Assembly: GCA_964397485.1 (NCBI GenBank)
Contig: CAYNHT010000004.1
Location: 7,825 to 71,824 of the forward strand
Length of the DNA: 64,000 nt
Reading direction: 5' to 3'
Source of the DNA: an uncultured Muribaculaceae bacterium
GTDB taxonomy: Bacteria > Bacillota_I > Bacilli_A > RF39 > UBA660
Within the stretch, counting starts at the first letter, position 1, and every line of letters begins with the position of its first letter. Below the pieces are notes generated by a model. That model was not told the origin of the DNA and searched no databases. It worked only from the letters and a program-made list of their open reading frames with translations. This document shows positions 1 to 64,000 of the stretch, piece after piece. The position numbers and the translations under genes were made by a program.

Positions 1-1663
1 CCTTTGTCGGTTCATTATTAATTCCAAAATCAGAGGTTAAATCTATAATTCGCCATTTTCTTGTTTGGATAGTAATTCCCGGATTAGCATTGTATAATAT
101 TACTGAATTAACTGTATTGGTCGGAATATATATATTAGCTAAAGTTTCAAATAAATCGCTTCCTGTATGGGTTGCCCAAGAACCTGTTGCGGATTCAGTC
201 GTTAAATATGTTCCAGACACTGGTGATTTAACTTCAGCTACAGTGTAATACTTGTTTCCAACTACAACAGGTTGAACATATTTTGATTTAGCATAATAAA
301 TTCCATACGATGTTGTAAAACTCTGAACATTATTAGATAAAATAGGATTGGTAGCTTGATATAAAGCAAAATTATCAGCTACCCCATTACCACTTGTATC
401 AGTAGAAAAATCACCATATGATCCTATTACATTAGTAGCAGTAACTCCTTTTATTTCTATATCAACTGATTTATAATAATTATTACTTGTATATATGTTA
501 GGTAAGATTTTATTATCTGAAATCGGATCAATCGTTACAATTACTGTTCTTGTTTTTGTTGTTGCTTCATTCCCGGCTAAATCAGAGACATTATAAGTCA
601 CCGTATATTCACCAGGATTATTTAAATCAAGATTACTTGTAACTTCTATTTCACTTGTTATATCACCTAACATATCATCAAGTGCGGTTACCCCATTATT
701 TGTATAAGCACTTCCAACTTTTACATTTACAGTTGTCGGATTAACAGTTATAACTGGCGGTGTTGTATCAATATTTGTTACTTCAAATAAAATTCCACTT
801 ATTTCATTTGTTCCATCCGTTATTCTTGCGATTACACTTCCATTATCGGTAAATGTTATTTCTTTAGTTGCTGATGGTGTTTCTACTAATAGCCACGTTA
901 TGGCTCCGTCTAAACTATACTCATATACATATCCAGCTTTTCTTTCTGGATAGTTAATTAGAACGATAGCACTTGTCGTCCACCCTGTAGGGTTTATACT
1001 ATAAGTAGGTATTTCTATATCAGTTGTTGTTATTGATAATTCCTCTGATACAGTCGATAATTCATTATTGTTATATACTCTTACTTTAAACGAATAACTT
1101 GTATCATTTGTAAGTCCTGTAAAATTATAAACATTGCTTATTTGCTTTGTTGTCCAAGTACTCCCGTTATCTTTACTAAATTGATATCCATTTATTCCGC
1201 TTTCTGAATCTTCAGCGGTAGCTACTATTGTTATTGAACTACTTGTTACTAGATTTGATGTTATTGATAATATTGGTGGGGTTGTGTCTAAAGCATCACA
1301 ACTTCCTTCTATTATTATAATTTCTTTATATGTTCCACCGGCACAATATTTTCCATTACTGACTTTATCTAATTCTAAAATTCCGTCTTCATTTTTTAGA
1401 ATTTTCCCACTCGTAAAATTCTTATTTTTAATTTGAATTCGATCATCTATTATATTTATTCCTTCTTCAGGAAATACATCAAATTCATTTGATGCTATAA
1501 ATAAATCTGCTGCACCAAAAACACTTCTTAAACTAGCTTCATATGAAGATTTTTGAAATTTACCTATTATCCCTAATACAAGAGGGATTGTTATTAATGC
1601 AACAATAGAAAGAATTACTATTACTGCAAGTAATTCAATTAATGTAAAACCTCTTTTTTTCAT
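1..1663 (-). CDS. Giant prepilin-signal protein, array A paralog 3; N-terminus and ~550 aa present, C-terminus lies beyond the window start. My own translation of the minus strand gives MKKRGFTLIELLAVIVILSIVALITIPLVLGIIGKFQKSSYEASLRSVF..., then FN3-like segments that align almost identically with the two upstream paralogs.
   Basis: Start is ATG at 1661-1663 (minus) preceded by AGGAGG. Class III signal peptide motif KRG|FTLIE. Absent from the ORF track because no stop occurs inside the window. Only a 29-nt gap to the upstream gene, so probably co-transcribed. Confidence 0.75.
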   Translation of the reverse strand, partial: MKKRGFTLIELLAVIVILSIVALITIPLVLGIIGKFQKSSYEASLRSVFGAADLFIASNEFDVFPEEGINIIDDRIQIKNKNFTSGKILKNEDGILELDKVSNGKYCAGGTYKEIIIIEGSCDALDTTPPILSITSNLVTSSSITIVATAEDSESGINGYQFSKDNGSTWTTKQISNVYNFTGLTNDTSYSFKVRVYNNNELSTVSEELSITTTDIEIPTYSINPTGWTTSAIVLINYPERKAGYVYEYSLDGAITWLLVETPSATKEITFTDNGSVIARITDGTNEISGILFEVTNIDTTPPVITVNPTTVNVKVGSAYTNNGVTALDDMLGDITSEIEVTSNLDLNNPGEYTVTYNVSDLAGNEATTKTRTVIVTIDPISDNKILPNIYTSNNYYKSVDIEIKGVTATNVIGSYGDFSTDTSGNGVADNFALYQATNPILSNNVQSFTTSYGIYYAKSKYVQPVVVGNKYYTVAEVKSPVSGTYLTTESATGSWATHTGSDLFETLANIYIPTNTVNSVILYNANPGITIQTRKWRIIDLTSDFGINNEPTK

Positions 1664-1692
1664 GATTTCCTCCTACACTTGTGTAATAGTGA

Positions 1693-4080
1693 TTATTTTT
1701 GTGTCTCATATATAGCTTTAATTTCTCCGTCACTTAAGTTTCTATTAAACACTAAAGCTTCATCAATTATTCCATCATATACATAGTTATTCAAATATGA
1801 TGTAGACCATTGACCTACAAGAATTTTATTGTTTGTAAATTTTATAGGCTTAGTTACTAAATGTTCAGAATCTAAAGCACCATTTATGTATATTTTTATT
1901 TTGTTATTAGCGGAATCATATACCATTGCTACATGACTCCAAACATTTAATGGAATACTTTGATTACTAATCTTTGTAGAATATTCTCTTGTTTCATCAG
2001 TATAACCTATTGACAAGGATAATTTATTCCCAGTTAAGTTCAAACCCAAGTTAGAATTAATCGAATGATTATGAACAGAAATAATTCCTTTTAATCCGGA
2101 TAGAGTTGTAGGTTTTATCCATGCAGCAAAGGTTTGGCTACCGTTTAAAGTAATATTGTTGTTAGATAAAATATAATCATTTACTCCATCAAACGAATAT
2201 GCACCTGCTCCAACTTTACTATCTGTAATCCATCTAGGAGTATTTGAAAGTGACAAAGAAGCAATATAGTTATTGTTAGAATAATCTTGTACTGTTCCAG
2301 TTCTAGTGTTAGCTGTAAATGGTGTATCATATGGTTTTAATTCAATTTGTGGTTGTGTCATATAAATATATGACCCAGCTGGATTAGCTCCATTTGCATA
2401 GCAAAATATTCTTAAATTATATCCGCTAGTTACATTATCATCATTATGAGTTTTTAGCACTACTTCTCTTTTTACCCATGTTCCTTTTGGGGTAGTATTA
2501 TTCCAATCTTTATTAGTATAGTTAACTTCAGAATAATGATGGCAACTTCCACCAAGACAAGCTCCATCAGGTAAAGCATGACGGTGTATTTCCCAATTTG
2601 ATGTCAAAGTAACATCATTAGGAATATAAATCCACATACTCATTGTAGCAACCGTATTGGCAGGAACTCTTATTGATGTTGTAGCTGCTATACCACCTGT
2701 TCCATCTGGATTAGCCATCAACTTAATTACCGGTTTATTATTAAATTTAATTTCATCAGTTATTTCATACGTTACTGTACTATATGGAGACCACCCTGAT
2801 AATGAAAAACTTTCAAAAGTAGTATCAATTACGTTTGATAATAAATTTTCAGTTGGTTCTTGAAAATCATCAAATTTATAATATGCTGATGAGGTTGCTA
2901 AATTCAAATTATTCATTTTTATTACGTCACTTGTTTTTACTGATTCATTACCAATATCATCTATTGCTTTGATATGTAAATAATATTCTCCAGTGACACC
3001 ACTTTGTGTAATAGTATTACCAGTATAAGCCGTCCATCCACTACTTGGGGTTTCGTTTGAGGTATTAAAAACATAGTATTTTTTAGCTTGAGAAAAATTC
3101 GGTTCTACTATATTAATAGTCATTGTATGACTTGTATTATAATTGTTATTATCTAATGTTATTGTTATAACTGGTGCAGTTGTATCTACATTCATTACTG
3201 AATATGTAGCACCACTAACTATATTGGTACCATCCTTTATTCTGGCGATTACATTTCCATTTTCTTCAAATAAGAGGTCTTTTGATGTCAGAGGTTGTTC
3301 AACTTCCTCCCAAGTTAAAGCGTTATCTAAACTATATTCATATACATATCCTGTTTGTCTTTCAGGATAATTAATAGTTACAACAGCACTAAGAGTTGGA
3401 GTTGATGGATTTATACTGTAAGTTGGAATTGGTATATCATTTGTTGTTACGACTAACTCTTCTGATATTGTTGACAATTCATTATTGTTATAAACTCTAA
3501 CTTTAAATGTATAACTTGTATCATTTGTAAGCCCAGTAAAATTATAAACATTACTTATTTGTTTTACTGTCCAAGTACTCCCGTTATCTTTACTAAACTG
3601 ATATCCATTTATTCCGCTTTCCAAATCTTCGGCATTAGCTACTATTGTTATTGAACTACTTGTTACTAAATTAGATGTAATAGATATTGTGGGAGGCGTT
3701 GTATCTAAAAGATCACAACTTCCTTCTATTACTATAATGTCCTCCATTGTACCACCAGCACAATATTTTCCATTACTCACTTTATCTAATTCTAATATTC
3801 CATCTTCATTTTTTATTATTTTTCCGCTTGTAAAGTTTTTATTTTTTATTTGGATTTTATCATCCATTACATTTATTCCCTCATCCGGAAATATTATAAA
3901 CTCATTACTAGCAATATATAAATCAGCAGCTGCAAAAACACTTCTCATGCTTGCTTCATAAGATGACTTTTGAACTTTACCTATTATTCCTAGTACTAAG
4001 GGTACTGATATTAGTGCAACTAACGCTAGTATAACGATTACCGCTAATAATTCGATTAATGTGAAACCACTTTTCTTCAT
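1693..4080 (-). CDS. Giant prepilin-signal protein, array A paralog 2 (795 aa): class III signal peptide + FN3-like domains + C-terminal LamG/concanavalin-A-like domain.
   Basis: N-terminus MKKSGFTLIELLAVIVILALVAL. Segments TTPPTISITSNLVTSSSITIVANAEDLESGINGYQFSKDNGSTWT are FN3-like. C-terminal YSFDGVNDYI...FAAWIKP...WSHVAMVYDSANNKIKIYINGAL is a LamG-type signature. GGAG-type RBS upstream. Confidence 0.8.
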   Translation of the reverse strand: MKKSGFTLIELLAVIVILALVALISVPLVLGIIGKVQKSSYEASMRSVFAAADLYIASNEFIIFPDEGINVMDDKIQIKNKNFTSGKIIKNEDGILELDKVSNGKYCAGGTMEDIIVIEGSCDLLDTTPPTISITSNLVTSSSITIVANAEDLESGINGYQFSKDNGSTWTVKQISNVYNFTGLTNDTSYTFKVRVYNNNELSTISEELVVTTNDIPIPTYSINPSTPTLSAVVTINYPERQTGYVYEYSLDNALTWEEVEQPLTSKDLLFEENGNVIARIKDGTNIVSGATYSVMNVDTTAPVITITLDNNNYNTSHTMTINIVEPNFSQAKKYYVFNTSNETPSSGWTAYTGNTITQSGVTGEYYLHIKAIDDIGNESVKTSDVIKMNNLNLATSSAYYKFDDFQEPTENLLSNVIDTTFESFSLSGWSPYSTVTYEITDEIKFNNKPVIKLMANPDGTGGIAATTSIRVPANTVATMSMWIYIPNDVTLTSNWEIHRHALPDGACLGGSCHHYSEVNYTNKDWNNTTPKGTWVKREVVLKTHNDDNVTSGYNLRIFCYANGANPAGSYIYMTQPQIELKPYDTPFTANTRTGTVQDYSNNNYIASLSLSNTPRWITDSKVGAGAYSFDGVNDYILSNNNITLNGSQTFAAWIKPTTLSGLKGIISVHNHSINSNLGLNLTGNKLSLSIGYTDETREYSTKISNQSIPLNVWSHVAMVYDSANNKIKIYINGALDSEHLVTKPIKFTNNKILVGQWSTSYLNNYVYDGIIDEALVFNRNLSDGEIKAIYETQK

Positions 4081-4118
4081 AGTCTTACTCCTTTAATATA
4101 GTCTCTATCTTCATGTAC

Positions 4119-4147
4119 ATTATAATATATTTCTACCTTTTTAGCAA
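4119..4147 (-). promoter_or_regulatory. Sigma-A-like promoter for array A paralog 2 (TTGCTA-17 nt-TATAAT), ~35 nt upstream of the ATG.
   Basis: On the minus strand, -35 TTGCTA (plus 4142-4147), 17-nt spacer, -10 TATAAT (plus 4119-4124). The same architecture recurs upstream of paralog 1. Confidence 0.45.
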
Positions 4148-4178
4148 GAAAAAAGAAAACTATTTATTTATAGTTTTC
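4148..4178 (-). terminator. Rho-independent terminator after array A paralog 1.
   Basis: Hairpin GAAAAC-TATTTATTTA-TAGTTTTC (4155-4178) followed on the minus strand by TTTTTTC. Confidence 0.5.
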
Positions 4179-4190
4179 TAAATGTTTCAC

Positions 4191-6479
4191 TTATTTTTTA
4201 TAGTTATATGTTGTCGTCCAAGAGTTAATACTATTAACTACTTTTCTTATTCTGCCATCTAAATAAAGTGGTAAATTTATTGTTGTAGTTTGATTGTGAT
4301 TTAAATTAACAGTATTTGTAGTACTTATATAAGGCTCATACGTTGTAGCCTCAGCTCCCTTTTCTAACTGAATCTGTGAAAAATATTTTATTGCAGAATC
4401 AGGAACTGATAAAGGTTGTGCCTGTATTGCTATTTGATTAAAATCTGCAGGGGTCGTAAACGTTAGTTTAGATATCCCAGATGAACCAGCTTCAATATGA
4501 TTTCCAAAGTAGTATTGTGTCCCATTATCAATATTTATTCTTATACGGTTTTGACCAGCTGATGAGGCTGTTGCATCTATAAAAGCCGATAAAGTATAAG
4601 TTGTATTTGGTTCTAATTCAACTAATGTTACAGTCGAAGGTGAATTAGTAACCGTTTTATTATTTATAACAGATAAATTTTTACCCTCACTTACGAATGT
4701 AACATTTGTATTTGCAGTATTATCAAAATATTTTGGAAAAATTGTATTGTAATCAAATAAATTTATATCATTGTCAACTCCAAAAATTTCCGTTGTATTG
4801 ATAAAAGTCATTCCATCAAAATACATTACATCATCTTCAACATTAGTGGTGCTATACTGTCTTCTTGGGTAAAATGAAACTGATGTTGGATTATTCACTG
4901 TAAAAGTTACAGATTGTTTTTGCCATATATTAGTCGTATTATTCATATTACTATCTATTGTATTTATAGAACCTGAATAAAAACTATTTGACGTACTATG
5001 AATGTTGGTATTTGGAAACAATGTGTAATAACTAATGTAATACTTATCAGTAGAATTAGGAATATTATATGCAAATCTCAAACCATGTCCGTTTAATGTT
5101 GTGTTAAATGTTACTTTTTGTGAATAATTACCACTTACCTTATAAAGGGAATTTAATTCACCATGTTTTCCATTATAAATATAAAAGTTATCAGCAATAC
5201 CATCTAAATCACTATCAATTTCAAAATCACCATAAGTTCCAAATAAATTAGTTGCAGTAACACCTTTAACTTCTATATCAACTGATTTATAATAATTATT
5301 ATTTGTATATACATTAGGAAAAATCGAATTAGATGCCAATAAGTTTAGAGTAACAATTACTGTTCTTGTTTTTGCCTCAGCAACATTTCCTGCTTGATCG
5401 CTCACATTATAAGTAATTGTATATTCACCAGGATTATTAATATCTAGATTACTTGTAATCACTATATCATCAGTGATATCACCTAACATATCATCAATAG
5501 CAATAACACCTATATCATTATAAACACTTCCTGCTGTTATATTAACAATAGTTGGAGTTACTGTTATTACTGGCGAAATTGTATCTATATTGGTAACTTC
5601 GTACGATGTTCCACTTACCTCGTTTGTACCATCTAATATTCTAGCTATAATATTACCATTTTCATTAAAAGTTACTTCTGTTGTTATTGAAGGTTCTTCT
5701 AATTCTTGCCAACTAATTGCACCATCTAAACTATATTCATATATATATCCTGTTTGTCTTTGTGGATAATTAATAGTAACAACAGCACTTTGTGTCCATC
5801 CTGATGGATCTATACTATAAGTTGGAATTGGTATGTCACTTGTTGTTACAACCAATTGTTCTGATACCGTTTTTAAATCATTATTGTTATAAACTCTAAC
5901 CTTGAATGTATAATCGGTATTATTGGTTAAGCCCGTAAAATTATAAACATTACTTATTTGTTTAGAAGTCCAAGTAATCCCGTTATCTTTACTGAATTGA
6001 TACCCATTTATTCCGCTTTCCAAATCTTCAGCTGTTGCTACAATAGTTATTGAACTACTTGTTACTAAATTAGAGGTAATAGATATTGTTGGTGGAGTTG
6101 TATCTAATTGATCACAGCTTCCTTCAACAATTAAAAGATTGTCAATTGTTCCACCAGCACAGTATTTTCCATTACTTACTTTATCTAATACTAATTGACC
6201 TTCTAAATCTTCAAATATTTTACCGCTAGTGAAATTCTTGTTTTTAATTTCTATCTCAGCATCCATTACATTTATTCCTTCTTCTGGAAAATCAATGAAA
6301 TTTTTACCAGCTATATATATATCTGTAGCTGTAAAAAGACTTCTCAAACTTTCCTTGTAAGCAGATTTTTCAACACTACTTATTATTCCTAATACAAGGG
6401 GAAATGTGATTAAAGCAACAATCGATAAAATTACAATTACAGCTAATAATTCTATTAATGTAAATCCCTTTTTTTTCAT
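4191..6479 (-). CDS. Giant prepilin-signal protein, array A paralog 1 (762 aa): same signal peptide and FN3-like N-terminal half as paralog 2, but an unrelated C-terminal half.
   Basis: N-terminus MKKKGFTLIELLAVIVILSIVAL. Roughly the first 300 aa are near-identical to paralog 2; the C-terminal ~400 aa are Asn/Thr/Tyr-rich and unrelated to the LamG paralog. RBS AAGGAGG upstream. Confidence 0.8.
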   Translation of the reverse strand: MKKKGFTLIELLAVIVILSIVALITFPLVLGIISSVEKSAYKESLRSLFTATDIYIAGKNFIDFPEEGINVMDAEIEIKNKNFTSGKIFEDLEGQLVLDKVSNGKYCAGGTIDNLLIVEGSCDQLDTTPPTISITSNLVTSSSITIVATAEDLESGINGYQFSKDNGITWTSKQISNVYNFTGLTNNTDYTFKVRVYNNNDLKTVSEQLVVTTSDIPIPTYSIDPSGWTQSAVVTINYPQRQTGYIYEYSLDGAISWQELEEPSITTEVTFNENGNIIARILDGTNEVSGTSYEVTNIDTISPVITVTPTIVNITAGSVYNDIGVIAIDDMLGDITDDIVITSNLDINNPGEYTITYNVSDQAGNVAEAKTRTVIVTLNLLASNSIFPNVYTNNNYYKSVDIEVKGVTATNLFGTYGDFEIDSDLDGIADNFYIYNGKHGELNSLYKVSGNYSQKVTFNTTLNGHGLRFAYNIPNSTDKYYISYYTLFPNTNIHSTSNSFYSGSINTIDSNMNNTTNIWQKQSVTFTVNNPTSVSFYPRRQYSTTNVEDDVMYFDGMTFINTTEIFGVDNDINLFDYNTIFPKYFDNTANTNVTFVSEGKNLSVINNKTVTNSPSTVTLVELEPNTTYTLSAFIDATASSAGQNRIRINIDNGTQYYFGNHIEAGSSGISKLTFTTPADFNQIAIQAQPLSVPDSAIKYFSQIQLEKGAEATTYEPYISTTNTVNLNHNQTTTINLPLYLDGRIRKVVNSINSWTTTYNYKK

Positions 6480-6513
6480 ACATCCTCCTTTATATATCCT
6501 TTGTCATATGTTA

Positions 6514-6542
6514 ATTATAATATATTTATAGTTAATTAGCAA
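6514..6542 (-). promoter_or_regulatory. Sigma-A-like promoter for array A paralog 1 (TTGCTA-17-TATAAT).
   Basis: -35 TTGCTA (plus 6537-6542), 17-nt spacer, -10 TATAAT (plus 6514-6519), then AAGGAGG RBS and ATG at 6479. Confidence 0.45.
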
Positions 6543-6550
6543 GAAATCCA

Positions 6551-6581
6551 ATAAAAAAAGAGGTAATTAATAAATCCTCTT
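6551..6581 (-). terminator. Rho-independent terminator downstream of pnp (hairpin also present on the plus strand).
   Basis: Stem AAGAGG (6558-6563) / CCTCTT (6576-6581) with a 12-nt loop, flanked by a T-run on the minus strand. Confidence 0.5.
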
Positions 6582-6588
6582 TTTGTTT

Positions 6589-8709
6589 TTATTTAATTGC
6601 TTCTTTTCGTGATAAATTAAGTCTTCCTCTTTTATCATATCCTAAAGATTTAACAATTATTTCATCTCCGACTTTAACAACATCACTAGGTTTTTCAACT
6701 CTTTCCTCAGCTAAGTGTGACACATGGACTAAACCATCACATCCCGGCCATAATTCAACAAAGCATCCAAAGTCTTCTACTTTAACAACTTTACCAGTAT
6801 ATATTTGTCCAGTTTCAACTTCACGGATTGTATCTTTAATTAACTCCATTGCTTTATCTATAATACTATAATCTGAATGGTATATAATTACTCTACCATC
6901 ATCTTCTATATCTATTTTGACAGCATCTTTATCATTTACATTAACAACGTTACTAGCTTCTTGAATAATTTTTGTAATCGTTTCTCCACCTCGACCAATA
7001 ACATCTTTAATTTTTTCAGGATTAATTTTAAATTGTCTTATTTTTGGAGCATATTTACTTAATTCTTTTCTAGGTTCACTAATAACTGATTCCATTAAAT
7101 CTAAAATTTGCATTCTTGCTTTTTTAGCTTGAGTTAACGCTTCTTCTAATATTTCTTTAGTTACACCTTTAATTTTGATATCCATTTGTAAAGCACAAAT
7201 ACCATTACGAGTACCAGCTACTTTAAAGTCCATATCACCCATATGATCTTCTAGTCCTTGAATATCTGTTAAAATTGTATACTTATCATCTTTAGTTATT
7301 AATCCCATTGCAATTCCAGCAACAGGAGCCTTTATTGGTACACCAGCAGCCATTAATGATAAACATCCTGAACATATACTTGCTTGACTACTTGATCCAT
7401 TACTTTCTAAAATTTCCGAAACAACACGAATTGTATATGGAAATTCTTCTTCACTAGGTATTACTTGCAATAAAGCTCTCTCACCTAGCGCGCCATGACC
7501 AACTTCACGACGTCCTGGTGAACCATACCTACCAGTTTCTCCAACACTAAATTGAGGAAAATTATAATGAAGCATAAATCTTTTTTCTTCTTCAATTCCT
7601 AAACCATCTAGTATTTGATGTTCACCAAGTGCTCCTAATGTAGTTACTGCTAAAGCTTGTGTTTGTCCTCTTGTAAACAATGCAGAACCGTGTGTTCTAG
7701 CAAGTAAATCGATAGAAGCAGATAACGGCCTAATCTCATCCATTGCTCTTCCATCAGGACGTATATGTTCTTCAGTAATTAATCTTCTAACTTCATAAGA
7801 TTCAATCTCATCAACTACCTTAGAAACTTGTTTTAATATATTAGTCAATTTTTCGTTGCCTTCATAAACGCTAGTAAAATGTTCAATCGCATCTTCCTTA
7901 ACTTTATCAATAGCCGCATATTTTTCTAATTTTTCTTTAATTTGAATTGCATGTATCATTTTATCGGTTGCAAATTCTTTTACAGCAGCTTCAACTTCAG
8001 GATCAATTGTGTCTAAGCTAACAACAATTTTTTCCTTTCCTATTTCTTTCATAATCTCTGTTTGGAATTCAACTAATTCTTTAATAGCATCGTGTCCAAA
8101 CATTATAGCATTAATCATATCTTCTTCAGATACTTCCTCACTTCCAGCCTCAACCATGTTAACAGCATCTTTAGTACCTGCAACAGTTAAGTTAATATCA
8201 CTTTCTTCTAATTGGTCAGCTGTTGGATTTATAACAAATTGTCCATTAACCCTTCCGACAATAACTCCAGCAACAGGGCCAGAAAATGGAATATCACTTA
8301 TTGATAAAGCTAATGAAGACCCAAATAAAGCAGTCATTTCAGGAGTGTTATCTTGATCAACACTCAAAACAGTATTAATAACTTGTACTTCGTTTCTAAA
8401 ACCTTCTTCAAATAAAGGTCTAATTGGTCTATCTATCAATCTTGATGTTAAAGTTGCATTTTCAGTAGGTCGTCCCTCCCTTTTAATAAATCCACCAGGA
8501 ATTTTACCAACTGAGTACAGTTTTTCTTGATATAAAACCATTAATGGAAAGAAATCAGCAGTAATCGCATTCTTACTCATTACAGCCGCAGTTAAAACAG
8601 CAGTATCACCATACCTAACTAATACCGATCCATTTGTTTGTTTTGCTAATTCACCAGTCTCAACTATAATTGTTCTTCCTCTAAAATCTAATTCGTAAAC
8701 TTTCTTCAT
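6589..8709 (-). CDS. pnp: Polyribonucleotide nucleotidyltransferase (PNPase), 706 aa.
   Basis: Full-length similarity to PNPase: two RNase PH-like cores, KH domain, and an S1 domain at the C-terminus ([15 protein letters not shown]). Confidence 0.95.
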
Positions 8710-8775
8710 ATTTACCTCCCTTATTTTTGCAAAATAAAGACACTCGAAAAAGAGTGCCTACTATTTTATATTTAA

Positions 8776-9045
8776 TTATTTTCTTAAACCTAAACTTTTA
8801 ATAATTTCACGGTATCTAGTAACGTCTTTCTTTAATAAGTAATTAAGTAAACTACGTCTTTGACCTACTTTTTTAAGTAAACCTCTTCTAGAGTGGAAAT
8901 CATGTTTATGTTCTTTCAAATGTTCTGTTAAAGTACTGATTTCTTCTGTAAGAATAGCGATTTGAACTTCAGCAGATCCTGTGTCCTTTTCGTTTCTTGC
9001 ATACTTTTTAACAATACTCTCTTTAATTTCTTTTGATAAAGCCAT
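8776..9045 (-). CDS. rpsO: 30S ribosomal protein S15.
   Basis: 89 aa, MALSKE...[10 protein letters not shown]...LGLRK, a canonical S15 sequence. Confidence 0.95.
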
Positions 9046-9197
9046 AAATATTCTCCTTTCAAATCATATTCACTTAGACCGAGACTAAATCGGAGACGTT
9101 TAATCCAAGAATAAGTACAATAATAATATACACCATATTGGTAAATTATGCAAGTATTTGGATACATATTTATCTTTTTATTTAACTATAATAGACT

Positions 9198-10067
9198 TTA
9201 TATAAACATTTTCCAAGGTTTTATCTTATTAGTATCTTTTTCGTATTCATGATAAAGAGCTAAAATGTTACCACTTTTATCAATAAATAACATTTCTTTA
9301 ACACCATAAACATTATTGAATATTTTGCCGTTTCTTATGTCGCTCTCTAACTTTTCATCAACTACTATTTGTTTAATATTAGGTATACAGGCACGTATAT
9401 CAATTAAGTGATAATTGTTATTAATAATATCATCTATTTTAAAACAATCATCTAAATTTATTATACCCTGCTTTGTTCTAATCAATTCAGACATTACACC
9501 AATTGTATTTAATTTTTGGGCAATGTCATTTATCAAACTTCTAATATATGTACCTTTACTTACTAAACATTTTATTTTAAAAATAGTCTTATCGTCTTTG
9601 TACTCAACATCATCAATTAGTTCTAACTTTTTTATATTAACTATTCTTTTAGGTAGTTCTACTTTTTCGTTATTACGTACATATTCATAAAGCTTTTTCC
9701 CATTTATTTTAACAGCTGAATATATGGGAACTTCTTGTTCATATTCTCCATTAAAAGAATCTATTACTTTTAATATATTCTCTTTTTTAATATTAGCTAC
9801 CTCTTCTTTTATAACTTTACCAGTTATATCTAAAGTATCAGTTAATAACCCCAAAGTAACTTCTGCAATGTATTCTTTATCTTTATTAGTTATGATATCA
9901 ACTAATTTAGTTGCTTTCCCAACACAGATTACTAAAACACCTGTAGCCATTGGATCAAGAGTTCCTGTATGTCCAACTTTTCTAGTTTTTAAATGTTTAC
10001 CAACAATGTTAACTACATCTCTACTAGTATATCCTTTTTCTTTATGTACCAATAATATTCCATCCAT
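9198..10067 (-). CDS. truB: tRNA pseudouridine(55) synthase TruB.
   Basis: GxLxVxKxxGxTSxDVV N-terminus and the catalytic HTGTLDPMATGVL motif. Confidence 0.92.
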   Translation of the reverse strand: MDGILLVHKEKGYTSRDVVNIVGKHLKTRKVGHTGTLDPMATGVLVICVGKATKLVDIITNKDKEYIAEVTLGLLTDTLDITGKVIKEEVANIKKENILKVIDSFNGEYEQEVPIYSAVKINGKKLYEYVRNNEKVELPKRIVNIKKLELIDDVEYKDDKTIFKIKCLVSKGTYIRSLINDIAQKLNTIGVMSELIRTKQGIINLDDCFKIDDIINNNYHLIDIRACIPNIKQIVVDEKLESDIRNGKIFNNVYGVKEMLFIDKSGNILALYHEYEKDTNKIKPWKMFI

Positions 10068-10132
10068 TTTATCACCTTACTTATTTTATTATAACCACTA
10101 TCTAATTAAAACGCAACAAAAAAGACACAAAA

Positions 10133-10831
10133 TTAATCGCGTCCTCTTGCCATTATTATAAGTCTTAATAAGTTTATAATAGTTGCGACTACACTTGCTA
10201 CATATGTCATTGCTGCAGCATCTAACATTCTTTTTGTTTGTGTAGATTCACTACTACTAATAATTCCTAACCCTATTAATTCTTTATTTGCTCTTTTTGA
10301 TGCATCAAATTCTACAGGTAGCGTTACTAGTTGAAAAACAAGTGCTGCTAAAATTATTAATATACCAAACATTAAATAGGTTGTTATTCCTGCAAATAAA
10401 GAGATAAACATAACAAAATAACCTATGTGAGTTACTATGTTAACAACGGGTGCTAACATACTACGAATGCTCATATAAATATATTTTTGTTTATGTTGAA
10501 TAGCATGCCCAACTTCATGAGCTGCTACTGCAACAGATGCAATAGAATCACCATGAAAAATTTCTTTTGATAGCCTAATTACCTTTCGGCTTGGATCATA
10601 ATGGTCTGTTAAATTACCTTTAGTTTCTACTACATGAATATTTTCAAGACCATTTTTATCTAATATAAGTCGAGCTACTTCAAAACCACTCATTCCTTTT
10701 GTTGTCTTTACTCTTTTGTATTTGTTGAAAGCACCATTAACCTTAGATTGTGCTACTAAAACAATAGCTAAACCAATTATAAATAAAGATATTGTAAACA
10801 CATTTTCATAACCTAATAACATTAAATCCAT
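10133..10831 (-). CDS. Membrane zinc metallopeptidase (YugP/Zn_peptidase_2-like).
   Basis: HEVGHAIQH HExxH motif plus several hydrophobic transmembrane segments; 232 aa. Confidence 0.7.
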   Translation of the reverse strand: MDLMLLGYENVFTISLFIIGLAIVLVAQSKVNGAFNKYKRVKTTKGMSGFEVARLILDKNGLENIHVVETKGNLTDHYDPSRKVIRLSKEIFHGDSIASVAVAAHEVGHAIQHKQKYIYMSIRSMLAPVVNIVTHIGYFVMFISLFAGITTYLMFGILIILAALVFQLVTLPVEFDASKRANKELIGLGIISSSESTQTKRMLDAAAMTYVASVVATIINLLRLIIMARGRD

Positions 10832-10844
10832 TATACCACCTCAA

Positions 10845-12251
10845 TTATTTTATTATCTCGAATGTCGTTCCCTCACGAGTATCGTTAATAATAATTCCTT
10901 CTTCTTTTAATTTATTACGAATAGCATCAGCTTCTTCAAATTTTTTTTCTGACTTTGCCTGATTCCTTTTTTCAATCATATCATTAATATATTTTACCAA
11001 TTCATCATCAATTTCTAATTCATTTTCTTTTAAAAGACTTAGTGACAATACACCATCAAAATCAGTAATCAAATATAATTTTGTAGCATTGTTTATATTA
11101 TCATCCTTTATAACATCATATAAAGTTGTTAACGCACTAGATGTATTTAAATCATTTTCTAAAGCTTCTTTAAATTGTTTTTGATATTTTAAAACAACTT
11201 CTTCATCAATGTCGCCATGTACATTTTCCTTAATAGTATTAACTTTATTCAATAATTTATTATACGCATTTGTTGAACCATCTAAGCCTTCATAACTGAA
11301 TACTAGTTGATTTCTATAATGTGATTGCAAACAAAATAAACGATATACTAAAGGATTATATCCTTTTTCTTCTAATAAAGATAAAGTTAAAAATTCTCCT
11401 TTAGATTTACTCATCTTACCAGTATTATCATTCAAGTGTTCACCGTGACACCAATAATTACACCACTTATGACCTAAATAACTCTCACTTTGTGCGATTT
11501 CATTAGTATGGTGAGGAAAAATATTGTCAACACCACCACAATGTATATCTAATTTATCGCCTAAATAATTAAGAGCGATTCCCGAACATTCAATGTGCCA
11601 ACCAGGATATCCTTCACCCCATGGACTATCCCACTTCATTGCTTGATTTTCAAATTTTGAAGTTGTAAACCATAAACCAAAATCATATGGGTTTCGCTTA
11701 TGTTCATCTTCTTGAACATCCTCACGAGCACCAATTATTAATTCTTCACTCTTTTTACCAGATAATTCATAATATTCATTTGTCTTAGTAATATCAAAAT
11801 AAACATTACCGTTTGAGATATATGCATAACCATCGGCTAATAATTTAGTAATAATTTCAATATACTTATCAATATGATCAGATGCTTTCTCAACTATTAG
11901 TGGCTTTCTAATATTAAGTTTTTCAGTATCTGTAAAAAATGCTTGAGTATAAAAATCCGCAATCTCCCAAACCGTTTTACGTTCACGAATTGCACCTTTA
12001 AGCATTTTATCTTCACCAGTATCACCATCGCTAGTCATATGACCAACATCAGTTATATTCATTACTCTTTTTACTTCATAACCTAAATATTCAAAAGTCT
12101 TTTCCATTATATCTTCAAAAATATAAGTTCGAAGATTCCCAATATGAGCATAATGATAAACCGTTGGACCACAAGTGTATATTGACACTTCATTGTCAAC
12201 GTTTGGAACAAATTGCTCGACTTTCTTTGTTAAAGTATTATACAGTTTCAT
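10845..12251 (-). CDS. cysS: Cysteine--tRNA ligase.
   Basis: CGPTVYHYAHIGN (HIGH motif), KMSKSKG (KMSKS motif), Cys-rich zinc site; 468 aa. Confidence 0.95.
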   Translation of the reverse strand: MKLYNTLTKKVEQFVPNVDNEVSIYTCGPTVYHYAHIGNLRTYIFEDIMEKTFEYLGYEVKRVMNITDVGHMTSDGDTGEDKMLKGAIRERKTVWEIADFYTQAFFTDTEKLNIRKPLIVEKASDHIDKYIEIITKLLADGYAYISNGNVYFDITKTNEYYELSGKKSEELIIGAREDVQEDEHKRNPYDFGLWFTTSKFENQAMKWDSPWGEGYPGWHIECSGIALNYLGDKLDIHCGGVDNIFPHHTNEIAQSESYLGHKWCNYWCHGEHLNDNTGKMSKSKGEFLTLSLLEEKGYNPLVYRLFCLQSHYRNQLVFSYEGLDGSTNAYNKLLNKVNTIKENVHGDIDEEVVLKYQKQFKEALENDLNTSSALTTLYDVIKDDNINNATKLYLITDFDGVLSLSLLKENELEIDDELVKYINDMIEKRNQAKSEKKFEEADAIRNKLKEEGIIINDTREGTTFEIIK

Positions 12252-12341
12252 AAATCACCTTTTCTTTCATTATTATAGCATATTCATTATTTAACTTCAA
12301 TAAACTAAAGTTAAAAAACATAATATCTCATAATCGTATTT

Positions 12342-13310
12342 TTAAACATTAATAACACTATAATTTAATAGCTTTATTTGATTTGAAATAAAATTAGAAT
12401 TTAAGTCTATCTCTTTTAATAAATCAGTTGATAAATATTTTTTATTATCATCAGGAAAAATAGTTACAACATTTTTATTTATTTCTTCCTGCAATATTAC
12501 AGCACCTAACATATTAGCTCCACTGGATATTCCAACACCTATTCCAAGATATTTGGATATGCATCTTGCCATATTGACTGCATCATCGTCATTTATTAGA
12601 ATTATTTTATCAATAAAATTTCGGTCAACTAGATCGGGAATGAAATCATCTCCAATTCCCTCTATTTTATGATTTTGATATTTTGTACCTTGTGATAATA
12701 TTGGAAGTTTATCTGGTTCAAGTGCCGCAATTATAATACTATTGTCAACCTCTTTTAATCTTTTACCAACACCCATTAATGTCCCACCTGTTCCAATTCC
12801 CGAAATAAAACCACCAACAGATATATCTTTTAATTGATCAATTATTTCTTTTGAAGTTTTTTCATAATGGACATTTATATTATCAATATTAGAAAACTGA
12901 TTAGGTCTAAACCCATTTAATTTTTCAGAAAGTAAATCAGCCTTATTAATACATTCTATAAATCCTCCTTCTTCTTGCGAAACAAGAAATACCTTAGCTC
13001 CATAAGATTCCATTATTTTTATTCTCTCCTGACTAGCCCAAATCGGCATATATATATACACAGGATGTTTATAATATGAGCCCAAAGCAGCAAATGATAT
13101 ACCAGTGTTGCCACTAGTAGCCTCAATAATAGGCATATTTTCTTTTAATAATCCACCTTGTTTTGATTTATCTAATATGTAATAAGCCATTCTATCTTTT
13201 ATACTTCCAGTCAGATTATAATATTCCAATTTGACATAAATACTCTTTAATTTTTCTTTATACATATAATCAATTTTTATCAAAGGGGTATTCCCAATTA
13301 AACCATTCAT
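12342..13310 (-). CDS. cysK: Cysteine synthase / O-acetylserine sulfhydrylase family PLP enzyme (CysK/CysM-like).
   Basis: GNTPL, SIKDRMA (PLP-lysine), SGNTGIS and GTGGT motifs. Adjacent to cysS. Confidence 0.8.
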   Translation of the reverse strand: MNGLIGNTPLIKIDYMYKEKLKSIYVKLEYYNLTGSIKDRMAYYILDKSKQGGLLKENMPIIEATSGNTGISFAALGSYYKHPVYIYMPIWASQERIKIMESYGAKVFLVSQEEGGFIECINKADLLSEKLNGFRPNQFSNIDNINVHYEKTSKEIIDQLKDISVGGFISGIGTGGTLMGVGKRLKEVDNSIIIAALEPDKLPILSQGTKYQNHKIEGIGDDFIPDLVDRNFIDKIILINDDDAVNMARCISKYLGIGVGISSGANMLGAVILQEEINKNVVTIFPDDNKKYLSTDLLKEIDLNSNFISNQIKLLNYSVINV

Positions 13311-13446
13311 AGCACATCTCCTTTACTAAAAATATATTTAAAATTAGGAATAATATTATCATGATGGCGATTTTTGTTATGAATTAACAAAAAAATATTG
13401 CATAAAATTAATTAATATGTTATTATATAAAAGCAATGACATAGAC

Positions 13447-13523
13447 GGACCCTTAGCTCAGCTGGTTAGAGCATCCGGCTCATAACCGGACGGTCGTAGG
13501 TTCGAGTCCTACAGGGTCCACCA
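13447..13523 (+). tRNA. tRNA with CAT anticodon, most likely tRNA-Ile2 (lysidine-CAU) rather than initiator tRNA-fMet.
   Basis: 77 nt cloverleaf GGACCCTTAGCTCAGCTGGTTAGAGC...GGCTCATAACCGG...GGTTCGAGTCCTACAGGGTCCACCA. The G1:C72 pair is fully matched, which argues against an initiator. Encoded CCA end. Confidence 0.8.
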
Positions 13524-13532
13524 TTGTAAAAA

Positions 13533-13562
13533 TAATAGATTACAGAAATGTAATCTTTTTTC
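13533..13562 (+). terminator. Rho-independent terminator after the tRNA.
   Basis: Hairpin AGATTACA-GAAA-TGTAATCT followed by TTTTTTT. Confidence 0.6.
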
Positions 13563-13590
13563 ATGTAAAAAAGAAATGTCTCATTTCTTT

Positions 13591-14544
13591 TTATTTACGA
13601 ATAGCTCCATTTTCGCATTTATTCCCCCATGCATCAATTAATTCTTTATCTCTATGTATACAAATTATTTCACAGTTATTAGCACATTTCTTACACTCTA
13701 CTCCCCTTGTTTCGAAATGCATATCAGTTAGAGCAAAATCAAAATCATTTTCTTTTTTTGAATTTTTAGCTAATATTGCAACGCCTAATGCTCCCATTAA
13801 ATGTGCATATTTATCAACATGGATTTTTTCATTAGTTGCTTCTTCAAAAGCTTTAATGACTCCAATGTTTTTACTAACGCCCCCTTGAAATACAATAGGT
13901 GGTTTTATATTTTTTCCTTTTCCTACGTTATTTAAATAATTAGTAACAACCGCTTTACATAAACCAGCAATTATATCTTCTTTTTTATGCCCAATTTGAG
14001 CCTTATGAACTAAATCACTTTCAGCGAAAACGGTACACCTTGCAGCTATTTTGGTGGGATTTTTTGATTTTAATGCCCAATGTCCAAAATCTTCTACCTG
14101 TAATCCCAAACGTTTTGCTTGAGATGATAAAAATGAACCTGTACCAGCTGCACATAATGTATTCATCGCATAATCTACTACTATTCCATCATCAATTAAA
14201 ATTATTTTAGAATCTTGACCACCTATTTCAAAAATAGTTTTAACATCAGGATAAACAGATATCGTTCCAATGGCGTGAGCCGTAATTTCATTTTTAACAA
14301 TACAGGCATTTAGCATAGTTCCAACTAATTTTCTAGCAGAACCCGTTGTGCCAACTGCTTTTACTATTATATTAGTATTTTTTACTTGTTGTTTTAAATC
14401 ATTGATTAAATTTTTTACTGCATTAATAGGACTTCCTTCGGTCCATATATATTTTTCAGCAATAATCTTATTATTTTCATCAATTATTACACCTTTAGTA
14501 GATATTGAACCTATATCTACACCTAAATAAGCCTTTTTCATCAT
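13591..14544 (-). CDS. BadF/BadG/BcrA/BcrD-type ATPase (CoA-substrate-specific enzyme activase, HgdC-like) with an extra C-terminal Cys cluster.
   Basis: N-terminal GVDIGSISTKGV actin-like ATPase motif, GTTGSAR, and C-terminal CKKCANNCEIICIH. Overlaps the upstream gene by 4 nt (ATGA). Confidence 0.7.
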   Translation of the reverse strand: MMKKAYLGVDIGSISTKGVIIDENNKIIAEKYIWTEGSPINAVKNLINDLKQQVKNTNIIVKAVGTTGSARKLVGTMLNACIVKNEITAHAIGTISVYPDVKTIFEIGGQDSKIILIDDGIVVDYAMNTLCAAGTGSFLSSQAKRLGLQVEDFGHWALKSKNPTKIAARCTVFAESDLVHKAQIGHKKEDIIAGLCKAVVTNYLNNVGKGKNIKPPIVFQGGVSKNIGVIKAFEEATNEKIHVDKYAHLMGALGVAILAKNSKKENDFDFALTDMHFETRGVECKKCANNCEIICIHRDKELIDAWGNKCENGAIRK

Positions 14545-15617
14545 CTTTTTTCCTTTCTCATGCTAAGCATATCATGGAATGCTTCTAATCTTGTTTTAAT
14601 ACCTGTCTCACTTGTTTGTGAATCAAAACTAAAATATAATACAGGTATTTTATAGTCATTACTTATTTTTTGTAGTGCCGGCATAGCATTTATTTCAGGT
14701 ATGCAACCGAAGGGTTTTACATGAACAACACCATCATAACCTTGTTCAGCCAATAACTTTGTTCTTACTACACTATCAGTTCCATCAGCACCAATTTCAT
14801 ATTTCAAATATTTACCTGCATTTTTCATCAAATATTTTTTTATTTTACTATGATTAAATAATAGATATGTAACCGTTATAAACCGACTTACTACCATTCC
14901 TTTTTTTGCTAATTCTTTTTCAATATAGTAATTACTAAAAGGCTCCATCACTACATATAATTCTCCTACTACTCCTACTTTTAATGGATTCTCTGGTTTT
15001 TCAACTTCAATATTACGAAACATTTTATTATATTTTTTTGATATTTTAAAAAGATGTATAAAGCCTTTTACTTTTTTTAGTTCATTCAAAAACTCTTTCT
15101 TCAATTTTTCAAAACTACCTTCTTCAACTTCAAAACCAATATTTGATCTTATATATTCATCTATTTTATCCATAAGTACTATCATTCGTGCGGATAACAA
15201 AAAATAATAAGTAAATTTTATAAATGAAAGCCTATTATTTAACCTTTTAAAAGTTTTATAAAGTGAATGAGGTGTAATATCATCAGCATTAAGTAAACTA
15301 ATAAACTCAAATTCATATCCTAAATCTCTTAAAATTTGTTCTTGAATTTCTCCATAGTATCCAAATCTACAACCCCCACCCGCTTGAACCAACACATTTG
15401 CTTTCTTTTCTAACGCTTCGATATAGTTACCTAAATTATATTTAAAAGGTACACAGACAAAATCAGGACTATATTTAGAACCTAATTCTAATGTCTTTTT
15501 AGTTATTGGCGGTGGTTTTAAAATCTTCAAATCAGTCGTATGTTTTAACAGATATTCAATTACGACATGATAATCTCCCATGTGTGGGAAGCTAATTATT
15601 TTTTCTTTATTTCCCAA
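14541..15617 (-). CDS. Activase-associated, dehydratase-related protein (DUF2229 / 2-hydroxyglutaryl-CoA dehydratase D-component-like).
   Basis: 358 aa; FPHMGDY...SPDFVCVPFKY...VQAGGGCRFGYY motifs characteristic of this family; in operon with the activase ATPase. Confidence 0.6.
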   Translation of the reverse strand: MGNKEKIISFPHMGDYHVVIEYLLKHTTDLKILKPPPITKKTLELGSKYSPDFVCVPFKYNLGNYIEALEKKANVLVQAGGGCRFGYYGEIQEQILRDLGYEFEFISLLNADDITPHSLYKTFKRLNNRLSFIKFTYYFLLSARMIVLMDKIDEYIRSNIGFEVEEGSFEKLKKEFLNELKKVKGFIHLFKISKKYNKMFRNIEVEKPENPLKVGVVGELYVVMEPFSNYYIEKELAKKGMVVSRFITVTYLLFNHSKIKKYLMKNAGKYLKYEIGADGTDSVVRTKLLAEQGYDGVVHVKPFGCIPEINAMPALQKISNDYKIPVLYFSFDSQTSETGIKTRLEAFHDMLSMRKEKR

Positions 15618-16547
15618 TTATCTTTCCACCACCTTTTTCTTTTCTGTTATAATATCAATAAAACTTTCTATTCTAGTTTGCAATCCAGCTTCCGCTTGTA
15701 ATTCATCAAGTATTATATTTGCAATCGGAATTTTTTTTATCTTTCGCTGACATAATTCAGTAACAAGCGAATCAGGCCCACATGGGAAAGTTGTAATAAA
15801 AATAATACCATCTATTCTTTCTTGGTAATATTCAATAGCTCCTATTAATTCCTTATTATAAGTCCAATATAATCCTTTTGATATATTTATAGACCTTTTT
15901 ATTGTCTCATGTCTGTCAGCTATATCAGCAAATACAGGAAGAACTCCTAATTGTTCTAAATGCTTTATTATTGGATAACCAAGCAATTTATCATATGTAT
16001 TATATGGATGAGATACAATCAATATTTTAAGTTTGTCAGTACAATTTAAAATATCTTCTTGCCTTGTTGACATACGAATTTCCTCTTCTATTTCCTTTTT
16101 TTTAGCACAATCATAAGCTTCTAATGTTGTTTCTAGATCCTTATTTAATATTTTGCCCATGTTTATAAATGCATCTAATTCACTTTGATTTTTATTAACA
16201 TCAACATTATAGTCTAGGATTTTAACGTTTGAAAATGTGTTATTAACAATATCATATAAAGCATTAAATTTTGTACAAACAACTTCGTTTTTTCCAAAAC
16301 TGACAATCCTTGGGATTAAAATATAATCAACTTTATTAATTAAATAATGAACATGTCCCATATAAATTTTTGAAGATAAACAACTTTCATCAATTGAAAA
16401 ATTTATACCGTTTTTTAATATTTCTCTATTTGTTTCTGGGCTTAATATAATTTCACAACCAATTTGTTCGAAAAAAGTTTTCCATAGATATTGATACTTA
16501 TAATATAAAAAAGCTCTTGGCAAGCCTATCTTTATTTTGTTTTGCAT
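15618..16547 (-). CDS. 2-hydroxyacyl-CoA dehydratase-like (HgdB/BcrC/BadD family) protein.
   Basis: 309 aa; the IGLPRAFLYY...DESCLSSKIYMGHV...ILIPRI pattern is shared with the paralog at 36833..37747; first gene of a three-gene operon. Confidence 0.55.
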   Translation of the reverse strand: MQNKIKIGLPRAFLYYKYQYLWKTFFEQIGCEIILSPETNREILKNGINFSIDESCLSSKIYMGHVHYLINKVDYILIPRIVSFGKNEVVCTKFNALYDIVNNTFSNVKILDYNVDVNKNQSELDAFINMGKILNKDLETTLEAYDCAKKKEIEEEIRMSTRQEDILNCTDKLKILIVSHPYNTYDKLLGYPIIKHLEQLGVLPVFADIADRHETIKRSINISKGLYWTYNKELIGAIEYYQERIDGIIFITTFPCGPDSLVTELCQRKIKKIPIANIILDELQAEAGLQTRIESFIDIITEKKKVVER

Positions 16548-16674
16548 AATATTTTCCTTTCGTGTAATATTAAAATTAACTCATAATCTCAATTCCCATT
16601 TTATGCTTCTTATAATTCATTTATTACGAATCATCACTATAAAAAATATTTTTTTATTTTTGATAAATTATCTA

Positions 16675-16702
16675 TTGTCAATAAACATATAATAGTGTAT
16701 AA
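16675..16702 (+). promoter_or_regulatory. Sigma-A-like promoter for tRNA-Leu (TTGTCA-16-TATAAT).
   Basis: TTGTCA at 16675-16680, TATAAT at 16697-16702; tRNA starts ~30 nt downstream. Confidence 0.5.
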
Positions 16703-16732
16703 TTAATGTTGCAGTGGATATTTCTACTATTT

Positions 16733-16817
16733 GCGGGTGTGGCGAAATTGGCAGACGCACTAGACTTAGGATCTAGCGCCTTACGGCATGGGGGTTCAAG
16801 TCCCTTCACCCGCACCA
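16733..16817 (+). tRNA. tRNA-Leu (anticodon TAG), type II tRNA with a long variable arm.
   Basis: 85 nt; GCGGGTG acceptor stem, anticodon loop CTTAGGA, long variable arm, GGTTCAAGTCC T-loop, encoded CCA. Confidence 0.85.
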
Positions 16818-16890
16818 AATAATTGATAATTAACCATTTATTCAAAATATAGATGGTTTTTTTGTGCTATAATTAGGTTATAAAAAATGT

Positions 16891-17442
16891 TTGGAGATGG
16901 TTTTAGTGGAAAATAGTACTGTTAACATTATTGCTAATAAAATTATGACTTTAATGAATGATATTCAATATGGTTATCTTGATAAGGATAATATTAAGCA
17001 TTTATACATTGATGATTTTTTTTCTTCAATGTATAAATTGCAATCACCGTTTGAAATATTGGAAAATAAAATTGGAGTTTGTTGGGACCAAGTAGAACTG
17101 CAAAGATATTATTTCGAAAAGGAAAATATTCTATGTAAAACATATTTTATTGTCTACTATGATAATGATAAATGCCCTACCCATACTTTCTTAGTTTACA
17201 AAAATAATGATTTTTACTATTGGTTTGAACATTCTTGGGAAAAATACCGAGGTATTCATAAATATAGTTCATTAGATGAACTATTAACTAATGTGAGAAA
17301 AAGATTTATTAAAGAAGAATTACCCTCAAATTTCAATAATAAAAATTTATGTTTATATGATTATAAGAAACCAAATTATGGCATATCTTGTATGGAATTT
17401 TATAAGCATTGTGAAATGAGCACTAATATTAATGTGGAATAA
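16891..17442 (+). CDS. Hypothetical protein with a possible Cys/His (transglutaminase- or papain-like) catalytic arrangement. Start codon uncertain: the ORF track uses TTG at 16891; ATG at 16897 or GTG at 16906 are alternatives.
   Basis: 183 aa; GVCWDQ ... THTFLVY ... HSWE spacing is reminiscent of Cys-His-Asp folds. Terminator hairpin downstream. Weak inference only. Confidence 0.4.
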   Translation: MEMVLVENSTVNIIANKIMTLMNDIQYGYLDKDNIKHLYIDDFFSSMYKLQSPFEILENKIGVCWDQVELQRYYFEKENILCKTYFIVYYDNDKCPTHTFLVYKNNDFYYWFEHSWEKYRGIHKYSSLDELLTNVRKRFIKEELPSNFNNKNLCLYDYKKPNYGISCMEFYKHCEMSTNINVE

Positions 17443-17477
17443 TAAAAGAGCTTGTTATTTTTCTATACCAATTTAAA

Positions 17478-17500
17478 AAGATTAGTTAAACTAATCTTTC
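17478..17500. terminator. Bidirectional terminator hairpin between convergent genes.
   Basis: AAGATTAGT-TAA-ACTAATCTT, 9-bp stem with T-runs on both sides. Confidence 0.5.
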
Positions 17501-17502
17501 TT

Positions 17503-18195
17503 TTATCTTCTTTTTGTCTTTATTTTAGCTTTCATTTGACCAATAGTTTCAGCCTTTGTTTCCTCTTGTAAAATGGATAATACTTCATAAAGATAATTGT
17601 TTCTATTTTTTGTCTTTTTTGAGACTTGTTCAATAAATTTTGAACGATTGTGAATTAAAAAAGCTATCATTTCTGCATACCAATCTTGTGATATTAAACC
17701 ACAAATAATACTTTCATTTATTCTACCTATATTATGTTTATATATTGTTTCAGGATCCAATTTTTCACTATATATATATCCATACGTGTCAACAAAAACA
17801 TACTGTTCATTAATGTTGTCCCATATAATATTATCAATGTTTAAATCAACTGGAACTAATTTATGATTACTTAATAATTTAACATTATTACAAACAGTAT
17901 TTGAAGCCTCTATAATTGAAGTAACTTTTTTGTCATCGCAATAGTGAATATTTTTGCCATTTACAAAGTCCATTGTGTATCCGATTGGTTTTTCATCTGT
18001 ATATACTACATCATTTGGAAAAACAAAATTAGATAAATTTAATGATTGGAAGAAACTAATTTTTGACTGATTATATTTAAATTGCTTAAAATATATTTTA
18101 TATACTACATCTTCAATTAAATATAATCTTGCTTCTTTTCCTTGATTAAATTGGGTATAATTATTAAAAAAATCGTTATTTATAAAAATGCTCAT
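17503..18195 (-). CDS. Small atypical protein-kinase-like (PKL) fold protein, paralog 1.
   Basis: 230 aa. Gly-rich/Lys region GKEARLYLIEDVVYKIYF, catalytic-loop-like VPVDLNIDNIIWD (DxxxxN), DFG-like VDTYGY. A paralog sits at 27632..28390. Confidence 0.5.
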   Translation of the reverse strand: MSIFINNDFFNNYTQFNQGKEARLYLIEDVVYKIYFKQFKYNQSKISFFQSLNLSNFVFPNDVVYTDEKPIGYTMDFVNGKNIHYCDDKKVTSIIEASNTVCNNVKLLSNHKLVPVDLNIDNIIWDNINEQYVFVDTYGYIYSEKLDPETIYKHNIGRINESIICGLISQDWYAEMIAFLIHNRSKFIEQVSKKTKNRNNYLYEVLSILQEETKAETIGQMKAKIKTKRR

Positions 18196-18312
18196 ATTAT
18201 CACCAGAAAACTATTCTAACACATTTTACTGTAAATTAAAATAAATAGTCCTTCTTTTTTATAATATTTCTTTTTTTGCTATTTTAGTTTATAATATTAT
18301 TATTTAAAGGAT

Positions 18313-19242
18313 GTGATTATTATAAAGCTTATACAAAACGGTAAAATTATCATAGAAGATAATTTTGGGAAATTATTTAAGATTGAACCAAACGAAAAAT
18401 TTAACTTCGGATATATCTTGTTCATTCCAAAAAATATAAATAAAGAACCAACTTTAATAGTTGAAGGTCTTAATACAGGAACTTGTAGTGAATATGAAAA
18501 AGCAGTTATTGAAATATATGAAACGGCCGTTAAAGATTTGAAACCTGGAAGATTTCCGTTTTTTTTATCACAAGATTTAGGGTATCCAATTATGATACCA
18601 TTGTTTCCAAGAACATATGTAGATAATAAAGCTATATATACTCATGCTTTATCTAGTGATACTTTAAAAATTACTGATCACATATTACAAGGAATTGATT
18701 TACAATTAATAGAAATGATTGAAAGTGCTAAGCAATTTTTACTAAAGATAGATATAAAGGTTAAAGAAAAGATAATAATTGATGGGTTTTCAGCATCCGG
18801 AAAGTTTGCAAATAGGTTTACATTGCTGCATCCACACATCGTAAAAATTTGCATTGCTGGTGGAGTTGGTGGTGCTCCTACTTTACCAATAAGGGAATAT
18901 GATAATAAGGAAATTATATATCCAATTGGAATGTATGATATTCTAGATTTTGATTTTCATGAATTTAGTAAAGTTGCAGTATTTTATTATATGGGCCAGT
19001 TAGATGAAAACGACAGTTCTTTATATGAAACGGCTTATAAACCTAATGAAAAAAATCTTTTAGATAATATATTGGGTGAAAATATGATGCCAGACAAGTG
19101 GGAAAAAAGCAAACTAATCCATAAGGAACTAAATCTTAAAAATATAAGATTTAAAACTTATACAAATTATGGTCACACTAGAAGACCAGTGTTAGGTGAC
19201 GTAATTAAATTCATTAAAGAATCAGAGAACATAATTAAATAA
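18313..19242 (+). CDS. Alpha/beta-hydrolase-like protein (putative esterase); GTG start per the ORF track.
   Basis: 309 aa; nucleophile-elbow GxSxG motif IIDGFSASGKF; hairpin terminator AAACTA-TATACG-TAGTTT plus T-run at 19243-19268. Confidence 0.4.
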   Translation: MIIIKLIQNGKIIIEDNFGKLFKIEPNEKFNFGYILFIPKNINKEPTLIVEGLNTGTCSEYEKAVIEIYETAVKDLKPGRFPFFLSQDLGYPIMIPLFPRTYVDNKAIYTHALSSDTLKITDHILQGIDLQLIEMIESAKQFLLKIDIKVKEKIIIDGFSASGKFANRFTLLHPHIVKICIAGGVGGAPTLPIREYDNKEIIYPIGMYDILDFDFHEFSKVAVFYYMGQLDENDSSLYETAYKPNEKNLLDNILGENMMPDKWEKSKLIHKELNLKNIRFKTYTNYGHTRRPVLGDVIKFIKESENIIK

Positions 19243-19316
19243 ACTATATACGTAGTTTATTTTTATAAAAATTTCCATAAATTTAATATATTTGTTATAA
19301 TATATTTGGTGGTAAT

Positions 19317-21218
19317 ATGGGGAAACTAAATAAATATTTTTTATTGATATTAACCTTATTTTCTATATCTTTATATAAAGACGTAGAAGCGATGAATTTT
19401 AAGGCAGCAATTGATATAACTACTTTAAATGTATATGAAATACAAGATGCAATTGATAAAGGTTATTTAACTTATGAACTATTAACTAGATTATATTTAG
19501 ATAGAATAAATGAATATGATAAAAAATATAATGCTCTTATATCAATAAATGAAAAGGCTATTGAACAAGCAAAACAACTTGATCAAGAATACAAAAAAAA
19601 TGGCAGAAGAAGTTTACTTCACGGTATTCCTGTTATTGTAAAGGACAATATCGATTATAAAGATTTACCTACGACTGCCGGCACTATAGCATTAAAAGAT
19701 TCATATCCTTTTAACAATGCGGCAATTGTAGATAATTTAATAAATGCTGGTTGCATTATTCTTGGAAAGTCTAATATGAGTGAATTTGCTTTTTCGGCAT
19801 ATAGCTCATATAGTAGTTATGGGAATGTCAGAAATGCTTACAACTTAGCATACACGCCTTATGGTTCTTCTGGTGGGAGTGCTGTTAGTGTTGCTGCTAG
19901 CTTTGCAACCTTAGCAATCGGAACAGATACTAATTCATCAGTTAGACTTCCATCAGGTGCTAATAATATAGTTGGACTTAGACCAACCTATGGATTACTT
20001 AATAATGACGGTATAATTACTTACGATGCCGAAAGAGACACAGCAGGTCCAATGACAAAAACGGTTAGTGATAATGCTATTCTTTTATCTATCTTAGCTG
20101 ATAATGGAATTGATTACACTACATACCTAAAAGAAGATGGATTAAAAAACAAAAAAATCGGAATACTCACACAATTTATTAATGAGAACATTAATTCATC
20201 ACTACCTGTTTTCTATTCATATTACAACGAAATTGATAACATGATGAAAGATGCTATAGCAATAATGGAACAAAAAGGAGCGACTATAGTATATATAGAT
20301 GACTTCTACTCAAATTATTATCAGTCAATTAATAATAATACTAGTTTAATCCTATTATTGTGTTATGATTTTAATCAATATATAAAAAATACTTCTAGTA
20401 GCACTAAAAGTTTTGAACAACTATTAAAAAATGGCGGATTTATTCAGCCTTTAAATCAATACGATGTTAATTGCAATAATGATTTAAGAAAATCAAAATT
20501 AACTAGTGTTAATAAAGAAAAAAATATATATAGATCATATGTAGAAAATACAATGAAAAAACATGATGTTGATATTTTAGTATATCCGCAAACTAAAAAC
20601 AAATTAATAAAATTGAGCGACATATACAAAACTACACTCGCTAATAACACTCGAACTATTGCACCTACGACTGGCTTCCCTGCCATTTCTATACCGCTTG
20701 GTTTTGATAGTGATGATTTACCATACGGAATAGAATTTCTAGCCCTTGCCAATCAGGAGAACATTTTATATGAAATATCTTACTCATTTGAACAAGCTAC
20801 GAATTATAGAAAAAATCCTTCCATCTCACCTAGTTTATATACATACCAAGAATCAGTAGTTAAACTAAAAGATTACTATGAAAAAAATATAATAAATAGA
20901 TTCGATTATGAACAAGAAGCATATAATGATTATGTTGTTATTTTTCAAAAAGTGAAACACTTATTATTAAATTATAATAGCTATGACGATGATATAATAA
21001 ATGATTATTCAAATGAATTATTAAAAGATTATGAAGAACAACTTGATATTTTAGCAAATAATAAAATACAACCTACTGATAATGGTCAAGATGAAAATAA
21101 TAATACATTATTAATAATTATATCTTCAATATGTACATTATTAGTAATAATATCCGGTTATTATATGTTTATAAAAAGAAAAAATAATATTAAGTTAGTG
21201 TTATATAATTTTATATAA
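19317..21218 (+). CDS. Amidase-signature family enzyme, secreted and C-terminally membrane-anchored.
   Basis: Signal peptide (LLILTLFSISLYKDVEA); amidase signature GSSGGSAVSVAASFATLAIGTDTNSSVRLPS; C-terminal TM segment LLIIISSICTLLVIISGYYMFIKRKN. Confidence 0.8.
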   Translation: MGKLNKYFLLILTLFSISLYKDVEAMNFKAAIDITTLNVYEIQDAIDKGYLTYELLTRLYLDRINEYDKKYNALISINEKAIEQAKQLDQEYKKNGRRSLLHGIPVIVKDNIDYKDLPTTAGTIALKDSYPFNNAAIVDNLINAGCIILGKSNMSEFAFSAYSSYSSYGNVRNAYNLAYTPYGSSGGSAVSVAASFATLAIGTDTNSSVRLPSGANNIVGLRPTYGLLNNDGIITYDAERDTAGPMTKTVSDNAILLSILADNGIDYTTYLKEDGLKNKKIGILTQFINENINSSLPVFYSYYNEIDNMMKDAIAIMEQKGATIVYIDDFYSNYYQSINNNTSLILLLCYDFNQYIKNTSSSTKSFEQLLKNGGFIQPLNQYDVNCNNDLRKSKLTSVNKEKNIYRSYVENTMKKHDVDILVYPQTKNKLIKLSDIYKTTLANNTRTIAPTTGFPAISIPLGFDSDDLPYGIEFLALANQENILYEISYSFEQATNYRKNPSISPSLYTYQESVVKLKDYYEKNIINRFDYEQEAYNDYVVIFQKVKHLLLNYNSYDDDIINDYSNELLKDYEEQLDILANNKIQPTDNGQDENNNTLLIIISSICTLLVIISGYYMFIKRKNNIKLVLYNFI

Positions 21219-21228
21219 AAGGAGAAAT

Positions 21229-22146
21229 ATGGACAATAATGAAATAAAGCAGTTAATCACGCAGTTCTCGCATTCTAAACCAGATACAATAGGGATATTT
21301 GGATATGGATCTGGAGTAAATAAACAAGCTGGTTATACAAATAAAGATAGACCACAAATCGATTTAATTATGGTAGTAAATAATACGGAAAAATGGCATC
21401 TTGAAAATATTAAGATTAATCCTGATAATTATTCTCTTACTTCTAAATTATTCTTTTCTAAGATAGATTCAAAATGGCAACATTTTGCAACTGACATATG
21501 CTATTTACCATATATTAAGGAATTAGGGCACACTTTTAAAATTGGTATTATAAGTAAAGATGATTTATTGAATGATTTATACAACTGGGAATCTTTTTAT
21601 TTAGCAGGAAGATTTCAAAAGATTATTTTACCAATTAAGAGTACTGCAGAGTTAGATGTAGCAATTTCTAAAAATAGAGAAAAAGCTATAACTATAGCTT
21701 TACTATTAATGAGAAAAAAAGAGTTGAATTTATATAATCTATTTAAAAAAATATGTTCGTTATCATATCTTGGGGATATAAGAATGGGAATAGCAGAAAA
21801 TCCAAAGAAACTAGATAATCTAGTTAAAGGTGGTTATGAAGAATTTAAAAAAATCTATTCTAACAGTAACTTATTTCAAATAGATTCAAATGAAAAAATA
21901 ATCATTAATCACGATTCATTATATTCATCTATGGAACAATTGCCTAAGAGTTTAATAACTCATTTAGAAACTAATAACTACTCATTAGAACAATTAATAA
22001 CATTAAGAAAATTGTTAATAGATTTTTTTACAGAGAAAAATAAACATGTTAGTAGAGACCAGGCTATAAAAGGTTTTTTTACTGCTGGTCCAGTTAATTC
22101 TATATCATATTTAACAGAAAAAATATTAAAGAAAATCAAAAAATAA
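21229..22146 (+). CDS. Nucleotidyltransferase-fold protein, possibly Tam41/Mmp37-like (phosphatidate cytidylyltransferase-like).
   Basis: 305 aa; GIFGYGSGV...QIDLIMVV (NTase G[SG]...D motif) and YLAGRFQK, as recalled for the Mmp37/Tam41 family. Recalled from memory, not searched. Confidence 0.35.
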   Translation: MDNNEIKQLITQFSHSKPDTIGIFGYGSGVNKQAGYTNKDRPQIDLIMVVNNTEKWHLENIKINPDNYSLTSKLFFSKIDSKWQHFATDICYLPYIKELGHTFKIGIISKDDLLNDLYNWESFYLAGRFQKIILPIKSTAELDVAISKNREKAITIALLLMRKKELNLYNLFKKICSLSYLGDIRMGIAENPKKLDNLVKGGYEEFKKIYSNSNLFQIDSNEKIIINHDSLYSSMEQLPKSLITHLETNNYSLEQLITLRKLLIDFFTEKNKHVSRDQAIKGFFTAGPVNSISYLTEKILKKIKK

Positions 22147-22170
22147 AGACGAAATGTCTTTATTTTTGTA
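22145..22170. terminator. Bidirectional terminator between convergent genes.
   Basis: AAAGAC-GAAAT-GTCTTT followed by TTTTT. Confidence 0.5.
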
Positions 22171-22579
22171 TCATATTTAATAAATTTATTTTAAACATGT
22201 CCTTATCAGAATTTTGTTTTGAAACCATAACTCCCTTATAAGTAACAAGTTCAGATTGATGACCTTCACTTAATATATCGTGTGGCGTCAATTTATCTAA
22301 CATAACTATTGAATCATTTTCATAAACAACGTAATGTAGTTTTATATTTCCATGAACTTTAGCAAACATCACATCTGTTGGTAATTTTAATTCATAAGTT
22401 TTTGTACCATTAGTTTTATTTGTTGAAACTAATTCACCTAAGAAATTACCCTCTTTTAATGATGGATAAAATTCAAAATACAATTTTTTGTATGCCAACA
22501 TATTATACTTTTTTAATGAACGTTCTAATTTTTTAAATTCATTTTCGTTAACATAATCAAAAACGTAAGTTCCTTTCAT
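22160..22579 (-). CDS. Hypothetical protein (139 aa).
   Basis: Clean ORF in an intergenic-sized gap with coding-like composition; no recognisable motif. Confidence 0.4.
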   Translation of the reverse strand: MKGTYVFDYVNENEFKKLERSLKKYNMLAYKKLYFEFYPSLKEGNFLGELVSTNKTNGTKTYELKLPTDVMFAKVHGNIKLHYVVYENDSIVMLDKLTPHDILSEGHQSELVTYKGVMVSKQNSDKDMFKINLLNMIQK

Positions 22580-22684
22580 AGTGTACCCCCTTTTATTGTT
22601 CGACCGTTTATATATCTAAAGCCTAATAATGATAACATATTTTTTTTATTTTGTCAAATTAAGTATAAAAAAAAGAAGATTAAA

Positions 22685-24973
22685 TTAAATCTTCTTTCCA
22701 CCTTCACTGATTGTTATATCAGTGTTTTTTATACTTACCGCAACAACACGTAAATTCTTTAATTCTTCAATAGTTTTTTCTCTGCTAGAAGTTGTCTTAA
22801 CTTCTAAACCAGTACTATCATCAATAAGTCTACCTTTATCATCATAGTGATATCCAGGAGCAGCCTCATATCTTTCATTAATTCCATCATTTTGATTTTG
22901 AATTGAAGTATTTGAATTATAATTTGTATTATAATTTGTATTGTTATTTAGTTCACGATTAAGTTGTTTCTTCCCGTCATAATAACCTGTACTATAGTTT
23001 TCAGTGTAACTTTTAGTAAATGCATCCCTATAAACTTTATCACCAGAAATAGCACCAAAATTATCATTATATCTAGCACCGTTATACCCATCTGCATATC
23101 CATCTGCATATCCAGATTTTTTTCCATCTCTAATTCCATCAAGTCTTAATTGTTCATTTGTCTTGCTAGATGATTTTTCATTTTCAAGTTTCTTTTGACC
23201 TTCAGCATATCCAATTTTATATTGAGCTTTAAATCCTTCAATATATGCATCTCTATACTTTTTCTCACCAGATACTGAACCATAATTATCGTTATAAGTA
23301 TATCCCTTATAACCATCAGTTAACCCTTTATCATAACCTTTTTGTCCACCATCTTTTAAACCTTCTGCTCTTAAATCAACAACTTTATTTTCATTTTGAC
23401 GTTTCTTTTGACCTTCAGCATATCCAACTTTATATTGAGCTTTAAATCCTTCAATATATGCATCTCTATACTTCTTCTCACCAGATACTGAACCAAAACT
23501 ATCACTATAAGAATATCCTTTATAACCATCTGTAAAACCTTTATCGTATCCTTTTTGTCCACCGTCTTTTAAACCTTCTGCTCTCAAGTCAACAACTTTG
23601 GTTCCTTTTTCACGTTCAAGTTTCTTTTCCCCATCGCTATACCCTACTTTATATTGTGTTGTATAACTTTGTTTGAAAGCGTCAACAAATATCTTATCTC
23701 CAGTTACAGTTCTATATCCTTTATCATTATATGAATAACCTTTATAACCATCATTTAAACCGTTATCATAACCCATTTGACTACCCGCTAAAACACCAGC
23801 TACTCTTAATTCCTCATTTTGGTTTTCTTTTTTTAATTGCTCTTCTATTTTCTTTTGTTGTTCTTGTTTTTCTTTTTCTGTTGGATCTACAGCAATAAAT
23901 TTTTCACCAGTATTTTTATCAGTAACAATCTTATCTGTTGATTGAACTTTTTTGTCATTTGAAGTTCCTGTTTTAGGTTTATTATCAATAATTGCTTGTT
24001 CTAAACTTGGATTTGGTACATATTTAGCATTTAATAAATCAATTTTCTCTTGAATCTTCATTTCAATTTCTAATCCAGTTAATAACTCAATTGCAGAAAC
24101 CCCATCGTTATTACTTTTAATGTTTTTTGCTTCTTCAAGTTTAGCTGTTAACATTTCTTTAACATTGGTTTTTTCACCATTATATTTAGTGTTAGCAGTT
24201 GATTTACTTTCTAAATTACAATTTTCACCTGTACCAAAAATAATTTTACTCATACTAGCAGTAGGTACACGATAATTATTATTAATCGTCATTCTTTCCA
24301 TAGCTAAAAGTAATTTGAATCTAACAAGGTTAGAAGCTGCATCTGTTGATTTATAATTTTCAGTTGCAAATTCATTTTCAACAAATTTATTTAATTCTCC
24401 TGCTACAGTTGATTTACTATTAGATGTATTAAAAATAGCAATTTTTTCTTGTAACTTCTCAACAGCACTAGCTGAATCTTTATCAGCAACAAGACTTGCA
24501 ATATCAACTATTGTAGAAGGTGTTGATGTAATTGTATCATCTAGTAATGTGTTTGCTACAAAATCAAAATTACGAATAATTGATTCTTTTGTCTTAGTAG
24601 CAAATTGCAATCTTGCGTAATCACTTGGTTCAATATCATTTATATTAAGCACTGTATAAAAATCTACCCATTGCTCTATAGAAATATTATTAATCCCTTT
24701 TGTTAAAGCATCAACATAAACATCTGATATTCTATTAATCATTTCTTGATTACTATTAGGATCAAATGCCATATTTGGCGCTAAATTTTTTTGATTTTCT
24801 TTATCAATAGTAATACTGTTTGGCACAGCAGATCTAAAATTTGCTTTTTGAATTGCATATGAACCAAACACTACTGCTGCTGCAGTAGTAAGTGCAATCC
24901 AAGTAACTTGTGATTTTGTAAAAGTTTTTTCTTTTTTTAATTCTTGTTCTGTAATTTTTTTCTTATTATCCAT
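22685..24973 (-). CDS. Membrane-anchored surface protein with four tandem 71-aa repeats. Likely true start is MDNKKK at 24973; the ORF-track extension to 25000 covers the RBS GAAGGGGG.
   Basis: N-terminal TM segment (WIALTTAAAVVFGSYAI); coiled/charged middle; repeats VVDLRAEGLKDGGQKGYDKG(F/L)TDGYKGY(S/T)Y.D..GSVSGEKKYRDAYIEGFKAQYK(V/I)GYAEGQKK occur 4 times. Confidence 0.7.
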   Translation of the reverse strand: MDNKKKITEQELKKEKTFTKSQVTWIALTTAAAVVFGSYAIQKANFRSAVPNSITIDKENQKNLAPNMAFDPNSNQEMINRISDVYVDALTKGINNISIEQWVDFYTVLNINDIEPSDYARLQFATKTKESIIRNFDFVANTLLDDTITSTPSTIVDIASLVADKDSASAVEKLQEKIAIFNTSNSKSTVAGELNKFVENEFATENYKSTDAASNLVRFKLLLAMERMTINNNYRVPTASMSKIIFGTGENCNLESKSTANTKYNGEKTNVKEMLTAKLEEAKNIKSNNDGVSAIELLTGLEIEMKIQEKIDLLNAKYVPNPSLEQAIIDNKPKTGTSNDKKVQSTDKIVTDKNTGEKFIAVDPTEKEKQEQQKKIEEQLKKENQNEELRVAGVLAGSQMGYDNGLNDGYKGYSYNDKGYRTVTGDKIFVDAFKQSYTTQYKVGYSDGEKKLEREKGTKVVDLRAEGLKDGGQKGYDKGFTDGYKGYSYSDSFGSVSGEKKYRDAYIEGFKAQYKVGYAEGQKKRQNENKVVDLRAEGLKDGGQKGYDKGLTDGYKGYTYNDNYGSVSGEKKYRDAYIEGFKAQYKIGYAEGQKKLENEKSSSKTNEQLRLDGIRDGKKSGYADGYADGYNGARYNDNFGAISGDKVYRDAFTKSYTENYSTGYYDGKKQLNRELNNNTNYNTNYNSNTSIQNQNDGINERYEAAPGYHYDDKGRLIDDSTGLEVKTTSSREKTIEELKNLRVVAVSIKNTDITISEGGKKI
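22980..23810. repeat. Intragenic tandem DNA repeat, ~213-bp period x ~4 (two central copies >90% identical).
   Basis: GACCTTCAGCATATCCAA...CTTTATATTGAGCTTTAAATCCTTCAATATATGCATCTCTATAC recurs at 23197 and 23410; it encodes the 71-aa protein repeats. Confidence 0.75.
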
Positions 24974-24999
24974 AAATAAGACCCCCTTCTTTAGTACCA

Positions 25000-26268
25000 T
25001 TATTTCTTAACAATTTTATTACCTGTTAATTGATACCCTTGTTTCAATAAACTAGTATCATTATTATGACTCCATTTAACTGTTTTACTTCCGTTTACAA
25101 TATTTCTAGTTCTATAACTATAATAAGTTGTTGTTATTGGTGTTTTGACAATTCCATATACCGGATCTTTTTTAGTTTTGGTAACATAACCTGTAAATAC
25201 TTCTCTAGTCATATAAATTGGTGTCTCTTTATTTTGATAAACTGCACATTGTTGTTGACCATTTTTAACTTCATATTTAGTTCTTGTATAAACTTTATAA
25301 GTTGCATACGTTCCAGAACTACAATTTCCACAATCATAATCACCGCTTGACCCTGAAACATAAACATATTGTTTTAATTCAGTATCTTTAGGTGTTGTTG
25401 AGAAAACCTGAACACCTTGGTAAACCCAATCTGTGTATTTATATGTTCCTGTTCCTACATAAACAGTCTCATACTTTGTACAAACTTTTTCTGTTTTAGT
25501 TCCAACTTGAACTTGTTGATTTTCATATGTAGCTTCTTGATAAGATGTTGTCTTGTAAGCAACAATTTTTTCTTCTTCTTTATAGTAAGTAGAAGTTGTT
25601 GTTTTAACATCAGTTAAACTATTTGAGTATAATCTGTTTGTTGTCCAATTTGACCAACTACTCCAATCCGTATACGAACTTCCAACAATCTTTACATATT
25701 CATATAGATATTCCGTTGTTGGTTTTGTCGGTGTCGGTTTTGTTGGTGTTGGTTTTGTCGGCGTTGGTTTTGGTTTCGTTGGAGTTGGTGTTGTTACGAC
25801 TGGCTTTGTATCTTCTTCTTTTTCACATATATCAGTCTCACAATAGTTATAGCACCCCATGTGAACTATAATATAATCTTCTTTATCAGAGCATTTTAAA
25901 TTAATTTTCATCCTGTATTCATCATCCATTTTTGTTATATCAACAAATGAATTATTTGAATCACATTGTCTACCTTCGCTATCAACAAATGGTAATACTA
26001 TTTTTTTCTCTAACATTTCTGATAAAGTTATAGAAACTTTATCGCCAACATTTTTTGGCAATCTTGTTGTAGTAAAGTAATCTTTAGCAGCTTCACGCAT
26101 ACTCATAACATTTTCATTATAAATACTAACATATAATGGCTCAACTGCCTTTTTTACTGCTCCCTTAGTTGGAAAAAGCCAAATCAGTATAAAAATGAAT
26201 AATGCAACAAATAATATTTGCAAAACTACATCCCTTATAGAAAAGGTTTCTCTTCTTTCATTATACAT
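25000..26268 (-). CDS. Membrane-anchored extracellular protein with a Pro/Thr/Lys-rich linker and a Cys-rich domain.
   Basis: N-terminal TM segment (VLQILFVALFIFILIWLF); linker TPTPTKPKPTPTKPTPTKPTPTKPT; stop overlaps the downstream start (ATGA-type junction at 25000), implying co-transcription with the repeat protein. Confidence 0.65.
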   Translation of the reverse strand: MYNERRETFSIRDVVLQILFVALFIFILIWLFPTKGAVKKAVEPLYVSIYNENVMSMREAAKDYFTTTRLPKNVGDKVSITLSEMLEKKIVLPFVDSEGRQCDSNNSFVDITKMDDEYRMKINLKCSDKEDYIIVHMGCYNYCETDICEKEEDTKPVVTTPTPTKPKPTPTKPTPTKPTPTKPTTEYLYEYVKIVGSSYTDWSSWSNWTTNRLYSNSLTDVKTTTSTYYKEEEKIVAYKTTSYQEATYENQQVQVGTKTEKVCTKYETVYVGTGTYKYTDWVYQGVQVFSTTPKDTELKQYVYVSGSSGDYDCGNCSSGTYATYKVYTRTKYEVKNGQQQCAVYQNKETPIYMTREVFTGYVTKTKKDPVYGIVKTPITTTYYSYRTRNIVNGSKTVKWSHNNDTSLLKQGYQLTGNKIVKK

Positions 26269-26294
26269 ATTAATTCCCCCTTAAATTTGCCCAT

Positions 26295-26323
26295 ATATTA
26301 CCATAAAGCAATATATTTGTCAA
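26295..26323 (-). promoter_or_regulatory. Near-consensus sigma-A promoter (TTGACA-17-TAATAT) for the two-gene surface-protein operon.
   Basis: Minus strand: TTGACA (plus 26318-26323), 17-nt spacer, TAATAT (plus 26295-26300), then AAGGGGG RBS and ATG at 26268. Confidence 0.55.
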
Positions 26324-26434
26324 TCAAATTTCCTAGTATAATTGTTTATATAATTTTTTGTTACACTGTGTTTTAAAAAAACACAGAAAAAACCTAAATA
26401 TTCAGTAATATTTTACCACCAGTGTAAAGTTTTG

Positions 26435-26701
26435 TCAAATTTTCACCTTGGCAATTGTACAACCATTATTATAATAATATGTCTTGAATTCTAACACATT
26501 ACGATTATGTTTTAAACAGTCATGAGTTGCTTGCCTGAGTATTCCAGAACCAATGCCATGAACAATCACAATAAATTCATTTTTCATTTTGATATTGTCA
26601 TTAACAAAATCATTAACTGCCACTCTCGCACTATCCCGATCATATCCATGCAAATCCAATTTTGGTAGATTATCTATAAAAATGAGATTATTCAAATTCA
26701 C
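26435..26701 (-). CDS. Smr (small MutS-related) domain protein.
   Basis: 88 aa; LDLHGYDRDSA ... VHGIGSGILR Smr-domain signature. Confidence 0.7.
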   Translation of the reverse strand: MNLNNLIFIDNLPKLDLHGYDRDSARVAVNDFVNDNIKMKNEFIVIVHGIGSGILRQATHDCLKHNRNVLEFKTYYYNNGCTIAKVKI

Positions 26702-27587
26702 TGTAAAATTCTTTCATTTCTTCTTTACTAAATATAGAATAACGTCCACCAATTCTAGTAACTGATAATGCTCCTGCAATATTAGACATTTTCAATATTT
26801 TTTCGTATGCCATGTTTTTAGCAATACCATAAGTAAATGCTCCATGAAAAATATCCCCGGCTCCTGTTGAGTCAATTGGTTTAACTTTGATAGAAGGCAT
26901 TACTTTTATATTATTATCATATTCATATAAACATCCTTTTGATTCCAATGTAACTACAATATTGGTTTTAAAAATTTCTTTCATCTTATTATATAACCCA
27001 ATAATAGTATCATTATTTTCAAGATCGATATCTATACTAGTAACAGTCTCAGCAAAAACCTTAGAACAAACAACATAATCAACCATTTTTGATAATTCTA
27101 TTATTTCTTCTGTTGGTCTTCCTGCATCAATAATACTAATTGCATTAGGATATTTATTTAATATATCTTTAGACAACTCATATTCTTGTCCATCTATTAA
27201 AATAATATCAGGTTCAAAATCAAGAACAATTGGATCCATCTTCATTTCGCTAGGTCGATATGTCATAATTGTTCTACTACCACTTTCTTTGTTAGCAATA
27301 ATAAAACTAGTAGTAGTCTTACATTCATCACTAATTTGTAAATATCTAGTATCTACTTTAACATTAGCAAATTCATCTTTTATTTTTTTTCCAAATTCGT
27401 CATTGCCAACTATTCCAGCAAATGTTGTATCCATTCCCCATTTTCCAAGTAAATATGCTGCATTTGAGGCTGGCCCCCCACCACATTCAAGTCTCATATC
27501 TACTCTATTTTTTGTATTTTCTTCTGGAAATGTTTCAACTGGAAATGTCACATCATACGCGGCATGACCAATACATAATATTTTCAT
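26688..27587 (-). CDS. PfkB-family carbohydrate/nucleoside kinase (ribokinase-like).
   Basis: N-terminal GGGPASNAA and C-terminal DSTGAGDIFHGAF (PfkB signature 2). Confidence 0.8.
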   Translation of the reverse strand: MKILCIGHAAYDVTFPVETFPEENTKNRVDMRLECGGGPASNAAYLLGKWGMDTTFAGIVGNDEFGKKIKDEFANVKVDTRYLQISDECKTTTSFIIANKESGSRTIMTYRPSEMKMDPIVLDFEPDIILIDGQEYELSKDILNKYPNAISIIDAGRPTEEIIELSKMVDYVVCSKVFAETVTSIDIDLENNDTIIGLYNKMKEIFKTNIVVTLESKGCLYEYDNNIKVMPSIKVKPIDSTGAGDIFHGAFTYGIAKNMAYEKILKMSNIAGALSVTRIGGRYSIFSKEEMKEFYSEFE

Positions 27588-27631
27588 CTAATCACCTATT
27601 CTATTATCTCAAAAAAATAGGATATAAGCAA

Positions 27632-28390
27632 TTATTTTTTCATAATTTTAACAATTGTATTATGTTTATCTTTAGTTATTTCTTCTTCATTTAATAAAGC
27701 AAAAAATTGATTTATAAAACCTACTGGATTTTCTTTTTTTAGTATTGTTGCATATACAAACTTTTTTATTTCTTTGTCAATATTTAATTTTTCTATTATA
27801 GTTTTAAATTTTTCTTTACCGTATTTATAAATGAAATGTTCAAAATCTGTTCCGTATAAATATGAAAACACTAATATTATACTATTACATTTAATTAAGT
27901 GTTTGGCATGCTTATATTCTGATTTGCTTGAAATTCCCTCAATTGCACTACCATCCATATCTACTATTTGTAAGTCATCGTTATAAATCAAAAGATTGTA
28001 TAAATTAATATCATCATAACAAATTCCCATTTCTTCTAATTTTTTGACGGCTTGAATAAGCTTATTGCATATTAATAATCTAGTATTATAACTGACACTT
28101 TCATCGTGCAAAGTGGAATATAATTGTTTATAACGAGCATAAAAATCCATTCTCATACCAGCAAAAATATTATTAATATAAATTTTGCTGTTAGGCATTA
28201 CGCAATTTTCAACATAACCAATATTCATTAAAAAGTCAGTAATTTTTTCTTTTTCATCCCTATCTTCTTTGTTAAATATTTTATATAAATATTTATCGTT
28301 TTGATAAAGTTTTCCCTCACTACACATTTTCGATTTGCTGTATATTTTCAAATTTTTTAGTGATTTGTTAGATAAAAGTATTTTTTCCAT
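27632..28390 (-). CDS. Small atypical protein-kinase-like (PKL) fold protein, paralog 2.
   Basis: 252 aa; SEGKLYQNDKYLYKIF (Gly-loop/Lys), GICYDDINLYNLLI (catalytic-loop-like DxxxxN), IVDMDGS (DFG-like). Confidence 0.5.
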   Translation of the reverse strand: MEKILLSNKSLKNLKIYSKSKMCSEGKLYQNDKYLYKIFNKEDRDEKEKITDFLMNIGYVENCVMPNSKIYINNIFAGMRMDFYARYKQLYSTLHDESVSYNTRLLICNKLIQAVKKLEEMGICYDDINLYNLLIYNDDLQIVDMDGSAIEGISSKSEYKHAKHLIKCNSIILVFSYLYGTDFEHFIYKYGKEKFKTIIEKLNIDKEIKKFVYATILKKENPVGFINQFFALLNEEEITKDKHNTIVKIMKK

Positions 28391-28465
28391 AAATACCTCC
28401 TGGACCTATAGAATACCATGTTTTGCCAATTTGTCAAACAAAAAAAGAAATAATTTATATTTCTT

Positions 28466-31093
28466 TTAATTAATATTTGATTTTACTTTAGCTTGTGCAG
28501 CAGCAAGTCTAGCAAGTGGCACTCTATATGGAGAACAAGATACATAGTCTAGCCCTATATGATGGCAGAATTCTACACTTGATGGTTCTCCACCATGTTC
28601 ACCACATATACCAAGTTTAATATCAGGTCTTCCCATTCTTCCTTTTGTTACAGCCATTTCGATTAATTTTCCTACACCGGTTTGATCAAGTTTAGCAAAT
28701 GGATCAGTTTCAAATATATTTTTTTCATAATAATCATTTAAAAATTTAGAAGCATCATCTCTTGAAAATCCATACGCTAATTGTGTCAAATCATTCGTTC
28801 CAAAACTAAAGAATTCTGCTTCCGTAGCTATTTCGTCAGCTATAAAAGAAGCTCTTGGTACTTCAATCATTGTACCAATATGATACTTAACTTTAGTGTT
28901 AAATTCATTCATTACATCTTCTGCTGTATCAATCACTATTTTTTTGATATATTTTAATTCTTTAACATCACCAATAAGAGGAATCATAATTTCAGGCACA
29001 ACATTCATCCCCTCATTATTAACGTTGATAGCTGCCTCAATTACTGCTCTAGTTTGCATTAATGCAATTTCTGGATAAGTAACTGCTAAACGACATCCAC
29101 GATGCCCCATCATTGGATTAAACTCTTTTAATGAATCAATACGATTTTTTAATTGCTCAAAAGTCATTCCTAATGCAACCGCTAAAGGTTTGATATCTTC
29201 ATCACTATGTGGCAAAAATTCATGTAGTGGTGGATCTAAATAGCGAATTGTAACAGGAAATCCCTTCATTTCTCTAAATAGTTTTTCAAAATCTCCTCTT
29301 TGCATTGGCAGTAGTTGTTCTAATGCTTTTTTTCTTTGTTCAACAGTTTCTGAAGTAATCATCTCACGCATTGCGAAAATACGATCTTCTTCAAAAAACA
29401 TGTGCTCTGTTCTACATAAACCTATTCCCTCTGCTCCAAACTTCATTGCCTGAATAGCGTCTTTTGGAGTGTCTGCATTAGCCCTTACTCCTAAATCACG
29501 AACATTATCAGCCCAATTCATAAAAGTTTCAAAATCTCCGCTTATTTTAGGTTCAGAAGTTAGTATTTTTTCACCATAAACCATCCCTGTTGATCCGTCT
29601 AATGATAAGTAATCTCCTTCTTTAAACACTATCCCTTCTTTTGTAGTTAATGTTTTGTTTTCCTCATCGATAATAAGATCCCCACAACCACTAACACAAC
29701 ATCTCCCCATTCCACGGGCAACAACCGCAGCGTGTGAAGTCATTCCTCCACGGATAGTTAAAATTCCACGAGCATCATTCATTCCTTGAATATCTTCCGG
29801 TGAAGTTTCTAAACGCACTAGAATAGTATCTTCACCATCATTAGAAGCTTCAGTTACATCCTCAGCCGTAAAATAAATTTTACCAGTTGCAGCGCCAGGT
29901 GAGGCAGCAAGTCCTGTTGCTATTACCTTAGCATTTTTTAGTGCTTCAATATCAAAAGTTGGATGCAGTAATTGGTCTAGTTGTTTTGGTTCTACTTTTA
30001 ACAAGGCTTCTTCCTTTGTAAGCATTCCTTCATTTACCATATCAACAGCTATTTTTAAAGCAGCATGTGCTGTTCTTTTTCCATTTCGTGTCTGCAACAT
30101 GAATAATTTACCATTTTCAATTGTAAACTCCATATCTTGCATATCTTTATAATGATTCTCTAACGTTTTAGCAAATTTCTCAAATTGTTTATAAACATCA
30201 GGCATGACATCTGCTAGAGTACTGATTGGTTGAGGTGTACGAATTCCGGCAACAACATCTTCCCCTTGTGCATTTATCAAATATTCACCATATAATTTAT
30301 TTTCACCTGTTGCGGGATTTCTTGTAAAAGCAACTCCCGTCCCACAGTCATTACCACGATTCCCATATACCATCTCTTGAACATTAACGGCTGTTCCCCA
30401 TGAACTTGGAATATCATTCATTCTACGATATATTATCGCTCGTTCATTATTCCATGATCTAAATACTGCGGTAACCGCTTCTATTAATTGAACTTTAGGA
30501 TCCTGTGGAAATTCACTATTTGAGAGATTCTTATATACCTCTTTAAATTTCATAGCAACTTCATACATATCTTCATCATTTAAGTCAGTATCATACTCTA
30601 CTCCTTTTTCTTCTTTTATTTTATCTAATAAACGTTCAAAAGAAGATTTCGGATATCCTTTTACAACATCTGCAAACATCTGAATAAAACGACGATATGA
30701 ATCATATGCAAATCTTTTATTATTTGTTGCTTTGGCAAACCCAGATGCTACTTCATCATTTAACCCAAGATTAAGGACTGTATCCATCATTCCCGGCATA
30801 CTAGCACGAGAACCACTCCTAACAGAAACTAATAACGGATTGTCAAAATCCCCCATTTTTTTACCAGTTAGTTTTTCTAACTCTGATATTTTTTCAAATA
30901 TCTCATTTTCTACATCAGAACTTATAACTTTTTTATCTTCATAGTACTTATTACAAGCTTCAGTAGTTATTGTAAACCCACTTGGTACTGGTAAACCTAT
31001 CGAGGTCATTTCAGCTAGATTAGCACCCTTACCACCTAATAAATTTTTCATTTCTTTATTACCTTCACTAAAGGCATATACATATTTAGACAT
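28466..31093 (-). CDS. ppdK: Pyruvate, phosphate dikinase. Start corrected to ATG at 31093 (MSKYVYAF...); the ORF-track start at 31126 is an upstream extension that runs over the GGGAGGAAAG RBS.
   Basis: GGKGANLAEM, PEP-utilizing His region GGMTSHAAVVARGMG, C-terminal GLDYVSCSP TIM-barrel motifs; ~875 aa. Confidence 0.93.
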   Translation of the reverse strand: MSKYVYAFSEGNKEMKNLLGGKGANLAEMTSIGLPVPSGFTITTEACNKYYEDKKVISSDVENEIFEKISELEKLTGKKMGDFDNPLLVSVRSGSRASMPGMMDTVLNLGLNDEVASGFAKATNNKRFAYDSYRRFIQMFADVVKGYPKSSFERLLDKIKEEKGVEYDTDLNDEDMYEVAMKFKEVYKNLSNSEFPQDPKVQLIEAVTAVFRSWNNERAIIYRRMNDIPSSWGTAVNVQEMVYGNRGNDCGTGVAFTRNPATGENKLYGEYLINAQGEDVVAGIRTPQPISTLADVMPDVYKQFEKFAKTLENHYKDMQDMEFTIENGKLFMLQTRNGKRTAHAALKIAVDMVNEGMLTKEEALLKVEPKQLDQLLHPTFDIEALKNAKVIATGLAASPGAATGKIYFTAEDVTEASNDGEDTILVRLETSPEDIQGMNDARGILTIRGGMTSHAAVVARGMGRCCVSGCGDLIIDEENKTLTTKEGIVFKEGDYLSLDGSTGMVYGEKILTSEPKISGDFETFMNWADNVRDLGVRANADTPKDAIQAMKFGAEGIGLCRTEHMFFEEDRIFAMREMITSETVEQRKKALEQLLPMQRGDFEKLFREMKGFPVTIRYLDPPLHEFLPHSDEDIKPLAVALGMTFEQLKNRIDSLKEFNPMMGHRGCRLAVTYPEIALMQTRAVIEAAINVNNEGMNVVPEIMIPLIGDVKELKYIKKIVIDTAEDVMNEFNTKVKYHIGTMIEVPRASFIADEIATEAEFFSFGTNDLTQLAYGFSRDDASKFLNDYYEKNIFETDPFAKLDQTGVGKLIEMAVTKGRMGRPDIKLGICGEHGGEPSSVEFCHHIGLDYVSCSPYRVPLARLAAAQAKVKSNIN

Positions 31094-31117
31094 ATTAATC
31101 TTTCCTCCCGTATTATG

Positions 31118-31146
31118 ACATAACAATTATACCAAATATACCTATA
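31118..31146 (-). promoter_or_regulatory. Candidate promoter for ppdK (TTGTTT-17-TATAAT).
   Basis: Minus-strand reading TTGTTTtgtataggtatatttggTATAAT ~30 nt upstream of the RBS. Confidence 0.35.
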
Positions 31147-31185
31147 CAAAACAAGAAAAATGCCAATTGTTGACATTTATTTACT

Positions 31186-31767
31186 TTATTTATTAACGAC
31201 TTTTTCTAAATAACATTTGCCACATAAAGATTCATATGTAACATTATTTGTTTCATCAATAGCGACTTGATCTCCGTCACTCACAAATTCACCATTAACC
31301 TTACGGGCATTAAACTTTGCTCTTTTTCCACAACGACATATAGTAATTAATTCTTCTAGTTCATCGGCTAGTTCCATTAATCTTGCACTACCTAAAAAGG
31401 CGTTAGTCTTAAAGTCACTTCTAAGACCATAACATATAACTGGGATATCATGTATTTTAGTTATTTTCCATAGATCAACCACTTGTTCGCCTGTTAAAAA
31501 TTGTGCTTCATCAACTAAAATACAATTAATAATATCCATTTTTTCATTCAATTCATTAATAACACTTGCATTTTGTTCTAGTAACAAATCAACTTTTCTT
31601 GTTAAACCAATCCTTGAAACTAAACAATCGCCACCTTTTGTATCAATAATTGATTTAATAACAACCACTTCTTTTTCCCTTTCTTTGTAATTGTGTGCAA
31701 CTTGCATTAATGCACTTGTTTTGCCACAATTCATTGCTCCATATCTAAAATATAATTTAGCCATCAA
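31186..31767 (-). CDS. tdk: Thymidine kinase.
   Basis: P-loop GAMNCGKTS; zinc ribbon CRCG...CGKCY; 193 aa. Confidence 0.92.
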   Translation of the reverse strand: MMAKLYFRYGAMNCGKTSALMQVAHNYKEREKEVVVIKSIIDTKGGDCLVSRIGLTRKVDLLLEQNASVINELNEKMDIINCILVDEAQFLTGEQVVDLWKITKIHDIPVICYGLRSDFKTNAFLGSARLMELADELEELITICRCGKRAKFNARKVNGEFVSDGDQVAIDETNNVTYESLCGKCYLEKVVNK

Positions 31768-32669
31768 TCATTACCTCCTTTTTTTGCCCGTGGATGACTA
31801 TTCAAATAAACACTTCTTAAGCGTTCATTTGAAACATGTGTATATACTTGGGTAGTAGCCAAATTGGCGTGACCCAAAAGTTCTTGAACCGTTTTTAAAT
31901 CAGCACCTTCATTTAACATATGGGTAGCAAAAGTGTGCCTTAATACATGGGGACTGATATGTTTTTTTATCGCTCCTTTTTGAATAATCTTATCTATAAT
32001 TAATCTTATTCCTCTATCTGTTAGTGAGGTACCATTTTTATTTAACAATAAATAATCACTATTATTTTTGTTTAAAAGCTTAATACGTCCATCATTTAAA
32101 TAGATTTCTAATGCTTGTTTACATACTTCGCCATATAAAACATACCTTTCTTTATTACCTTTACCTAAAATTTTTATAGTTTCATTATATATATTTATAT
32201 CATTTATTTTAATATTTACTAATTCACTTACCCGGATTCCCGTTGAGTAAAGTAGTTCTAAAATAAGGAAATCCCTTTGACCAAAACTTGTATTTTTATC
32301 AGGTATATTTAAAAGTTGTTCTACTTCAGGATAATACAAAAAATTGGGTAATTTTTTGTCTTCTTTAGGATTAGTAATCAAACTAGTCGGATTTACTTTA
32401 ATTTTATTTTCTTTAAGAAGATACTTAAAAAAACTTCTTAAACTACTAATATGTCGACTGATTGTCTTTTTAGAATATCTTTTATTATAAAGTTCTTGAA
32501 GATACAATCGAATTACCTTATAATCAATATCTTTTACTTTTTTTATTTCTTCTCTCTTTAAAAAAAATATAAATGTATCCAAATCTTTCTCATAATTAGC
32601 TACGGTATGAAACGAATAATTTTTCTCGTTTTTTATATAATCTATAAAATCATTTATTAATACCGTCAT
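31764..32669 (-). CDS. xerC: Tyrosine recombinase XerC/XerD family. Start moved to ATG at 32669 (MTVLINDF...) with a GGTGA RBS; the ORF-track start is at 32696.
   Basis: C-terminal HVLRHTFATHMLNEGADLKTVQELLGHANLATTQVYTHV (R..H..R..Y catalytic tetrad). It sits beside topA, as xerC (codV) does in Bacillus, so it is called a chromosome-dimer resolvase rather than a mobile-element integrase. Confidence 0.75.
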   Translation of the reverse strand: MTVLINDFIDYIKNEKNYSFHTVANYEKDLDTFIFFLKREEIKKVKDIDYKVIRLYLQELYNKRYSKKTISRHISSLRSFFKYLLKENKIKVNPTSLITNPKEDKKLPNFLYYPEVEQLLNIPDKNTSFGQRDFLILELLYSTGIRVSELVNIKINDINIYNETIKILGKGNKERYVLYGEVCKQALEIYLNDGRIKLLNKNNSDYLLLNKNGTSLTDRGIRLIIDKIIQKGAIKKHISPHVLRHTFATHMLNEGADLKTVQELLGHANLATTQVYTHVSNERLRSVYLNSHPRAKKGGND

Positions 32670-32710
32670 ATTATCACCATTATTATTGTAGCACAAAAAA
32701 AGAACAAAAT

Positions 32711-33535
32711 CTATCGTTCTAATTTTTTTACCTTATCTTTATCTTCATACAACCCATCAAATATAGGTTTACCTTCTATTTCTCTATTTTGTAAATCTTC
32801 AATATCAAACATAGCTCTTACTTCTTCTATTGTAAGTCCATTTAATTCCTCATCATCAGTATTAATATATTCTGGTCTAATATTGTCTGATTCGATTTTA
32901 AAATCAATATTTTCTTTTGGAATATTATAATCTAAATTATTAAATTTATCTTTCCCTAAAATATATCCTCTTATTACCTTATAGCGAGAAAATTCTGTTA
33001 TTAAACTACTCTCCCTAAATAATAAATTATCATAAACATATTCATCTACCAATGTTTTTAATCTCTTATTGATATATCCATTTTCAACCATATAACGATA
33101 AAAACGTCCTTTTTGCATATCTGATATAAAACCACGGTAAACATTCAAAAATTCTCTATCATTTGTATTTACATATGTTGTATATTTGGAAGCAAAGTAT
33201 TTAAGTTGCGGTTGATCAGCATAAATAACATCTAGCATTTTGGTTTCTTTACTTTCTTTATAAGTAATATATATTTCACCGTGTTTAAAATTAATGTGCC
33301 CCTTACTTTCGAGATAAGCTAATAAATGATCTTCATCATCAAAATCAGTTGTTCTTGCATCAATCGTCGATAAAAAAGCTTTTTCTTTAAAAGCAATTTC
33401 ATTACTTTCTTCATCAATTTCTTTAAACTTTATTAGATATTCTTGAAATGATACAAAATCATTTACAACTAGACTATAGCGGCGACGCCCTTTTGTACTA
33501 CTCATAATATCACTCCTAATGACTAATTTCATCAC
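32711..33535 (-). CDS. Hypothetical protein (274 aa) between topA and xerC.
   Basis: ORF with coding-like composition; no recognisable motif. Confidence 0.4.
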   Translation of the reverse strand: MMKLVIRSDIMSSTKGRRRYSLVVNDFVSFQEYLIKFKEIDEESNEIAFKEKAFLSTIDARTTDFDDEDHLLAYLESKGHINFKHGEIYITYKESKETKMLDVIYADQPQLKYFASKYTTYVNTNDREFLNVYRGFISDMQKGRFYRYMVENGYINKRLKTLVDEYVYDNLLFRESSLITEFSRYKVIRGYILGKDKFNNLDYNIPKENIDFKIESDNIRPEYINTDDEELNGLTIEEVRAMFDIEDLQNREIEGKPIFDGLYEDKDKVKKLER

Positions 33536-33605
33536 TTTGGTTGATTAACTATTTAAATTATATCAGACTTTATCTTTTTTAGCAAACAAAAAAAGTAGAT
33601 AACTT

Positions 33606-35633
33606 CTACTTTTCATATTCACAACTACTACATTTTATCTTGTCTTTTTTCTCGACTAACATATTTTTACATTCAGGACATGACTCTCCAGTTGGTTTAT
33701 CCCAATATGCTGTTTTACACTTTGGAAAATTATTACATCCATAAAAAACTTTTCCTTTTTTGCTACGTCGCTCTACTATTTTACCATCACAATTAGGGCA
33801 ATCAGCTACAGCAACAACTTCTTTAGGTTCACTTTTTATATACTTGCATTCAGGATAATTGCTACAAGCGACAAATTCACCATATCGTCCTTTTCTTATA
33901 ACTAAATCGCTACTGCAATTAGGACAAGCCTCGCCCGTTTTTTCAGGTTCTTTCTTTTCCATATTATCAAAAGCTTTTTTTAAATATGGTTCAAATTCTT
34001 TATAAAAATCATCTAAAGTTTTTGTCCATACAATAGTTCCTAAAGCTATTTTGTCTAAGTCATCTTCCATGTTAGCTGTATACTTGACATTAATTAAATG
34101 ACTAAAGAATTCTTGGAGTTTATCAGTAATTTCGATTCCAATTTCAGTAGGAACAAACTTTTTATCAACGATATTAACATAACCTCTTGTTTTCAAAGTA
34201 TCCATCGTTTTAGCATATGTACTAGGTCTACCTATACCTAATTCTTCCATTTCTTTAATCAATTTAGCTTCAGTATATCTTGCTGGTGGCTTAGTAAAAT
34301 GTTGTTCTTTAGTTATATCGTTAGAAACGATTACATTTGATTTATATGTATCAAAAGGTGGTAATGTTTTTTCAGTTGTATCTTCATAATCACTGTACAC
34401 TTTCAAGTAACCATCGAAAATCAATACTTGACCAGTTGTTTTAAATTGATAATTATTATTATCTAAAATAACTGTTGTATTTTCTGTTTTAGCATCTACC
34501 ATTAATGAAGCTAATGCACGATAGTAAATCATACGATATAATTTATATTCATCATTTGATAAAAACTGTTTTACACTTAAAGGAGTACGTCTAATACTAG
34601 TTGGTCTAATTGCTTCATGAGCATCTTGTACATTATCAGTTTTCTTTTTTTGTTTTACACTACCTAAATATTCTTTACCAAAATTACCTTCAATATATTT
34701 GTAAGTTTCACTAATAAATTCAGTAGAAAGACGAGTTGAATCAGTACGCATGTAAGTAATCAACCCTACTGTTTCATCAGAAAGTTCAATTCCCTCATAT
34801 AGTTTTTGCGCAATGCTCATTGTCTTTTTGGCACCCATACCTAATTTGTTTGATGCATCCTGTTGCAAAGTACTCGTGATAAATGGCATCTTTGATTTCT
34901 TACTTTTAGTTTTCTTATCAACGCTTTCAATCTTAAAAGCATTACTTAATTTATCCAAAATCTCATTTGCTTCAACTTCATTGTTTATTTTGATATCCTT
35001 ATGGTTATAATTAAACAGTTCCGCATCAAAATCTTTAAAAACAGCACTGATAGTCCAATACTCTTCTTCGTTAAATGCCTCAATTTCTCTTTCTTTATCG
35101 ACAACCAATTTCAATGCAACACTTTGAACACGACCAGCACTACTACCATCTGTTTTGGCTTGCATTAACTTACTTAATCTAAAACCTATAATACGATCTA
35201 ATATACGTCTTGTCTCTTGAGAATTAACTAGGTGCTGATCAATTTTACGAGCATGTTTAAAAGACTCAGTAACAGCTCCTTTGGTTATTTCATTAAAAAC
35301 TATACGCTGATAGTTATCCTCAGTTAGTCCTAAAGCATCATATAAATGCCAACTAATTGCCTCACCCTCACGGTCAGGATCGGTTGCTAGATAGACTTTA
35401 TCTACTTTTTTAACCTCTTTTTTTAGTTCATCAACAACTTTCTTTTTACCTTTTATTGTTGTATAGTTAGGTTTGAAATTATCTTCTAAATCAACACCCA
35501 ATCCATATTTACCTTTTGTTGATAAATCTCTAACATGACCCTTACTAGATACTACTTTGTAATCCTTACCTAGATATTTTTCAATTGTCTTTGACTTACT
35601 AGGTGATTCCACTATAACTAAATTTTTCGGCAT
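33606..35633 (-). CDS. topA: DNA topoisomerase I with C-terminal zinc-ribbon repeats.
   Basis: Toprim N-terminus (LVIVESPSKSKTI), catalytic Tyr region, and three C4 zinc ribbons (CPNCSS...C..C, CPNCDG..., CPECKN...). Confidence 0.95.
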   Translation of the reverse strand: MPKNLVIVESPSKSKTIEKYLGKDYKVVSSKGHVRDLSTKGKYGLGVDLEDNFKPNYTTIKGKKKVVDELKKEVKKVDKVYLATDPDREGEAISWHLYDALGLTEDNYQRIVFNEITKGAVTESFKHARKIDQHLVNSQETRRILDRIIGFRLSKLMQAKTDGSSAGRVQSVALKLVVDKEREIEAFNEEEYWTISAVFKDFDAELFNYNHKDIKINNEVEANEILDKLSNAFKIESVDKKTKSKKSKMPFITSTLQQDASNKLGMGAKKTMSIAQKLYEGIELSDETVGLITYMRTDSTRLSTEFISETYKYIEGNFGKEYLGSVKQKKKTDNVQDAHEAIRPTSIRRTPLSVKQFLSNDEYKLYRMIYYRALASLMVDAKTENTTVILDNNNYQFKTTGQVLIFDGYLKVYSDYEDTTEKTLPPFDTYKSNVIVSNDITKEQHFTKPPARYTEAKLIKEMEELGIGRPSTYAKTMDTLKTRGYVNIVDKKFVPTEIGIEITDKLQEFFSHLINVKYTANMEDDLDKIALGTIVWTKTLDDFYKEFEPYLKKAFDNMEKKEPEKTGEACPNCSSDLVIRKGRYGEFVACSNYPECKYIKSEPKEVVAVADCPNCDGKIVERRSKKGKVFYGCNNFPKCKTAYWDKPTGESCPECKNMLVEKKDKIKCSSCEYEK

Positions 35634-35718
35634 AGTTCACTTCCTTTTTTTTATCAATATAATTTATACACTATTATTTTAATGTTGTCAACATCTATTA
35701 TATATATACTATAATTAT

Positions 35719-36873
35719 TTATCTGTTCCTTGTTTCATGTGCCATATGTCTAGAACTAGTTTTTGAAACATTACTATTTTTTTTCTTCATCTCTATCATA
35801 TCATAAAAAGCTTCAATTCTAGTTTTAATTCCAACTTCAGACGTATTTGAATCAAATGAAAAGAATATTATAGGCATATTATAATCACCACATATCTTAT
35901 TTAAAACAGGCATTGCGCCTATTTCAGGTGTACAAAATGAAGATTTTATATGAATAATACCATCGTACCCATTTTCACACAAATACTTAGTACGTGCTAT
36001 ATTATCAGTTGCATCAGCCCCCATTTTATACTTTACATATTCATAGGCATATTTGATTAATTTTTTTAATTCCTTTTTCTTTTCAAAGACTAAATAATGT
36101 ACATTTGTATATCTTTTAATTTCCATTCCATAACTTGCTAATTCTGTTTCTAAATAGTAATTAGCATATGGTTCCATTAATGTATATAACTCCCCTATTA
36201 GACCTATTTTTAAACAGTTATCTGGTTTGTTTATTTTTAGAGACTCAAATTTCTTTTTATATCTTTTATAACATAATCGTAGTCCTATATATGTTTTTAC
36301 TTTACTAAAATCTTTATACATTTGCCTTTGAAGTTTTATAAAACTATTCTTTTCTACCTCAAATCCTATATTTTGTCTAATATAATCATCAATTATATCC
36401 ATATATTTTATCATCTTAGATGTTATAAAAAGATAATACATTGCTTTAATTGGGTTAAATTTTTCATCTATATTCTTTATTTTTTTATAGATTTTTTTCA
36501 AATCTGTCTTTCCACAACTAACTAAATTTATAAAAGTAAAATCGTAACCAAGGTCCTTCAAAATCTGTTCTTGCAATTCACTATAATAACCATATCGACA
36601 ACCACCACCAGCTTGAATTAATATAGTAGCTCCTTTTTCTAAACTTTCTATCAATGTACCTATTGTATATTTAAAAGGAGTACAAACAAAATCCGGACTG
36701 TATTTAGTTCCTAATTCAATTGTTTTCGCACTTATTTTAGGCGAAGACATTATTTCACAACTCACTATTTTTTTCATTAAAAATTTAACAGGAATATCAT
36801 AATGACCCATGTGAGGAAAAGCAATAATTTGTTTAGTTGATGCTTTGTTTTTTTTGTCCAAGTATATCAACAA
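35719..36873 (-). CDS. Paralog of the DUF2229 / HgdB-like activase-associated protein at 14541..15617. Start uncertain; overlaps the upstream gene by 41 nt.
   Basis: FPHMGHY...SPDFVCTPFKY...IQAGGGCRYGYY aligns with the 14541..15617 product. Confidence 0.55.
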   Translation of the reverse strand: MLIYLDKKNKASTKQIIAFPHMGHYDIPVKFLMKKIVSCEIMSSPKISAKTIELGTKYSPDFVCTPFKYTIGTLIESLEKGATILIQAGGGCRYGYYSELQEQILKDLGYDFTFINLVSCGKTDLKKIYKKIKNIDEKFNPIKAMYYLFITSKMIKYMDIIDDYIRQNIGFEVEKNSFIKLQRQMYKDFSKVKTYIGLRLCYKRYKKKFESLKINKPDNCLKIGLIGELYTLMEPYANYYLETELASYGMEIKRYTNVHYLVFEKKKELKKLIKYAYEYVKYKMGADATDNIARTKYLCENGYDGIIHIKSSFCTPEIGAMPVLNKICGDYNMPIIFFSFDSNTSEVGIKTRIEAFYDMIEMKKKNSNVSKTSSRHMAHETRNR

Positions 36874-37747
36874 AACTTTCTAATCTAGTTTCTATTCCTG
36901 TTATTGAATTGATATCATCTATGATTAAATTGACATATGGCAAAGAGATTCTCCTCATTACTAATTCGTTTACTAATGAATCTGGTCCACACGGAAATGA
37001 TGAAACAAATACTATACCATCTATTTGACGTTCTACTAATTTAATTGCACCAATCAATTCTTTGTTATACTTCCAATATAATGTTTTGGACAATGATTTA
37101 GATAATTTATTGGTGACAACTGCATCAAAGCGATCTGCATATATTATTTCAACATCTAATTTTTTTAAAAAATTGGTAATTGGCATCCCCACATAATTGT
37201 CATAAATATTATATGGATGTCCAACTACTAGTACCTTAAGTTTATTACTACTTAACTTACTATAGTTAGTTAAAATTTGTTTTTTTCGTATTTTGTTTTG
37301 CTTTATTAAAGCTATTTGGTATGCTCTAATAACCTCAAATCTACTCTTTTTTAACTCTTTACCAATTTTTATCAACCCGTGTAACTCACTATTACCACCA
37401 TTAGTATCTATATTATAGTTGATAATTTTCACTTTGAAAGTATTGTTAACAATATCATAAAGACTTAAGAAATTAGTGCACGTTTGATTAGTAATACCAT
37501 AATTATCTATTCTAGGTATTAATAAAAAATCACATTTATCTTTTAAATAACTAACATGTCCCATATATATTTTTAAAGATAAACACATCTCATCATTTGT
37601 ATATTTGATTCCCTCATCTATTATATATTTAGTGGTATTGGGACTTTCTACTATTTCACAATCGAGTTCTTCAAAAAAATAGCGCCACATATCGATAAAA
37701 TAATAATAATATATACTCCTAGGAATTCCGATTCTTATCTTGTCCAT
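36833..37747 (-). CDS. Paralog of the 2-hydroxyacyl-CoA dehydratase-like protein at 15618..16547.
   Basis: IGIPRSIYYY...DEMCLSLKIYMGHV...LLIPRI aligns with the 15618..16547 product. Confidence 0.55.
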   Translation of the reverse strand: MDKIRIGIPRSIYYYYFIDMWRYFFEELDCEIVESPNTTKYIIDEGIKYTNDEMCLSLKIYMGHVSYLKDKCDFLLIPRIDNYGITNQTCTNFLSLYDIVNNTFKVKIINYNIDTNGGNSELHGLIKIGKELKKSRFEVIRAYQIALIKQNKIRKKQILTNYSKLSSNKLKVLVVGHPYNIYDNYVGMPITNFLKKLDVEIIYADRFDAVVTNKLSKSLSKTLYWKYNKELIGAIKLVERQIDGIVFVSSFPCGPDSLVNELVMRRISLPYVNLIIDDINSITGIETRLESFVDILGQKKQSIN

Positions 37748-37832
37748 TTTATCACCTATATAAATATATTAACAAACATATTATTTATGAATAATTTAAA
37801 ATAAATCGATAAAGATAATACTAGGTGATAAA

Positions 37833-38003
37833 ATGCATAAGGACTCCAAAATAGGACACCAATCAATTTTATGTTCAGTTTATGATTGCATACATTGTAA
37901 TCGTGAAGATGAATATTGCCAACTAGAGAAAATTAAGATATGTGATCATGAAGGACATGAATCAAAAGAAGCTACAATGTGTGATAGTTATGACAAAAGA
38001 TAA
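37833..38003 (+). CDS. Unannotated small Cys/His-rich protein (56 aa), DUF1540-like: MHKDSKIGHQSILCSVYDCIHCNREDEYCQLEKIKICDHEGHESKEATMCDSYDKR.
   Basis: I translated this by hand; it falls below the ORF-track length cutoff. AGGTGA RBS at 37823-37828. The pattern C.V..C.(H)C...(E)YC.A..I.I......H.....T.CD.(F/Y) matches my recollection of DUF1540. Confidence 0.45.
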   Translation: MHKDSKIGHQSILCSVYDCIHCNREDEYCQLEKIKICDHEGHESKEATMCDSYDKR

Positions 38004-38080
38004 GTCAATATGATTTATCTTTTAAATTTGGCTTTTTCCTTAAAATATGGTATAATATAATAATTTCTAGAGGTGATAAT

Positions 38081-39334
38081 ATGCAAATAAAACAATTAAC
38101 CAATGAAGAATTTAATAAGTTTTCTAGTCAGTACAACTTATATTCAATTTATCAAACAATTGAGTATGCTTTTGTTATGAATAATCAAAATTTTGATAGT
38201 TTATTTTTAGGTCTAATCGATGAAGATAGTAATATAATTGGTGCATCATTAGTATTAATTGAAAAAAGATATGGATTTAAATATGCATACGCCCCAAGAG
38301 GCTTTTTAATTGATTATAATAACTTTGCTTTACTACAAACATTTACTTATGAGATGAAAAAATATTTAGGACGCTTAGATGTAATAGCTATTAAAATTAG
38401 TCCATTAATAACTAAAGATGTATATGATCCAAATTATAAAATAAACGAGGATAATAATTATTATAATTCTATTTTTAAAAATTTAATCGATGTTGGTTAT
38501 TATCACCTAGGTTATAATAACTACTTTGAAGCGTTGAAGCCTCGTCATGAAGCCATTATTGATATAGACATGCCCTACTATTTATTGTTTAAGAATATCA
38601 AAAAAGAATTTAGAACTAAAATTAGGGGTGCTGAAAGAAATGGTATAAAAATATATAAAGGCAATGAGGATAATCTTGATTATTTATACCTACAAACTAA
38701 GAAAAAATATCCTAGGGATTTAAAATATTTCAAGGATATATATTTCTTCTTTTCTAAAAGAAACATGATTGATTTTTATTTTGCTAAACTAGATACTGAA
38801 AAGTTTTTGAAAATAACACAAAAAGAATATGAGAAAAATGAAGAAAATAGTGCCTTTATCAATAATTTAGTTATGACAAATCTAAGTAAAAATAATAATA
38901 AAATGATTAATAGGAAAATTAGTGCTGACTTTGCTTTAGAAAGATATAAAAAGCAACTTGTTAGTGCTACTAATCTATTAAGGGATTATCCAACTGGTGT
39001 TGTCATGGCTTCTGTCTTAGTAATAAAATATAGGGATACTGTTCACCTATTGATGGATGGTTATGACCCTAATTATAAGAATTTTAATGCAAAACATTTA
39101 TTGTTTTGGAAACTTATTGAAAGATACTCTAAGATGGGCTACAAAAAATTTAATTTAGGCGGTATCAGCAGTTTAAATATTGAAGATAACAAGTATCAAG
39201 GATTAAATGAGTTTAAATTAAATTTTGGTGCTAAGGCATACGAATATATTGGAGATTTAGAATTAGTTACAAATAGTCCACTTTATTTTATGTATCGTAA
39301 TGCAGCGCCAATTAGAAACATATTAAAAAAGTAG
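38081..39334 (+). CDS. FemAB-family aminoacyl-tRNA-dependent peptidoglycan branch-peptide transferase (FemX/MurM-like).
   Basis: 417 aa; coiled-coil insert in the middle; C-terminal VVMASVLVIKYRDTVHLLMDGYDP...KHLLFWKLIERYSKMGYKKFNLGGIS matches the FemAB core. Confidence 0.65.
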   Translation: MQIKQLTNEEFNKFSSQYNLYSIYQTIEYAFVMNNQNFDSLFLGLIDEDSNIIGASLVLIEKRYGFKYAYAPRGFLIDYNNFALLQTFTYEMKKYLGRLDVIAIKISPLITKDVYDPNYKINEDNNYYNSIFKNLIDVGYYHLGYNNYFEALKPRHEAIIDIDMPYYLLFKNIKKEFRTKIRGAERNGIKIYKGNEDNLDYLYLQTKKKYPRDLKYFKDIYFFFSKRNMIDFYFAKLDTEKFLKITQKEYEKNEENSAFINNLVMTNLSKNNNKMINRKISADFALERYKKQLVSATNLLRDYPTGVVMASVLVIKYRDTVHLLMDGYDPNYKNFNAKHLLFWKLIERYSKMGYKKFNLGGISSLNIEDNKYQGLNEFKLNFGAKAYEYIGDLELVTNSPLYFMYRNAAPIRNILKK

Positions 39335-39360
39335 AATATACATTCTACTTTTTTTGTTTG
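39334..39360. terminator. Bidirectional rho-independent terminator between the FemAB-like gene and tuf.
   Basis: GTAGAAT-ATA-CATTCTAC followed by TTTTTTT on the plus strand and a T-run on the minus strand. Confidence 0.6.
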
Positions 39361-40545
39361 TTATTCAACGATTTCTGAAACGTTACCAGCACCAACTGTT
39401 CTACCACCTTCACGAATTGAGAACTTAGTTCCATTTTCGATAGCGATAGGAGAAATTAATTCAACAGTCATAGTGATGTTATCTCCTGGCATAACCATTT
39501 CCACACCTTCTGGTAATTCAATAACACCAGTTACATCCGTAGTACGGAAGTAGAATTGTGGACGGTAGTTTGAGAAGAATGGAGTATGACGTCCGCCTTC
39601 TTCTTTGCTAAGTACATAAACTTGTGCCTTAAACTTTTTGTGAGGAGTAACTGAACCCGGTTTAGCTAAAACTTGACCACGTTCAACATCTTCACGAGAA
39701 ATACCACGTAATAATACACCAGCATTATCTCCTGCTTCAGCATAGTCTAATTGTTTACGGAACATTTCGATTCCTGTAACAACAGCTTTTGCTGTATCTT
39801 TAATACCAATGATTTCGATTTCATCATTTAATTTTAAATGACCACGTTCAACACGTCCTGTAACAACAGTTCCACGACCTGTGATTGTGAAAACGTCTTC
39901 AATAGGCATTAAGAATGGTTTTTCAGTATCACGAGCTGGAGTTTCGATCCAAGCATCAACTGAATCCATCAATCCAAGGATTGCTTGTTCGTATTTTTCT
40001 TCTCCCTCAAGAGCTTTTAAAGCAGATCCACGGATAACTGGAGTATTGTCTCCATCAAATCCATATTCGCTTAATAATTCACGAATTTCCATTTCTACTA
40101 AATCTAATAACTCTTCATCATCAACCATATCACATTTGTTCATGAATACAACCATACGAGGTACTCCAACTTGACGCGATAATAAGATGTGCTCACGAGT
40201 TTGAGCCATAGGCCCATCAGTAGCAGCAATAACTAAGATTGCTCCATCCATTTGTGCTGCACCAGTAATCATATTTTTTACGTAGTCAGCATGCCCAGGA
40301 CAGTCAACGTGTGCATAATGTCTAGCATCTGTTTGATATTCAACGTGTGCAGTATTAATTGTAATACCACGTTCTCTTTCTTCTGGGGCTTTATCAATTT
40401 GGTCATAAGCTTGGAATTCAGCTTTACCAGATTTTGCTAATACGTTAGTAATAGCAGCTGTTAATGTAGTTTTACCATGATCGACGTGTCCAATTGTACC
40501 AATATTAACATGTGGTTTTGAACGATCGAATTTTTGTTTTGCCAT
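39361..40545 (-). CDS. tuf: Elongation factor Tu.
   Basis: [22 protein letters not shown]; 394 aa. Confidence 0.97.
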
Positions 40546-40619
40546 ATTAATTTTCCTCCTTTTAATTATCTACATATTATATTTTATATCAACTAAGTAA
40601 AAATATCAAGTATTTTTAC

Positions 40620-42692
40620 TTAGTTTCCACCATTTTTCTTAATAATATCTTCAGCGATATTTCTAGGAACTTCTTCATAATGATCAAATACCATAGTAAA
40701 TGTTCCACGACCTTGTGTATTAGAACGTAATGAAGTTGCATATCCAAACATCTCTGAAAGTGGTACCATAGCATCTATTGCTAAAGCATTACCACGTGAT
40801 TCTTGACCTAATGGTCTACCACGACGAGATGTAACATCACCCATAACATTTCCTAAATATTCATCAGGAACTACTACTTGAACTTTCATAATTGGTTCAA
40901 GTAAAATTGGTTTACATTTACTTTTAGCTTCTTTTAAAGCCATACTAGCAGCTATTTTGAAAGCCATTTCTGATGAATCTACATCATGGTATGAACCATC
41001 AAATAAAGTTGCTTTAACATCAACCATTGGGTAACCTGATAAAACACCTGTTTTTAAAGCATCTTGTAATCCTTTATCTGTTACTGGAATATATTCACGA
41101 GGAACAACTCCACCAACAACTGCATCAACGAACTCATAACCCTTATCAGGATTTGGTTCAAATTTGATCCAAACGTGTCCGTATTGTCCACGACCACCAG
41201 ATTGTTTAATGTACTTACCTTCACATTCAGCCGCTACTGTTAATGTTTCACGATAAGAAACTTGTGGTTTACCAATGTTAGCCTCAACACCAAATTCACG
41301 ACGCATTCTATCAACAATGATATCAAGGTGAAGTTCACCCATACCAGCAATGATAGTTTGCCCTGTTTCATGATTAGTGCTTGCTCTAAATGTAGGATCT
41401 TCTTCTGATAACTTTTGTAAAGCCGTCCCCATTTTATCTTGATCAGCTTTTGATTTTGGTTCAACTGCTAATTCAATAACCGGTTCAGGGAAAACCATTG
41501 ATTCAAGAATACAAGCTTTCTTTTCATCACATAAAGTATCTCCTGTTGTAGTATTTTTAAGACCTACTGCTGCTGCAATATCTCCAGCATACACTTCACT
41601 GATTTCTGTACGAGTATTAGCATGCATTTGTAATAAACGACCAATTCTTTCTTTAGTATTCTTAGTTGCATTTAAAACATAAGAACCACTAGTCATATGA
41701 CCAGAGTAAACTCTGAAGAATGTTAATTTTCCAACAAATGGGTCAGTCATTACCTTAAACGCTAATGCACTAAACGGTTCATTATCTGAAGGATGTCTTT
41801 CGATTTCATTGTCATTTAAATCAATACCTTTAATTGATTCAATATCACTAGGTGCCGGTAAGTAATCAACAACAGCATCTAATAATAATTTAACACCTAC
41901 ATTACCTAAAGCAGTTCCACATAATACTGGGAAAAACTCAACTGCAAGCGTTCCTTTACGAATTGCTTTTTTAATTAATTCAACAGAAATTTCCTCGTCA
42001 GCCAAGTATTTTTCCATTAATTCATCATCAAATTCAGCTACTGCCTCTATTAGTTCATTTCGTTTTTCTTCAACTAAATCAACTAAATCAGCGGGAATAT
42101 CGATAATAGTTGGTTCTTCTTCTTGTTTACGATCATATTGATATGCTGTTTTTGTAACTAGGTCAATAACACCATTGAATTCATTTTCTGCCCCAATTGG
42201 CCATTCAATTGGTTTAGCATTTACGCCTAAACGGCTATCAATAGTACTTAAACTGTATTCAAAGTTCGCACCCATTTTATCCATTTTATTAGCAAAAATC
42301 ATTCTTGGAACTTTGAATTCAGTAGCTTGACGCCAAACTGTTTCTGTTTGTGGTTCAACACCAGCTTGAGCATCTAAAAGAGCAACTGCTCCATCTAATA
42401 CTCTAAGTGATCTTGATACTTCAACTGTAAAATCTACGTGGCCCGGAGTATCAATGATATTAAATCGGTGATTTTTCCAAAAAGCTGTAGTAGCTGCTGA
42501 AGTAATAGTTATACCACGTTCTTGTTCTTGTTCCATCCAGTCCATTTGAGAAGCTCCATCATGAGTTTCCCCAATTTTATGGATTTTTTTAGTATGGAAT
42601 AATATACGCTCAGTACAAGTTGTTTTACCTGCATCTATATGCGCCATAATTCCAAAGTTACGTGTTTTTTCTAAACTATATTCACGAGCCAT
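40620..42692 (-). CDS. fusA: Elongation factor G.
   Basis: [21 protein letters not shown]; 690 aa. Confidence 0.97.
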
Positions 42693-42719
42693 ACTATATT
42701 TCCTTTCTTATTTATAAAA

Positions 42720-43187
42720 TTACCAACGGTAATGAGCAAATGCCTTGTTAGCTTCTGCCATTCTATGGGTATCTTCACGTTTTTTAACTGCTGCACCTAC
42801 ACCATTAGAAGCATCAATAATTTCATTAGCTAAATTCTCAGCCATACTATGTCCACCTCTAAGTCTTGCATATTGCACTAACCAACGTAATCCTAAAGCT
42901 TGACTACGGTCAGCTCTAACTTCAATTGGTACTTGATAATTTGCACCACCAACACGACGAGATTTAACCTCTAATGCTGGTTTAATGTTAGTAATTGCTT
43001 TATTAAATACTTCCATAGGATCTTGGTCTGTTTTTTCCTTAATCATATCAAAAGCATCATATAAAATAGTTTGAGCTACACCCTTTTTACCGTCTAACAT
43101 CAAACGATTAATTAACTTAGTAACTAATTTTGAGTTATACATAGGATCTGCTAAAACATCTCTTTTAACTGCACGTCTTTTACGCAT
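42720..43187 (-). CDS. rpsG: 30S ribosomal protein S7.
   Basis: 155 aa; canonical S7 sequence with C-terminal ...AFAHYRW. Confidence 0.95.
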
Positions 43188-43226
43188 AATAATCCTCCCT
43201 TCGTTTATACATGTAAACTATATTTT

Positions 43227-43646
43227 TTATTTTTTATCTTTTGGTCTTTTCGCACCGTATTTAGAACGGCCTTGACGACGTTTTTCAACACCAGCAGTAT
43301 CTAATGTACCGCGAATTATATGATAACGAACACCAATTAAGTCCTTAACACGTCCACCACGAATTAACACAACACTATGTTCTTGTAAATTGTGACCTTC
43401 ACCACCAATATAAGCAGTAACTTCATATCCATTACTTAATCTTACACGGGCATATTTACGAAGAGCCGAGTTTGGTTTTTTCGGTGTCATTGTTCCAACA
43501 CGAGTACAAACACCACGTTTTTGAGGGGAATTTAATTCAGTTTCTTTCTTTTCTTTACTGTTAAATCCTATACTTAAAACTGGAGATTTACTTTTCTTAG
43601 TTTTTGCATTTCTTCTTTTTCTAACTAATTGATTAATTGTTGGCAT
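43227..43646 (-). CDS. rpsL: 30S ribosomal protein S12. Start corrected to ATG at 43646 ([10 protein letters not shown]) with a GGAGG RBS; the ORF-track start at 43688 is an extension.
   Basis: [11 protein letters not shown] ... [10 protein letters not shown] ... a canonical S12 sequence; 139 aa. Confidence 0.95.
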
Positions 43647-43741
43647 AAATATTGTCCTCCTTCCATTACACACATCCAGGTGTTTCAAATTTATACTTAA
43701 TTAAAGATTTACCAAAGTAAACCTTAATTAAATGCAGTAAT

Positions 43742-43771
43742 ACTATAACACTTTTAGTGTATGCTTGTCAA
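43742..43771 (-). promoter_or_regulatory. Promoter for the rpsL-rpsG-fusA-tuf (str) operon: TTGACA-18-TATAGT.
   Basis: Minus strand TTGACAagcatacactaaaagtgtTATAGT, ~95 nt upstream of the rpsL ATG. It shows the str operon is transcribed independently of the inserted block upstream. Confidence 0.5.
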
Positions 43772-43798
43772 TTATTTTTATTCATATTTTAATTTTTT

Positions 43799-44275
43799 CT
43801 AATTATTATTATCTAGTCTTTCTAAATAACCACTTGTTTGATACCTCTCCCCACATTTTAAATAGGGTTCATAATTTTCTATGCTAGAATCTCTTAGGAC
43901 GTTAACATAACCACTACAAATAATATTATTATTTATTGGATCATTGATTACACCAATAAAATTATCTTTTTGCAAAGACTTTACTGTTATGGTTAATCTT
44001 GTGCCGACAGGTACTCCTAAAGCATAATATTTATTAATATATTCTTGAGTAGCTTTGATCATCGTTCCCTCTACCTTACGATAACTGCTAATATTTTCAT
44101 TATTAATATAATTATTTCCAGGTTTATTATTATTGTTGTTACGAGCAGTAATTGGATTAGTAATTGGTAACTTATTAAAATTTTTATTAATTGTAACTGC
44201 CACAATAATTATACAAAGAGCCAAGATTCCACAAAATCCCAACATTGCTCTTAATCCCCATCCGTGGTTATTCAT
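43799..44275 (-). CDS. Membrane-anchored hypothetical protein (158 aa).
   Basis: N-terminal TM segment (LGFCGILALCIIIVAVTI) then an Asn-rich extracellular region; starts 10 nt after the NrtR-like gene, so probably co-transcribed. Confidence 0.5.
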   Translation of the reverse strand: MNNHGWGLRAMLGFCGILALCIIIVAVTINKNFNKLPITNPITARNNNNNKPGNNYINNENISSYRKVEGTMIKATQEYINKYYALGVPVGTRLTITVKSLQKDNFIGVINDPINNNIICSGYVNVLRDSSIENYEPYLKCGERYQTSGYLERLDNNN

Positions 44276-44285
44276 AAGAACCTCC

Positions 44286-44957
44286 CTAAAATAAATTTCT
44301 TTCTTTTATTTCCTCTTTGAATTGATATAATTTAGCAGGTCTACCATTAGCCCCTTCATTCTTATATCCAGTGTCTTCAATTAGACCCAAATTAATGAAT
44401 TTTTTACGGAAATTTCTTCGGTCCAATTCCTGACCAAGTATTTGCTCATATACCCTTTGCAATTCTGGTAAAGTAAAATCACTTGGGAATAGACTCTTTA
44501 ACACATTACTATTAACTATTTTCTTTCTTAAATGTTCAATTGCATTTTCAATTATAATTTCATGATCATATCCCATCTTAGGTATGGCATCAATCGTAAA
44601 CCATGAACTTTCAATGTTAGACCTTTCTTCTCTTTTTATTTCAATACTTTTACTATCAATTAATCCAATAAATGAACATGCAATAATTCGTTCATCCGGA
44701 TTACGATTGATTTCACTAAATACATGAGCTTGTTCTATAAATAAATTAGGTATTCCACATTTGTCAAATACAACATCACTAATATTATCTTCCAAAGTTT
44801 CTGTATCAGTCAAAAATCCTCCTGGTAAAGTCCAGTATCCTTTGTAAGGTTCAGTTTTTTTACGTAATAATAAAACCTTTAACTTTCCTTTATCGATCGT
44901 AAAAATACTTATTAATGTTTCTACAATATTACTATATTCCTTACTAGAATCATTCAT
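44286..44957 (-). CDS. nrtR: NrtR-family regulator: degenerate (non-catalytic) Nudix domain plus a C-terminal winged-helix DNA-binding domain.
   Basis: Nudix box skeleton G-x5-E-x7-..-G-U is present (GGFLTDTETLEDNISDVVFDKCGI), but REx2EE is replaced by DVVFDK. C-terminal LPELQRVYEQILGQELDRRNFRKKF...GRPAKLYQF matches the NrtR wHTH domain as I recall it. Confidence 0.55.
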   Translation of the reverse strand: MNDSSKEYSNIVETLISIFTIDKGKLKVLLLRKKTEPYKGYWTLPGGFLTDTETLEDNISDVVFDKCGIPNLFIEQAHVFSEINRNPDERIIACSFIGLIDSKSIEIKREERSNIESSWFTIDAIPKMGYDHEIIIENAIEHLRKKIVNSNVLKSLFPSDFTLPELQRVYEQILGQELDRRNFRKKFINLGLIEDTGYKNEGANGRPAKLYQFKEEIKERNLF

Positions 44958-44995
44958 TTTCTATCTCTCCTTTTGTGTTTTAACTACACAGCTAT

Positions 44996-45024
44996 ATTAT
45001 AATATTTTTAGAGGATAATGTCAA
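44996..45024 (-). promoter_or_regulatory. Perfect-consensus sigma-A promoter (TTGACA-17-TATAAT) upstream of the NrtR-like gene.
   Basis: Minus strand TTGACAttatcctctaaaaatatTATAAT (plus 45019-45024 and 44996-45001), followed by AAAGGAGAG RBS and ATG at 44957. Confidence 0.55.
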
Positions 45025-45087
45025 TTATGATTTTACATATACACTTATTATGAGGCAATTATCTATAAATATTATATATAATTAAGA

Positions 45088-45115
45088 AAAAAAAGTTAAA
45101 TAAATGTTTAACCTT
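45088..45115 (-). terminator. Terminator after array B paralog 1.
   Basis: Hairpin GTTAAA-CATTTA-TTTAAC followed by TTTTTTTT on the minus strand. Confidence 0.45.
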
Positions 45116-45121
45116 CATTTC

Positions 45122-47713
45122 TTAATTTGTTGGGGTTATCGACATATCAAAATTACGTAACTCATATATTGCAAAACCTGCTTGAGTTCCTGTTATATCT
45201 TTATTAGTAGTAAAAATTATACTTTGAATTTTATGCTGCTTTGGTTTTACCGTAATATAGAATACAGGATAAGTTGAATCAGCTAAAATTCCATTAGTCT
45301 TAATAATATCAATTGGATTAGAATAATGATTAGCTGGTGTATAAAGAGAGTTTGATACAATTACTAACGGTTCTAAATATCCACTATCAACGCAATCTTC
45401 AATACTAGCGACATATCCATCTTCAAATTTTATTTTAAAATTACTAACAGTTACACTTCCACTATTATATAATCTAAAAAACATTTGATTCCAATTTAAT
45501 TTGTTATCAGGCTCATTGTCAACTAAATATTCGCGTTCTCCAGCAAATACCTGTTTAACATTACCAACTTTTTCAATGTTAGTTAACATTTTACTATCAT
45601 CACTATTAAACGGTCTTAAACATTGACCATAATCATAATTATTATTACCAATTGTTTCAAATGAACTACACCAACCTTTTAAATCTTTGGTTGGATCATT
45701 GCTTGTATATATATTATCGTAGTTCATACTTATATCACTTCCATAATTAGGTTGTATATTTTTTAATTTTTCAATTAATACTACAGGTTCTTGGAAAATT
45801 TTAGATAAATTTAAATTACTATCATAACTAACCAACATAGCATCACTATGTCCTTTGTTAAAGTTTTTTAAATCCATATTAGAAGAATAAGTACTTCCTG
45901 ATACTATATATTGACCATTACCTGCTTTTATCATATTTCTAAATTTTTCACTGTTATCTCCACCAAATACTTTTTTAGAAATTACATTTCCATTAGTTAT
46001 ATTATACTTTACAATAATTGCATTACTATATCCTTCATTGGATTTAGATATTCCAGTCATATCTAAATCGGATGATTTGCTATACCCTATTACTACAACT
46101 TCGTTATTGTCGCTTTTTTCTATTGCATAAAATACGTCATCATTACTTCCTCCAAATGAATTTTTCCACAAAACCGTATCTAAATTTTTATTATATTTTA
46201 TTATTACAGCATCTACATAACCATTACTTGCCTTACTTAATCCGGACATATCCATATTATTAGCGGCACTTTGACCAACTACTATGTAACCGTCTGATAC
46301 TTCAATAACATCATAAAAATAAGTGTGTCCATCACCACAAAAAGTATTCTTTGTTAATATATCTAAACTACTATTGTATTTTACAATTATACCAATGTAA
46401 TTAAAATTGCTTGGACATGTTGTTCCAGCCATATCACCATTTACTGAAGCTGAATTACCTACAACAATATAATTAGAGTCAGCTGAAGCTAACAGACTTT
46501 GATATGCATCAGCGGACGCCCCACTAAATATATGATGATCTATTATATTTAAATTTAAATCATATGACATTATTATTGCATCCAAACTACCAGGAACAGC
46601 TGGTCTTACTAATGAAGCTACATCTCCATCAAATGTAGAAGACAGTATATGGCCAACTACTACAATCTTATTTTCTTGATTAATTACTTTTATAAATGTT
46701 TCATAATTATTGTTTGATGAACCAAAAACTTTATTAATAATTACTTCACCTTGCTTATTGTATTTAACAATAACCGCATCACTCGGACCACCTTTATAAT
46801 CAACTATGTCACCGTCACTACTTGCCGTTGTACCTACAGCAATATAACCGTCCACCGTTTCTACAACTGAATTAAACGAATCCTCATTGCTTCCACCATA
46901 GTTTTTACTCCATAGGACATTGCCTTGATTATCAAACTTTACTATAATGGCGTCAAAACCACCATTATTACCGGTCCCATATTTTGTTATTACTTCAGAA
47001 TTACTTTTACCAACTGCTATATATCCGCCATCACTTGTTTCTTTAACATCATTAAATTCATCAAGATATTTACCACCATAACTTACATAATGACTCGCAA
47101 ATGTTGAGGCATCAAGTAGACAATCTACATAAGCATTATAACCATAACTATCAGCACCAACTTTCTCAATCTCTACATAACCTACACAACGATTTGTTAA
47201 ATCAGTTGGGATTCTTATCTCAGCAACTTTTTCTTCATCAATTAATAAGTTAAGATCAAGCATTGTTGTTTCACCAATCTCAGTTGGCAAAGTAACATTC
47301 ATACTTTTGGCACTTGCAACCATTTTCTGTTGGTACCATTTAAATGAATCATTATCATAAAGTTGTAACGAATAATTAACTATCCCATTTTCCTTATAAA
47401 TTAATACTTTTGTTTCATCTGGTATTTCTTGATTATTTAAAGGGTTTAAAATTTTTCCCCTTAAATATCCCGTTTCTTTTAATCTTCCTACTTCAACATA
47501 AGTTGTATCTCCTTCCCATACTAACTCATCATTATATTTAAAATAATATAATTCGGCTGATTTGGCAACCATGTCTCTTTGTCTGTCATAGACTCCACCT
47601 TTACTTCTATCAATAATATTCATTATTATTGGGGTTGCTATTAGGGCTATGATTGCAAGAATCACTATTACTGCAAGTAACTCTATTAAAGTAAATCCTC
47701 TTTTCTTTTTCAT
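45122..47713 (-). CDS. Giant prepilin-signal SBBP beta-propeller repeat protein, array B paralog 1 (~864 aa). Start set to ATG at 47713 (MKKKRGFTLIEL...); the ORF-track start at 47773 adds 20 non-homologous residues.
   Basis: Class III signal peptide; conserved ~200-aa N-terminal domain; >=6 repeats of the form DGGY.AVG.S.S.D.D...GG.DA.IVKYD..GN..W.K.FGGS..D.F (SBBP-like); conserved ~280-aa C-terminal domain ending IYELRNFDMSITPTN. Confidence 0.8.
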   Translation of the reverse strand: MKKKRGFTLIELLAVIVILAIIALIATPIIMNIIDRSKGGVYDRQRDMVAKSAELYYFKYNDELVWEGDTTYVEVGRLKETGYLRGKILNPLNNQEIPDETKVLIYKENGIVNYSLQLYDNDSFKWYQQKMVASAKSMNVTLPTEIGETTMLDLNLLIDEEKVAEIRIPTDLTNRCVGYVEIEKVGADSYGYNAYVDCLLDASTFASHYVSYGGKYLDEFNDVKETSDGGYIAVGKSNSEVITKYGTGNNGGFDAIIVKFDNQGNVLWSKNYGGSNEDSFNSVVETVDGYIAVGTTASSDGDIVDYKGGPSDAVIVKYNKQGEVIINKVFGSSNNNYETFIKVINQENKIVVVGHILSSTFDGDVASLVRPAVPGSLDAIIMSYDLNLNIIDHHIFSGASADAYQSLLASADSNYIVVGNSASVNGDMAGTTCPSNFNYIGIIVKYNSSLDILTKNTFCGDGHTYFYDVIEVSDGYIVVGQSAANNMDMSGLSKASNGYVDAVIIKYNKNLDTVLWKNSFGGSNDDVFYAIEKSDNNEVVVIGYSKSSDLDMTGISKSNEGYSNAIIVKYNITNGNVISKKVFGGDNSEKFRNMIKAGNGQYIVSGSTYSSNMDLKNFNKGHSDAMLVSYDSNLNLSKIFQEPVVLIEKLKNIQPNYGSDISMNYDNIYTSNDPTKDLKGWCSSFETIGNNNYDYGQCLRPFNSDDSKMLTNIEKVGNVKQVFAGEREYLVDNEPDNKLNWNQMFFRLYNSGSVTVSNFKIKFEDGYVASIEDCVDSGYLEPLVIVSNSLYTPANHYSNPIDIIKTNGILADSTYPVFYITVKPKQHKIQSIIFTTNKDITGTQAGFAIYELRNFDMSITPTN

Positions 47714-47744
47714 ACACTTTACTACCTTTCTATTATACATATAA

Positions 47745-47773
47745 ATAATAACACACCTGCTGTTTTTCGTCAA
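47745..47773 (-). promoter_or_regulatory. Promoter (TTGACG-17-TATTAT) for array B paralog 1.
   Basis: Minus strand: plus CGTCAA 47768-47773, 17-nt spacer, plus ATAATA 47745-47750. The same element sits upstream of paralogs 2 and 3. Confidence 0.4.
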
Positions 47774-47798
47774 TTAAATGTATATACATATATATTGA

Positions 47799-47826
47799 TT
47801 GAAAGAAAAAAAGAGTTAAACTCTTT
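47799..47826 (-). terminator. Terminator immediately after array B paralog 2.
   Basis: AAAGAG-TTAAA-CTCTTT hairpin abutting the stop codon, then TTTTTTCTTTC on the minus strand. Confidence 0.45.
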
Positions 47827-50427
47827 TTAATTGGTCGGTGTTATTGACATATCAAAATTACGCAATTCATATATTTGTAACCCGTCAGTGTTATTAATAA
47901 TTTGACGATTAGAAGTAAAAATTACACTGCTTAATTTTGATTTTTTAGGCTTTATTTTTATATCTATATTTGGATAATTTCCGACTCCTGTAGTTCCTCC
48001 CGTATTAATAATATCCAATGAGTTAGGAAAGAAATATGTAGTTGAGTTTAATAATAAAGAGGATACAACAACCATTGGCTCAATATAATTATTAGCTAAT
48101 GCATCGCTAATACTAGCTACATAACCGTCTTCAAATTTAAGTTTCAAATTTGAAATCTCAATTGTATTTCCACCACCGCTTAAAAAATACAAATATATTC
48201 TATACCAATTATAATTGTTGTCTGGTTGTTTTTCTATTTCATATTCGTGTTCTCCTGCATATACAACTTTAAAATTAGAAGTATTTTCACCATTAGTTAA
48301 AAGTCTAATATCATCATTATTAAATGGGAATAAACAATAACCATAATTATGATTAATATTAGGAGCATAATTAGTTCCAGAACTACACCAGTTGCCAATA
48401 TCAACACTAGGATTATTAGATGTATATACATTGTCATAATATGAAGAAATTTCAGTACCGTAATTTGGAACAATCGTTTTTAATTTATCAATTATCACAA
48501 CTGGTTCTTCGAACGTTTTAATTAGGTTCAAGTTACTATCATAACTGACTAAGATTGCATCTCTATGTCCTTTATTAAAGTTTTGCAAGTTATAATTATT
48601 TGAATATGTTCCACCTGCTATAACATATCTATTATTATCATTTCTTATAATAGCATTAAAAGCATCACTATTACTTCCACCGAAAACTTTCTTTTGCAAT
48701 ACATTTCCACTTCCATTATATGTAACTAAAAATGCATTACTATATCCACTTCCTGATACAGTTATACCATTCATATCCATATCTTCTGATTTACTATATC
48801 CAACAACAGCAAATTCCTCATTACTAATTTTTAATATATCTCTGACATAATCTTCATCCGAACCACCAAAACTCTTTTTCCAAACAATATTTGATAAGTT
48901 TTTATCATATTTAACTATGATACCATCATATATTTCAGAATCTGTTTTACTCAAGTCAGTCATATCTCCATTAATAGAAGCGCTATATCCCACTGTAATA
49001 TATCCATTATCAACTTCAATTGCACCATTAAATAGTTCTGACTTACTTCCCTTGAAAGAATTTTTATATTCTAGATTACCATTACTATCATATTTTATGA
49101 TTATCGCATCGCTATCTGCATAGGTAGTATCATATGCTAATCCAAGCATATCGTGGTCAAATGAACTCGAACCACCAGTAACAAGATATCCATTATCACT
49201 TGTTTGCATTACGGTGTTAAAGTTTTCATAATATGTTCCTGAGAAAAAACTTCTCCATACGGTATTAAAATTATTATCAAATTTAATAATTATACCGGCA
49301 CTTCTCGTTCCTGGAGCAGTAACACCTGTCATATCTCCGTCTTTCACTAAGATACATGAACTTCCTACAACAATAAAACCATCATTAACTTTAATAATAT
49401 CTCTAAATGCATCAGTTCCATTTGTACCAGATGAACCATAACTTATTTTATTAACAACATTACCACTTAGATCATATTTAACTAAAATAGCATCATCAGT
49501 TCCACCTTTATATATACCTTCTAAATCTACATCATTTGAATTAGTATATCCAACTGCAACATATCCGTCAGTAGTTACAGCAACTGCACGAAAATAATCA
49601 TGACTAGTACCACCAAAATTTTTGCTCCATTCAACATTACCTTGACTATCAAATTTAACAATTATTGCATCATATTTTCCTTTAGTAGTATTTCCATATT
49701 TTGTTATGACTTCAGAATTACTCTCTCCTACTGCTATATATCCGCCATCAGCAGTTTGTTTAACATCATTAAACACATCTAAGTATTTTCCACCATAACT
49801 GACATAGTGACTTGCAAATGTTGATGCATCAATTAAACAGTCTACAAATGCATTATACTCATAATTGTTATTACCAATTTTTTCTATTTCTACATATCCT
49901 ACACAACGATTTGTTATATCGGTTGGTATTCTTATCTCGGCTGATTTTCCCTGATTAATTAACGTATTTAAATCAATAGTTGTTGTTTCTCCAACTTCGG
50001 TTGGTAGAGTGATATTCATGCTTTTCACACTTTCTACCATTTTTTGTTGATACCACTTAAATGAATCATTATCATATAACTGTAACGAGTAATTTACTAG
50101 CCCGTTTTCCTTATAGATTAATACCTTTGCATCATCTGGGATTTCTTGATTATTTAATGGGTTTAAGATTTTCCCCCTTAAATATCCTGTTTCTTTTAAT
50201 CTTCCAACTTCAACATAAGTTGTATTCCCTTCCCATACCAACTCATCATTATATTTAAAATAATATAATTCGGCTGATTTGGCAACCATGTCTCTTTGTC
50301 TATCATAAACTCCGCCCTTACTTCTATCAATAATATTCATTATTATTGGGGTTGCTATTAGAGCTATGATTGCTAGAATTACTATTACTGCGAGTAATTC
50401 TATTAATGTAAATCCTCTTTTTTTCAT
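47827..50427 (-). CDS. Giant prepilin-signal SBBP beta-propeller repeat protein, array B paralog 2 (866 aa).
   Basis: MKKRGFTLIELLAVIVILAIIALIATPIIMNIIDRSKGGVYDRQRDMVAKSAELYYFKYNDELVWEG..., almost identical over the first ~200 aa to paralogs 1, 3 and 4; divergent repeats in the middle; conserved C-terminus. Confidence 0.85.
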   Translation of the reverse strand: MKKRGFTLIELLAVIVILAIIALIATPIIMNIIDRSKGGVYDRQRDMVAKSAELYYFKYNDELVWEGNTTYVEVGRLKETGYLRGKILNPLNNQEIPDDAKVLIYKENGLVNYSLQLYDNDSFKWYQQKMVESVKSMNITLPTEVGETTTIDLNTLINQGKSAEIRIPTDITNRCVGYVEIEKIGNNNYEYNAFVDCLIDASTFASHYVSYGGKYLDVFNDVKQTADGGYIAVGESNSEVITKYGNTTKGKYDAIIVKFDSQGNVEWSKNFGGTSHDYFRAVAVTTDGYVAVGYTNSNDVDLEGIYKGGTDDAILVKYDLSGNVVNKISYGSSGTNGTDAFRDIIKVNDGFIVVGSSCILVKDGDMTGVTAPGTRSAGIIIKFDNNFNTVWRSFFSGTYYENFNTVMQTSDNGYLVTGGSSSFDHDMLGLAYDTTYADSDAIIIKYDSNGNLEYKNSFKGSKSELFNGAIEVDNGYITVGYSASINGDMTDLSKTDSEIYDGIIVKYDKNLSNIVWKKSFGGSDEDYVRDILKISNEEFAVVGYSKSEDMDMNGITVSGSGYSNAFLVTYNGSGNVLQKKVFGGSNSDAFNAIIRNDNNRYVIAGGTYSNNYNLQNFNKGHRDAILVSYDSNLNLIKTFEEPVVIIDKLKTIVPNYGTEISSYYDNVYTSNNPSVDIGNWCSSGTNYAPNINHNYGYCLFPFNNDDIRLLTNGENTSNFKVVYAGEHEYEIEKQPDNNYNWYRIYLYFLSGGGNTIEISNLKLKFEDGYVASISDALANNYIEPMVVVSSLLLNSTTYFFPNSLDIINTGGTTGVGNYPNIDIKIKPKKSKLSSVIFTSNRQIINNTDGLQIYELRNFDMSITPTN

Positions 50428-50459
50428 ATGTCAACTACCTTCCTTATCATTACATATAA

Positions 50460-50488
50460 ATAATAACATAACCATATTGTTTCGTCAA
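50460..50488 (-). promoter_or_regulatory. Promoter (TTGACG-17-TATTAT) for array B paralog 2.
   Basis: Plus CGTCAA 50483-50488 and ATAATA 50460-50465. Confidence 0.4.
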
Positions 50489-50508
50489 TTATTAGTATAC
50501 AGATAAAT

Positions 50509-50529
50509 GAAAAAAGAGTTTGAAACTCT
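50509..50529 (-). terminator. Terminator after array B paralog 3.
   Basis: AGAGTTT-G-AAACTCT hairpin with flanking T-run. Confidence 0.45.
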
Positions 50530-50531
50530 CT

Positions 50532-53084
50532 TTAATTTGTTGGTGTTATTGACATATCAAAATTACGTAATTCGTAAATTGATATTCCCCTATCAGTTCC
50601 CGTTACATCTCTATTAGATGTAAAAATAAAACTATCTATTTTCTTTTGTCTAGATTTTAAATTCATATAGAAAACAGGGTAAGAAGAGCCATCTATTTTT
50701 CCATCTGTAAATAAAATATTATTTAGATTGTTGTAAGTTCTATCACTGTATGGAGGATATGTAAGAATATTCGAAACCACAACTAGAGGTTCAATATACC
50801 CGTCACTAACACTTTGTTCTATACTACCTATATACCCATCTTCAAATTTTATCTTAAAACTACTTAATTCTGTATTGTCATTTTGCATCCTAAAATATAG
50901 TTGATACCAATTAGTTTTAACATTTGGTTCATTGATTATAGGATATTCATTTTCACCTTGATAAATTATTTTAAAATTCGGATTGTTTTCGATGTTATTT
51001 AATAACTTCATATCATCAGAGTTAAATGGTCTTAAACACTGACCATAAGGATAATTACTTTCTCCATTTGGCAAGTAATTGCTACACCAACCGCTTAGAT
51101 CAACTTCTGGATTATTGCTAGTAAAAATATTTGAATAATTTAAACTAGTATCAGTTCCATAGTTAGAAACTATTGTTTTTAATTTTTCAATTATAACAAC
51201 AGGTTCCTGAAATATTTTTGACAAATTAAAATTCATATCATAACCTACTAGAATTGCATCACTATGCCCTTTATTAAAGTTTTTTAAATATCCGTCACTA
51301 GAGAACGTTTGCCCAGCTAATATAAATCTATTACTACTAGTCTTGATAATACTTCTAAATATATCACTGTTGTTTCCGCCGAAGATTTTTTTAGAAACAA
51401 TACTTCCATCAGTAATGCTATATTTTACAATAACAGCATTACTGTAACCATCTTTCGATATAGCTAGTCCACTCATATCCATATCTTCAGACTTACTATA
51501 CCCTACCGCTACTACCTCATTCGCATTAACAGAAGTAACAGCATAAAATACATCATCATTACTCCCACCAAATGACTTTTTCCATATTATATTTTGTAAA
51601 TTTTTATCATATTTAACAATTACTGCATCATTGTAACCATTACTGGCTTTACTTAAATCTGTCATGTCTAAATCAAACCCATTTGAATGACCTACAACTA
51701 TATAGCCATCTGATACCTCAACTATATCATTAAAAGCACCACGACTATTATTACCACCATAAAATTCCATACTTGATACCATTTCCATATCGTTATCTAA
51801 TTTAAATATATATGATGTATATCCACCTTTATATGTTGCTACTCCGATATACCCATTATCTGTAGCAATAAATTCTTTAAAATCTCTATAACTGTGAGCA
51901 TTATGAAATTTAGTTGTCAATATATTAAAGTCAAAATCCATTGTCATAATAATAAATTGAAAACGCCCACCTTCATATATAGCATTTAGATAATCTCCGT
52001 CCTTGGTATATATATCAGCATTTCCTGATATTATAAACTTATTGTCTTTTATCATTATGTGGTTAAAACTTTCACCACCATCTAGGTTTGTTCCACCATA
52101 AGTTCTTTTGTATACTACATTTCCTTGTTTATTAAACTTGACAATTATAGCGTCTGTCGGACCTCCTTTGTAATCATCTATATCGATGTCTTCACTAGAT
52201 GTAGAACCTACTGCTACATAACCATCAGCTGTTTCTAAAACTGAATTAAAAATGTCATTATTGCTTCCACCAAAATTTTTGCTCCAAAGAACATTACCGT
52301 TTGAATCAAATTTTACGATTATCGCATCATACATTCCATTATTACCAATTCCATATTTTGTAATAACTTCCGAGTTACTTCTTCCAACCGCTACATAACC
52401 ACCATCAGTTGTTTCTTTTACATCATTAAATTCATCAAGATATTTACCACCATAACTAACATAGTGACTTGCAAATGTTGATGCATCTAGTAAACAATCT
52501 ACATATGCTTCATATGCATAATTATCATTACCTATCTTTTCTACTTCAACATATCCTACACAACGATTTGTTATATCGGTTGGTATTCTTATTTCTGCTG
52601 CTTTACCTTCGTTTATAAGAGTATCCAAATCAACTGTTGTTTTTTCTCCTATTTCAGTTGGTAATTCTATATTCATGCTTTTGACGCTTTCTACCATTTT
52701 TTGTTGATACCACTTAAATGAATCATTATCATATAATTGAAGTGAATACTTTACTATACCGTCTTCTTTATAAATTAGTACTTTTGTTTCATCTGGTATT
52801 TCTTGATTATTCAAAGGATTTAATATTTTTTCTCTTAAATATCCTGTTTCTTTTAATCTTCCTATTTCAACATAACTTATATCATCTTCCCATACTAACT
52901 CATCATTATATTTAAAATAATATAATTCAGCTGATTTGGCAACCATATCTCTTTGTCTATCATAGACTCCACCTTTACTTCTATCAATAATATTCATTAT
53001 TATTGGCACAGCTATTAGGGCTATGATTGCAAGAATCACTATTACTGCTAAAAGTTCTATTAACGTAAATCCTCTTTTTTTCAT
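50532..53084 (-). CDS. Giant prepilin-signal SBBP beta-propeller repeat protein, array B paralog 3 (850 aa).
   Basis: Same architecture as paralog 2; ends ...ISIYELRNFDMSITPTN. Confidence 0.85.
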   Translation of the reverse strand: MKKRGFTLIELLAVIVILAIIALIAVPIIMNIIDRSKGGVYDRQRDMVAKSAELYYFKYNDELVWEDDISYVEIGRLKETGYLREKILNPLNNQEIPDETKVLIYKEDGIVKYSLQLYDNDSFKWYQQKMVESVKSMNIELPTEIGEKTTVDLDTLINEGKAAEIRIPTDITNRCVGYVEVEKIGNDNYAYEAYVDCLLDASTFASHYVSYGGKYLDEFNDVKETTDGGYVAVGRSNSEVITKYGIGNNGMYDAIIVKFDSNGNVLWSKNFGGSNNDIFNSVLETADGYVAVGSTSSEDIDIDDYKGGPTDAIIVKFNKQGNVVYKRTYGGTNLDGGESFNHIMIKDNKFIISGNADIYTKDGDYLNAIYEGGRFQFIIMTMDFDFNILTTKFHNAHSYRDFKEFIATDNGYIGVATYKGGYTSYIFKLDNDMEMVSSMEFYGGNNSRGAFNDIVEVSDGYIVVGHSNGFDLDMTDLSKASNGYNDAVIVKYDKNLQNIIWKKSFGGSNDDVFYAVTSVNANEVVAVGYSKSEDMDMSGLAISKDGYSNAVIVKYSITDGSIVSKKIFGGNNSDIFRSIIKTSSNRFILAGQTFSSDGYLKNFNKGHSDAILVGYDMNFNLSKIFQEPVVIIEKLKTIVSNYGTDTSLNYSNIFTSNNPEVDLSGWCSNYLPNGESNYPYGQCLRPFNSDDMKLLNNIENNPNFKIIYQGENEYPIINEPNVKTNWYQLYFRMQNDNTELSSFKIKFEDGYIGSIEQSVSDGYIEPLVVVSNILTYPPYSDRTYNNLNNILFTDGKIDGSSYPVFYMNLKSRQKKIDSFIFTSNRDVTGTDRGISIYELRNFDMSITPTN

Positions 53085-53116
53085 ATGTCAACTACCTTCC
53101 TTATCATTACATATAA

Positions 53117-53145
53117 ATAATAACATACCGATATTGTTTCGTCAA
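53117..53145 (-). promoter_or_regulatory. Promoter (TTGACG-17-TATTAT) for array B paralog 3.
   Basis: Plus CGTCAA 53140-53145 and ATAATA 53117-53122. Confidence 0.4.
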
Positions 53146-53164
53146 TTATTACTATATAGATAAA

Positions 53165-53188
53165 TGAAAAAAGAGTTTGAAACTCTTT
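53165..53188 (-). terminator. Terminator after array B paralog 4 (and its out-of-frame remnant tail).
   Basis: AAAGAGTTT-G-AAACTCTTT hairpin plus T-run. Confidence 0.45.
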
Positions 53189-53191
53189 TTA

Positions 53192-53248
53192 ATTTGTTGG
53201 TGTTATTGACATATCAAAATTACGTAATTCGTAAATTGATAAACCGTC
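53192..53248 (-). pseudogene. Untranslated, in-frame remnant of the conserved C-terminal 19 codons (DGLSIYELRNFDMSITPTN*) of array B paralog 4, cut off from the CDS by a premature TGA at 53249-53251.
   Basis: Minus strand reads ...AAT TAT AAT AAT TTA TGA GAC GGT TTA TCA ATT TAC GAA TTA CGT AAT TTT GAT ATG TCA ATA ACA CCA ACA AAT TAA. The DNA is near-identical to the coding 3' ends of paralogs 1-3. Confidence 0.6.
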
Positions 53249-55783
53249 TCATAAATTATTATAATTTTTAGAACTTGTTAAATATATTGAATTCAACTTT
53301 GATAATTTAGGTTTAAAAATTAAGTAAAGTGATGGTGAAGATCCAACACCAGTTCTTCCACCTTCATTTATTAAATCTATAACATTTGGATAAAGTGCAG
53401 GTGGATAAGTTGTAGTTACATACGAATTTACAATTACAAGTGGCTCTATGTAACCTTTTTCTATTGCGTCTGTTATATGACCAATATAACCATCTTCAAA
53501 TTTTAACTTTAAATTAGATAATTCTAAATTACCAGTACCAAAGCTATTATAGGCACGTAACAAATGCCAATTATTATTATTTGTTTGTTGATTTATTACC
53601 TCATATTCATATTCACCCTGATACATTTTAGCTCCATAACCTAGTTCTGAAACTGTCAATAATTTTTGATCATCCATATTAAATGGTCTTAGACAAAACG
53701 CATGATAATAATTACTTGTATTGCCGGTAGTATAAGGGACATTGCTATTGCACCATCCTAGTAAATCTTTTGTGGGATCATTACTAGTGTATATATTATC
53801 ATACTTTAAACTAATATTAGAACCATAATTGCTTTGGATAGGCTTGATTTGATCTATTAGTACAACTGGTTCTTGGAATATTTTAGATAAATTAAAATTA
53901 TTATCATAACTAACTAAGATTGCATCCTGATGACCTTTGTTAAAATTTTTCAAATCCAAGTTGTTCGAATATGTAGATCCGGACAATACATAAGCACCAC
54001 TACTAGTTTTTACGATACTATGGAATTTATCGCTATTCGTTCCACCAAATGTTTTTTTAGAAATAACATTTCCTGTAGCTATGTCATATTTTACTAAAAT
54101 AGCATTGCCATACCCATCTGTTGATTTAGTTATTCCGCTCATATCCATATCTTCAGATTTACTATATCCAACAATTACAACCTCATTATTATTCACTTTT
54201 TCGGCTGAATAAAAATAATCGTCATTACTCCCGCCAAATGTTTTTTTCCATAATACTGCTTCTAAATTTTTATCATATTTCACGATTACAGCATCGAAAT
54301 AACCATTGTCAGTTTTACTAAGACCTAACATATCTTGATCAGATGATTTACTATATCCGACAGCTATATAACCATCTAATACTTCTACTACATCATAAAA
54401 ATAATCCTGTTTACTTCCACGCAAGGAATTTTTTCCAACTAAATTTCCTTCATCATCAACCTTTATAATAATGGCTTCCTCTTGATAAGTATCAGTTGTA
54501 TAACCAATACCATCCATATCATAATCTTTTGACGTAGAAAAACCAGTTATGACATAGTTATTATCACTAGTCTTGATTCCTTTATTGAATTCTTCATTAT
54601 AATGGCCAGTAAAAATATTCATCCATTCAACCTCTAAATTTAAATCAAACTTTATTGTTAACCCCTCTAAAGATCTAACTAGTCCTTGAACATCTGTCAT
54701 ATCTCCGTCATTATTACTGCCTATTCTAGCGAAAACAACAACCGAATTACCAGATGATACAACTCCCATAAAGTGTTCCCAACTTTGACTTGTTCCAAAA
54801 TTTCTTTTAGCCAAAACTTCACCTTGGCTACTATATTTTACTATTAAACCGTCACTTGTTCCACCCCAATAAGAATCAATATCTAAATCATTACTAGATG
54901 TTGAGCCAACTGCAATATATCCACCCGGAATTTCAACTACACTTCTGAATATATCATTATTACTTCCACCAAAATTTTTACTCCAAAGGACATTACCATT
55001 AACATCAAATTTTACTATAATAGCATCATATTTGCCATTATTTCCAATTCCATATTTAGTTATTACATTCGAATTGCTTCTTCCAACAGCTAGATATCCT
55101 CCATCACTTGTTTCAATTACATCATTAAATTCATCTAAATATTTGCCGCCATAACTAAGATAGTGGCTTGCAAATGTTGATGCATCAAGTAGACAATCTA
55201 CATATGCTTCATATGTATAATTATCATTACCTACTTTTTCTATATCTACATATCCTACACAACGATTCGCTAGATCAGTTGGTATTCTTATCTCTGCTGC
55301 TTTACCTTGATCAATTAATGTGTTTAAATCAACTGTGGTTTTAGTACCAATTTCAGTTGGAAGTTCTATATCCATACCTTGGACACTGGCTACCATTTTT
55401 TGTTGGTACCACTTAAATGAATCATTGTCATATAATTGCAAAGAATAATTTATTTTACCATCTTCTTTGTATATTAATACTTTTGCTTCATCTGGGATTT
55501 CTTGGTTATTTAAAGGGTTCAATATTTTTTCTCTTAAATATCCCGTTTCTTTTAATCTTCCTATTTCAACATAACTTATATCATCTTCCCATACTAACTC
55601 ATCATTATATTTAAAATAATATAATTCAGCTGATTTGGCAACCATATCTCTTTGTCTATCATAGACTCCACCTTTACTTCTATCAATAATATTCATTATT
55701 ATTGGGGTTGCGATAAGAGCTATGATTGCTAAAATTACTATTACTGCTAGTAATTCTATTAATGTAAATCCTCTTTTTTTCAT
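53249..55783 (-). CDS. Giant prepilin-signal SBBP beta-propeller repeat protein, array B paralog 4 (844 aa), C-terminally truncated by ~19 residues relative to its paralogs.
   Basis: MKKRGFTLIELLAVIVILAIIALIATPIIMNIIDRSKGG... with the same architecture; ends ...LTSSKNYNNL* where paralogs continue to ...IYELRNFDMSITPTN. Confidence 0.8.
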   Translation of the reverse strand: MKKRGFTLIELLAVIVILAIIALIATPIIMNIIDRSKGGVYDRQRDMVAKSAELYYFKYNDELVWEDDISYVEIGRLKETGYLREKILNPLNNQEIPDEAKVLIYKEDGKINYSLQLYDNDSFKWYQQKMVASVQGMDIELPTEIGTKTTVDLNTLIDQGKAAEIRIPTDLANRCVGYVDIEKVGNDNYTYEAYVDCLLDASTFASHYLSYGGKYLDEFNDVIETSDGGYLAVGRSNSNVITKYGIGNNGKYDAIIVKFDVNGNVLWSKNFGGSNNDIFRSVVEIPGGYIAVGSTSSNDLDIDSYWGGTSDGLIVKYSSQGEVLAKRNFGTSQSWEHFMGVVSSGNSVVVFARIGSNNDGDMTDVQGLVRSLEGLTIKFDLNLEVEWMNIFTGHYNEEFNKGIKTSDNNYVITGFSTSKDYDMDGIGYTTDTYQEEAIIIKVDDEGNLVGKNSLRGSKQDYFYDVVEVLDGYIAVGYSKSSDQDMLGLSKTDNGYFDAVIVKYDKNLEAVLWKKTFGGSNDDYFYSAEKVNNNEVVIVGYSKSEDMDMSGITKSTDGYGNAILVKYDIATGNVISKKTFGGTNSDKFHSIVKTSSGAYVLSGSTYSNNLDLKNFNKGHQDAILVSYDNNFNLSKIFQEPVVLIDQIKPIQSNYGSNISLKYDNIYTSNDPTKDLLGWCNSNVPYTTGNTSNYYHAFCLRPFNMDDQKLLTVSELGYGAKMYQGEYEYEVINQQTNNNNWHLLRAYNSFGTGNLELSNLKLKFEDGYIGHITDAIEKGYIEPLVIVNSYVTTTYPPALYPNVIDLINEGGRTGVGSSPSLYLIFKPKLSKLNSIYLTSSKNYNNL

Positions 55784-55870
55784 CTACTACACTACCTTTC
55801 TTACAATATATAAATGATATCATATTTATATAATAACCGTCAATGTTAGAACAATACTATTTCATTCAAA

Positions 55871-55902
55871 ATAAAAAGAGTTGAATCTTGAGTTCAACTC
55901 TT
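55871..55902 (-). terminator. Rho-independent terminator after rpoC.
   Basis: AAGAGTTGAA-TCTTGA-GTTCAACTCTT, 10-bp stem, followed by a T-run on the minus strand. Confidence 0.65.
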
Positions 55903-55907
55903 TTTGG

Positions 55908-58900
55908 TTAATCCATTAATTCTTGTTCTAATGCTTCTAATGGTTCTTCCTTTAGTAAATCTAGTTCTAAATCATAATCAAACTTTTGATATTTTTTAGC
56001 ACCTGTTCCTGCTGGAATTAATTTACCAATAATAACATTTTCTTTTAACCCGTTTAAGTGATCCACTTTACCATGAATTGCTGCATCTGTAAGTATTCTA
56101 GTTGTTTCTTGGAATGATGCTGCAGATAAGAATGAATCAGTTTCAAGTGAGGCTTTAGTAATACCTAACAATACTGGACGACCAGTTGCTGGATTTTTAC
56201 CTTCAAGAATTAATCCTTTATTAATATCTGTAAATTTATTTATGTTTACCATTGTTCCTGGTAATGATAATGAATCACCTGTATTAATTATCTTTATTCT
56301 AGAAATCATTCTTCTAGCTATAACTTCAACGTGTTTATCACTAATATCAACACCTTGAGAACGATAAACTTTTTGAATTTCTAATAAAATGTATTGTTGT
56401 ACAGTAATTGGATCTGTTACGATTAAAAGTTCTTTAGGACTAATTGCACCATGTGTAAGTCTTTGCCCCGCTTTAACTTCTTCGTTTAGCTCAACAGCTA
56501 ATTTAGAACCATAATTTGATGTATGCTCTTTTGTTTCAACATCGTTTGTTACTGAAATAACAAATTTACCATTTTCTTCTTCGATCTTAGATACTCTACC
56601 GTTAATATCTGAAATAGTAGCTTTACCTTTAGGATTACGAGCTTCAAACAACTCTTGAACACGAGGTAAACCTTGTGTAATATCATCCCCGGCAACTCCA
56701 CCTGTATTAAATGTACGCATCGTTAACTGTGTACCCGGCTCACCAATTGATTGGGCTGCCATAATACCAACTGCTTCTCCAATTTCAACAACTGATCCAG
56801 TTGCTAAATTACGACCATAACATTTTTGACATACACCATGGTCTGTTTTACATGTAAGAACAGTTCTGATAGGTACTTTTGTAATTCCTGCTTTAATAAT
56901 CTTGTCGGCAAGTTGTTCATTAATATAAGTATTTCTCTCAGCAATGACTTCTTTTGTTTCTGGATGAATAACTTTTTTATTAGTATATCTTCCGATAATA
57001 CGATCAGAAAGTGATTCAATTATTGTTCCATCTTTTTCATTAGTAAAAGCTGCAACTAACACACCTTGTTCAGTACCACAATCTTCTTCTTTGACAATTA
57101 TATCTTGTGATACGTCAACTAAACGACGAGTTAAGTAACCAGCATCCGCTGTTTTTAACGCTGTATCAACGGCTCCCTTACGAGCACCATGTGTTGATAA
57201 GAAGAATTCAGATATTGTTACCCCTTCACTAAATGAAGATTTAACAGGAATCTCTACATATTCTCCACCCGGCTTAAAGAATAATCCACGCATACCAACT
57301 AATTGAGTATGACTTCCAATATCCCCACGAGCTTTACTCATCATCATGATAGAAATTGGATTTTCTTTATCTTCTTTAACCATTGTTTCTAATTCCTTAG
57401 AAATTTTTGTTTTAGCGTTTGACCATATATTAATAACTTTTTCATATCTTTCTTGATCAGTAATTAAACCTCTCTTAAATTGCTTATTAATAGTGTCTAC
57501 CATATCTTGACTCTCTTTTAAGACTTCAGGTTTAATAGTACTTTCTTTGATATCTGTAATAGCAATCGATATTCCAGATAAAGTAGAATATTTAAATCCT
57601 AAATCCTTTAGTTTATCAAGCATAACTGATGTTTCAGTTGTTTGATATCTTTTATATATTTGAGCAATTATCTTACTTAAAGCCCCTTTATTTAAAGCAT
57701 CAATCAGTGGCATATTTTCAATTTCTTCTTTAATGTTTTTACCACTATCAATAAAGAATTTGCTAGGAGTAATTTTTTCAATATTCTCAGAACTTCCTTC
57801 GTTAATATATTGGAAAGTATCTGGGAAAATTTCATTAAATAATAATTTACCAGGAGTTGTTGCTAAATACTTATTCATATAAGCATCAGGGAAAATTTTG
57901 TATTTAAATGATCTTACTGGTAACGCAATACGTGTATGAAGAGTTATTTCTCTTCTTTCATATGCCATAATTGCTTCGTTAGCATTTTTAAATACTCTTC
58001 CTTCACCAGGTAATCCCGCTTTTTCAATTGTTAAGTAGTAATTACCTAAAACCATATCTTGTGACGGTGTAACAATTGGTTTACCATCTTTGGGACTTAG
58101 GATGTTATTAGCACCTAACATCAAAATACGAGCTTCTGCCTGTGCTTCTTCACCAAGTGGTACGTGAACTGCCATTTGATCTCCATCAAAGTCGGCGTTG
58201 AATGCCGCACAAACTAATGGATGCAATCTTATAGAACGACCACTAATTAATTTAGGTTCAAATGCTTGAATACCTAATCTATGTAATGTAGGAGCACGGT
58301 TTAATAACACTGGATGCTCTTTGATCTTTTCTTCAACAATATCCCAAACTCTAGGATCTTGATTTTCAATCATTCTTTTCGCAGCTTTAATATTAGAAGC
58401 TATTTCCTTAGTTACTAATCCATTAATAACATGTGGTTTAAATAACTCTAATGCCATTTCTTTAGGTATTCCACACTCATACATTTTTAAGTTTGGACCT
58501 ACTACGATAACTGAACGTCCTGAATAATCAACACGTTTACCTAATAAGTTTTGGCGGAATCGACCTTGTTTACCTTTAAGCATACTACTTAATGATTTTA
58601 ACGGACGATTTCCAGCCCCTGTGATATTTCTACCGCGACGACCATTATCAAATAAAGCATCAACAGCTTCTTGAAGCATACGTTTTTCATTTTGAATAAT
58701 GATAGACGGAGCTCCTAAATCCATTAATTTCTTTAAACGGTTATTTCTGTTAATAACACGACGATATAAATCATTTAAATCACTAGTAGCGAAACGTCCA
58801 CCATCCAATTGAATCATAGGACGTAACTCTGGTGGTATAACTGGTAGTGCATCTAAAATCATCCATTCAGGACGATTTCCTGATTCCATGAATGCACTTA

Positions 58901-59543
58901 ATACGTCTAATCTTTTTATTAAACGAATTCTTTTTTGTGAAGTAGAATCTTTAATTTCTTCAATATCTTTTTTTATTTGTTCTACTTCTGGTTCAAGTAC
59001 TACTTGTTCCAATAATTCTTTAATTGCTTCCGCACCCATTCCTACTCTAAAAGTATTACCATATTTTTCATAATAAGCACGGTATTCTTTATCAGAAATA
59101 GTTTGTTTTTTCTCTAATGGGGCTGCTCCTGGATCTAAAACAACATACGATACAAAGTATAATACTTCTTCTAAATCACGTGGAGACATATCTAGAACTA
59201 ATCCCATTCTTGATGGAATTCCTTTAAAGAACCAAATGTGAGATACAGGAGTTGCAAGTTCAATATGTCCCATACGCTCACGACGTACCTTAGAACGAGT
59301 TACTTCAACTCCACATCTATCACAAACAATATTTTTATATCTTAAACGTTTATATTTACCACAAGAACATTCAAAATCCTTTGTTGGACCAAATATTTTT
59401 TCACAAAATAGTCCGTCACGCTCTGGTTTTAAAGTTCTGTAGTTAATAGTTTCAGCTTTTTTTACTTCACCAAATGACCAAGATCTTATTTTATCAGGTG
59501 AGGCAATTGCGATTTTTAAACCTTCAAAGTTGTTAACATCCAT
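55908..59543 (-). CDS. rpoC: DNA-directed RNA polymerase subunit beta' (RpoC).
   Basis: 1211 aa; [29 protein letters not shown]..., zinc finger CSCGKYKR...[15 protein letters not shown] catalytic motif. Confidence 0.98.
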
Positions 59544-62500
59544 TAGTCCTCATCCCCTTCCACTAAGTCATCAGATAAATCTGGTTGATCATCATCAGAT
59601 TCATCTAAAACATCATCAAATTCATTTTCAGCATCATCAGCCTCTTCATTGTCAGGCTCATCAGTTTGTTTACTTTTTTCACCTGCTAACAAATTAACAT
59701 CTATGCTTTTTTCAAATTCATCAGTTGTTAGGAAACTATCTTTTTCAGCTTCTTCTAATTCTCTTAGTTCAACATAATTTCCTTCTTGATTCAATACTGT
59801 AATATCAAGACCTAATGCTTGGAATTCTTTAATTAAAACTCTAAACGATTCAGGAACACCAGATTGAGGTATTGGTTGACCTTTTACTAATGCTTCATAA
59901 ACTTTAACACGTCCAATAACATCATCAGATTTGATAGTAATCATTTCTTGTAAAACGTTAGCTGCTCCATATGCATAAAGAGCCCAAACTTCCATTTCTC
60001 CAAATCTTTGTCCACCAAATTGTGCTTTACCACCCAATGGTTGCTGTGTAACTAGTGAGTAAGGACCAGTAGAACGTGCATGTAATTTATCATCAACCAT
60101 GTGATGAAGTTTTATCATATACATAATACCTACGCTGACACGATTATCAAATGCTTCCCCTGTACGACCATCATATAATAAAGCTTTTCCATCTTCGTCT
60201 AAATTAGCTTCTTTCAAAGCATCTATAATTTCTTCACGATCAGCTCCTGAGAATACTGGTGTAGCTACATGAATATTAAGTTGTTTAGCTGCCATACCTA
60301 AATGCATTTCTAGAATTTGTCCAATATTCATACGGCTTGGAACCCCTAGTGGATTAAGTAAAATATCCACAGGTTCACCATTTTCCATATATGGCATATC
60401 CTCTTCTGGTAAGATTAAAGAAATAACACCTTTATTACCATGACGACCAGCCATCTTATCTCCAACTGTAATCTTACGTTTTTGAGCTATATATACTCGA
60501 ACTATTTTTGATACACCTGCAGGAAGTTCATCAGAATCTTCTTTAGTAAATATTTTAACATCATGGACGATACCTTCTCCACCGTGTGGTACACGAAGAG
60601 ATGTATCTCTTACTTCCCTTGTTTTTTCTCCAAAAATAGCATGTAATAATTTTTCTTCACTTGTAAGTTCTGCCATCCCTTTAGGTGTAACCTTACCTAC
60701 TAAAATATCATCATCTTTAACTTCAGTACCAATACGAATGATACCATTCTCATCTAAGTTTTTACGAGCTTCTTCACCTACGTTAGGAATATCTCTTGTA
60801 AACTCTTCAGGTCCTAGTTTAGTATCACGGCACTCAATTTGATAATCTTCAATGTGAATTGATGTATAAACATCATCTTTAACTAAACGTTCACTTAAAA
60901 TAACAGCATCCTCATAGTTATAACCATTGTAATTCATAAATGCTACAGTAATGTTTTTTCCAATAGCCATTTCACCTAAATCAGTACTTGGCCCATCAGC
61001 AATTACCATATCTTTTTTTACAATATCACCATTTTTAACTATAGGAATTTGATGATAACATGTACCATTATTACTTTTTTCAAATCCGTTTAGATAATAT
61101 GTATCTGATCCACCAACTGTTTTTACAACAATCTTACGAGAATCAACATAATCAACAACACCATCAGCATTAGCAATAATAACTGCACCAGAATCTTTAG
61201 CTGCTACAGCTTCAATTCCTGTTCCTACTAACGGAGCCTCTGTTTTTAATAATGGAATGGCTTGACGTTGCATGTTAGCACCCATCAATGCTCTTTTTCC
61301 ATCATCATGTTCCAAGAATGGAATACCACTTGTTGTTATTGAAACAACTTGTTGTGGTGAAACATCGATGTAATCTACTTGCTCTTTATCAACGATAACA
61401 TTTTCACCGCGATAACGAACAGGTACACGTTCTTCGATAATTTCGTCATTTTCATTTATTTCAACTGTTGCTTGTGAAATGTTATAATCTAACTCTTCAT
61501 CAGCAGTCATATATTCGATTTCATCTGTCAATTTACAATTATTTACACGACGATATGGCGTCATAATGAAACCATAGTCATTAACTCTTGCATAACTTGC
61601 TAAAGCTGTAATAAGTCCGATGTTTTGACCTTCTGGTGATTCGATTGGACATAATCTACCATAATGTGATGGATTAACGTCACGAACTTCCATACCAGCA
61701 CGATCACGAGATAATCCCCCTGGCCCTAATGAAGATAAACGACGTTTATTTCCAAGCTCGGCCATCGGATTTGTTTGATCCATGAATTGTGATAATTGAC
61801 TACTACCAAAGAATTCTTTAACAGCTGCAGTCAAAGGTCGAATATTAATTAATGATTTAGGAGTAACATCTGCCATTTCTTGAGTTGACATACGATCTCT
61901 AATTACTCTTTCAATACGACTAACACCAATTCTAAATTGGTTTTGTAATAATTCCCCAACTTGACGAACTCGTCTATTTGATAAATGATCTATTTCATCA
62001 AAATTACCAATACCTTCTAATAAATTTAAATAGTAAGATACTGATGCATAAATATCAGAAATAGTTAATCTCTTAATATCAATTTCACGATCATTTCCAA
62101 TAATATTAACTATTTTTTCTGGGTTTAACTTAGAATACACTTTAATAACTTGAACTTTATTATAAGTATCTAAATCAGGATTAATAGAAACTTCTTTAAC
62201 CCCATAACCATCAGCTAAAATATTTTTTAATTCTCTTAAAATATCTTTTGTAATTAATGTGCCAGCTGGATATAAAACTTCTTTATTAACTTTTATATCT
62301 TCTGCTAGAACACAGTTTAATAAACGATCCGCTACATCTAATTTTTTGTTAAATTTATAACGTCCAACTTTAGCTAAATCATAACGGAATGAATCAAAAA
62401 ATCTTGTAATTAATTGATTTTTAGCACTATCTAAAGTTGATGGTTCTCCTGGACGTAGTTTTGAATGAATATCGATTAAAGCTTCATCGGTATTCTTATT

Positions 62501-63175
62501 TGCATCTTTGTCAAGTGTTCTTCCGATATAATCATCTTCTCCGTATAAGCTAATAATATCTTCATCGTTTGATAAACCAATAGCACGAAGTAATGTAGTA
62601 ACTGGAACTTTTCTTGTTCTATCAATACGAACATAGATGACATCTCTTGCATCTGTTTCATATTCTAGCCAAGTTCCTCTAGTTGGAATAACTTGTGCTG
62701 CTACGACTAAACGACCATTTTTATCTATTTCTTTAACAAAATATACACTTGGAGAACGAACTAATTGTGAAACAATTACTCTTTCTGCCCCGTTGATAAT
62801 AAATGTGCCAGATTCAGTCATGATGGGCATGTCTCCAAGATAAATATCTTGTTCCTTAACTTCCCCTGTCTCTTGATTAAAAAGTCTAGCTGCGACCTTT
62901 AAAGGTGCTGCATAAGTTGCATATCTCTCCTTGCACCCTTTAATTGAATATCTTGGTTCTTCAAAAGAATAGTCACCAAATTCTAACGACAAATTTCCAG
63001 TGAAACTTTCCACTGGAAAAATATCATCAAATACTTCCTTGATTCCATCAGTCATAAACCAATTATATGACTTTTTTTGGATTTCTAGTAAATTACCTAG
63101 TTCAATAGCATTTTTTGTTTTTGCATAACTTCTTCTTTCACGGTGATCACCAAATTTTTTAATTGTATAAGCCAC
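59543..63175 (-). CDS. rpoB: DNA-directed RNA polymerase subunit beta (RpoB). Start re-assigned to GTG at 63175 (M)[18 protein letters not shown] with a GGGGTGA RBS; the ORF-track TTG at 63205 adds 10 residues.
   Basis: ~1210 aa; N-terminal spacing to RERRSYAK matches Bacillus RpoB (MTGQLVQYGRHRQRRSYAR); C-terminal acidic tail; stop overlaps the rpoC start. Confidence 0.95.
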
Positions 63176-63272
63176 TCTTTCACCCCTATAAACTATATTT
63201 ACCAAAGAACATAAACTCGATTATAAAGTATATGCCGCCAATTTATAATTTTATCAGTATATATACAAATTG

Positions 63273-63860
63273 TCAATTGTTTCGGGCACAAATTATGTAA
63301 AATCCCTTGATTTTATCAATAATCTGTACACTATATTCTTGTTCTAAATCTTTAACTAATGACTTGGCTCCCTGATCCTTATTGATAACAAGCCATAACT
63401 CGCCGCCACTAACCAAATGATTTTTAGCCTCAAATAGAATTTGATACAATATCTTTTTGCCAATTCTAATCGGTGGATTAGTAACAATAAAATTATATTT
63501 TTCATTAATATTACTGTAAATATCACTCGCAAAAACATTTACATCCACTTTATTTAATAAAGCATTTTTTTTTGCTAAAGCAATACTTCTTTCATTCACA
63601 TCAATCATATCAACTCTAATCTTGGTATTTTTACCCAAATAAATACCGATTGGTCCATAACCACAACCAAAATCTAAAATTTTTCCTTCTAACCTTTCTA
63701 AAGGAATACTTTCTAAAAGTGATCTAGTTCCAAAATCTAGACCCTTTTTAGAAAAAACACCATTATCAGTTAAAAATGAGTAAGATTGGTTATTAATGTC
63801 TACTTTCACTTCTTTCGGTTCACTTGGAAGATTGGAATTGTTTGTAAAATAATGTGCCAT
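63273..63860 (-). CDS. Class I SAM-dependent methyltransferase, RsmC-like small rRNA methyltransferase (Bacillus YbxB homolog, which also sits directly upstream of rpoB).
   Basis: ILDFGCGYGPIG (motif I), VDVNVFASD, TNPPIR (NPP motif); 195 aa. Confidence 0.8.
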   Translation of the reverse strand: MAHYFTNNSNLPSEPKEVKVDINNQSYSFLTDNGVFSKKGLDFGTRSLLESIPLERLEGKILDFGCGYGPIGIYLGKNTKIRVDMIDVNERSIALAKKNALLNKVDVNVFASDIYSNINEKYNFIVTNPPIRIGKKILYQILFEAKNHLVSGGELWLVINKDQGAKSLVKDLEQEYSVQIIDKIKGFYIICARNN

Positions 63861-63932
63861 TTCTACTCCCCTTTTATAGACGGTTAAAGCCCATACTAAA
63901 TTTTTAGTACAGGCTCAAACACATATTATTAA

Positions 63933-64000
63933 TTATTTTAATTCAATAGAAGCTCCAGCTTCTTCAAATTTAGCTTTTAATTCATTAGCTTCGTCAGTTG
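63933..64000 (-). CDS. rplL: 50S ribosomal protein L7/L12, C-terminal fragment (the gene continues beyond the window end).
   Basis: Minus-strand translation ...TDEANELKAKFEEAGASIELK*, the canonical L7/L12 C-terminus. Confidence 0.75.
   Translation of the reverse strand, partial: TDEANELKAKFEEAGASIELK

Follow-up and report, generated by a model that had tools for sequence, protein, structure and literature searches.

The three giant genes that follow pnp at the left end of the DNA studied here (A, B, and C) probably encode modular type IV pilins with glycan-binding heads displayed along a filament or at its tip, and their array is a clear multi-copy example of a published protein design, not a new kind of system. 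Evidence comes from the class III signal motif, from a predicted pilin fold and the domains of the stalk, from the types of fold assigned to the heads, and from the relationships among the paralogs, together with the purifying selection that acts on the shared N-terminal part.

Organization of the array

The preliminary description placed at least three tandem paralogs directly downstream of pnp, the leftmost being cut by the edge of the window (the entire 64-kb stretch of DNA analyzed), and the open reading frames confirm this arrangement, with all three genes in the same orientation (Table 1). It was also suggested that further paralogs might lie beyond the left edge, but there are none. A public contig was used to complete the array, and since it is identical to the window over the A-B-C region, the array consists of exactly three genes: gene C extends to 749 aa (protein P0002, locus L001), and the next gene, of the HIT family, is convergent to it. 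The intergenic gaps measure 110 nt (A-B) and 29 nt (B-C), gene C starting 29 nt past the stop codon of B and being preceded by AGGAGG. The surrounding genes are pnp, rpsO, truB, HIT, and suf genes. At least eight paralogs of the same family were found in this organism, dispersed among housekeeping genes and outside any pil operon. Seven giant pilins are present in the window, of which they occupy 26%.

Table 1. Coordinates of the array genes, their domains, and the associated regulatory elements
Feature	Nucleotides	Strand	Residues	Description
pnp	6589-8709	(-)		Array A, B, C lies downstream in the same orientation
Likely terminator after pnp	6552..6580	(-)		AT-rich hairpin and T run; -8 kcal/mol, z -2.1
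Sigma-70-like promoter of A	6514..6542	(-)		TTGCTA-17-TATAAT, exact motif upstream of A
Gene A	4191..6479	(-)	762 aa	ORF call; modular pilin
Pilin module of A	6105..6479	(-)	1-125	MKKKG, Phe+1, Glu+5, alpha1N, globular part with Cys107/Cys122
Stalk of A			126-215, 216-300, 305-378	FN3-like, Ig-like, and DUF5011 Ig-like, respectively
Head of A			~397-580, ~587-710	Two predicted CenC/CBM4-22-like jelly rolls, then a small beta tail
Likely terminator after A	4149..4178	(-)		AT-rich hairpin and T run; -9 kcal/mol, z -4.2
Sigma-70-like promoter of B	4119..4147	(-)		TTGCTA-17-TATAAT, exact motif upstream of B
Gene B	1693..4080	(-)	795 aa	ORF call; modular pilin
Carrier and stalk of B			1-300, 303-390	Pilin-FN3-Ig carrier and an extra Ig-like domain
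C-terminal part of B			391-630, 631-788	Beta region and LamG_3 lectin-type head
Gene C	1..1663	(-)		First 554 of 749 codons inside the window; cut by its edge

The promoter that had been noted at two of the genes is present as an exact motif upstream of A and B; the window contains three exact copies of TTGCTA-N17-TATAAT, as compared to 0.05 expected, and the promoter regions of A and B share 82% identity across 39 nt (repeat D5). No such motif was found in the upstream region of gene C. The hairpin that follows pnp likely insulates gene A from it. For the hairpin that follows gene A, none of 200 shuffled sequences folded as well. A promoter-like motif and an upstream hairpin accompany every paralog but C. 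Genes A and B would each possess a promoter and a terminator of their own, and C is probably carried on the B transcript.

Class III signal and pilin module

The three proteins start with the leader MKK(K/S/R)G-FTLIELLAVIVIL, in the form MKKxG-FTLIE, in which the hyphen marks the predicted cleavage site: a short basic segment ends in Gly and is followed by Phe+1, Glu+5, and about 20 hydrophobic residues. PF07963 (N_methyl) was detected in all three with 27.1 to 31.8 bits (cut-off, 21.2) and TIGR02532 with 26.5 to 32.6 bits (cut-off, 16.3). Among 20 diverse homologs, G-1, F+1, and E+5 are conserved at 90% or more, and so is the whole of alpha1N. Judged from these motifs and profiles, A, B, and C have a class III prepilin signal and not a Sec-type one. 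The pilin-type N terminus proposed earlier is thereby borne out, and the ordinary Sec signal peptide that would have contradicted it is not the case, as the match to a type IV pilin and the modeled fold also indicate. The ComGC and GspG equivalogs were rejected as assignments, since scores of 25 to 29 and 26 to 30 bits contrast with NCBIfam cut-offs of 75 and 88.85, respectively, and only the N-terminal helix aligns.

In a phmmer search of the PDB, the pilin module of A had its best match in the Streptococcus sanguinis type IV pilin PilE1 (8pfb_G; E 3.8e-5), the major pilin of a monoderm type IV pilus (T4P), and residues 6-115 of B align to the same protein with E 1.1e-5 (PDB sequence search). 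At E<=0.1, full-length B matched PilE1, geopilin, MshA, and GspG, together with one FN3-like match to NagJ. In the AF2 model of B, a 52-residue helix (residues 8-59) packs on a 4-stranded sheet (residues 85-119) with pLDDT values of 80-90, so that the N-terminal region is predicted to adopt a pilin fold, namely, a long alpha-helix on an antiparallel beta-sheet. The Cys-containing module recognized in the preliminary description is real, Cys107 and Cys122 being conserved in A, B, and C.

The shared carrier

The pilin module forms part of a carrier of about 300 aa that is common to the three proteins. It had been described as almost identical; a shared carrier does exist, but identities of 74-79% at the amino acid level (75-90% at the nucleotide level) are too low for that wording. 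Its FN3-like domains were correctly recognized: Pfam fn3 remains sub-threshold in the array proteins, but Foldseek matched them to tandem FN3 structures with E 1e-8 to 1e-10. In A, N_methyl and Bact_surface_Ig-like both score above their cut-offs, and the model of B shows the pilin module followed by three beta-sandwich domains, residues 1-390 having pLDDT values of 80-95.

The synonymous divergence of the carrier among A, B, and C (dS 0.6-1.1) is near saturation and dN/dS is 0.10-0.28, which indicates old paralogs under purifying selection, all copies being maintained by selection, and not actively swapped cassettes. The longest identical runs among the three genes are 29-33 nt. Two other paralogs, D and E, share an identical run of 201 nt, from which it appears that recent exchange or duplication sometimes occurs. 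The full 300-aa carrier was found in 65 database proteins, the last 200 aa of which fall into 26 sequence classes.

The heads

The C-terminal halves had all been thought to be different, but this holds for B only. A and C are homologous throughout, with 53% identity across their entire length, and their last 380 aa are 44% identical (E 4e-44); besides the carrier, they have in common one more Ig domain and a C-terminal tail, and the middle has strongly diverged. The head of B is unrelated to the other heads of the array by sequence (E 0.06-0.14).

The A and C heads are predicted to consist of CenC/CBM4-22-like jelly rolls in tandem, a type that also occurs in phage tail fibers. Residues 380-762 of A were modeled by AF2 with a pLDDT of 82, and Foldseek matched this head to tandem CBM22 (4xup; E 1e-7) and CBM4-2 structures (E 1e-7 to 1e-4 for the two together; TMt 0.62-0.65 for CBM4-2), and to phage CBM-cenC tail proteins (E 1e-9). 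The best Pfam match of this head was HpiC1-like with 21.7 bits, below the 27-bit cut-off, and the Pfam search gave no match of A to PF02018. P0253, which is homologous in sequence to the A head, matches a PHROG tail-fiber family.

The expectation that one C-terminal half is a LamG/ConA-like lectin proved right for B, in which LamG_3 (PF13385) covers residues 631-788 with 83.8 bits against a gathering threshold of 27.6 (E 1.8e-23); a profile search found this domain absent from A and C. Foldseek matched the B head to CBM40 sialidase lectin domains (6er3 and 4c1w; TMt 0.62-0.64) and to pentraxins. Residues 391-644 of the B model are of low confidence.

Proposed function and alternative explanations

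In the proposed mechanism, each protein is made with its class III signal peptide. Cleavage after Gly5 by a prepilin peptidase would expose Phe+1 and Glu+5, and the hydrophobic alpha1N would keep the protein in the membrane until its pilin module is built into a type IV filament by an assembly ATPase and a platform protein. Because of their bulk, the giant pilins would probably be located at or near the tip or be sparse along the fiber. Two to three FN3/Ig-like domains are predicted to form a rod that holds the terminal beta-jelly-roll head off the fiber and the wall. As the heads are of a carbohydrate-binding fold type (the CenC/CBM4-22-like tandem in A and C, the LamG/CBM40-like lectin in B), A, B, and C may act as glycan-directed adhesins, their glycan binding being suggested by fold class, and with paralogs built on a common carrier the cell would gain several binding specificities.

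Several observations count against this modular-pilin reading. Seven giant pilins are many for tip-only subunits, and the genes are scattered without a pil operon, none being present in the 64-kb window. Furthermore, the window and the neighborhoods of about 20 kb around the other paralogs revealed no prepilin peptidase (A24), no assembly ATPase or platform protein, and no small major pilin. Related genomes, in turn, do bring such genes close to assembly machinery. In two related MAGs (L011 and L012), a Tad-type operon for Flp pilin, two TadE, CpaE, CpaF, Ig-TadB, and TadC is followed after about 1.5 kb by giant pilins of the carrier family; at L065, about 3.7 kb separate such an operon from a downstream pilin gene whose N-terminal signal is the same; and at L038, N_methyl pilin genes sit between cpaF and tadB. 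The association at L011, L012, and L065 is loose, since the Tad operon already includes an Flp-type pilin and murC separates the operon from the pilin gene.

The proteins may instead be surface lectins that are anchored by their pilin part and do not polymerize, an explanation that appears rather unlikely. In that case, export and membrane anchoring would be the only roles of the class III signal and alpha1N, the FN3/Ig stalk would reach across the Gram-positive wall, and the CBM/LamG heads would mediate adhesion or capture polysaccharides; the archaeal "bindosome" sugar-binding proteins are an analog. The dispersed, monocistronic genes outside any pilus operon, the number and very large size of the copies, both in the window and in the organism, and the lack of a small major pilin or machinery nearby are all in line with such a role. 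So are the stalk of three to four beta-sandwich domains, a type of spacer found in wall-spanning adhesins, and the fact that the host makes peptidoglycan, as deduced from a FemAB gene in the window. However, Glu+5, which in T4P is expected to be kept in assembling subunits and not in a mere membrane anchor, is conserved at 90% or more together with the entire alpha1N, and the pilin globular domain is PilE1-like and under purifying selection, which argues for packing between subunits over simple anchoring. That such genes lie inside or beside a filament-assembly operon in relatives also speaks for modular pilins.

The preliminary description had seen in the array the architecture of polymorphic adhesin or effector cassettes, a constant anchor with exchangeable heads. 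The constant anchor stands, as one carrier is joined to 26 classes of head among database proteins, and the proteins are best read as adhesins; the polymorphic effector part is not supported. A toxin array of the CDI/Rhs/MafB kind, in which a constant delivery domain carries C-terminal toxins that are swapped with orphan cassettes, would likewise combine tandem paralogs with constant N and variable C termini, and the 26 head classes on one carrier as well as the long identical run of D and E would fit the exchange that it entails. This explanation is nevertheless very improbable: the heads belong to CBM-like, LamG, or glycine-rich types, two of the three are mutually homologous, and profile and fold searches found no toxin, nuclease, or peptidase domains in them. 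No immunity-type small ORF follows any array gene, the two gaps being free of ORFs; the orphan C-terminal cassettes that were to be sought are absent from the array and its surroundings; and carrier divergence and the short identical runs among A, B, and C do not indicate active swapping. An origin as prophage-derived or domesticated receptor-binding proteins, related to tail fibers and foreign to any pilus, would account for the sequence and fold relatives of the A/C head modules among tail-fiber and tail proteins, but is hardly credible, given that the array has housekeeping neighbors and no phage genes beside it, that the first 125 aa form a pilin, which phage tails do not feature, and that CenC-like CBMs are also common in cellular glycan-binding proteins.

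Comparison with known systems

The likeness to phage CBM-cenC tail-fiber and receptor-binding proteins concerns the fold and motifs of the A/C heads (GKNL at the start, IQLEKG..AT.YEPY at the end), whereas the N terminus is a pilin instead of a tail attachment domain and the array has no phage context. The large minor pilins CofB of ETEC and TcpB of Vibrio cholerae, proposed to be tip-located and ligand-binding (PMC8179133), similarly have extra beta-repeat and beta-sandwich domains behind the pilin module, but they are part of type IVb systems in diderm bacteria and occur as single copies inside the pilus operon; the comparison is one of architecture, no homology being seen. The PilC/PilY1 tip adhesins of diderm T4P share the combination of a constant filament-docking module with variable adhesive modules (PMC8179133), but PilY1 is not a pilin and docks via a beta-propeller onto minor pilins, whereas the array proteins bring their own pilin module.

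PilC of S. sanguinis consists of a pilin, an Ig domain, and a ConA-like lectin, binds glycans, and was modeled at the pilus tip (PMC9934059). The same order of class III signal, pilin module, Ig-like spacer, and ConA/LamG-superfamily lectin head is found in B. The stalk of B is longer, with three beta-sandwich domains and the extra beta region; the pilin module of the array is full-size and PilE1-like, whereas the pilin moiety of PilC is described as unusually short; and the genes studied here are not part of a pil operon, forming arrays of several paralogs that have promoters of their own. Orthology to PilC was rejected, as there is no PilC among the PDB matches of full-length B (E<=0.1) and no pil operon.

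Modular pilins were described as a class by Raynaud et al. (2021), with the idea of a "carrier" fused to varied "effector" modules, N_methyl with PF13385 and N_methyl with FN3 being among the 15 commonest architectures (PMC8179133). The array proteins correspond to the definition of PMC8179133, as LamG_3, Bact_surface_Ig-like, FN3-like, and CBM-like folds are borne on a pilin; they share the IPR012902/PF07963 N terminus and domains that are not specific to T4P biology, and the diversity of heads on one carrier fits the published idea. They differ in that the conserved carrier goes beyond the pilin to form a 300-aa pilin-FN3-Ig unit, that at least eight paralogs occur in one small genome, with tandem arrays, and that Pfam thresholds miss the tandem CenC-like head shared by A and C. 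In the best reading, the architecture is close to that of S. sanguinis PilC, and the class is that of the modular type IV pilins.

RESULTS

Extent of the array and of the pilin family

The giant pilin-like paralogs A, B and C downstream of pnp could be completed from a public metagenome contig of 609 kb (JGI 3300033161 Ga0334893_1000005), which is identical to the window across the array region. Further paralogs had been envisaged to the left of the window: the extension completed C (749 aa), and the array itself stops there, followed by a convergent HIT-family gene and then by suf genes. The same contig has another two paralogs about 6.6 kb further on, D with 755 aa and E with 649 aa. In another assembly E belongs to an array of three such genes, and the singletons P0013 (582 aa) and P0008 (979 aa) lie among housekeeping genes elsewhere. 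This brings the organism's total to at least eight members of the family defined by the carrier, namely, the common N-terminal part of about 300 aa with pilin, FN3 and Ig modules. Paralogs with an ALK_LTK_GRD head form a pair behind MBOAT/DHHW genes in the public contig (L001 18866-22250) and a trio behind a sigma-70 gene in another assembly from a close relative (L084 7604-14123); array size and context therefore differ between strains.

Features of the window and of loci in related MAGs
Feature	Position	Strand	Remarks
pnp	6589-8709	minus	upstream of three co-oriented large ORFs
A	4191-6479	minus	ORF, 762 aa
B	1693-4080	minus	ORF, 795 aa
C	start 1663, off left window edge	minus	749 aa in full in public contig
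First array	45122-55783	minus	four tandem paralogs of 844-883 aa, same class III signal
Third TTGCTA-N17-TATAAT	33557-33585	minus	upstream of unannotated 274-aa ORF 32711-33535
Two overlapping ORFs	22685-26268	minus	no Pfam match
158-aa ORF	43799-44275	minus	N-terminal hydrophobic segment (HGWGLRAML...), Cys pair, no Pfam match
Tam41_Mmp37 match	21229-22146	plus	E 4e-65
Two sets of BcrAD_BadFG / HGD-D / DUF2229 genes	13591-16547 and 35719-37747	minus	resemble 2-hydroxyacyl-CoA dehydratase and activase
Tad-type operon directly upstream of murC	L011 3547-8517, L012 1180-6536, L038 79-7164, L065 1610-6340		related Bacilli MAGs

The first array, a separate group inserted between rpoC and the rpsL-rpsG-fusA-tuf cluster, encodes proteins with a pilin module that differs from that of the carrier and with a repeat-rich, beta-propeller-like body. 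The conserved C-terminal ...IYELRNFDMSITPTN ending is present in three of its copies and missing from the one next to rpoC (53249-55783). Together, the seven giant pilin-headed genes (1-6479 and 45122-55783) sum to about 16.6 kb, which is 26% of the 64-kb window. Additional surface proteins may be encoded by the two overlapping ORFs, one of which (422 aa) combines a TM helix at the N-terminus with a PT-rich linker and a Cys-rich body, the other (771 aa) containing four repeats of about 50 aa, GYDKG.TDGYKGYSY.D...YRDAYIEGFKAQYK.GY. The Cys pair of the 158-aa ORF has a weak likeness to the region bounded by Cys in the first-array pilin module (BLASTP E 0.03), and this ORF might correspond to a degenerate pilin-like protein. 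Tam41_Mmp37 is a mitochondrial-type phosphatidate cytidylyltransferase family that is unusual in bacteria.

Genes related to sporulation (SpoIIM, a spore coat protein of the YutH-like type and SSPI) at the further loci L081, L083 and L084, and a FemAB gene at 38081-39334 of the window, indicate that the organism belongs to walled, probably spore-forming Bacilli with a small genome. The largest contigs measure 0.36-0.82 Mb, and relatives are labelled uncultured Bacilli, Tenericutes or Erysipelotrichaceae; the label "Ignavibacteriales MAG183" on the closest relative in the genome collection is probably due to mis-binning.

Pilin end and stalk

The N-termini of A, B and C all read MKK(K/S/R)G/FTLIELLAVIVIL, with a slash at the predicted cleavage site, and score above the cut-offs of PF07963 (27-32 bits; cut-off 21.2) and TIGR02532 (26-33 bits; cut-off 16.3), which confirms the class III (prepilin) signal of the preliminary description as opposed to a Sec signal. 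Gly-1, Phe+1 and Glu+5 are conserved to at least 90% in 20 diverse homologs. Competence or T2SS pseudopilins in the strict sense were ruled out, since the ComGC and GspG equivalog scores of all three proteins are far under their cut-offs.

An AlphaFold2 model of full-length B, built on a 20-row alignment, is confident for residues 1-390 (pLDDT 80-95). It starts with a 52-residue helix (8-59) and a four-stranded sheet (85-119), to which the conserved Cys107/Cys122 region belongs; three beta-sandwich domains follow (131-212, 220-295 and 304-389). In a sequence search, residues 6-115 matched PilE1, the major pilin of the Streptococcus sanguinis type IV pilus (8pfb_G; E 1.1e-5), followed by geopilin, GspG and MshA. 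The Cys-containing module noted earlier is therefore present, and the model and the PilE1 match identify it as the globular part of the pilin. The FN3-like nature of the following domains is likewise borne out by Foldseek, which returned tandem FN3 structures and the BIg adhesin SiiE (E 1e-7 to 1e-10), though Pfam fn3 remains sub-threshold on the stalk.

Heads

The heads, i.e., the parts beyond the carrier, had been described as entirely different, and this holds for B only. The similarity of B to A and C ends abruptly at about codon 305, and BLASTP and hhalign detected no sequence homology between the heads of B and A (E 0.06-0.14). A and C, however, are homologous from end to end; their identity is 53% over the full length and 44% in the last 380 residues (E 4e-44). 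Their nucleotide identity is a mosaic, with about 75% up to codon ~440, 36-41% at codons 450-550, 62% and then 45-57% thereafter, and 74% in the final 50 codons; at codons 440-700, dN and dS are both about 0.9-1.1, values limited by the alignment. Differing specificities of A and C would account for this strong divergence in the middle of the head.

The LamG/ConA-like domain seen in one paralog corresponds to LamG_3 (PF13385) at residues 631-788 of B (E 1.8e-23). Foldseek places its model close to the sialic-acid-binding CBM40 domains of sialidases from Ruminococcus gnavus and the pneumococcus (TMt 0.62-0.64, rmsd ~3 A), and also to pentraxins; residues 391-644 of B are poorly modelled. For residues 380-762 of A, an exhaustive HMMER search returned, apart from C, weak relatives only and resolved two modules. 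M1 begins with the motif N-L-x-G-x-x-G-D-F-E-x-D-S-x-x-D-G-x-A-D, and M2 has GKNL at its start and IQLEKG..AT.YEPY at its end. The AlphaFold2 model of this head (pLDDT 82) comprises two jelly rolls and a small beta tail, and its Foldseek matches include the tandem CBM22-1/CBM22-2 of Xyn10C (E 1e-7), CBM4-2 (TMt 0.62-0.65), GH101 CBMs and, from the toxins Cry and Vip3, the C-terminal domains. Given the CBM40-like and the CBM22- and CBM4-2-like matches, all three heads are thus predicted to be of a carbohydrate-binding beta-sandwich type, from two different superfamilies. Among the other heads, those of D and E are glycine-rich (ALK_LTK_GRD), that of P0008 has Cys-rich repeats and that of P0013 is unique. 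The full 300-aa carrier occurs in 65 database proteins, the last 200 residues of which fall into 26 sequence classes.

Age of the duplications and expression signals

Over the carrier, A, B and C share 74-79% identity at the protein and 75-90% at the DNA level. Recent gene conversion was considered as the source of this likeness and rejected, given dS values of 0.6-1.1 and identical runs no longer than 29-33 nt; it holds only for the pair D/E, which shares an identical run of 201 nt. Together with dN/dS ratios of 0.10-0.28, these values argue for old duplicates maintained by purifying selection.

The window contains three copies of the exact sequence TTGCTA-N17-TATAAT, where 0.05 are expected, and two of them lie 35-40 nt upstream of the ribosome-binding sites of A and B, as the preliminary description had stated for two paralogs. 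The promoter regions of A and B are 82% identical over 39 nt, and each is preceded by an AT-rich hairpin with a T run (-8 and -9 kcal/mol; z -2.1 and -4.2). C starts 29 nt past the stop of B, behind AGGAGG and without a motif of its own, so that it is probably co-transcribed with B. Each of the other paralogs has a TTGAC-type promoter-like site of its own and a hairpin upstream, as does each of the four first-array genes (TTGACG-type). A generic promoter scan gave no enrichment over shuffled sequences (49 versus 58); the exact shared motif alone is enriched.

Candidate assembly machinery

Neither the window nor the surroundings of the other paralogs yielded a prepilin peptidase, an assembly ATPase, a platform protein or a small major pilin. 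Pfam scans of the remaining window ORFs returned housekeeping or unknown genes only and no type IV pilus machinery, which is also absent from the neighbourhoods of P0013, P0008 and P0005. A Tad-type operon is found beside or around pilin genes in four related MAGs. In L011 and L012, whose ATPase genes were located by tblastn, giant pilins with the carrier in its full length (45-46% identity over 299 aa) are encoded about 1.5 kb downstream of such an operon, with murC in between. The products of this operon are a 65-aa Flp-like pilin, two TadE-like proteins, CpaE, CpaF, a TadB that carries a DUF5011 Ig domain as a fusion, and TadC. In L065, murC and two other genes separate the operon from a pilin gene that has the same N-terminal signal as the giant pilins and is situated about 3.7 kb downstream. 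The N_methyl pilin genes of L038, whose products share the N-terminal helix, are placed between cpaF and tadB. This recurrence suggests that a Tad-like machine may service the carrier-family pilins. The Flp-like pilin of L012 has the junction G/QALVEY, and the N-terminal DUF5011 (Bact_surface_Ig-like) fusion of the TadB homologs represents a domain type that also occurs in pilin stalks. When the L038 ATPase was used as the query for homologs, the best 120 of 8000 CpaF-family matches were all at least 73% identical, and the CpaF of the target genome was not among these 120.

DISCUSSION

The best-supported reading is that A, B and C are modular type IV pilins. Cleavage after Gly5 would release a pilin module able to insert into a type IV filament, on which a stalk of three to four domains would present the predicted glycan-binding heads, the paralogs supplying differing specificities. 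As the chief alternative, the pilin end may act as a mere membrane anchor for wall-spanning lectins, although the conservation of both Glu+5 and the PilE1-like globular domain argues against this view.

The earlier interpretation as polymorphic adhesin or effector cassettes was essentially right in its architecture, but a toxin-cassette reading lacks support, given that no toxin domains were found in the heads and no immunity ORFs or orphan cassettes in or next to the array. The head of A resembles phage proteins in its predicted structure, with matches in a viral library to "CBM-cenC" tail, tail-fibre and host-specificity proteins (Foldseek E 1e-9); its sequence homolog P0253 matches a PHROG tail-fibre family, and the head itself has no match among the PHROGs. 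An origin from phage nevertheless lacks support, since the array has no phage context.

Returning to modular pilins, the Tad-operon neighbourhood that recurs in relatives is a lead on the assembly machine for N_methyl pilins. A more far-reaching proposal, which we regard as rather unlikely, is that the N_methyl (T4a-like) giant modular pilins of this uncultured Bacilli lineage are assembled by a Tad-type (CpaF/TadB/TadC) machine instead of PilB/PilC or ComG, and that the amplified family, in which one carrier bears dozens of head classes, is the main, independently transcribed glycan-binding repertoire of the cell. In that case, the adhesin families anchored with sortase in other bacteria would have a pilus-borne counterpart here. 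If the heads bind glycans, they are obvious candidates for attachment to hosts, plant fibre or other microbes, and they are a possible source of new lectins or CBMs.

The proteins are already publicly annotated as prepilin-type N-terminal cleavage/methylation domain proteins, and the system belongs to a described kind. Modular pilins were defined by Raynaud et al., who counted over 1,200 of them with 264 architectures, and N_methyl+PF13385 and N_methyl+FN3 are within the 15 commonest (PMC8179133). The PilC protein of S. sanguinis consists of a pilin, an Ig and a ConA-like lectin module, binds sialylated and sulfated glycans and was modelled at the pilus tip by Shahin et al. (PMC9934059). The order of parts in B matches that of PilC, but B is not a PilC orthologue. 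What stands out is the scale of carrier amplification, and the modular-pilin concept gains a well-resolved example in which one carrier is combined with at least 26 head classes and is present in at least eight copies in one small genome.

Follow-up and report, generated by a model that had tools for sequence, protein, structure and literature searches.

Some of the most difficult reductions in biology are the work of ATP-driven "archerase" systems, for which only a few substrates are known. Among the fused proteins compared here, those nearest to the locus described below are DUF2229-containing proteins of the PlsA/PlsR and Ger kind, which have the order Act1-Act2-Red1-Red2 (BBDH...) and produce lipids with vinyl-ether or alkyl-ether bonds in the absence of oxygen (PMC13159169, PMC12838417, PMC8788747). 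PlsA/PlsR includes the Clostridium perfringens CPE1194/1195 pair and single-gene fused forms in Enterococcus, Lactococcus, Listeria, and Bifidobacterium, and active pls orthologs have been reported in Listeria (PMC9702350). Ger (glycerol ester reductase; Tmari_0479 of T. maritima and SHJ90043 of D. alkenivorans) is a single BBDHDDH polypeptide, and its BBD core, two tandem BcrAD_BadFG domains fused N-terminally to DUF2229, is reported to be conserved in all alkyl-ether producers (PMC13159169). PlsA and Ger cannot be distinguished by sequence (PMC13274423), orthologs have been called at 41-55% identity to C. perfringens PlsA/PlsR (PMC12838417), and surveys predict ether-lipid and brGDGT producers from Ger/PlsA homology (PMC13159169, PMC13274423).

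The locus lies in a 64,000-nucleotide stretch of DNA (the window) and consists of three minus-strand genes, transcribed in the order D309, H358, A317 (Table 1). They form the tightly packed operon seen in the preliminary description: the TAA stop codon of the D309 gene (15620-15618) is followed with no intervening nucleotide by a TTG start codon at 15617, and the TGA of the H358 gene overlaps the ATG of the A317 gene in an ATGA motif. Some gene callers start H358 at an ATG 12 codons downstream of the TTG (346 aa), but the TTG is preferred because a ribosome binding site lies upstream (the sequence AAGGTGGTGG directly precedes it) and because residues F10 and P11 are at least 97% conserved among 79 homologs. 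The nearest neighbors are cysK, cysS, and two tRNA genes, again as first described.

Table 1. Features of the three-gene cassette, its flanks, and the second catalytic gene pair in the window
Feature	Position	Strand	Description
D309, 309 aa	15618-16547	-	DUF2229 catalytic-type subunit, putative equivalent of Red1 of fused PlsA-like enzymes
H358, 358 aa, TTG start	14541-15617	-	HGD-D-type paralog of D309, putative equivalent of Red2/PlsR
A317, 317 aa	13591-14544	-	BcrAD_BadFG "archerase" ATPase
A317 C-terminal tail, residues ~266-317	13594-13749	-	Predicted metal-binding mini-domain, C284-x2-C287-x-N-x-C291-(x3-C295)-...-W-G-N-x-C310
tRNA-Leu	16733-16817	+	Flank of cassette
tRNA-Met	13447-13523	+	Flank of cassette
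cysK	13310-12342		Flank of cassette
cysS	12251-10845		Flank of cassette
Second DUF2229 paralog, 304 aa	36833-37747	-	47% identical to D309 (tblastn 6e-89; Pfam 1.3e-40), matching Cys triad
Second HGD-D paralog, 384 aa	35719-36873	-	51% identical to H358 (tblastn 2e-122; Pfam 4.6e-11), matching Cys triad

The three domain families named at the outset are indeed those found by Pfam and NCBIfam, although the labels of the two catalytic genes appear to have been swapped, if they were listed in transcription order. It is the 309-aa protein that matches DUF2229 (7e-45, with a weak HGD-D match at its C-terminus); the 358-aa protein matches HGD-D at its C-terminus (2e-8; 34.6 bits, cutoff 28.4) and DUF2229 weakly, and A317 matches BcrAD_BadFG (1e-48) and the TIGR00241 "acyl-CoA dehydratase activase" model (7.5e-57). 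Neither the D309 sequence nor its family profile has a significant sequence match in the PDB. Its predicted structure (AF2, pLDDT 93), on the other hand, finds DCCP (7yzm_A, 3.5e-8), HadC (7e-7), MbdON, and BzdNO as best Foldseek matches, and the H358 family profile matches the HadC beta subunit (3o3m_B, 2.5e-6) and more weakly DCCP (0.012) and BzdN (0.14). The two proteins are paralogs of one another (hhalign 97.9%, E 4e-13). D309 had been called an activase-associated protein; judged from its model, it is predicted to be more than an associate, namely a full catalytic-type subunit with the two-domain alpha/beta fold of the HAD/BCR/DCCP proteins, and H358 should share this catalytic-module fold. 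The D and H genes are adjacent throughout 80 related loci, except for one with a 3.3-kb insertion and those cut at a contig end, and natural D-H fusion proteins of 670-750 aa occur among the homologs; for these reasons the two are probably partners.

Each catalytic subunit has exactly three cysteines that are invariant in the homolog alignments: C56, C91, and C256 in D309 (motifs DESC, VCTKF, and FPCGPD; 81 homologs), which the fused proteins of Listeria and Paraclostridium also keep in their Red1, and C55, C83, and C305 in H358 (100% in 79 homologs), which are kept in Listeria Red2. Catalytic [4Fe-4S]-OH2 clusters have this three-Cys pattern, for example the one held by Cys95/128/380 of the class I benzoyl-CoA reductase subunit BzdO (PMC11971306). 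The class I reductases (BzdNOPQ, MbdONPQ) also provide, in MbdQ, the closest match of A317 in the PDB, by sequence and by fold. They differ from the cassette in having a heterodimeric ATPase (P/Q) and, in BzdN, an [8Fe-9S] cluster on six cysteines where H358 has three, and the cassette has no aromatic-degradation context. The top structural match of the D309 model raises the question of whether the locus encodes a DCCP/YjiM-like system, in which A317 would play the part of the DCCP-R reductase and small molecules would be reduced on an [8Fe-9S] cluster; DCCP likewise has an ATP-dependent reductase partner, and DCCP-R (7yyl_E) is homologous to A317 (3.3e-23). This is highly improbable, as DCCP is a homodimer and not a pair of distinct paralogs, the NCBIfam double_cubane model NF040772 scores only 12.7 bits (cutoff 350), and the 6/7-Cys motif that defines the [8Fe-9S] proteins (CX19CX18-19CX29CX166-170CX32-34CX32C; PMC7317905) is absent from the D309 and H358 alignments.

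The preliminary description likened the catalytic genes to 2-hydroxyacyl-CoA dehydratases, and a genuine enzyme of that group (HgdAB, HadBC, FldBC, or LcdAB type) with its activator, acting in amino-acid or lactate fermentation, is an improbable alternative. The general plan is shared, in that HadBC/HadI and HgdAB/HgdC combine a heterodimer of paralogous alpha and beta subunits, each with a three-Cys cluster, with a homodimeric archerase around a bridging [4Fe-4S] cluster and use ketyl-radical logic; both the heterodimer and the bridged homodimer are predicted here as well. A317 is 30-35% identical to HadI, HgdC, and MbdQ (PDB sequence matches of 2.9e-37, 1.9e-36, and 1.5e-42, respectively), its core superposes on the HAD activators at ~2.3 Å, and homologs bear generic or wrong database names such as "2-hydroxyglutaryl-CoA dehydratase." The likeness of the catalytic subunits to HadBC and HgdAB is not close, however: only the last ~65 residues of H358 are similar in sequence, and the HadC equivalog model NF052456 matches no other part (19.1 bits, cutoff 700), D309 has no significant sequence match in the PDB, and both subunits are presumably 50-170 aa shorter than those of Had and Hgd. 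HAD systems have CoA esters as their substrates and share their operons with genes for CoA-transferases and dehydrogenases. Such genes are absent at the cassette, and across the 80 loci there is no conserved dehydrogenase or transferase context, CoA-transferase-like neighbors being present at only two; in Desulfitobacterium dehalogenans the cassette does lie near a thiolase gene, a CoA-transferase-like gene, and an Fe-ADH gene. DUF2229 and the Cys tail discussed below are common to the cassette and the fused Pls-type enzymes, and neither occurs in the solved HAD activators.

The AF2 core of A317 superposes on 9gai_D, 4ehu, and 1hux at 1.9-2.4 Å (Foldseek 2.6e-29 and rmsd 1.9 Å for 9gai_D), and its C131 and C170, 100% conserved in 55 orthologs, occupy what we take to be the positions that ligate the dimer-bridging [4Fe-4S] cluster in HgdC. 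The alignments with solved archerases, by sequence and by fold, end near residue 262, and none of these structures has a counterpart of the tail that follows, which is predicted to form a strand, a Cys loop, and a beta-hairpin (pLDDT 66-76). The tail motif (CKKCANNCEIICIH at residues 284-297) is strongly conserved among the 55 locus-derived orthologs (C284, C287, and C291 100%, C295 91%, and C310 98%). It had been noted as something additional on this ATPase; the motif is real, but it is no idiosyncrasy. CxxCxNxC...GNxC is present in 118 of 120 split-family ATPases and in 120 of 120 fused BBD proteins (Listeria, Paenibacillus, Bacillus), where it lies directly after Act2 at about residues 604-640. 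The tail is a conserved signature that the split ATPases share with the segment linking Act2 to Red1 in the fused enzymes; no description of it was found in the PlsA/Ger literature examined, and it is identified here.

Comparison with a 1475-aa fused protein of Listeria, used as a proxy for the characterized C. perfringens, E. faecalis, and T. maritima enzymes, shows module-by-module collinearity. By BLASTP, A317 aligns with Act2 plus the linker (32% identity, 5e-49) better than with Act1, D309 aligns with Red1 (residues 670-982; 24% identity, 4e-14), and H358 with Red2 (residues 1032-1230; 4e-13), and the split and fused forms agree in all Cys ligands, CxxCxNxC...GNxC included. Like PlsA/PlsR, the cassette has a BcrAD_BadFG activation domain, a DUF2229 Red1, and an HGD-D-type Red2 and is self-contained, without accessory pathway genes. 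It has the Pfam content (B, D, and H) of Ger, for which anaerobic ATP-dependent ester-to-ether chemistry has been proposed on the same scaffold (PMC13159169). Unlike PlsA/PlsR, it consists of three genes in the order Red1-Red2-Act, has one ATPase domain instead of the fused Act1-Act2 pseudo-dimer, and occurs as several paralogous catalytic pairs per genome; from Ger, which could be compared by description only, it likewise differs in carrying its single B domain on a separate gene. The BBD core is therefore absent, and a single separate ATPase gene downstream of the catalytic genes is the arrangement in the majority of the 80 loci. The identities of 24-32% to the Listeria proxy lie below the 41-55% range of ortholog calls, which was set against C. 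perfringens PlsA/PlsR. In a tree, the members of the split family cluster tightly and are set apart from the fused Red1 domains by a long branch, and there are no BBD-type proteins among the best 150 50%-cluster representatives closest to D309. The cassette is thus best regarded as a stand-alone, uncharacterized split relative of the PlsA/PlsR and Ger enzymes; no published characterization of the split family was found in the literature searched.

Pfam/NCBIfam, PDB profile, Foldseek, and hhalign comparisons agree in placing all three proteins in the BCR-I/HAD superfamily, and it is close to certain that they constitute a self-contained three-component ATP-driven Fe-S radical enzyme; the electron-injection logic proposed from the first is in keeping with the domains, fold, and conserved Cys ligands. 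For its function we favor, with a probability of roughly 45%, a split PlsA-like enzyme that would convert an acyl ester of a membrane glycerolipid to a vinyl-ether (plasmalogen) or alkyl-ether lipid, the lipid ester being the most likely substrate and our leading guess. By analogy with the family, two copies of A317 would each contribute C131 and C170 to a [4Fe-4S] cluster that bridges them. This homodimer would take the place of the Act1-Act2 pseudo-dimer and receive an electron from ferredoxin or flavodoxin, possibly via a further metal site, either [4Fe-4S] or Zn, in the four- to five-Cys tail. ATP hydrolysis would then drive a very-low-potential electron into a pseudo-symmetric D309/H358 heterodimer, in which each subunit may hold one [4Fe-4S]-type cluster on its three cysteines with one iron open. 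One of these clusters would relay the electron, while the other would bind the substrate carbonyl oxygen to give a ketyl radical, followed by reduction and/or dehydration.

D309 has more than 2,800 relatives in a word-indexed search and 439 at E<=1e-30 among 50%-identity clusters, and the cassette occurs widely among Clostridia and uncultured Bacilli and in some MAGs labeled CPR, with the ATPase 63-85% identical across classes. The cassette-bearing "Bacilli" MAGs we take to be reduced-genome lineages. In agreement with the absence of pathway context noted at first, no neighbor gene is conserved across the 80 loci (the best neighbor cluster reaches 14) and no lipid genes are conserved beside the cassette; the neighbors seen are housekeeping and translation genes (cysS, truB, rpsO, pnp, argS, ileS, topA). 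This setting, together with retention in reduced-genome "Bacilli" and CPR MAGs, fits a substrate present in every cell and is in favor of the lipid reading. It is quite possible that the same architecture acts on something other than a lipid or a 2-hydroxyacyl-CoA, such as a ubiquitous small metabolite, a cofactor, or a nucleoside- or tRNA-linked group, and forms a new branch beside PlsA/Ger. The long branch of the split clade, the low identity to the Listeria enzyme, the very high ATPase conservation across classes, and the housekeeping or translation-type neighbors all point this way, as does the nucleotide-acting superfamily member TudS (PMC11971306). Bacillota genomes also carry, beside full PlsA/Ger, "additional PlsA homologs lacking the activation domain," whose role was called unclear (PMC13274423); if such homologs are found together with a bona fide plsA, the odds shift toward a substrate other than a lipid. 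Against a non-lipid substrate, the full cofactor set is common to the cassette and the Listeria Pls-type enzyme, such neighbor conservation as exists is accounted for by the phylogenetic relatedness of the MAGs, and there is no positive pointer to any specific other substrate.

The early statement that the window holds few other anaerobic-metabolism genes was incomplete, since it missed a second paralogous catalytic pair at 37747-35719 (Table 1). The start of its HGD-D gene is uncertain (TTG at 36873 or at 36864), and the gene downstream is topA, annotated from its translation only. No ATPase gene lies beside this pair, and A317 finds only itself in the window (tblastn). The genome probably carries three catalytic pairs, namely the cassette, the ATPase-less pair, and a third full cassette elsewhere, and it appears to run at least three pairs on two A317-type ATPases. 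That one genome has three paralogous pairs suggests that their specificities have diversified, which would suit a non-lipid substrate as well.

A more speculative and rather doubtful extension is that the split cassette is housekeeping-grade from Clostridia to CPR-labeled MAGs and performs PlsA-independent ester-to-ether lipid remodeling in wall-bearing reduced-genome anaerobes and lipid-scavenging CPR, or else an entirely unknown radical reduction; either way, one or two archerases, docking via the four-Cys Fe-S mini-domain, would serve interchangeable catalytic pairs in trans (here three pairs and two ATPases). The module-by-module and four-Cys-motif link to plasmalogen and ether-lipid synthases gives the split family a testable lipid hypothesis, and the Cys motif offers a handle on electron entry into PlsA-type enzymes or on activator docking. 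Surveys based on Ger/PlsA homology overlook producers if the split family acts on lipids, and they are at risk of false positives if its function is a different one.

The three ORFs of the cassette occupy the positions given in the preliminary description, and all of them lie on the minus strand (see table). They are packed as it stated: the gene for the 309-aa DUF2229 protein (D309) and that for its 358-aa HGD-D-type paralog (H358) are separated by 0 nt, and the latter overlaps the gene for the 317-aa BcrAD_BadFG ATPase (A317) in an ATGA motif. At the first junction the TAA terminator codon abuts a TTG start codon that has the ribosome binding site AAGGTGGTGG on its 5′ side. Public gene calls differ for the H358 start (window 15582–15617), giving either 346 aa from an ATG 12 codons downstream or 358 aa from the TTG. 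An ATG start would drop residues F10 and P11, each of which is kept by 97% or more of 79 homologs; this conservation and the ribosome binding site favor the TTG start, so the 0-nt gap stands. The flanking genes are also those named earlier, with a tRNA-Leu gene (+) upstream and a tRNA-Met gene (+), cysK and cysS downstream. No Rfam riboswitch or leader element was found 5′ of the operon, and a consensus scan of the operon for promoters and terminators gave no signals above shuffled controls. One Rfam match ("Plastid-ycf2 5′UTR," window 13447–13521, minus strand, antisense to the tRNA-Met gene) falls short of its gathering threshold (43 bits, threshold 65.7) and was rejected as a tRNA artifact.

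Coordinates of the cassette, other genes in the window, and selected loci on other contigs (D, H and A are the gene families of D309, H358 and A317)
Feature	Location	Strand	Product or arrangement	Remarks
D309 gene	window 16547–15618	-	309 aa	ORF
H358 gene	window 15617–14541	-	358 aa from TTG	ORF
A317 gene	window 14544–13591	-	317 aa	ORF
Phosphatidate cytidylyltransferase gene	window 21229–22146	+	Tam41_Mmp37 (mitochondrial) type	Pfam 4.4e-65; 4.7 kb from cassette
Second DUF2229/HGD-D pair	window 37747–35719	-	304 + ~384 aa	47% / 51% identical to D309/H358
FemAB-family gene	window 38081–39334	+		flanks second pair
Third complete cassette	L089/L090 6018–8957, other contig		312/355/318 aa	ATPase 81% identical to A317; Cys tail shared
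Locus with tandem H genes	L011 5983–10017		D-H-H-A	ATPase in two ORFs, possible frameshift
Locus with insertion	L034 6915–10203			~3.3-kb insertion separates D and H genes
ATPase-less clade	L022, L024, L035, L044, L058, L060, L075, L081, L085, about 8000–9500		D/H pair, then two tandem Vut_1 genes and S24/HTH repressor	argS and small acidic-tailed protein 5′ of D/H
Paraclostridium fused gene	L087 4204–8052		1282 aa, BBD(H)	Red1 25% identical to D309

In Pfam and NCBIfam searches D309 matches DUF2229 (7e-45), with weak HGD-D similarity at its C-terminus, and H358 has an HGD-D C-terminus (2e-8) with weak DUF2229 similarity. Both the HgdB-type and DUF2229 families predicted for the 309- and 358-aa proteins were thus recovered, but the two labels had been exchanged between them, if the proteins were listed in gene order. 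The AlphaFold model of D309 (pLDDT 93) has as its only significant structural neighbors the double-cubane protein, HadC, MbdON and BzdNO; judged from this model, DUF2229 is here more than an accessory domain. The D309 and H358 families are paralogous over their whole length (hhalign 97.9%, E 4e-13), a pairing that mirrors that of the HAD α and β subunits or of BzdO and BzdN. Natural D-H fusions of 670–750 aa exist, and the two genes are adjacent throughout 80 related loci, except for one 3.3-kb insertion and loci cut by a contig end. The count of Cys ligands, which had been suggested as a check, gives C131 and C170 in the ATPase and three per catalytic subunit: homolog alignments contain exactly three invariant Cys in D309 (C56, C91 and C256) and three in H358 (C55, C83 and C305). 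This is the pattern of BzdO, whose Cys95, 128 and 380 form the 3-Cys site of an open-site catalytic cluster (PMC11971306). A double-cubane protein, although found among the structural neighbors of D309, is a most improbable identity for the pair, since such proteins have a 6/7-Cys motif (PMC7317905) that the three Cys of D309 and of H358 do not match.

The third protein, A317, matches BcrAD_BadFG (1e-48) and the TIGR00241 activase model (7.5e-57) in Pfam/NCBIfam, and its core (residues 1–262) superposes on MbdQ, HadI and HgdC at 1.9–2.4 Å. C131 and C170 are invariant and occupy what we take to be the HgdC sites for the dimer-bridging [4Fe-4S] cluster. In the Cys-rich tail, all of 55 orthologs have C284, C287 and C291, while 98% have C310 and 91% have C295; T279, N289, E292, D304, W306, G307 and N308 are conserved as well. 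AlphaFold predicts the tail, with moderate confidence, to be a strand, a Cys loop and a β-hairpin, and sequence and structure comparison found no counterpart among solved archerases. The motif recurs in the Listeria 1475-aa fused protein (Act1-Act2-Red1-Red2), in the linker between its second ATPase and DUF2229 domains (SRCNLCSNTCQLTVTRFGDDRMFVSGNRCERG), and in a distant three-gene system of Monoglobus. With the Listeria protein as query, a homology search gave relatives from Listeria, Paenibacillus and Bacillus only, and the pattern C..C...C(12-30)G[ND].C is present in all 120 of 120 such fused proteins and in 118 of 120 split-family ATPases. Because the fused proteins, the split ATPases and the Monoglobus system have the motif in common, the tail is an ancestral signature of this enzyme branch; the Cys cluster of the preliminary description is real, but it is not "extra." The CX2CX3C...C spacing and predicted topology resemble the Fe4S4 domain of molybdopterin oxidoreductases. 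An origin from that domain (Molybdop_Fe4S4) was rejected as resemblance only, as the Listeria linker alone matches PF04879, at an E value of 0.056 that is under the cutoff; a tail profile gave no meaningful match in the PDB. The tail is a predicted metal site that may hold [4Fe-4S] or Zn.

In sequence, the proteins have very little in common with bona fide 2-hydroxyacyl-CoA dehydratases: the score for the HadC model is 19 bits where the cutoff is 700, the match of the H-family profile to HadC is confined to the last ~65 residues, and D309 matches no PDB sequence, even with a family profile. A classical 2-hydroxyacyl-CoA dehydratase is therefore very unlikely. On the other hand, the split proteins are collinear with the Listeria fused protein, which serves here as proxy for PlsA/PlsR and Ger: A317 aligns with Act2 plus the linker (32% identity, 5e-49, exceeding its Act1 match), D309 with Red1 (4e-14) and H358 with Red2 (4e-13), and all Cys ligands are conserved. 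PlsA/PlsR is an anaerobic plasmalogen synthase of Act1-Act2-Red1-Red2 (BBDH..., for BcrAD_BadFG, DUF2229 and HGD-D) architecture (PMC12838417, PMC9702350), active orthologs of which are reported from Listeria (PMC9702350), and Ger is a glycerol ester reductase with the same architecture (PMC13159169, PMC8788747). No other characterized DUF2229 proteins were found in the literature, and a search by annotation names returned nothing relevant. A 2026 paper describes "additional PlsA homologs" in Bacillota genomes that lack the activation domain and have an unclear role, and it also states that sequence does not distinguish PlsA from Ger (PMC13274423). D309, H358 and A317 probably belong to this unexplained set of homologs. 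The general idea of the preliminary description holds, but, given the HadC score and the collinearity with the fused protein, its HgdB/BcrC-like dehydratase assignment should become that of a split, permuted, single-ATPase relative of PlsA/PlsR-Ger.

The fused protein encoded by Paraclostridium bifermentans plasmid pHD0315_2-2 keeps the Red1 triad, but none of the three Red2 Cys is left and the 4-Cys linker motif is gone; from its sequence, it may be degenerate or may have taken on another role. Its gene adjoins those for an ABC transporter, cupins, hemerythrin, ferredoxin and hcp. Several plasmid-collection records are chromosomes or large chromosome fragments (L086 [NZ_LR134399.1], NZ_CP030101.1, NZ_CP084075.1 and NZ_CP154629.1). 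They include a Listeria record of 2.9 Mb, and the gene for the Listeria fused protein comes from a chromosome fragment of this kind.

More than 2,800 relatives of D309 were found, of which the best 120 are all stand-alone proteins (~300–356 aa, 55–72% identity); none of the best 150 representatives of 50%-identity clusters is a fused protein of more than 1000 aa, and among GTDB species representatives there is no relative above 68% identity. The cassette is present in 80 species-representative genomes, including Clostridium, Desulfitobacterium, Desulfosporosinus, Romboutsia, Anaerovorax, Defluviitaleaceae and many uncultured "Bacilli" and "Tenericutes" MAGs, and the ATPase is its most conserved component (63–85% identity). 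Cassette homologs from four MAGs labeled Staskawiczbacteria, Saccharibacteria, Patescibacteria and Berkelbacteria (L047, L048, L077 and L084) form their own clade in a neighbor-joining tree, and this speaks against a simple mis-binning of contigs from Firmicutes, the CPR origin being that of the MAG labels. Genome context in relatives, another suggested check, supplies no conserved neighbor: when all flanking ORFs of the 80 loci were clustered, none was present in more than 14, and CoA-transferase genes flank two. The frequent neighbors (two Vut_1 transporters, argS, an RNA-polymerase delta-like gene and an S24 repressor) were rejected as functional context, being confined to one clade of related MAGs. 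Their arrangement is probably lineage synteny and not functional linkage; Vut_1 is a YhhQ-like vitamin or queuosine-precursor transporter. The order cassette-cysS-truB-rpsO-pnp is shared with three "Bacilli bacterium" MAGs (L020, L021 and L027), in which CysS and PNPase are 72–84% identical; gene order and identity together put the window close to these MAGs. The Tam41_Mmp37-type gene, an uncommon kind of CDP-DAG synthase for a bacterium, is the only lipid gene near the cassette, and it was not found beside the cassette in other loci.

The second DUF2229/HGD-D pair in the window has intact Cys triads and no adjacent ATPase gene, and in the tree it falls near a 14-locus clade that likewise has none; it presumably relies on an ATPase encoded elsewhere. 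Its other flanking gene is topA (annotated from translation only). The contig with the third cassette is very likely from the window's own genome, as it has the same longest-contig statistic (820,305 bp) as the proteins of the window; this cassette is flanked by ileS and genes for a sigma factor, a DUF2935 protein, a ClpX-like AAA protein and Amidase_3. Further along lie genes for a STAS protein and a sigma factor, and these sporulation-type genes suggest a spore-forming member of the Bacillota.

Domains, folds and ligands are established here, as are the structure of the operon, the paralogy and the collinear match to the fused enzymes; the enzyme family suggests a course of reaction. An A317 homodimer would hold the bridging cluster, ferredoxin or flavodoxin would reduce it, and ATP hydrolysis would push an electron into the D309/H358 heterodimer, where one 3-Cys cluster would act as an electron relay and the other would bind the carbonyl oxygen. 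A ketyl radical could then form at the carbonyl-binding cluster and be reduced and/or dehydrated. The catalytic cluster is suspected to lie in the DUF2229 subunit, because the Paraclostridium variant kept only the Red1 triad. The substrate may, more tentatively, be a glycerolipid acyl ester, and it is quite conceivable that the same machine acts on a different substrate. We give the full reading, a PlsA-like split ATP-driven Fe-S radical enzyme acting on a glycerolipid ester, a probability of about 0.45. The system is a widespread, uncharacterized form of a known kind of enzyme.

Follow-up and report, generated by a model that had tools for sequence, protein, structure and literature searches.

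In Bacillus-type chromosomes the genes around the RNA polymerase and str operons follow the order rplL-ybxB-rpoB-rpoC-ybxF-rpsL-rpsG-fusA-tuf. In an uncultured low-GC gut/digester bacterium, four tandem giant pilin-like genes lie between the RNA polymerase genes and the S12 operon. This raises the questions of what these genes encode, whether they came from outside and whether their position matters. An earlier note, made from the 64,000 nucleotides analysed here (the window), described an accessory block of ~11.6 kb inserted into a usually contiguous junction. We propose, with a probability of about 70%, that the locus combines an ancestral NrtR-smem-rpsL part with a native, tandemly duplicated array of modular type IV pilin genes.

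Gene organisation between rpoC and the str operon

Every gene of the rpoB-rpoC-array-NrtR-smem-rpsL region is carried on the minus strand. The flanking order, methyltransferase-rpoB-rpoC on one side and rpsL-rpsG-fusA-tuf on the other, is that of the Bacillus-type locus, and here gene calls and earlier description agree. For the identical gene in the independent assembly L095, RpoC Pfam domains are on record. The features are:

63273-63860 (-): methyltransferase gene
59543-63205 (-): rpoB
55908-59543 (-): rpoC, upstream flank of the block, 1211-aa ORF
55867-55905 (-): rpoC intrinsic terminator, 13-bp stem (55905-55873) and U-run, about -13 kcal/mol
55814-55843 (-): pil1 promoter, TTGACG-18-TATCAT, upstream TG
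53249-55783 (-): pil1, modular prepilin of 844 aa, truncated by an in-frame TGA
53189-53248 (-): orphaned in-frame pil1 tail (DGLSIYELRNFDMSITPTN*), encoding the family's conserved C-terminus beyond the TGA
53166-53190 (-): weak AU-rich terminator hairpin after pil1
53117-53145 (-): pil2 promoter, TTGACG-17-TATTAT, extended -10
50532-53084 (-): pil2, 850-aa modular prepilin
50509-50533 (-): weak terminator hairpin after pil2
50460-50488 (-): pil3 promoter, TTGACG-17-TATTAT
47827-50427 (-): pil3, 866-aa modular prepilin
47805-47828 (-): weak terminator hairpin after pil3
47745-47773 (-): pil4 promoter, TTGACG-17-TATTAT
45122-47713 (-): pil4, modular prepilin of 863 aa, starting with ATG at 47713 (the mechanically called ORF begins earlier, at TTG)
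45084-45121 (-): hairpin terminator of pil4, about -9.6 kcal/mol, marking the proximal boundary of the lineage-specific insert
44996-45024 (-): promoter of the NrtR-like gene, TTGACA-17-TATAAT, conserved in relatives
44974-44990 (-): palindrome TGTGT-N7-ACACA between -10 and RBS, conserved in L103 and L107
44286-44957 (-): NrtR-family regulator, degenerate Nudix box and NrtR winged helix
43799-44275 (-): smem, small TM protein, 158 aa
43742-43771 (-): rpsL promoter, TTGACA-18-TATAGT, TG-extended, conserved in relatives
43647-43741 (-): rpsL 5' leader, conserved, carrying a hairpin and the invariant motif ACACCTGG..GTGTG
43227-43646 (-): rpsL, downstream flank, then rpsG, fusA, tuf

The rpoC stop and the rpsL start are 12.26 kb apart, which corrects the extent given before, and all intergenic gaps across the block are below 180 nt. 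The strong rpoC terminator, the perfect promoter of the NrtR-like gene, the small membrane protein and the restart of rpsL from its own promoter were found as previously described, as was the lack of a ybxF homolog, no L7Ae/ybxF domain being present. The promoter TTGACG-17-TATTAT that had been ascribed to every pilin gene precedes pil2, pil3 and pil4, there with a TG upstream of the -10 (53145, 50488, 47773), but not pil1 with its 18-nt spacer and TATCAT. The terminators claimed for each pilin gene do exist as hairpins, yet they are AU-rich and weak (-6 to -10 kcal/mol) and escaped a consensus terminator scan. The in-frame TGA of pil1 lies 19 codons short of the ancestral end, a premature stop that counts against our explanation.

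Comparison with related genomes and other loci of the species

Among the 62 informative species genomes nearest by S12, the rpoC-rpsL junction is tight (gap of at most 800 nt) in 29; another 13 have wider gaps that hold various cargo, and in 20 rpoC does not occur within at least 6 kb. L010, L013 and L021 are among the loci with a tight junction. The junction can thus not be called usually contiguous. In a sister species (L103; RpoC 94%, EF-G 94%), the order is rpoC-866-862-910-NrtR-smem-rpsL, i.e. three pilin genes at the same site with different content. A more distant relative (L107-109; RpoC 84%, EF-G 87%) has rplL-MTase-rpoB-rpoC-NrtR-rpsL with a gap of 1.3 kb, and pilin genes are absent at this junction; in L105/106 the order is yutD-NrtR-smem-rpsL. 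From the junction without pilins and the different content of the sister species it follows that only the ~10.8-kb pilin array is a lineage-specific insert. Of the supposed accessory cargo, the four pilin genes are indeed lineage-specific, and the block is not identical in all relatives; the lineage-specific hotspot offered as one option fits the sister species.

The NrtR-like gene and smem do not belong to this cargo, since NrtR(-smem)-rpsL with promoter, palindrome and leader is conserved clade-wide whatever lies upstream. Judged by this gene order, it appears to be the ancestral upstream region of the str operon in a clade of uncultured low-GC Bacilli. Compared with the Bacillus-type locus, the NrtR-like regulator, with or without the small TM protein, holds the ybxF slot before rpsL, and a pilin array separates rpoC from the regulator in this species and its sister. 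The palindrome is a candidate autoregulatory operator of the NrtR-like gene, and smem, 10 nt downstream, is probably co-transcribed. The C-terminal domain of smem is homologous to "domain 2" of the pilins.

The same species carries at least 17 such prepilin genes in at least five loci. One of them lies in the window downstream of pnp:

1-6479 (-): second locus, three modular prepilin genes
4191-6479 (-): prepilin gene with Ig-like module
1693-4080 (-): prepilin gene with Laminin_G_3 module, 795-aa protein
1-1663 (-): prepilin gene, cut by the window end

Further loci of the species are rpe/PFOR, locus B and one upstream of mraZ. In related genera the arrays number four to at least 10 genes and have another location, upstream of xerC-tdk-ppdK.

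Predicted domain architecture of the large proteins

The description of four tandem giant prepilin-signal beta-propeller proteins was borne out by the motif searches and by a confident AlphaFold model. All four carry the prepilin N-methylation motif (PF07963/TIGR02532), and G5, F6, T7, L8, I9 and E10 do not vary among 53 members of the family. The signal peptide is of class III (MKKRG/FTLIE) with Gly-1, Phe+1 and Glu+5 invariant in the family, and the pilin N-terminus aligns with mature Streptococcus sanguinis PilE1 from F1. In the AF2 model of pil2 (pLDDT 86.6), an alpha1 helix (8-62) and a pilin sheet (to ~115) are followed by a small domain (120-200) with two conserved cysteines, a seven-bladed propeller (203-628) and a beta-sandwich (640-850). 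The top PDB fold match is the SBBP-type propeller of CylK (Foldseek E 3e-22). The C-terminal domain (model pLDDT 84.6) gives only weak matches to CBM/adhesin-like sandwiches; it is rare (144 clusters among 1.84 billion representatives) and nearly always C-terminal in position. By these predictions, the pil proteins are modular type IV pilins, built of class III signal, pilin module, two-cysteine domain, propeller and sandwich.

Proposed surface display and known systems

After membrane insertion, a prepilin peptidase would cleave and N-methylate the prepilins. Propeller and sandwich may then be held out past the cell wall by the pilin module and form a ligand-binding head; the likeliest site is the tip of a type IV or Com-type filament, as demonstrated for S. 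sanguinis PilB/PilC. The ~150 kb of genome covered revealed neither a prepilin peptidase nor an assembly ATPase or platform protein, and none of the loci examined contains a GspE/PilB-type Walker motif. Propeller and sandwich together (~650 residues) are bulky for peptidoglycan passage and filament packing, which counts against filament display.

The prepilin signal might instead serve solely as a cleavable membrane anchor, the proteins being displayed singly and never polymerised; the class III signal peptide would then be the general surface-display route of the lineage. To our knowledge, at least 17 bulky minor pilins are far above the number, and in bulk above the composition, of any characterised pilus, so that membrane anchoring alone fits at least as well as filament display. 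The first ~25 residues are almost identical in all the large prepilin-signal proteins while their C-terminal modules are very diverse (propeller, Ig-like, Laminin_G_3, HYR/Glug), and small TM proteins with a related domain and without the prepilin motif exist (smem, a 422-aa ORF). Against this speak the invariance of Glu+5, a residue of importance to filament assembly rather than to anchoring, the retention of the pilin module as the best-conserved portion of the protein, and the fact that characterised modular pilins are filament subunits (PMC8179133). We consider anchoring alone possible but doubtful.

More than 1,200 modular pilins of 264 architectures are reported in PMC8179133, from which the concept of modular pilins and that of tip display are taken. 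The closest parallels are PilB (vWA module) and PilC (lectin module) of S. sanguinis (Raynaud et al. 2021, PMC8179133; PMC9934059), in which, likewise in a monoderm, a class III signal and small pilin module are fused to a bulky module; the Laminin_G_3/ConA-like type of PilC recurs in the 795-aa protein of the window. Here, however, the modules are a seven-bladed SBBP-type propeller and a rare beta-sandwich with an extra two-cysteine domain ahead. Moreover, PilB and PilC are single genes inside the pil operon, whereas this species and related genera have tandem arrays of four to at least 10 paralogs, in this species over at least five loci with pilus machinery not seen nearby. The Gram-negative tip adhesins PilY1/PilC, discussed in PMC8179133, resemble the putative display proposed here in that a type IV pilus presents a beta-propeller for adhesion; PilY1 is not a pilin and its IPR008707-type propeller docks on the minor-pilin complex, while here the propeller is covalently fused to the pilin module. 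Another large minor pilin with extra C-terminal beta domains, cited in the same paper, is CofB of ETEC type IVb pili, in which a beta-repeat and a terminal beta-sandwich follow the pilin part; it lacks a propeller, and the pilus operon contains its gene in single copy. SBBP propeller proteins (Leptospira LipL53-family lipoproteins, NF047494; CylK, PDB 7fh6/7ron) share the fold class, and pil3 gives a partial NCBIfam match (61 bits), but they have another anchor (lipobox or none) and ~19% identity. CylK being an enzyme, a catalytic role for the pilin propellers is not justified by this match.

Duplication of the pilin genes and their position

The repeat unit of the array is ~2.7 kb and contains promoter, gene and terminator; its tandem duplication, not independent events, accounts for the near-identical promoters. 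The 5' ~800 nt of the paralogs are 85-100% identical, residues 280-520 only 32-53%, and synonymous codon identity is raised in the first 100 codons. The comparison of paralogs thus indicates homogenised 5' ends and divergent central propeller blades, a pattern that points to a set of variants differing in binding or antigenicity. Recombination between the copies is suggested by the homogenised 5' ends and by the alternative ways in which contigs are joined. In the antigenic variation of Neisseria pilE/pilS, too, several pilin copies share a conserved 5' part and vary distally, which leaves scope for recombination between them. This system is mentioned in PMC4877100. In the array, by contrast, every copy is full-length with its own promoter. 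A single unit from within the genome was probably placed downstream of the rpoC terminator, ahead of the NrtR promoter, and then tandemly duplicated, both in the common ancestor of the species and its sister, with turnover of gene content since.

The earlier note also considered selection for high, growth-coupled expression through rpoBC read-through or proximity to the str operon. The array genes are co-oriented with both operons, their promoters are near consensus and their terminators weak. Nevertheless, we judge such selection improbable: a strong terminator stands behind rpoC, each pilin gene is preceded by a promoter of its own, and codon usage does not resemble that of tuf, fusA and rpoBC. 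Sister arrays adjoin unrelated genes, which makes the position beside rpoBC incidental, and in a small compact genome mostly housekeeping neighbours are expected anyway.

Origin of the array and reliability of the assembly

A horizontally acquired genomic island integrated at the junction would agree with the missing array in L107-type relatives, the unlike content between sister species and homologous arrays at other sites in related genera. The composition check suggested in the earlier note spoke for native DNA: GC and GC3 match the genome background, the codon-usage distance is 0.37 to the background vs 0.94 to highly expressed genes, and tetranucleotides correlate with the rest of the window (r = 0.95-0.98). 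A search for integrase and transposase genes, tRNAs and direct repeats flanking the array came up empty, and the sequences most similar to its genes come from other paralogs of the species and from related Bacilli MAGs. Foreign origin is hence very unlikely; as one of at least five in the genome, the array represents a lineage-specific expansion.

All genomes compared are metagenome assemblies, and the long near-identical 5' segments make mis-joins possible. A chimeric rpoC-array join via paralog repeats is hardly credible even though sample ERZ27252287 joins the same genes differently (X-861-866-863-NrtR-rpsL and 844-553-Y), with breakpoints inside a shared ~836-nt 5' segment, since the sequence at the rpoC-pil1 join is unique, the join reappears in independent JGI contigs (609 kb, three samples, and a separate one of 129 kb) and the rpoC-pilin...NrtR order is the same in the sister species. 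Independent assemblies contain this join in L095 and L096 and the whole window arrangement in L095, and L001 and L003-L005 support its rpsL-proximal part.

Organisation of the rpoC-rpsL interval

All genes of interest in this Bacillota sequence (window GC 29%) lie on the minus strand. In transcription order they are:

63273-63860, minus: small methyltransferase gene, first in the order, before rpoB
59543-63205, minus: rpoB
55908-59543, minus: rpoC
53249-55783, minus: pil1, large paralog, 844 aa
50532-53084, minus: pil2, large paralog, 850 aa
47827-50427, minus: pil3, large paralog, 866 aa
45122-47713, minus: pil4, large paralog, 863 aa
44286-44957, minus: NrtR-like gene, 223 aa, NUDIX and NrtR winged-helix domains
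43799-44275, minus: smem, 158 aa, one transmembrane (TM) helix, 10 nt downstream of the NrtR-like gene
43227-43646, minus: rpsL, followed by rpsG, fusA and tuf

The distance from rpoC to rpsL is 12.26 kb. A Bacillus-type junction has an L7Ae-family gene and a gap under about 0.8 kb; here a Pfam search of the block found no L7Ae/ybxF domain, and since the gaps between ORFs are shorter than 180 nt, such a gene would not fit. The stem of the rpoC terminator measures 13 bp, and a short AU-rich hairpin with a T-run comes after every pilin gene (-6 to -10 kcal/mol, weak but real). The NrtR-like gene has a perfect TTGACA-17-TATAAT promoter and rpsL has TTGACA-18-TATAGT. Reannotation of ORFs, Pfam/NCBIfam searches and a promoter scan confirmed, with minor corrections, the gene order, the regulatory signals and the missing ybxF described in the earlier note. 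The TTGACG-17-TATTAT promoter ascribed there to all four pilin genes precedes pil2, pil3 and pil4, each time with an upstream TG; pil1 has TTGACG-18-TATCAT.

The pil genes encode predicted modular pilins

The pilin proteins begin with a class III signal peptide, MKKRG/FTLIELLAVIVILAIIALIA, whose basic leader ends in Gly (the stroke marks the predicted cleavage after G5), and score above the cut-offs of PF07963 and TIGR02532 in 4/4 cases. Residues G5, F6, T7, L8, I9 and E10, which include the Gly-1, Phe+1 and Glu+5 positions, are invariant in an alignment of 53 family members. An AlphaFold (AF2) model built on this alignment (pLDDT 86.6, pTM 0.75) predicts an alpha1 helix (residues 8-62) with strands 69-115 forming a small sheet, a second small helix-plus-sheet domain with two conserved cysteines (120-200), a seven-bladed beta-propeller (203-628) and a C-terminal beta-sandwich (640-850). 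Residues 6-57 align with mature S. sanguinis PilE1 (8pfb; phmmer), starting at the mature Phe. Two hallmarks of type IV pilins, signal peptide and alpha1 helix on a small sheet, are present, helix and sheet by prediction. Among solved structures, the propeller comes closest to that of CylK, which is of SBBP type (E 3e-22, 19% identity). Beside this strong fold match, the SBBP family NF047494 matches pil3 only, at 61 bits (cut-off 400), and a Pfam search of the pilin proteins reported no repeat family at E<=0.01.

As modelled, pil1-pil4 fit the definition of modular pilins by Raynaud et al. 2021, a pilin module plus non-pilus modules. Modular pilins, in which a functional module is grafted onto a pilin module, are known from PilB and PilC of S. 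sanguinis and are widespread (PMC8179133). The pil proteins share this plan, pilin module first and grafted module behind. The combination of pilin module, two-cysteine domain, SBBP propeller and rare beta-sandwich appears to be a new, unreported architecture. Modular pilins are a recently recognised means by which type IV filaments acquire new binding functions, and have so far been described as single genes; here they occur in tandem arrays. A motif at the very C-terminus, E-L-R-N-F-D-M-S-I-T-P-T-N/E, hardly varies across the family (pil2-pil4, e.g. window 50532-50580; alignment A2), in contrast to the variable domain ahead of it.

Proposed display at the cell surface

In the most likely working model, prepilins would be inserted into the membrane, a prepilin peptidase would cut after Gly5 and methylate Phe6, and the pilin module would bring the propeller-sandwich head outward. 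The variable central blades would give alternative binding or antigenic specificities. Display would probably take place at filament tips, by likeness to bulky modular pilins, for which tip display has been argued (PMC8179133). The prepilin signal may instead act as a simple cleavable membrane anchor without any filament, an alternative that the number and bulk of the pilin proteins keep alive. In the window and in the same-species loci L090-L097, L100 and L101 (about 150 kb of the species) we found no GspE/PilB-type Walker A motif, no T2SSE/Peptidase_A24 Pfam entry in the gene tables and no peptidase, ATPase or platform gene; a related genome carries comEA/comEC next to its pilin array. In some streptococci comY operons lie next to rpoC. 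Literature searches returned nothing usable on pilin genes downstream of rpoC and nothing specific on pilin expansions in RF39-type Bacilli. If displayed, the pilins probably make up the chief contact surface between these gut and digester bacteria and hosts, particles, phages or partner cells.

Divergence of the copies and prepilin loci elsewhere

The array consists of four copies of a unit of ~2.7 kb which includes promoter and terminator. Identity among the copies is 85-100% over the first ~800 nt and only 32-53% over residues 280-520, the central blades. Identical residues use the same codon in 78-84% of cases within the first 100 codons as compared to about 45-65% elsewhere, and this higher fraction suggests some 5' homogenisation beyond what protein-level constraint would require. 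The pattern of conserved 5' part and variable body invites recombination.

Further prepilin genes are found in the same species. Three modular-prepilin genes with Ig-like and Laminin_G_3 modules lie directly downstream of pnp (locus L100) and fall partly within window 1-6479:

4191-6479, minus: prepilin gene with Ig-like module
1693-4080, minus: prepilin gene with fn3 plus Laminin_G_3
starting at 1663, minus: third prepilin gene, running off the window

About 9 kb past this trio, beyond the suf genes, follows a prepilin gene of 755 aa. Another locus reads rpe-742-107-861-PFOR, and locus B comprises genes of 861 and 553 aa with a 1012-aa gene a few kb upstream. On a 633 kb JGI contig of the same species (L101, 10001-19879), tandem prepilins of 768, 860, 766 and 765 aa stand immediately upstream of mraZ-rsmH-ftsL-pbp, where an array again adjoins a classically conserved operon border. 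Altogether the species has at least 17 prepilin genes, almost identical in their first ~25 residues; this small-genome uncultured Bacilli lineage spends several per cent of its genome on modular pilin arrays. In related genera (PpdK ~80% identity) the arrays comprise 4 and at least 10 paralogs and sit not at rpoC but upstream of xerC-tdk-ppdK.

In sample ERZ27252287 alternative joins occur, one running from upstream of locus B through 861-866-863-NrtR-rpsL and the other through 844-553 to downstream of locus B. The switch points fall inside the ~836-nt 5' segment shared by the paralogs (L092 and L097 versus L093 and L095). These joins could reflect recombination between loci, possibly a chromosomal rearrangement, or could be k-mer assembly chimeras. 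They are not cleanly reciprocal, since the body of pil2 is missing, and a clean reciprocal exchange was rejected on this ground. The join of rpoC to pil1 falls within unique sequence and is found again in independent assemblies.

A broader reading, to which we give about one chance in four, is that the prepilin signal has become the lineage's principal means of surface display. Its repertoire would be a rapidly diversifying one of at least 17 large pilin-adhesins, each bearing a promoter, in tandem arrays at core operon borders (rpoBC/str, pnp, dcw, rpe). The homogenised 5' segment of ~0.8 kb that they share could serve as a portable substrate for recombination, by which variable propeller bodies are exchanged within and between loci and the chromosome itself may be rearranged. 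If true, the outcome would resemble pilin antigenic variation, but with full-length, expressed copies.

Ancestry of the interval

The earlier note had regarded rpoC-rpsL as a strongly conserved junction. The 62 informative species genomes closest in S12 are drawn from the top-80 S12 matches and hence form a biased sample. In these the junction is tight (gap <=800 nt) in only 29; the gap is 0.8-2.5 kb in 4/62 and >2.5 kb in 9/62, and in the remaining 20 no rpoC lies within >=6 kb. Larger gaps are filled with mixed cargo that includes transporters, glycosyltransferases and surface proteins. The junction is commonly disrupted in this clade, and the rpoBC-str junction is an unreliable invariant for genome scanning in Bacillota. 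What is of interest is not the location but the modular pilins themselves, a large family of new architecture that is arranged in arrays and is diversifying.

Gene order around rpsL in comparison loci (locus; identity to the window; order)
Same species, L095 (full), L096, L001 and L003-L005 (partial); identical proteins; rpoC-844-850-866-863/872-NrtR-smem-rpsL
L103, sister species; RpoC C-terminus 94%, EF-G 94%, NrtR 80%; rpoC-866-862-910-NrtR-smem-rpsL
L107-109, including GCA_900198705.1; RpoB 85%, RpoC 84%, EF-G 87%, NrtR 68%; rplL-MTase-rpoB-rpoC-NrtR-rpsL
L105/106, GCA_028707455.1; EF-G 89%, NrtR 69%; nrdDG-yunB-DUF4015-yutD-NrtR-smem-rpsL, no rpoC nearby
L009; RpoC 76%; rpoC-smem-like-365 aa-757 aa unrelated modular pilin-183 aa-rpsL
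L053 and L060; S12 75% and 80%; rplL joined to smem-like genes and rpsL, no rpoBC between

The array is patchy among close relatives. L107-109 have no pilins and a rpoC-rpsL distance of 1.3 kb, L103 has other content (its third pilin gene carries a different, Ig-like module), and in L089 and L098 the array lies elsewhere. The most parsimonious reading of these gene orders is that rpoC-NrtR(-smem)-rpsL is ancestral, and that the pilin array, ~10.8 kb from the rpoC terminator to the NrtR promoter, entered in the ancestor that this species shares with L103, with turnover since then. The NrtR-like gene and smem are ancestral neighbours of rpsL, and the pilin part is a lineage-specific, native insertion. 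The lineage-specific accessory block proposed earlier accordingly shrinks to its pilin part; an identical block in all relatives, which would have spoken for an ancestral feature, was not found. A graded series of relatives makes it possible to tell true insertions from ancestral residents (NrtR-like gene, small TM protein, rpsL leader).

Origin of the array as a foreign island is unlikely. The pilin genes resemble ordinary window genes in GC (0.29-0.30) and GC3 (about 0.16), their pooled codon-usage distance is 0.37 to background versus 0.94 to tuf/fusA/rpsL/rpsG/rpoBC, and the tetranucleotide profiles of the array and the remaining window correlate at 0.95-0.98, so that the comparison of block and flanks suggested in the earlier note revealed no compositional deviation. 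Pfam/NCBIfam searches of the block's six ORFs found no integrase, transposase or other mobility gene. No tRNA or att-type repeat was found at the block borders; repeats are confined to the internal 2.7 kb units, and the nearest tRNAs are 13.4 and 16.7 kb away. The closest homologs of the pilin genes are paralogs of the same species and proteins from uncultured 'Bacilli bacterium' MAGs. Patchiness among close relatives is the observation that would suit an island.

Growth-coupled high expression through rpoBC, also raised earlier, finds no support. There is no evidence of rpoBC read-through driving the array: rpoC ends in a strong terminator, the pilin genes have a promoter each, and their codon usage is ordinary, at the distance of 0.94 from highly expressed genes.

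The pil1 stop codon

The pil1 gene is closed by an in-frame TGA, beyond which the conserved tail of the family, ...IYELRNFDMSITPTN, is still in frame. In the region of this TGA (window 53189-53251, minus) the conserved C-terminus DGLSIYELRNFDMSITPTN is encoded in frame right after it; the 844-aa form recurs in several assemblies. TGA is an ordinary stop in this genome (4/41 genes), and the pil1 TGA therefore looks like a fixed nonsense mutation which deletes the last beta-strand of the C-terminal domain. Recoding of TGA as Trp was rejected: TGA ends three other window genes, code 11 gives normal, uninterrupted core genes, and the paralogs do not have Trp where they align with the pil1 TGA.

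The NrtR-like gene, smem and the rpsL leader

The NrtR-like protein contains both NrtR domains (PF21906, 86 bits, cut-off 27; PF00293, 27.4 bits, cut-off 21.1). The NtrR equivalog NF050029 scores 128 bits against a cut-off of 400, and we therefore name the protein NrtR-like. Its Nudix box reads G-x5-E-x7-DVVFDKCGI, in which the catalytic REUxEE residues are missing. Database searching gave 4,308 matches, the best 120 of which are 60-80% identical and all 215-226 aa long; it is a highly conserved clade gene. The promoter is conserved in the window, L103 and L107, and a TGTGT-N7-ACACA palindrome between -10 and RBS (window 44974-44990, minus), kept in L103 and L107, is probably the operator of the regulator itself. 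No NAD gene adjoins the NrtR-like gene, and the one other match to the palindrome in the window has 3 mismatches, which is chance level. Control of the array by NrtR was dropped as a candidate, since the pilin promoters have no counterpart of the palindrome.

Residues 69-147 of smem, with two conserved cysteines, are homologous to pilin 'domain 2' (127-203; hhalign 97.5%, E 6.5e-12). Relatives of smem occur in L009, L026, L053, L060, L103 and L105, where they either adjoin rpsL or have another place between rplL or rpoC and rpsL; a word-indexed search retrieved only 4, and the more distant ones came from tblastn of the comparison loci and hhalign. The canonical prepilin motif is missing in smem: an N-terminal N-x-G-W-G-L before the TM helix, common to the relatives in L009 and L060, resembles a cleavage site but lacks Glu+5. 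Two adjacent ORFs of 422 and 771 aa (window 22685-26268, minus) start with TM segments and match no Pfam family; the 422-aa ORF (25000-26268, minus) gives a weak profile match to smem/pilin 'domain 2' (72% probability).

The rpsL promoter and its leader of ~95 nt are conserved across eleven relatives with compensatory stem changes, and the leader may be a lineage-wide regulatory element of the str operon. It spans window 43647-43741 (minus) and holds a ~15-bp hairpin in which 6 pairs show compensatory changes (alignment A6) as well as an invariant ACACCTGG...GTGTG segment ahead of the RBS. It has no Rfam match; an Rfam scan of 39-64 kb gave none at gathering thresholds.

Elsewhere in the window, two paralogous DUF2229/HGD-D clusters, 2-hydroxyacyl-CoA dehydratase-like, lie 20 kb apart (13591-16547 and 35719-37747, minus), one of them with a BcrAD_BadFG activator.

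Follow-up and report, generated by a model that had tools for sequence, protein, structure and literature searches.

What are proteins of some 850 residues doing behind the N-terminus of a pilin, and how would a bacterium with a small genome hold them at its surface? The question is raised by a stretch of 64,000 nucleotides, hereafter the window, from an uncultured Muribaculaceae bacterium (GTDB Bacillota_I; Bacilli_A; RF39; UBA660) with a genome of approximately 1-1.2 Mb (assembly GCA_964397485.1, contig CAYNHT010000004.1, positions 7,825-71,824, forward strand). The initial annotation described pilin-type N-termini fused to large β-propeller ectodomains, and that description holds. We propose, with a probability of roughly 0.55 for the proposal as a whole, that the four proteins of one gene array are modular type IV pilin-like surface proteins, putative adhesins carried on a pilin. 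They are probably variable adhesins, sited at the tips of filaments or retained in the membrane.

Gene arrays and their surroundings

A six-frame regular-expression scan of the 64-kb window located seven long minus-strand ORFs that begin with G-F-T-L-I-E, three in array A (positions 1-6479) and four in array B (45122-55783). The array B genes, all on the minus strand, encode the modular prepilin-type proteins B4 (844 aa, 53249..55783) and B3 (850 aa, 50532..53084), both assigned from the ORF with Pfam and NCBIfam matches, B2 (866 aa, 47827..50427), the paralogue chosen for AlphaFold2 modelling, and B1 (863 aa, 45122..47713). The true start of B1 is the ATG at 47713 rather than the TTG at 47773 given in the ORF list. 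Array A, also on the minus strand, encodes two complete prepilin-type proteins, the first (762 aa, 4191..6479) combining fn3 and Bact_surface_Ig-like modules and the second (795 aa, 1693..4080) fn3 and a C-terminal Laminin_G_3 module, a concanavalin A-like lectin. The third gene (1..1660), with N_methyl and Bact_surface_Ig-like matches, extends past the first position of the window; its full product, read from the parent contig, has 749 aa.

B4 stops at an in-frame TGA where homologues have a tryptophan, and the 19 codons past it (53189-53248) still read DGLSIYELRNFDMSITPTN. Use of genetic code 4, in which TGA specifies Trp, was rejected, since three further genes terminate in TGA and TGG codons number 109.

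A promoter-like site and a hairpin accompany every array B gene individually. The promoter-like sites are consensus matches on the minus strand, upstream of B4 (TTGACG-18-TATCAT with TG, 55814..55843), B3 (53117-53145), B2 (50460-50488) and B1 (47745-47773). A hairpin with a T-run, AAAGAGTTTCAAACTCTTTTTT, follows B4 (53166..53190, minus strand) and similar hairpins follow B3 (about 50510-50531), B2 (about 47806-47826) and B1 (about 45086-45121). These intergenic hairpins were read directly from the sequence, their stems being too AT-rich for the rule of the terminator scan. Window neighbours include rpoC, an NrtR-like regulator and rpsL. The terminator-like hairpin after rpoC (55873..55905, minus strand), with a 13-bp stem, is predicted to set array B off from the transcript of rpoBC.

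The class III signal and pilin module

All seven giant proteins had been assigned a class III N-terminus, and the assignment is borne out. The leader MKK(R/K/S)G, followed by Phe, then TLIE and a hydrophobic helix, occurs in 7/7 (regular expression), and the six complete proteins all match Pfam N_methyl PF07963 (E values of 1e-7 to 6e-9) and TIGR02532 above cut-off. The hydrophobic stretch of about 21 residues that carries Glu+5 is FTLIELLAVIVILAIIALIA. Among 68 family members G-1 and F+1 to L+7 are invariant or nearly so, and Glu10, which is position +5, is invariant in all 68 homologues. In B2 the leader is MKKRG with the predicted cleavage site before Phe6.

The extended pilin module of B2 comprises residues 1-212 (49792..50427, minus strand), as delineated by AlphaFold2 secondary structure, invariant columns and the pilin profile match. 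In the model an α1 helix of 55 residues (8-62) precedes a small β-sheet (69-116), with pLDDT of 76-89 across both elements, and a second α/β subdomain (120-200) holds the conserved Cys175/Cys197 pair. This pair and a second, Cys681/Cys698, are extracytoplasmic hallmarks. The long α1 helix is predicted to pack on the β-sheet head, the arrangement that defines the pilin fold. An N-terminal profile matches full-length pilins taken from filament structures, the best being Streptococcus sanguinis PilE1 (PDB code 8pfb, E value 6e-8, query residues 6-95); in that alignment residue 1 of mature PilE1 falls on Phe6 of the query. A 44-aa N-terminal profile run against a database of 5.8 billion proteins matched fragments of 40-77 aa only.

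To which kind of pilin do the proteins belong? The equivalog models for ComGC, GspG and ComGD-F score 17-30 bits, well short of their cut-offs of 49-89, and cover no more than residues 1-60. With scores so low, and restricted to the N-terminus, identity with the Com pseudopilins (ComGC-GG) or with GspG-K of the type II secretion system (T2SS) is not supported. Neither is identity with a Tad/Flp pilin or TadE/F pseudopilin, as the motif is GFTLIE and not G/xxxxEY and tblastn with TadA, TadZ and TadE has no match in the window.

The propeller and C-terminal domain

The AlphaFold2 model of B2 (pLDDT 90.6, pTM 0.85) has four parts, namely the pilin-type α1 helix with its head, the Cys-bridged subdomain, a seven-bladed β-propeller and a C-terminal β-sandwich. 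The propeller, assigned by AlphaFold2 and Foldseek to residues ~203-642 (48502..49821, minus strand), consists of 28 strands grouped into seven blades with pLDDT mostly above 90, in agreement with the fold that had been expected of it from sequence. The closest solved structure by a Foldseek search of the PDB is the seven-bladed propeller of CylK, with an E value of 4e-22; the CylK entries 7fh8 and 7roo give a TM score of about 0.54 on the target at 19% identity. Sialidases and GH43 enzymes are weaker matches.

The repeats had been ascribed to the SBBP consensus, and this label is weakly supported. Pfam SBBP PF06739 was matched neither by the whole proteins (E≤0.01) nor by the isolated propeller (E≤10), and NCBIfam NF047494, the SBBP lipoprotein LipL53, recognizes B2 alone (E value 7e-17) with 61 bits against a cut-off of 400.

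The CylK match raises the issue of catalysis. CylK is an alkylating enzyme, and propellers of CylK, sialidase or lyase type might make array B proteins surface-displayed enzymes that the pilin module merely positions. Predicted peptidase modules on modular pilins are mentioned in PMC8179133, which also speaks for such a role. However, identity to CylK is low, array B lacks the N-terminal Ca-binding domain that supplies one half of CylK's active site (PMC8916777), array B proteins match no enzyme family in Pfam or NCBIfam, and the core blades of the propeller are the most variable part of the protein, which would be unusual for a conserved active site. We judge an enzymatic function very improbable.

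The C-terminal β-sandwich occupies B2 residues ~645-866 (47830..48495, minus strand) and carries the motifs NYGT, GYIEPLV and NFDMS. A conserved C-terminal domain of about 280 aa had been noted; the domain is present but spans about 225 aa, with 36-72% identity among the four paralogues. It has no sequence relative in Pfam or the PDB and is found in only 141 clusters among 1.84 billion representatives.

Divergence, copy number and the carrier

Comparison of the four array B paralogues separates carrier from cargo. The strongly conserved N-terminal block extends over about 270 aa, at 80-100% identity, rather than the domain of about 200 aa first described. Within it residues 1-130 have dN/dS of approximately 0.05-0.1 although dS is 0.36-0.72; strong purifying selection acts on the pilin module, which has also been homogenised in patches among the four. 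Propeller blades 3-5 (B2 residues ~330-480) are hypervariable, and over residues 331-480 identity falls to 26-36% with dN/dS of 0.5-0.86. From the uniform ends of the carrier and the divergent blades we infer a repertoire of binding or antigenic specificities.

The repertoire extends well beyond the window. At least 18 such genes are present in the same species, in arrays adjoining rpoC, pnp, mraZ and rpe. Two alternative array junctions, B4-553 aa and P0005-B2-B1, may be genuine recombinants or chimeras of assembly. Loci of related metagenome-assembled genomes contain, around the targeted genes, further class III ORFs at a density of some 25 per Mb; their median length is 322 aa. Related GFTLIE proteins of the clade carry modules of adhesin type (among them Ig-like, LRR, lectin, F5/8C, GLUG and dockerin) and no obvious enzymes.

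How might such a protein reach its place of action? Its class III signal would insert the precursor into the membrane, where a prepilin peptidase whose gene lies elsewhere would cut after Gly5 and probably methylate Phe+1. The α1 helix with Glu+5, together with the small pilin head, would then dock the protein on a type IV filament of small pilins; by synteny with loci L042 and L001, candidate genes for such pilins probably lie between obg and the SpoU methylase gene. An ectodomain of about 90 kDa should confine it to the filament tip, or leave it anchored in the membrane until assembly, and the seven-bladed propeller and C-terminal β-sandwich would serve as the ligand-binding, adhesin modules.

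The same data can be read in another way, which we consider less probable though it deserves serious attention. The class III signal and α1 may only export the protein and tether it in the cytoplasmic membrane, with the N-terminal module of about 200 aa as a stalk through the wall, and no filament is then involved; such display, a generalised form of the bindosome-like idea of the initial annotation, would replace sortase or lipoprotein anchoring in the clade. The genes, at least 18 in a genome of about 1.2 Mb, are scattered next to housekeeping operons and never beside machinery, the further class III ORFs of related loci are numerous, and the attached modules are those usual on LPXTG or cell-wall proteins of Firmicutes. 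A simple anchor, however, needs neither an invariant Glu+5 nor a pilin head under strong purifying selection. Because both are found here, interaction with a filament partner is favoured over a bare anchor. Residence in the membrane is in any case normal for pilins before assembly and hence compatible with the filament reading.

The search for assembly machinery

Does the organism possess a filament to which array B proteins could attach? The initial annotation reported that the 64 kb encode neither a prepilin peptidase nor an assembly ATPase or platform protein. Confirmation comes from Pfam searches of every other ORF that reaches 150 aa (34 in all), NCBIfam searches of the seven ORFs that lacked a Pfam match, and tblastn queries drawn from real PilB/PilT/PilC/PilM/PilD and TadA/TadZ/TadE proteins. 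The companion suggestion, that the machinery is encoded elsewhere, stands in the form "if any exists". Machinery for pili or secretion is absent from the window, and none (prepilin peptidase, PilB/ComGA, PilC/ComGB, PilMNO) turned up in some 200 kb of sequence from the species, approximately 16% of its genome. Across 2.15 Mb of metagenome loci, related and unrelated, the only machinery seen was one ordinary Bacillales locus and Tad loci of a different lineage, and about 1.4 Mb of related loci contain no canonical type IV pilus ATPase or peptidase, a point in favour of display on the membrane alone. The Bacillales locus, L194, with the order pilB-pilT-pilC-pilA-pilMNO-pilD, was among the unrelated contigs listed when metagenome DNA was scanned for the conserved 5' sequence of these genes, and it supplied real query sequences.

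Motif and tblastn searches of the 2.15 Mb identified a single TadA gene, next to a GFTLIE pilin in one metagenome locus, L034. As a link between the family and Tad this junction was rejected; it lies at a contig end, TadB-TadC follow TadA in relatives of 81-92% identity, and the junction is a probable assembly artefact. A search with this TadA retrieved more than 120 clusters at 80% identity or above, none of them on same-species contigs.

These findings bear on a further alternative, that array B proteins are Tad/Flp- or Com-type substrates or pseudopilins with no adhesive role, minor pilins that prime a DNA-uptake or Tad filament. The weak, partial N-terminal matches to the ComGC, GspG and ComGD-F models could be taken that way, relatives of the clade have a conserved Tad locus, and a same-species contig carries a ComEA-like gene, which hints at DNA-uptake genes. 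The equivalog scores are nevertheless far under their cut-offs, the motif of Tad pilins is the G/xxxxEY of Flp, which is also that of the relatives' own Flp and TadE genes, and the window genome has no Tad locus at the syntenic cysK-cysS-Zn-peptidase site. Priming pilins are moreover small and single-copy, as opposed to about 850 aa in at least 18 copies. We judge a purely priming role very improbable.

Assessment of the reading as pilin-carried adhesins, which the initial annotation had offered as tip adhesins and which is a reasonable one, draws on several observations. In its favour are the class III motif with the fold, the constraint on the carrier, the diversification of the effector part, the conserved Cys pairs, the adhesin-type modules of related proteins in the clade and the ComEA-like gene. 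Against it, the machinery was not found in the window, the 200 kb of the same species or the 2.15 Mb of loci. At least 18 alternative tip subunits of about 90 kDa would also be far above the number in any studied pilus known to us, and we know of no demonstrated precedent for a filament that carries so large a domain across the peptidoglycan on its tip.

Comparison with known systems

Two systems offer precedents for parts of this arrangement. PilY1/PilC of Pseudomonas and Neisseria present a β-propeller at the pilus tip via minor pilins; these are diderm systems, and PilY1 is not itself a pilin. A pilin-fused propeller would do in one polypeptide what PilY1/PilC does together with minor pilins, but the propeller concerned, Neisseria_PilC/IPR008707, is not matched by array B in Pfam and is absent from the top 50 Foldseek matches in the PDB. 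The archaeal bindosome of Sulfolobus consists of sugar-binding, ABC-transporter solute-binding proteins with class III signals and a dedicated Bas system. It had been put forward as the closest analogue and is similar in that large proteins that form no filament use a class III signal peptide. The analogy fails beyond that. Array B has no solute-binding-protein domain, neither an ABC transporter nor Bas-like genes lie beside it, and its motif is the bacterial GFTLIE in which Glu+5 is conserved; these absences also weigh against membrane display in its strict bindosome form.

A closer parallel lies in monoderm bacteria. Raynaud et al. (2021) define modular type IV pilins as a pilin module with grafted effector modules, of up to 860 aa and in 264 architectures (PMC8179133). 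Array B proteins appear to belong to this published class, with the propeller and C-terminal β-sandwich as grafted modules where array A has fn3, Ig-like and Laminin_G_3. In S. sanguinis PilB carries a vWA module and PilC a concanavalin A-like lectin module (PMC8179133; PMC9934059), and both enter pili and mediate adhesion (PMC8179133), which counts in favour of our proposal. The window proteins share with these two the class III signal, Glu+5, a small pilin module, grafted modules, a monoderm host and predicted adhesion, and the 795-aa protein of array A resembles PilC in its C-terminal lectin module (PF13385). The differences are also clear. Mature array B proteins are about 90 kDa, roughly twice the 50 kDa of PilB and PilC, with three domains after the pilin module of which the propeller and C-terminal domain are not in Pfam. 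The family has at least 18 paralogues in arrays away from machinery, whereas for PilB and PilC the genes number one or two and belong to a pil operon.

The combination had been thought to fall outside any described family. The class is already published, but the family that joins pilin, propeller and C-terminal domain is only auto-annotated in databases, and its architecture, copy number and array organisation are undescribed in the main text of PMC8179133. CofB/TcpB (T4bP), GspK (T2SS) and ComZ (Thermus), listed there, also join a pilin module to extra domains and act at the filament tip as initiators or adaptors. Unlike array B they have β-repeat/β-sandwich, α-domain or β-solenoid folds, are single-copy within a machinery operon and measure 35-55 kDa. 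CylK resembles B2 in its seven blades and Asp-rich blade junctions, which in CylK bind Ca2+ (PMC8916777), but CylK is a biosynthetic enzyme of the cyanobacterial cytoplasm, and its N-terminal β-roll domain has no counterpart in array B.

If array B proteins ride type IV filaments, the modular pilin design stretches to a three-domain cargo of about 90 kDa and to multigene, diversifying families. It would also suggest how an uncultured Bacilli lineage with a 1-Mb genome, in which other surface systems are scarcely visible, might attach itself to hosts, particles or other cells. Should the genome be without a prepilin peptidase or assembly system, the case would be more unusual still, with a bacterium that uses its class III signal for display and nothing else. 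A broader and more speculative idea, held tentatively, is that in this reduced-genome clade the pilin module is the general carrier of an adhesin repertoire. At least 18 giant class III proteins would be encoded in arrays beside core operons, their carrier ends kept uniform by gene conversion while the binding domains diversify, with arrays perhaps reshuffled by recombination between paralogues; the system may work without conventional, adjacent pilus machinery. The logic would be that of mycoplasma variable lipoproteins, but built on pilins. The C-terminal domain and the Cys-bridged N-terminal subdomain are at present unannotated, and both can be defined as new families.

Gene organization

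The window has a G+C content of approximately 30% and its minus strand carries almost all of the genes. A six-frame regular expression search of the whole window identifies seven long ORFs on this strand that start with Gly-Phe-Thr-Leu-Ile-Glu (GFTLIE), the class III signal of type IV prepilins. Four of these constitute array B (45122-55783, minus strand) and are, in order from the rpoC side, B4, B3, B2 and B1, encoding 844, 850, 866 and 863 aa, respectively. Array A (1-6479, minus strand) encodes proteins of 762 and 795 aa; its third gene runs off the window start and has a 749-aa product on the parent contig. Array B is flanked on one side by rpoC (59543..55908) and on the other by genes for an NrtR-like regulator and a 158-aa membrane protein, and by rpsL-rpsG-fusA-tuf.

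A TTGACG-17/18-TAT(T/C)AT site with an extended -10 TG precedes each B gene and an AT-rich hairpin with a T-run lies 3′ of every one; a further terminator-like site, with a 13-bp stem, belongs to rpoC itself. On the basis of these signals the B genes look like separate transcription units. The start of B1 is ATG 47713, and a longer TTG-initiated ORF overlaps the promoter-like site.

Protein architecture

Pfam N_methyl and TIGR02532 match all six complete proteins above their cut-offs. The ComGC, GspG and PilA equivalog models match residues 1-60 only, far under theirs. B2 was modelled with AlphaFold2 from a 68-sequence alignment (mean pLDDT 90.6, pTM 0.85). The model presents a helix (8-62) and small sheet (69-116) typical of the pilin 'lollipop', then a second α/β subdomain (120-200) with a conserved Cys175/Cys197 pair. 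With the N-terminal profile, full-length pilins of cryo-EM filament structures are recovered, first among them Streptococcus sanguinis PilE1 (8pfb, E 6e-8), where chain residues 1-90 pair with query residues 6-95 so that Phe6, the predicted cleavage product, aligns with mature residue 1 of solved pilins. Cleavage would be expected at Gly5|Phe6, with docking in a filament via α1 and Glu+5, the fifth residue of the mature protein.

Two other window proteins, the 158-aa product directly downstream of array B (43799-44275, minus strand) and one of 422 aa (25000-26268, minus strand), each have a single N-terminal membrane anchor and no Pfam match. They weakly share with array B residues ~126-201 a Cys-bridged subdomain of ~75 residues (hhalign E 9e-5, probability 59%), of pattern LP..G..i.L..L…P…C.GYV.i.K…Y.Y.ay.DC.

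Residues ~203-642 of the B2 model form seven four-stranded blades (28 strands). The top Foldseek match in the PDB is the seven-bladed propeller of CylK (E ~4e-22, 19% identity; PMC8916777), followed by generic propellers at E ~1e-6. The initial annotation had assigned an SBBP β-propeller. The seven-bladed fold is solid, but 'SBBP-like' is a weak label since Pfam SBBP gives no match, even to the isolated propeller at E<=10, and the NCBIfam SBBP lipoprotein model matches B2 only, below threshold.

After the propeller comes an unannotated β-rich domain (~645-866 of B2), in which Cys681 and Cys698 are a second conserved pair. This domain is rare, being present in only 141 clusters when 1.84 billion representatives are scanned in full by HMMER, and in complete proteins it occupies the extreme C-terminus. 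In strong matches with a complete N-terminus it is commonly preceded by a class III-type start, of the GFTLIE form or of a KGITLIAL form that lacks Glu5, and in some cases a propeller or fn3/Ig spacers lie between the two ends. Many proteins with this domain (P0376, P0379, P0391, P0399, P0419 and others) begin with the pilin-like KGITLIALVITIIILLILAG, in which Ala replaces Glu at +5, and may represent a second class of pilin-like carrier.

An in-frame TGA closes B4 exactly at a Trp of a homologue (…NLWDGLSIYELRNFDMSITPTE), and the 19 codons 3′ of it still encode the conserved C-terminal motif (region 53189-53251, minus strand). Three other genes of the window genuinely terminate at TGA, so the B4 stop is a nonsense mutation, with loss of the conserved ELRNFDMS tail. 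The identical 844-aa product occurs on at least seven contigs from several samples.

Paralogue divergence and further copies

Overall amino-acid identity among B1-B4 is 60-65%, with a steep profile along the protein. Identity is 98-100% over residues 1-60, ~80-88% up to residue 270, 26-36% over residues 330-480 (blades 3-5) and 36-72% over the rest of the propeller and the C-terminal domain. Nei-Gojobori estimates give dS 0.36 with dN/dS ~0.05 for residues 1-60, and 0.72 with ~0.08 for residues 61-130; where dS is saturated, dN/dS is 0.5-0.86 (residues 331-480) or 0.15-0.35 (elsewhere). The 5′ ends are mosaic in nucleotide identity. Over codons 1-40 a gene of an array upstream of mraZ is identical to B4 (100%) and B3 is only 88% identical to B4, yet over codons 41-80 B3 and B4 are the same (100%). 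Gene conversion has thus probably acted in patches, between arrays that are separated by hundreds of kb. The carrier end, the pilin module, is thereby homogenised as well as selectively constrained, with the central propeller blades free or driven to vary.

Further copies occur in the same species. There is a fourth array A-type gene (755 aa) beyond the window start. On the contig with the rpoB region of the window, rpe and PFOR enclose a pair (742 and 861 aa) ~25 kb upstream of rplL-rpoB. The four-gene array upstream of mraZ (768/860/766/765 aa) includes an 860-aa protein that shares its N-terminus exactly with B3 and B4. Other contigs carry genes of 539, 861, 553 and 1012 aa. Altogether the species has at least 18 of these genes, which occupy ~43 kb of a genome that contig sizes put at roughly 1.0-1.3 Mb. 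The make-up of the mraZ array (loci L089/L090, L209, L210, L211) is not constant across samples, with 768/860/779/752 aa in one and …/859/766/752 aa in a second, which suggests strain-level turnover of its genes.

Other assemblies of the species show alternative junctions (L007, L216, L217, L218 compared with window 46880-55797). In one, B4 on the rpoC side is followed by a 553-aa gene, the 5′ ~840 nt of which are 97% identical to B3. In another the 861-aa paralogue P0005 leads directly to B2-B1-nrtR-rpsL, and the sequence from B2 on is 99.96% identical to the window. These junctions reflect either genuine recombination between arrays, through the conserved 5′ ends, or misassembly at the repeats, which is precisely where several contigs break.

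Homologues in other genomes

JGI contig Ga0334893_1000005 (609,507 bp) is 100% identical to the window. Assemblies named 'MAG: Bacilli bacterium' frequently contain full-length homologues (840-880 aa, 50-70% identity), whose names are all automatic, for example 'prepilin-type N-terminal cleavage/methylation domain-containing protein' or 'type II secretion system protein'. In shorter homologues (~540 aa) the C-terminal third is missing. The propeller is not confined to pilins: it is also found alongside dockerin, cohesin or Big_2 modules in other proteins.

In GTDB genomes, relatives of the N-terminal module come from uncultured Bacilli, Tenericutes and Mollicutes MAGs, mostly of guts and digesters. 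Amid housekeeping genes, 79 relative loci (1.17 Mb) contain 108 class III ORFs of median 322 aa, 61 of them at least 300 aa. A Pfam scan of 69 large class III proteins leaves most without any known domain; the cargo identified is of adhesin type (Ig-like, DUF6273, fn3, LRR/BspA, Flg_new, GLUG, Laminin_G_3, F5/8C, dockerin) and includes no obvious enzymes.

Assembly machinery

All other window ORFs of at least 150 aa were scanned against Pfam, and the seven without a match also against NCBIfam. These other ORFs represent housekeeping or unknown genes; Peptidase_A24, T2SSE and T2SSF are not among them. Searches by tblastn with genuine PilB, PilT, PilC, PilM and PilD (from locus L194) and TadA, TadZ and TadE (L034) find nothing in the window, confirming the earlier observation that it encodes no pilus machinery. 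There is likewise none in the ~200 kb of the same species examined, and in 2.15 Mb of loci canonical T4aP genes occur solely in L194, an unrelated Bacillales contig (regular expression and tblastn).

L034 has a Tad-type ATPase of a family highly conserved in Bacilli MAGs. This family is part of a classic Tad locus, Flp-TadE-TadE-TadZ-TadA-TadB-TadC, in which TadB has an Ig-like domain; in related Bacilli MAGs the locus is complete and directly follows cysK-cysS-Zn_peptidase_2-DUF192 (L214 4647-13583, L206 8200-13570). No Tad genes follow the cysK-cysS-Zn_peptidase_2 block of the window (10133-13310), where truB-rpsO-pnp and array A are found instead. The adjacency of TadA to a GFTLIE pilin in L034 was discounted, as it sits at a contig end and is absent from close relatives. 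A ComEA-like gene is present on a same-species contig.

In relatives, pairs of small GFTLIE pilins (117-135 aa) lie between obg and SpoU methylase-rimM-trmD (L042 9992-10791; L025 10001-10742; L030; L001 1-30). The SpoU-rimM-trmD block also occurs in the window species, at the edge of the region read, and by synteny its putative small (major) pilins might be encoded immediately upstream of that block.

Comparison with modular pilins

The class to which these proteins belong is already published. Modular pilins, defined by Raynaud et al. 2021, number over 1,200 proteins in 264 architectures and reach 860 aa, with the lectin-type PF13385 among the most frequent modules; S. sanguinis PilB was demonstrated in that study to be a pilus-borne adhesin (PMC8179133). 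In architecture, the Laminin_G_3 protein of the window corresponds directly to S. sanguinis PilC. In the literature searched we found no description of a family combining pilin, propeller and this C-terminal domain, of its expansion within a ~1-Mb genome to 18 copies or more, of arrays organised beside core operons, or of a conserved carrier with variable cargo.

By its bulk the ectodomain would force location at the filament tip, and the function would be adhesive. Would the pilin module serve simply to display these proteins on the membrane? The number, size and dispersal of the genes and the missing machinery keep such pilin-anchored display alive as a possible, though less likely, explanation. 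Real pilin-type interactions are favoured over a bare membrane anchor by the invariance of Glu+5 and by strong purifying selection on the head domain. Assembly into filaments and display are not mutually exclusive, since pilins reside in the membrane before assembly. The propeller is unlikely to be catalytic: although CylK is its top structural match, no enzyme family is matched in Pfam or NCBIfam and its central blades are the most variable part. The system would be considerably more interesting if neither a prepilin peptidase nor an assembly system of conventional type, or only one of the two, proved to be encoded in the genome, or if recombination within the arrays turned out to drive a variable adhesin system.

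Other genes in the window

Two paralogous CoA-enzyme-activase-like gene sets lie ~20 kb apart on the minus strand (13591-16547 and 35719-37747), one encoding BcrAD_BadFG and HGD-D/DUF2229 proteins, the other a second HGD-D/DUF2229 pair. A 771-aa protein (22685-25000, minus strand) with one N-terminal membrane segment matches no Pfam or NCBIfam family. Its gene is translationally coupled to that of the downstream 422-aa anchored protein, through a stop/start overlap at 25000.
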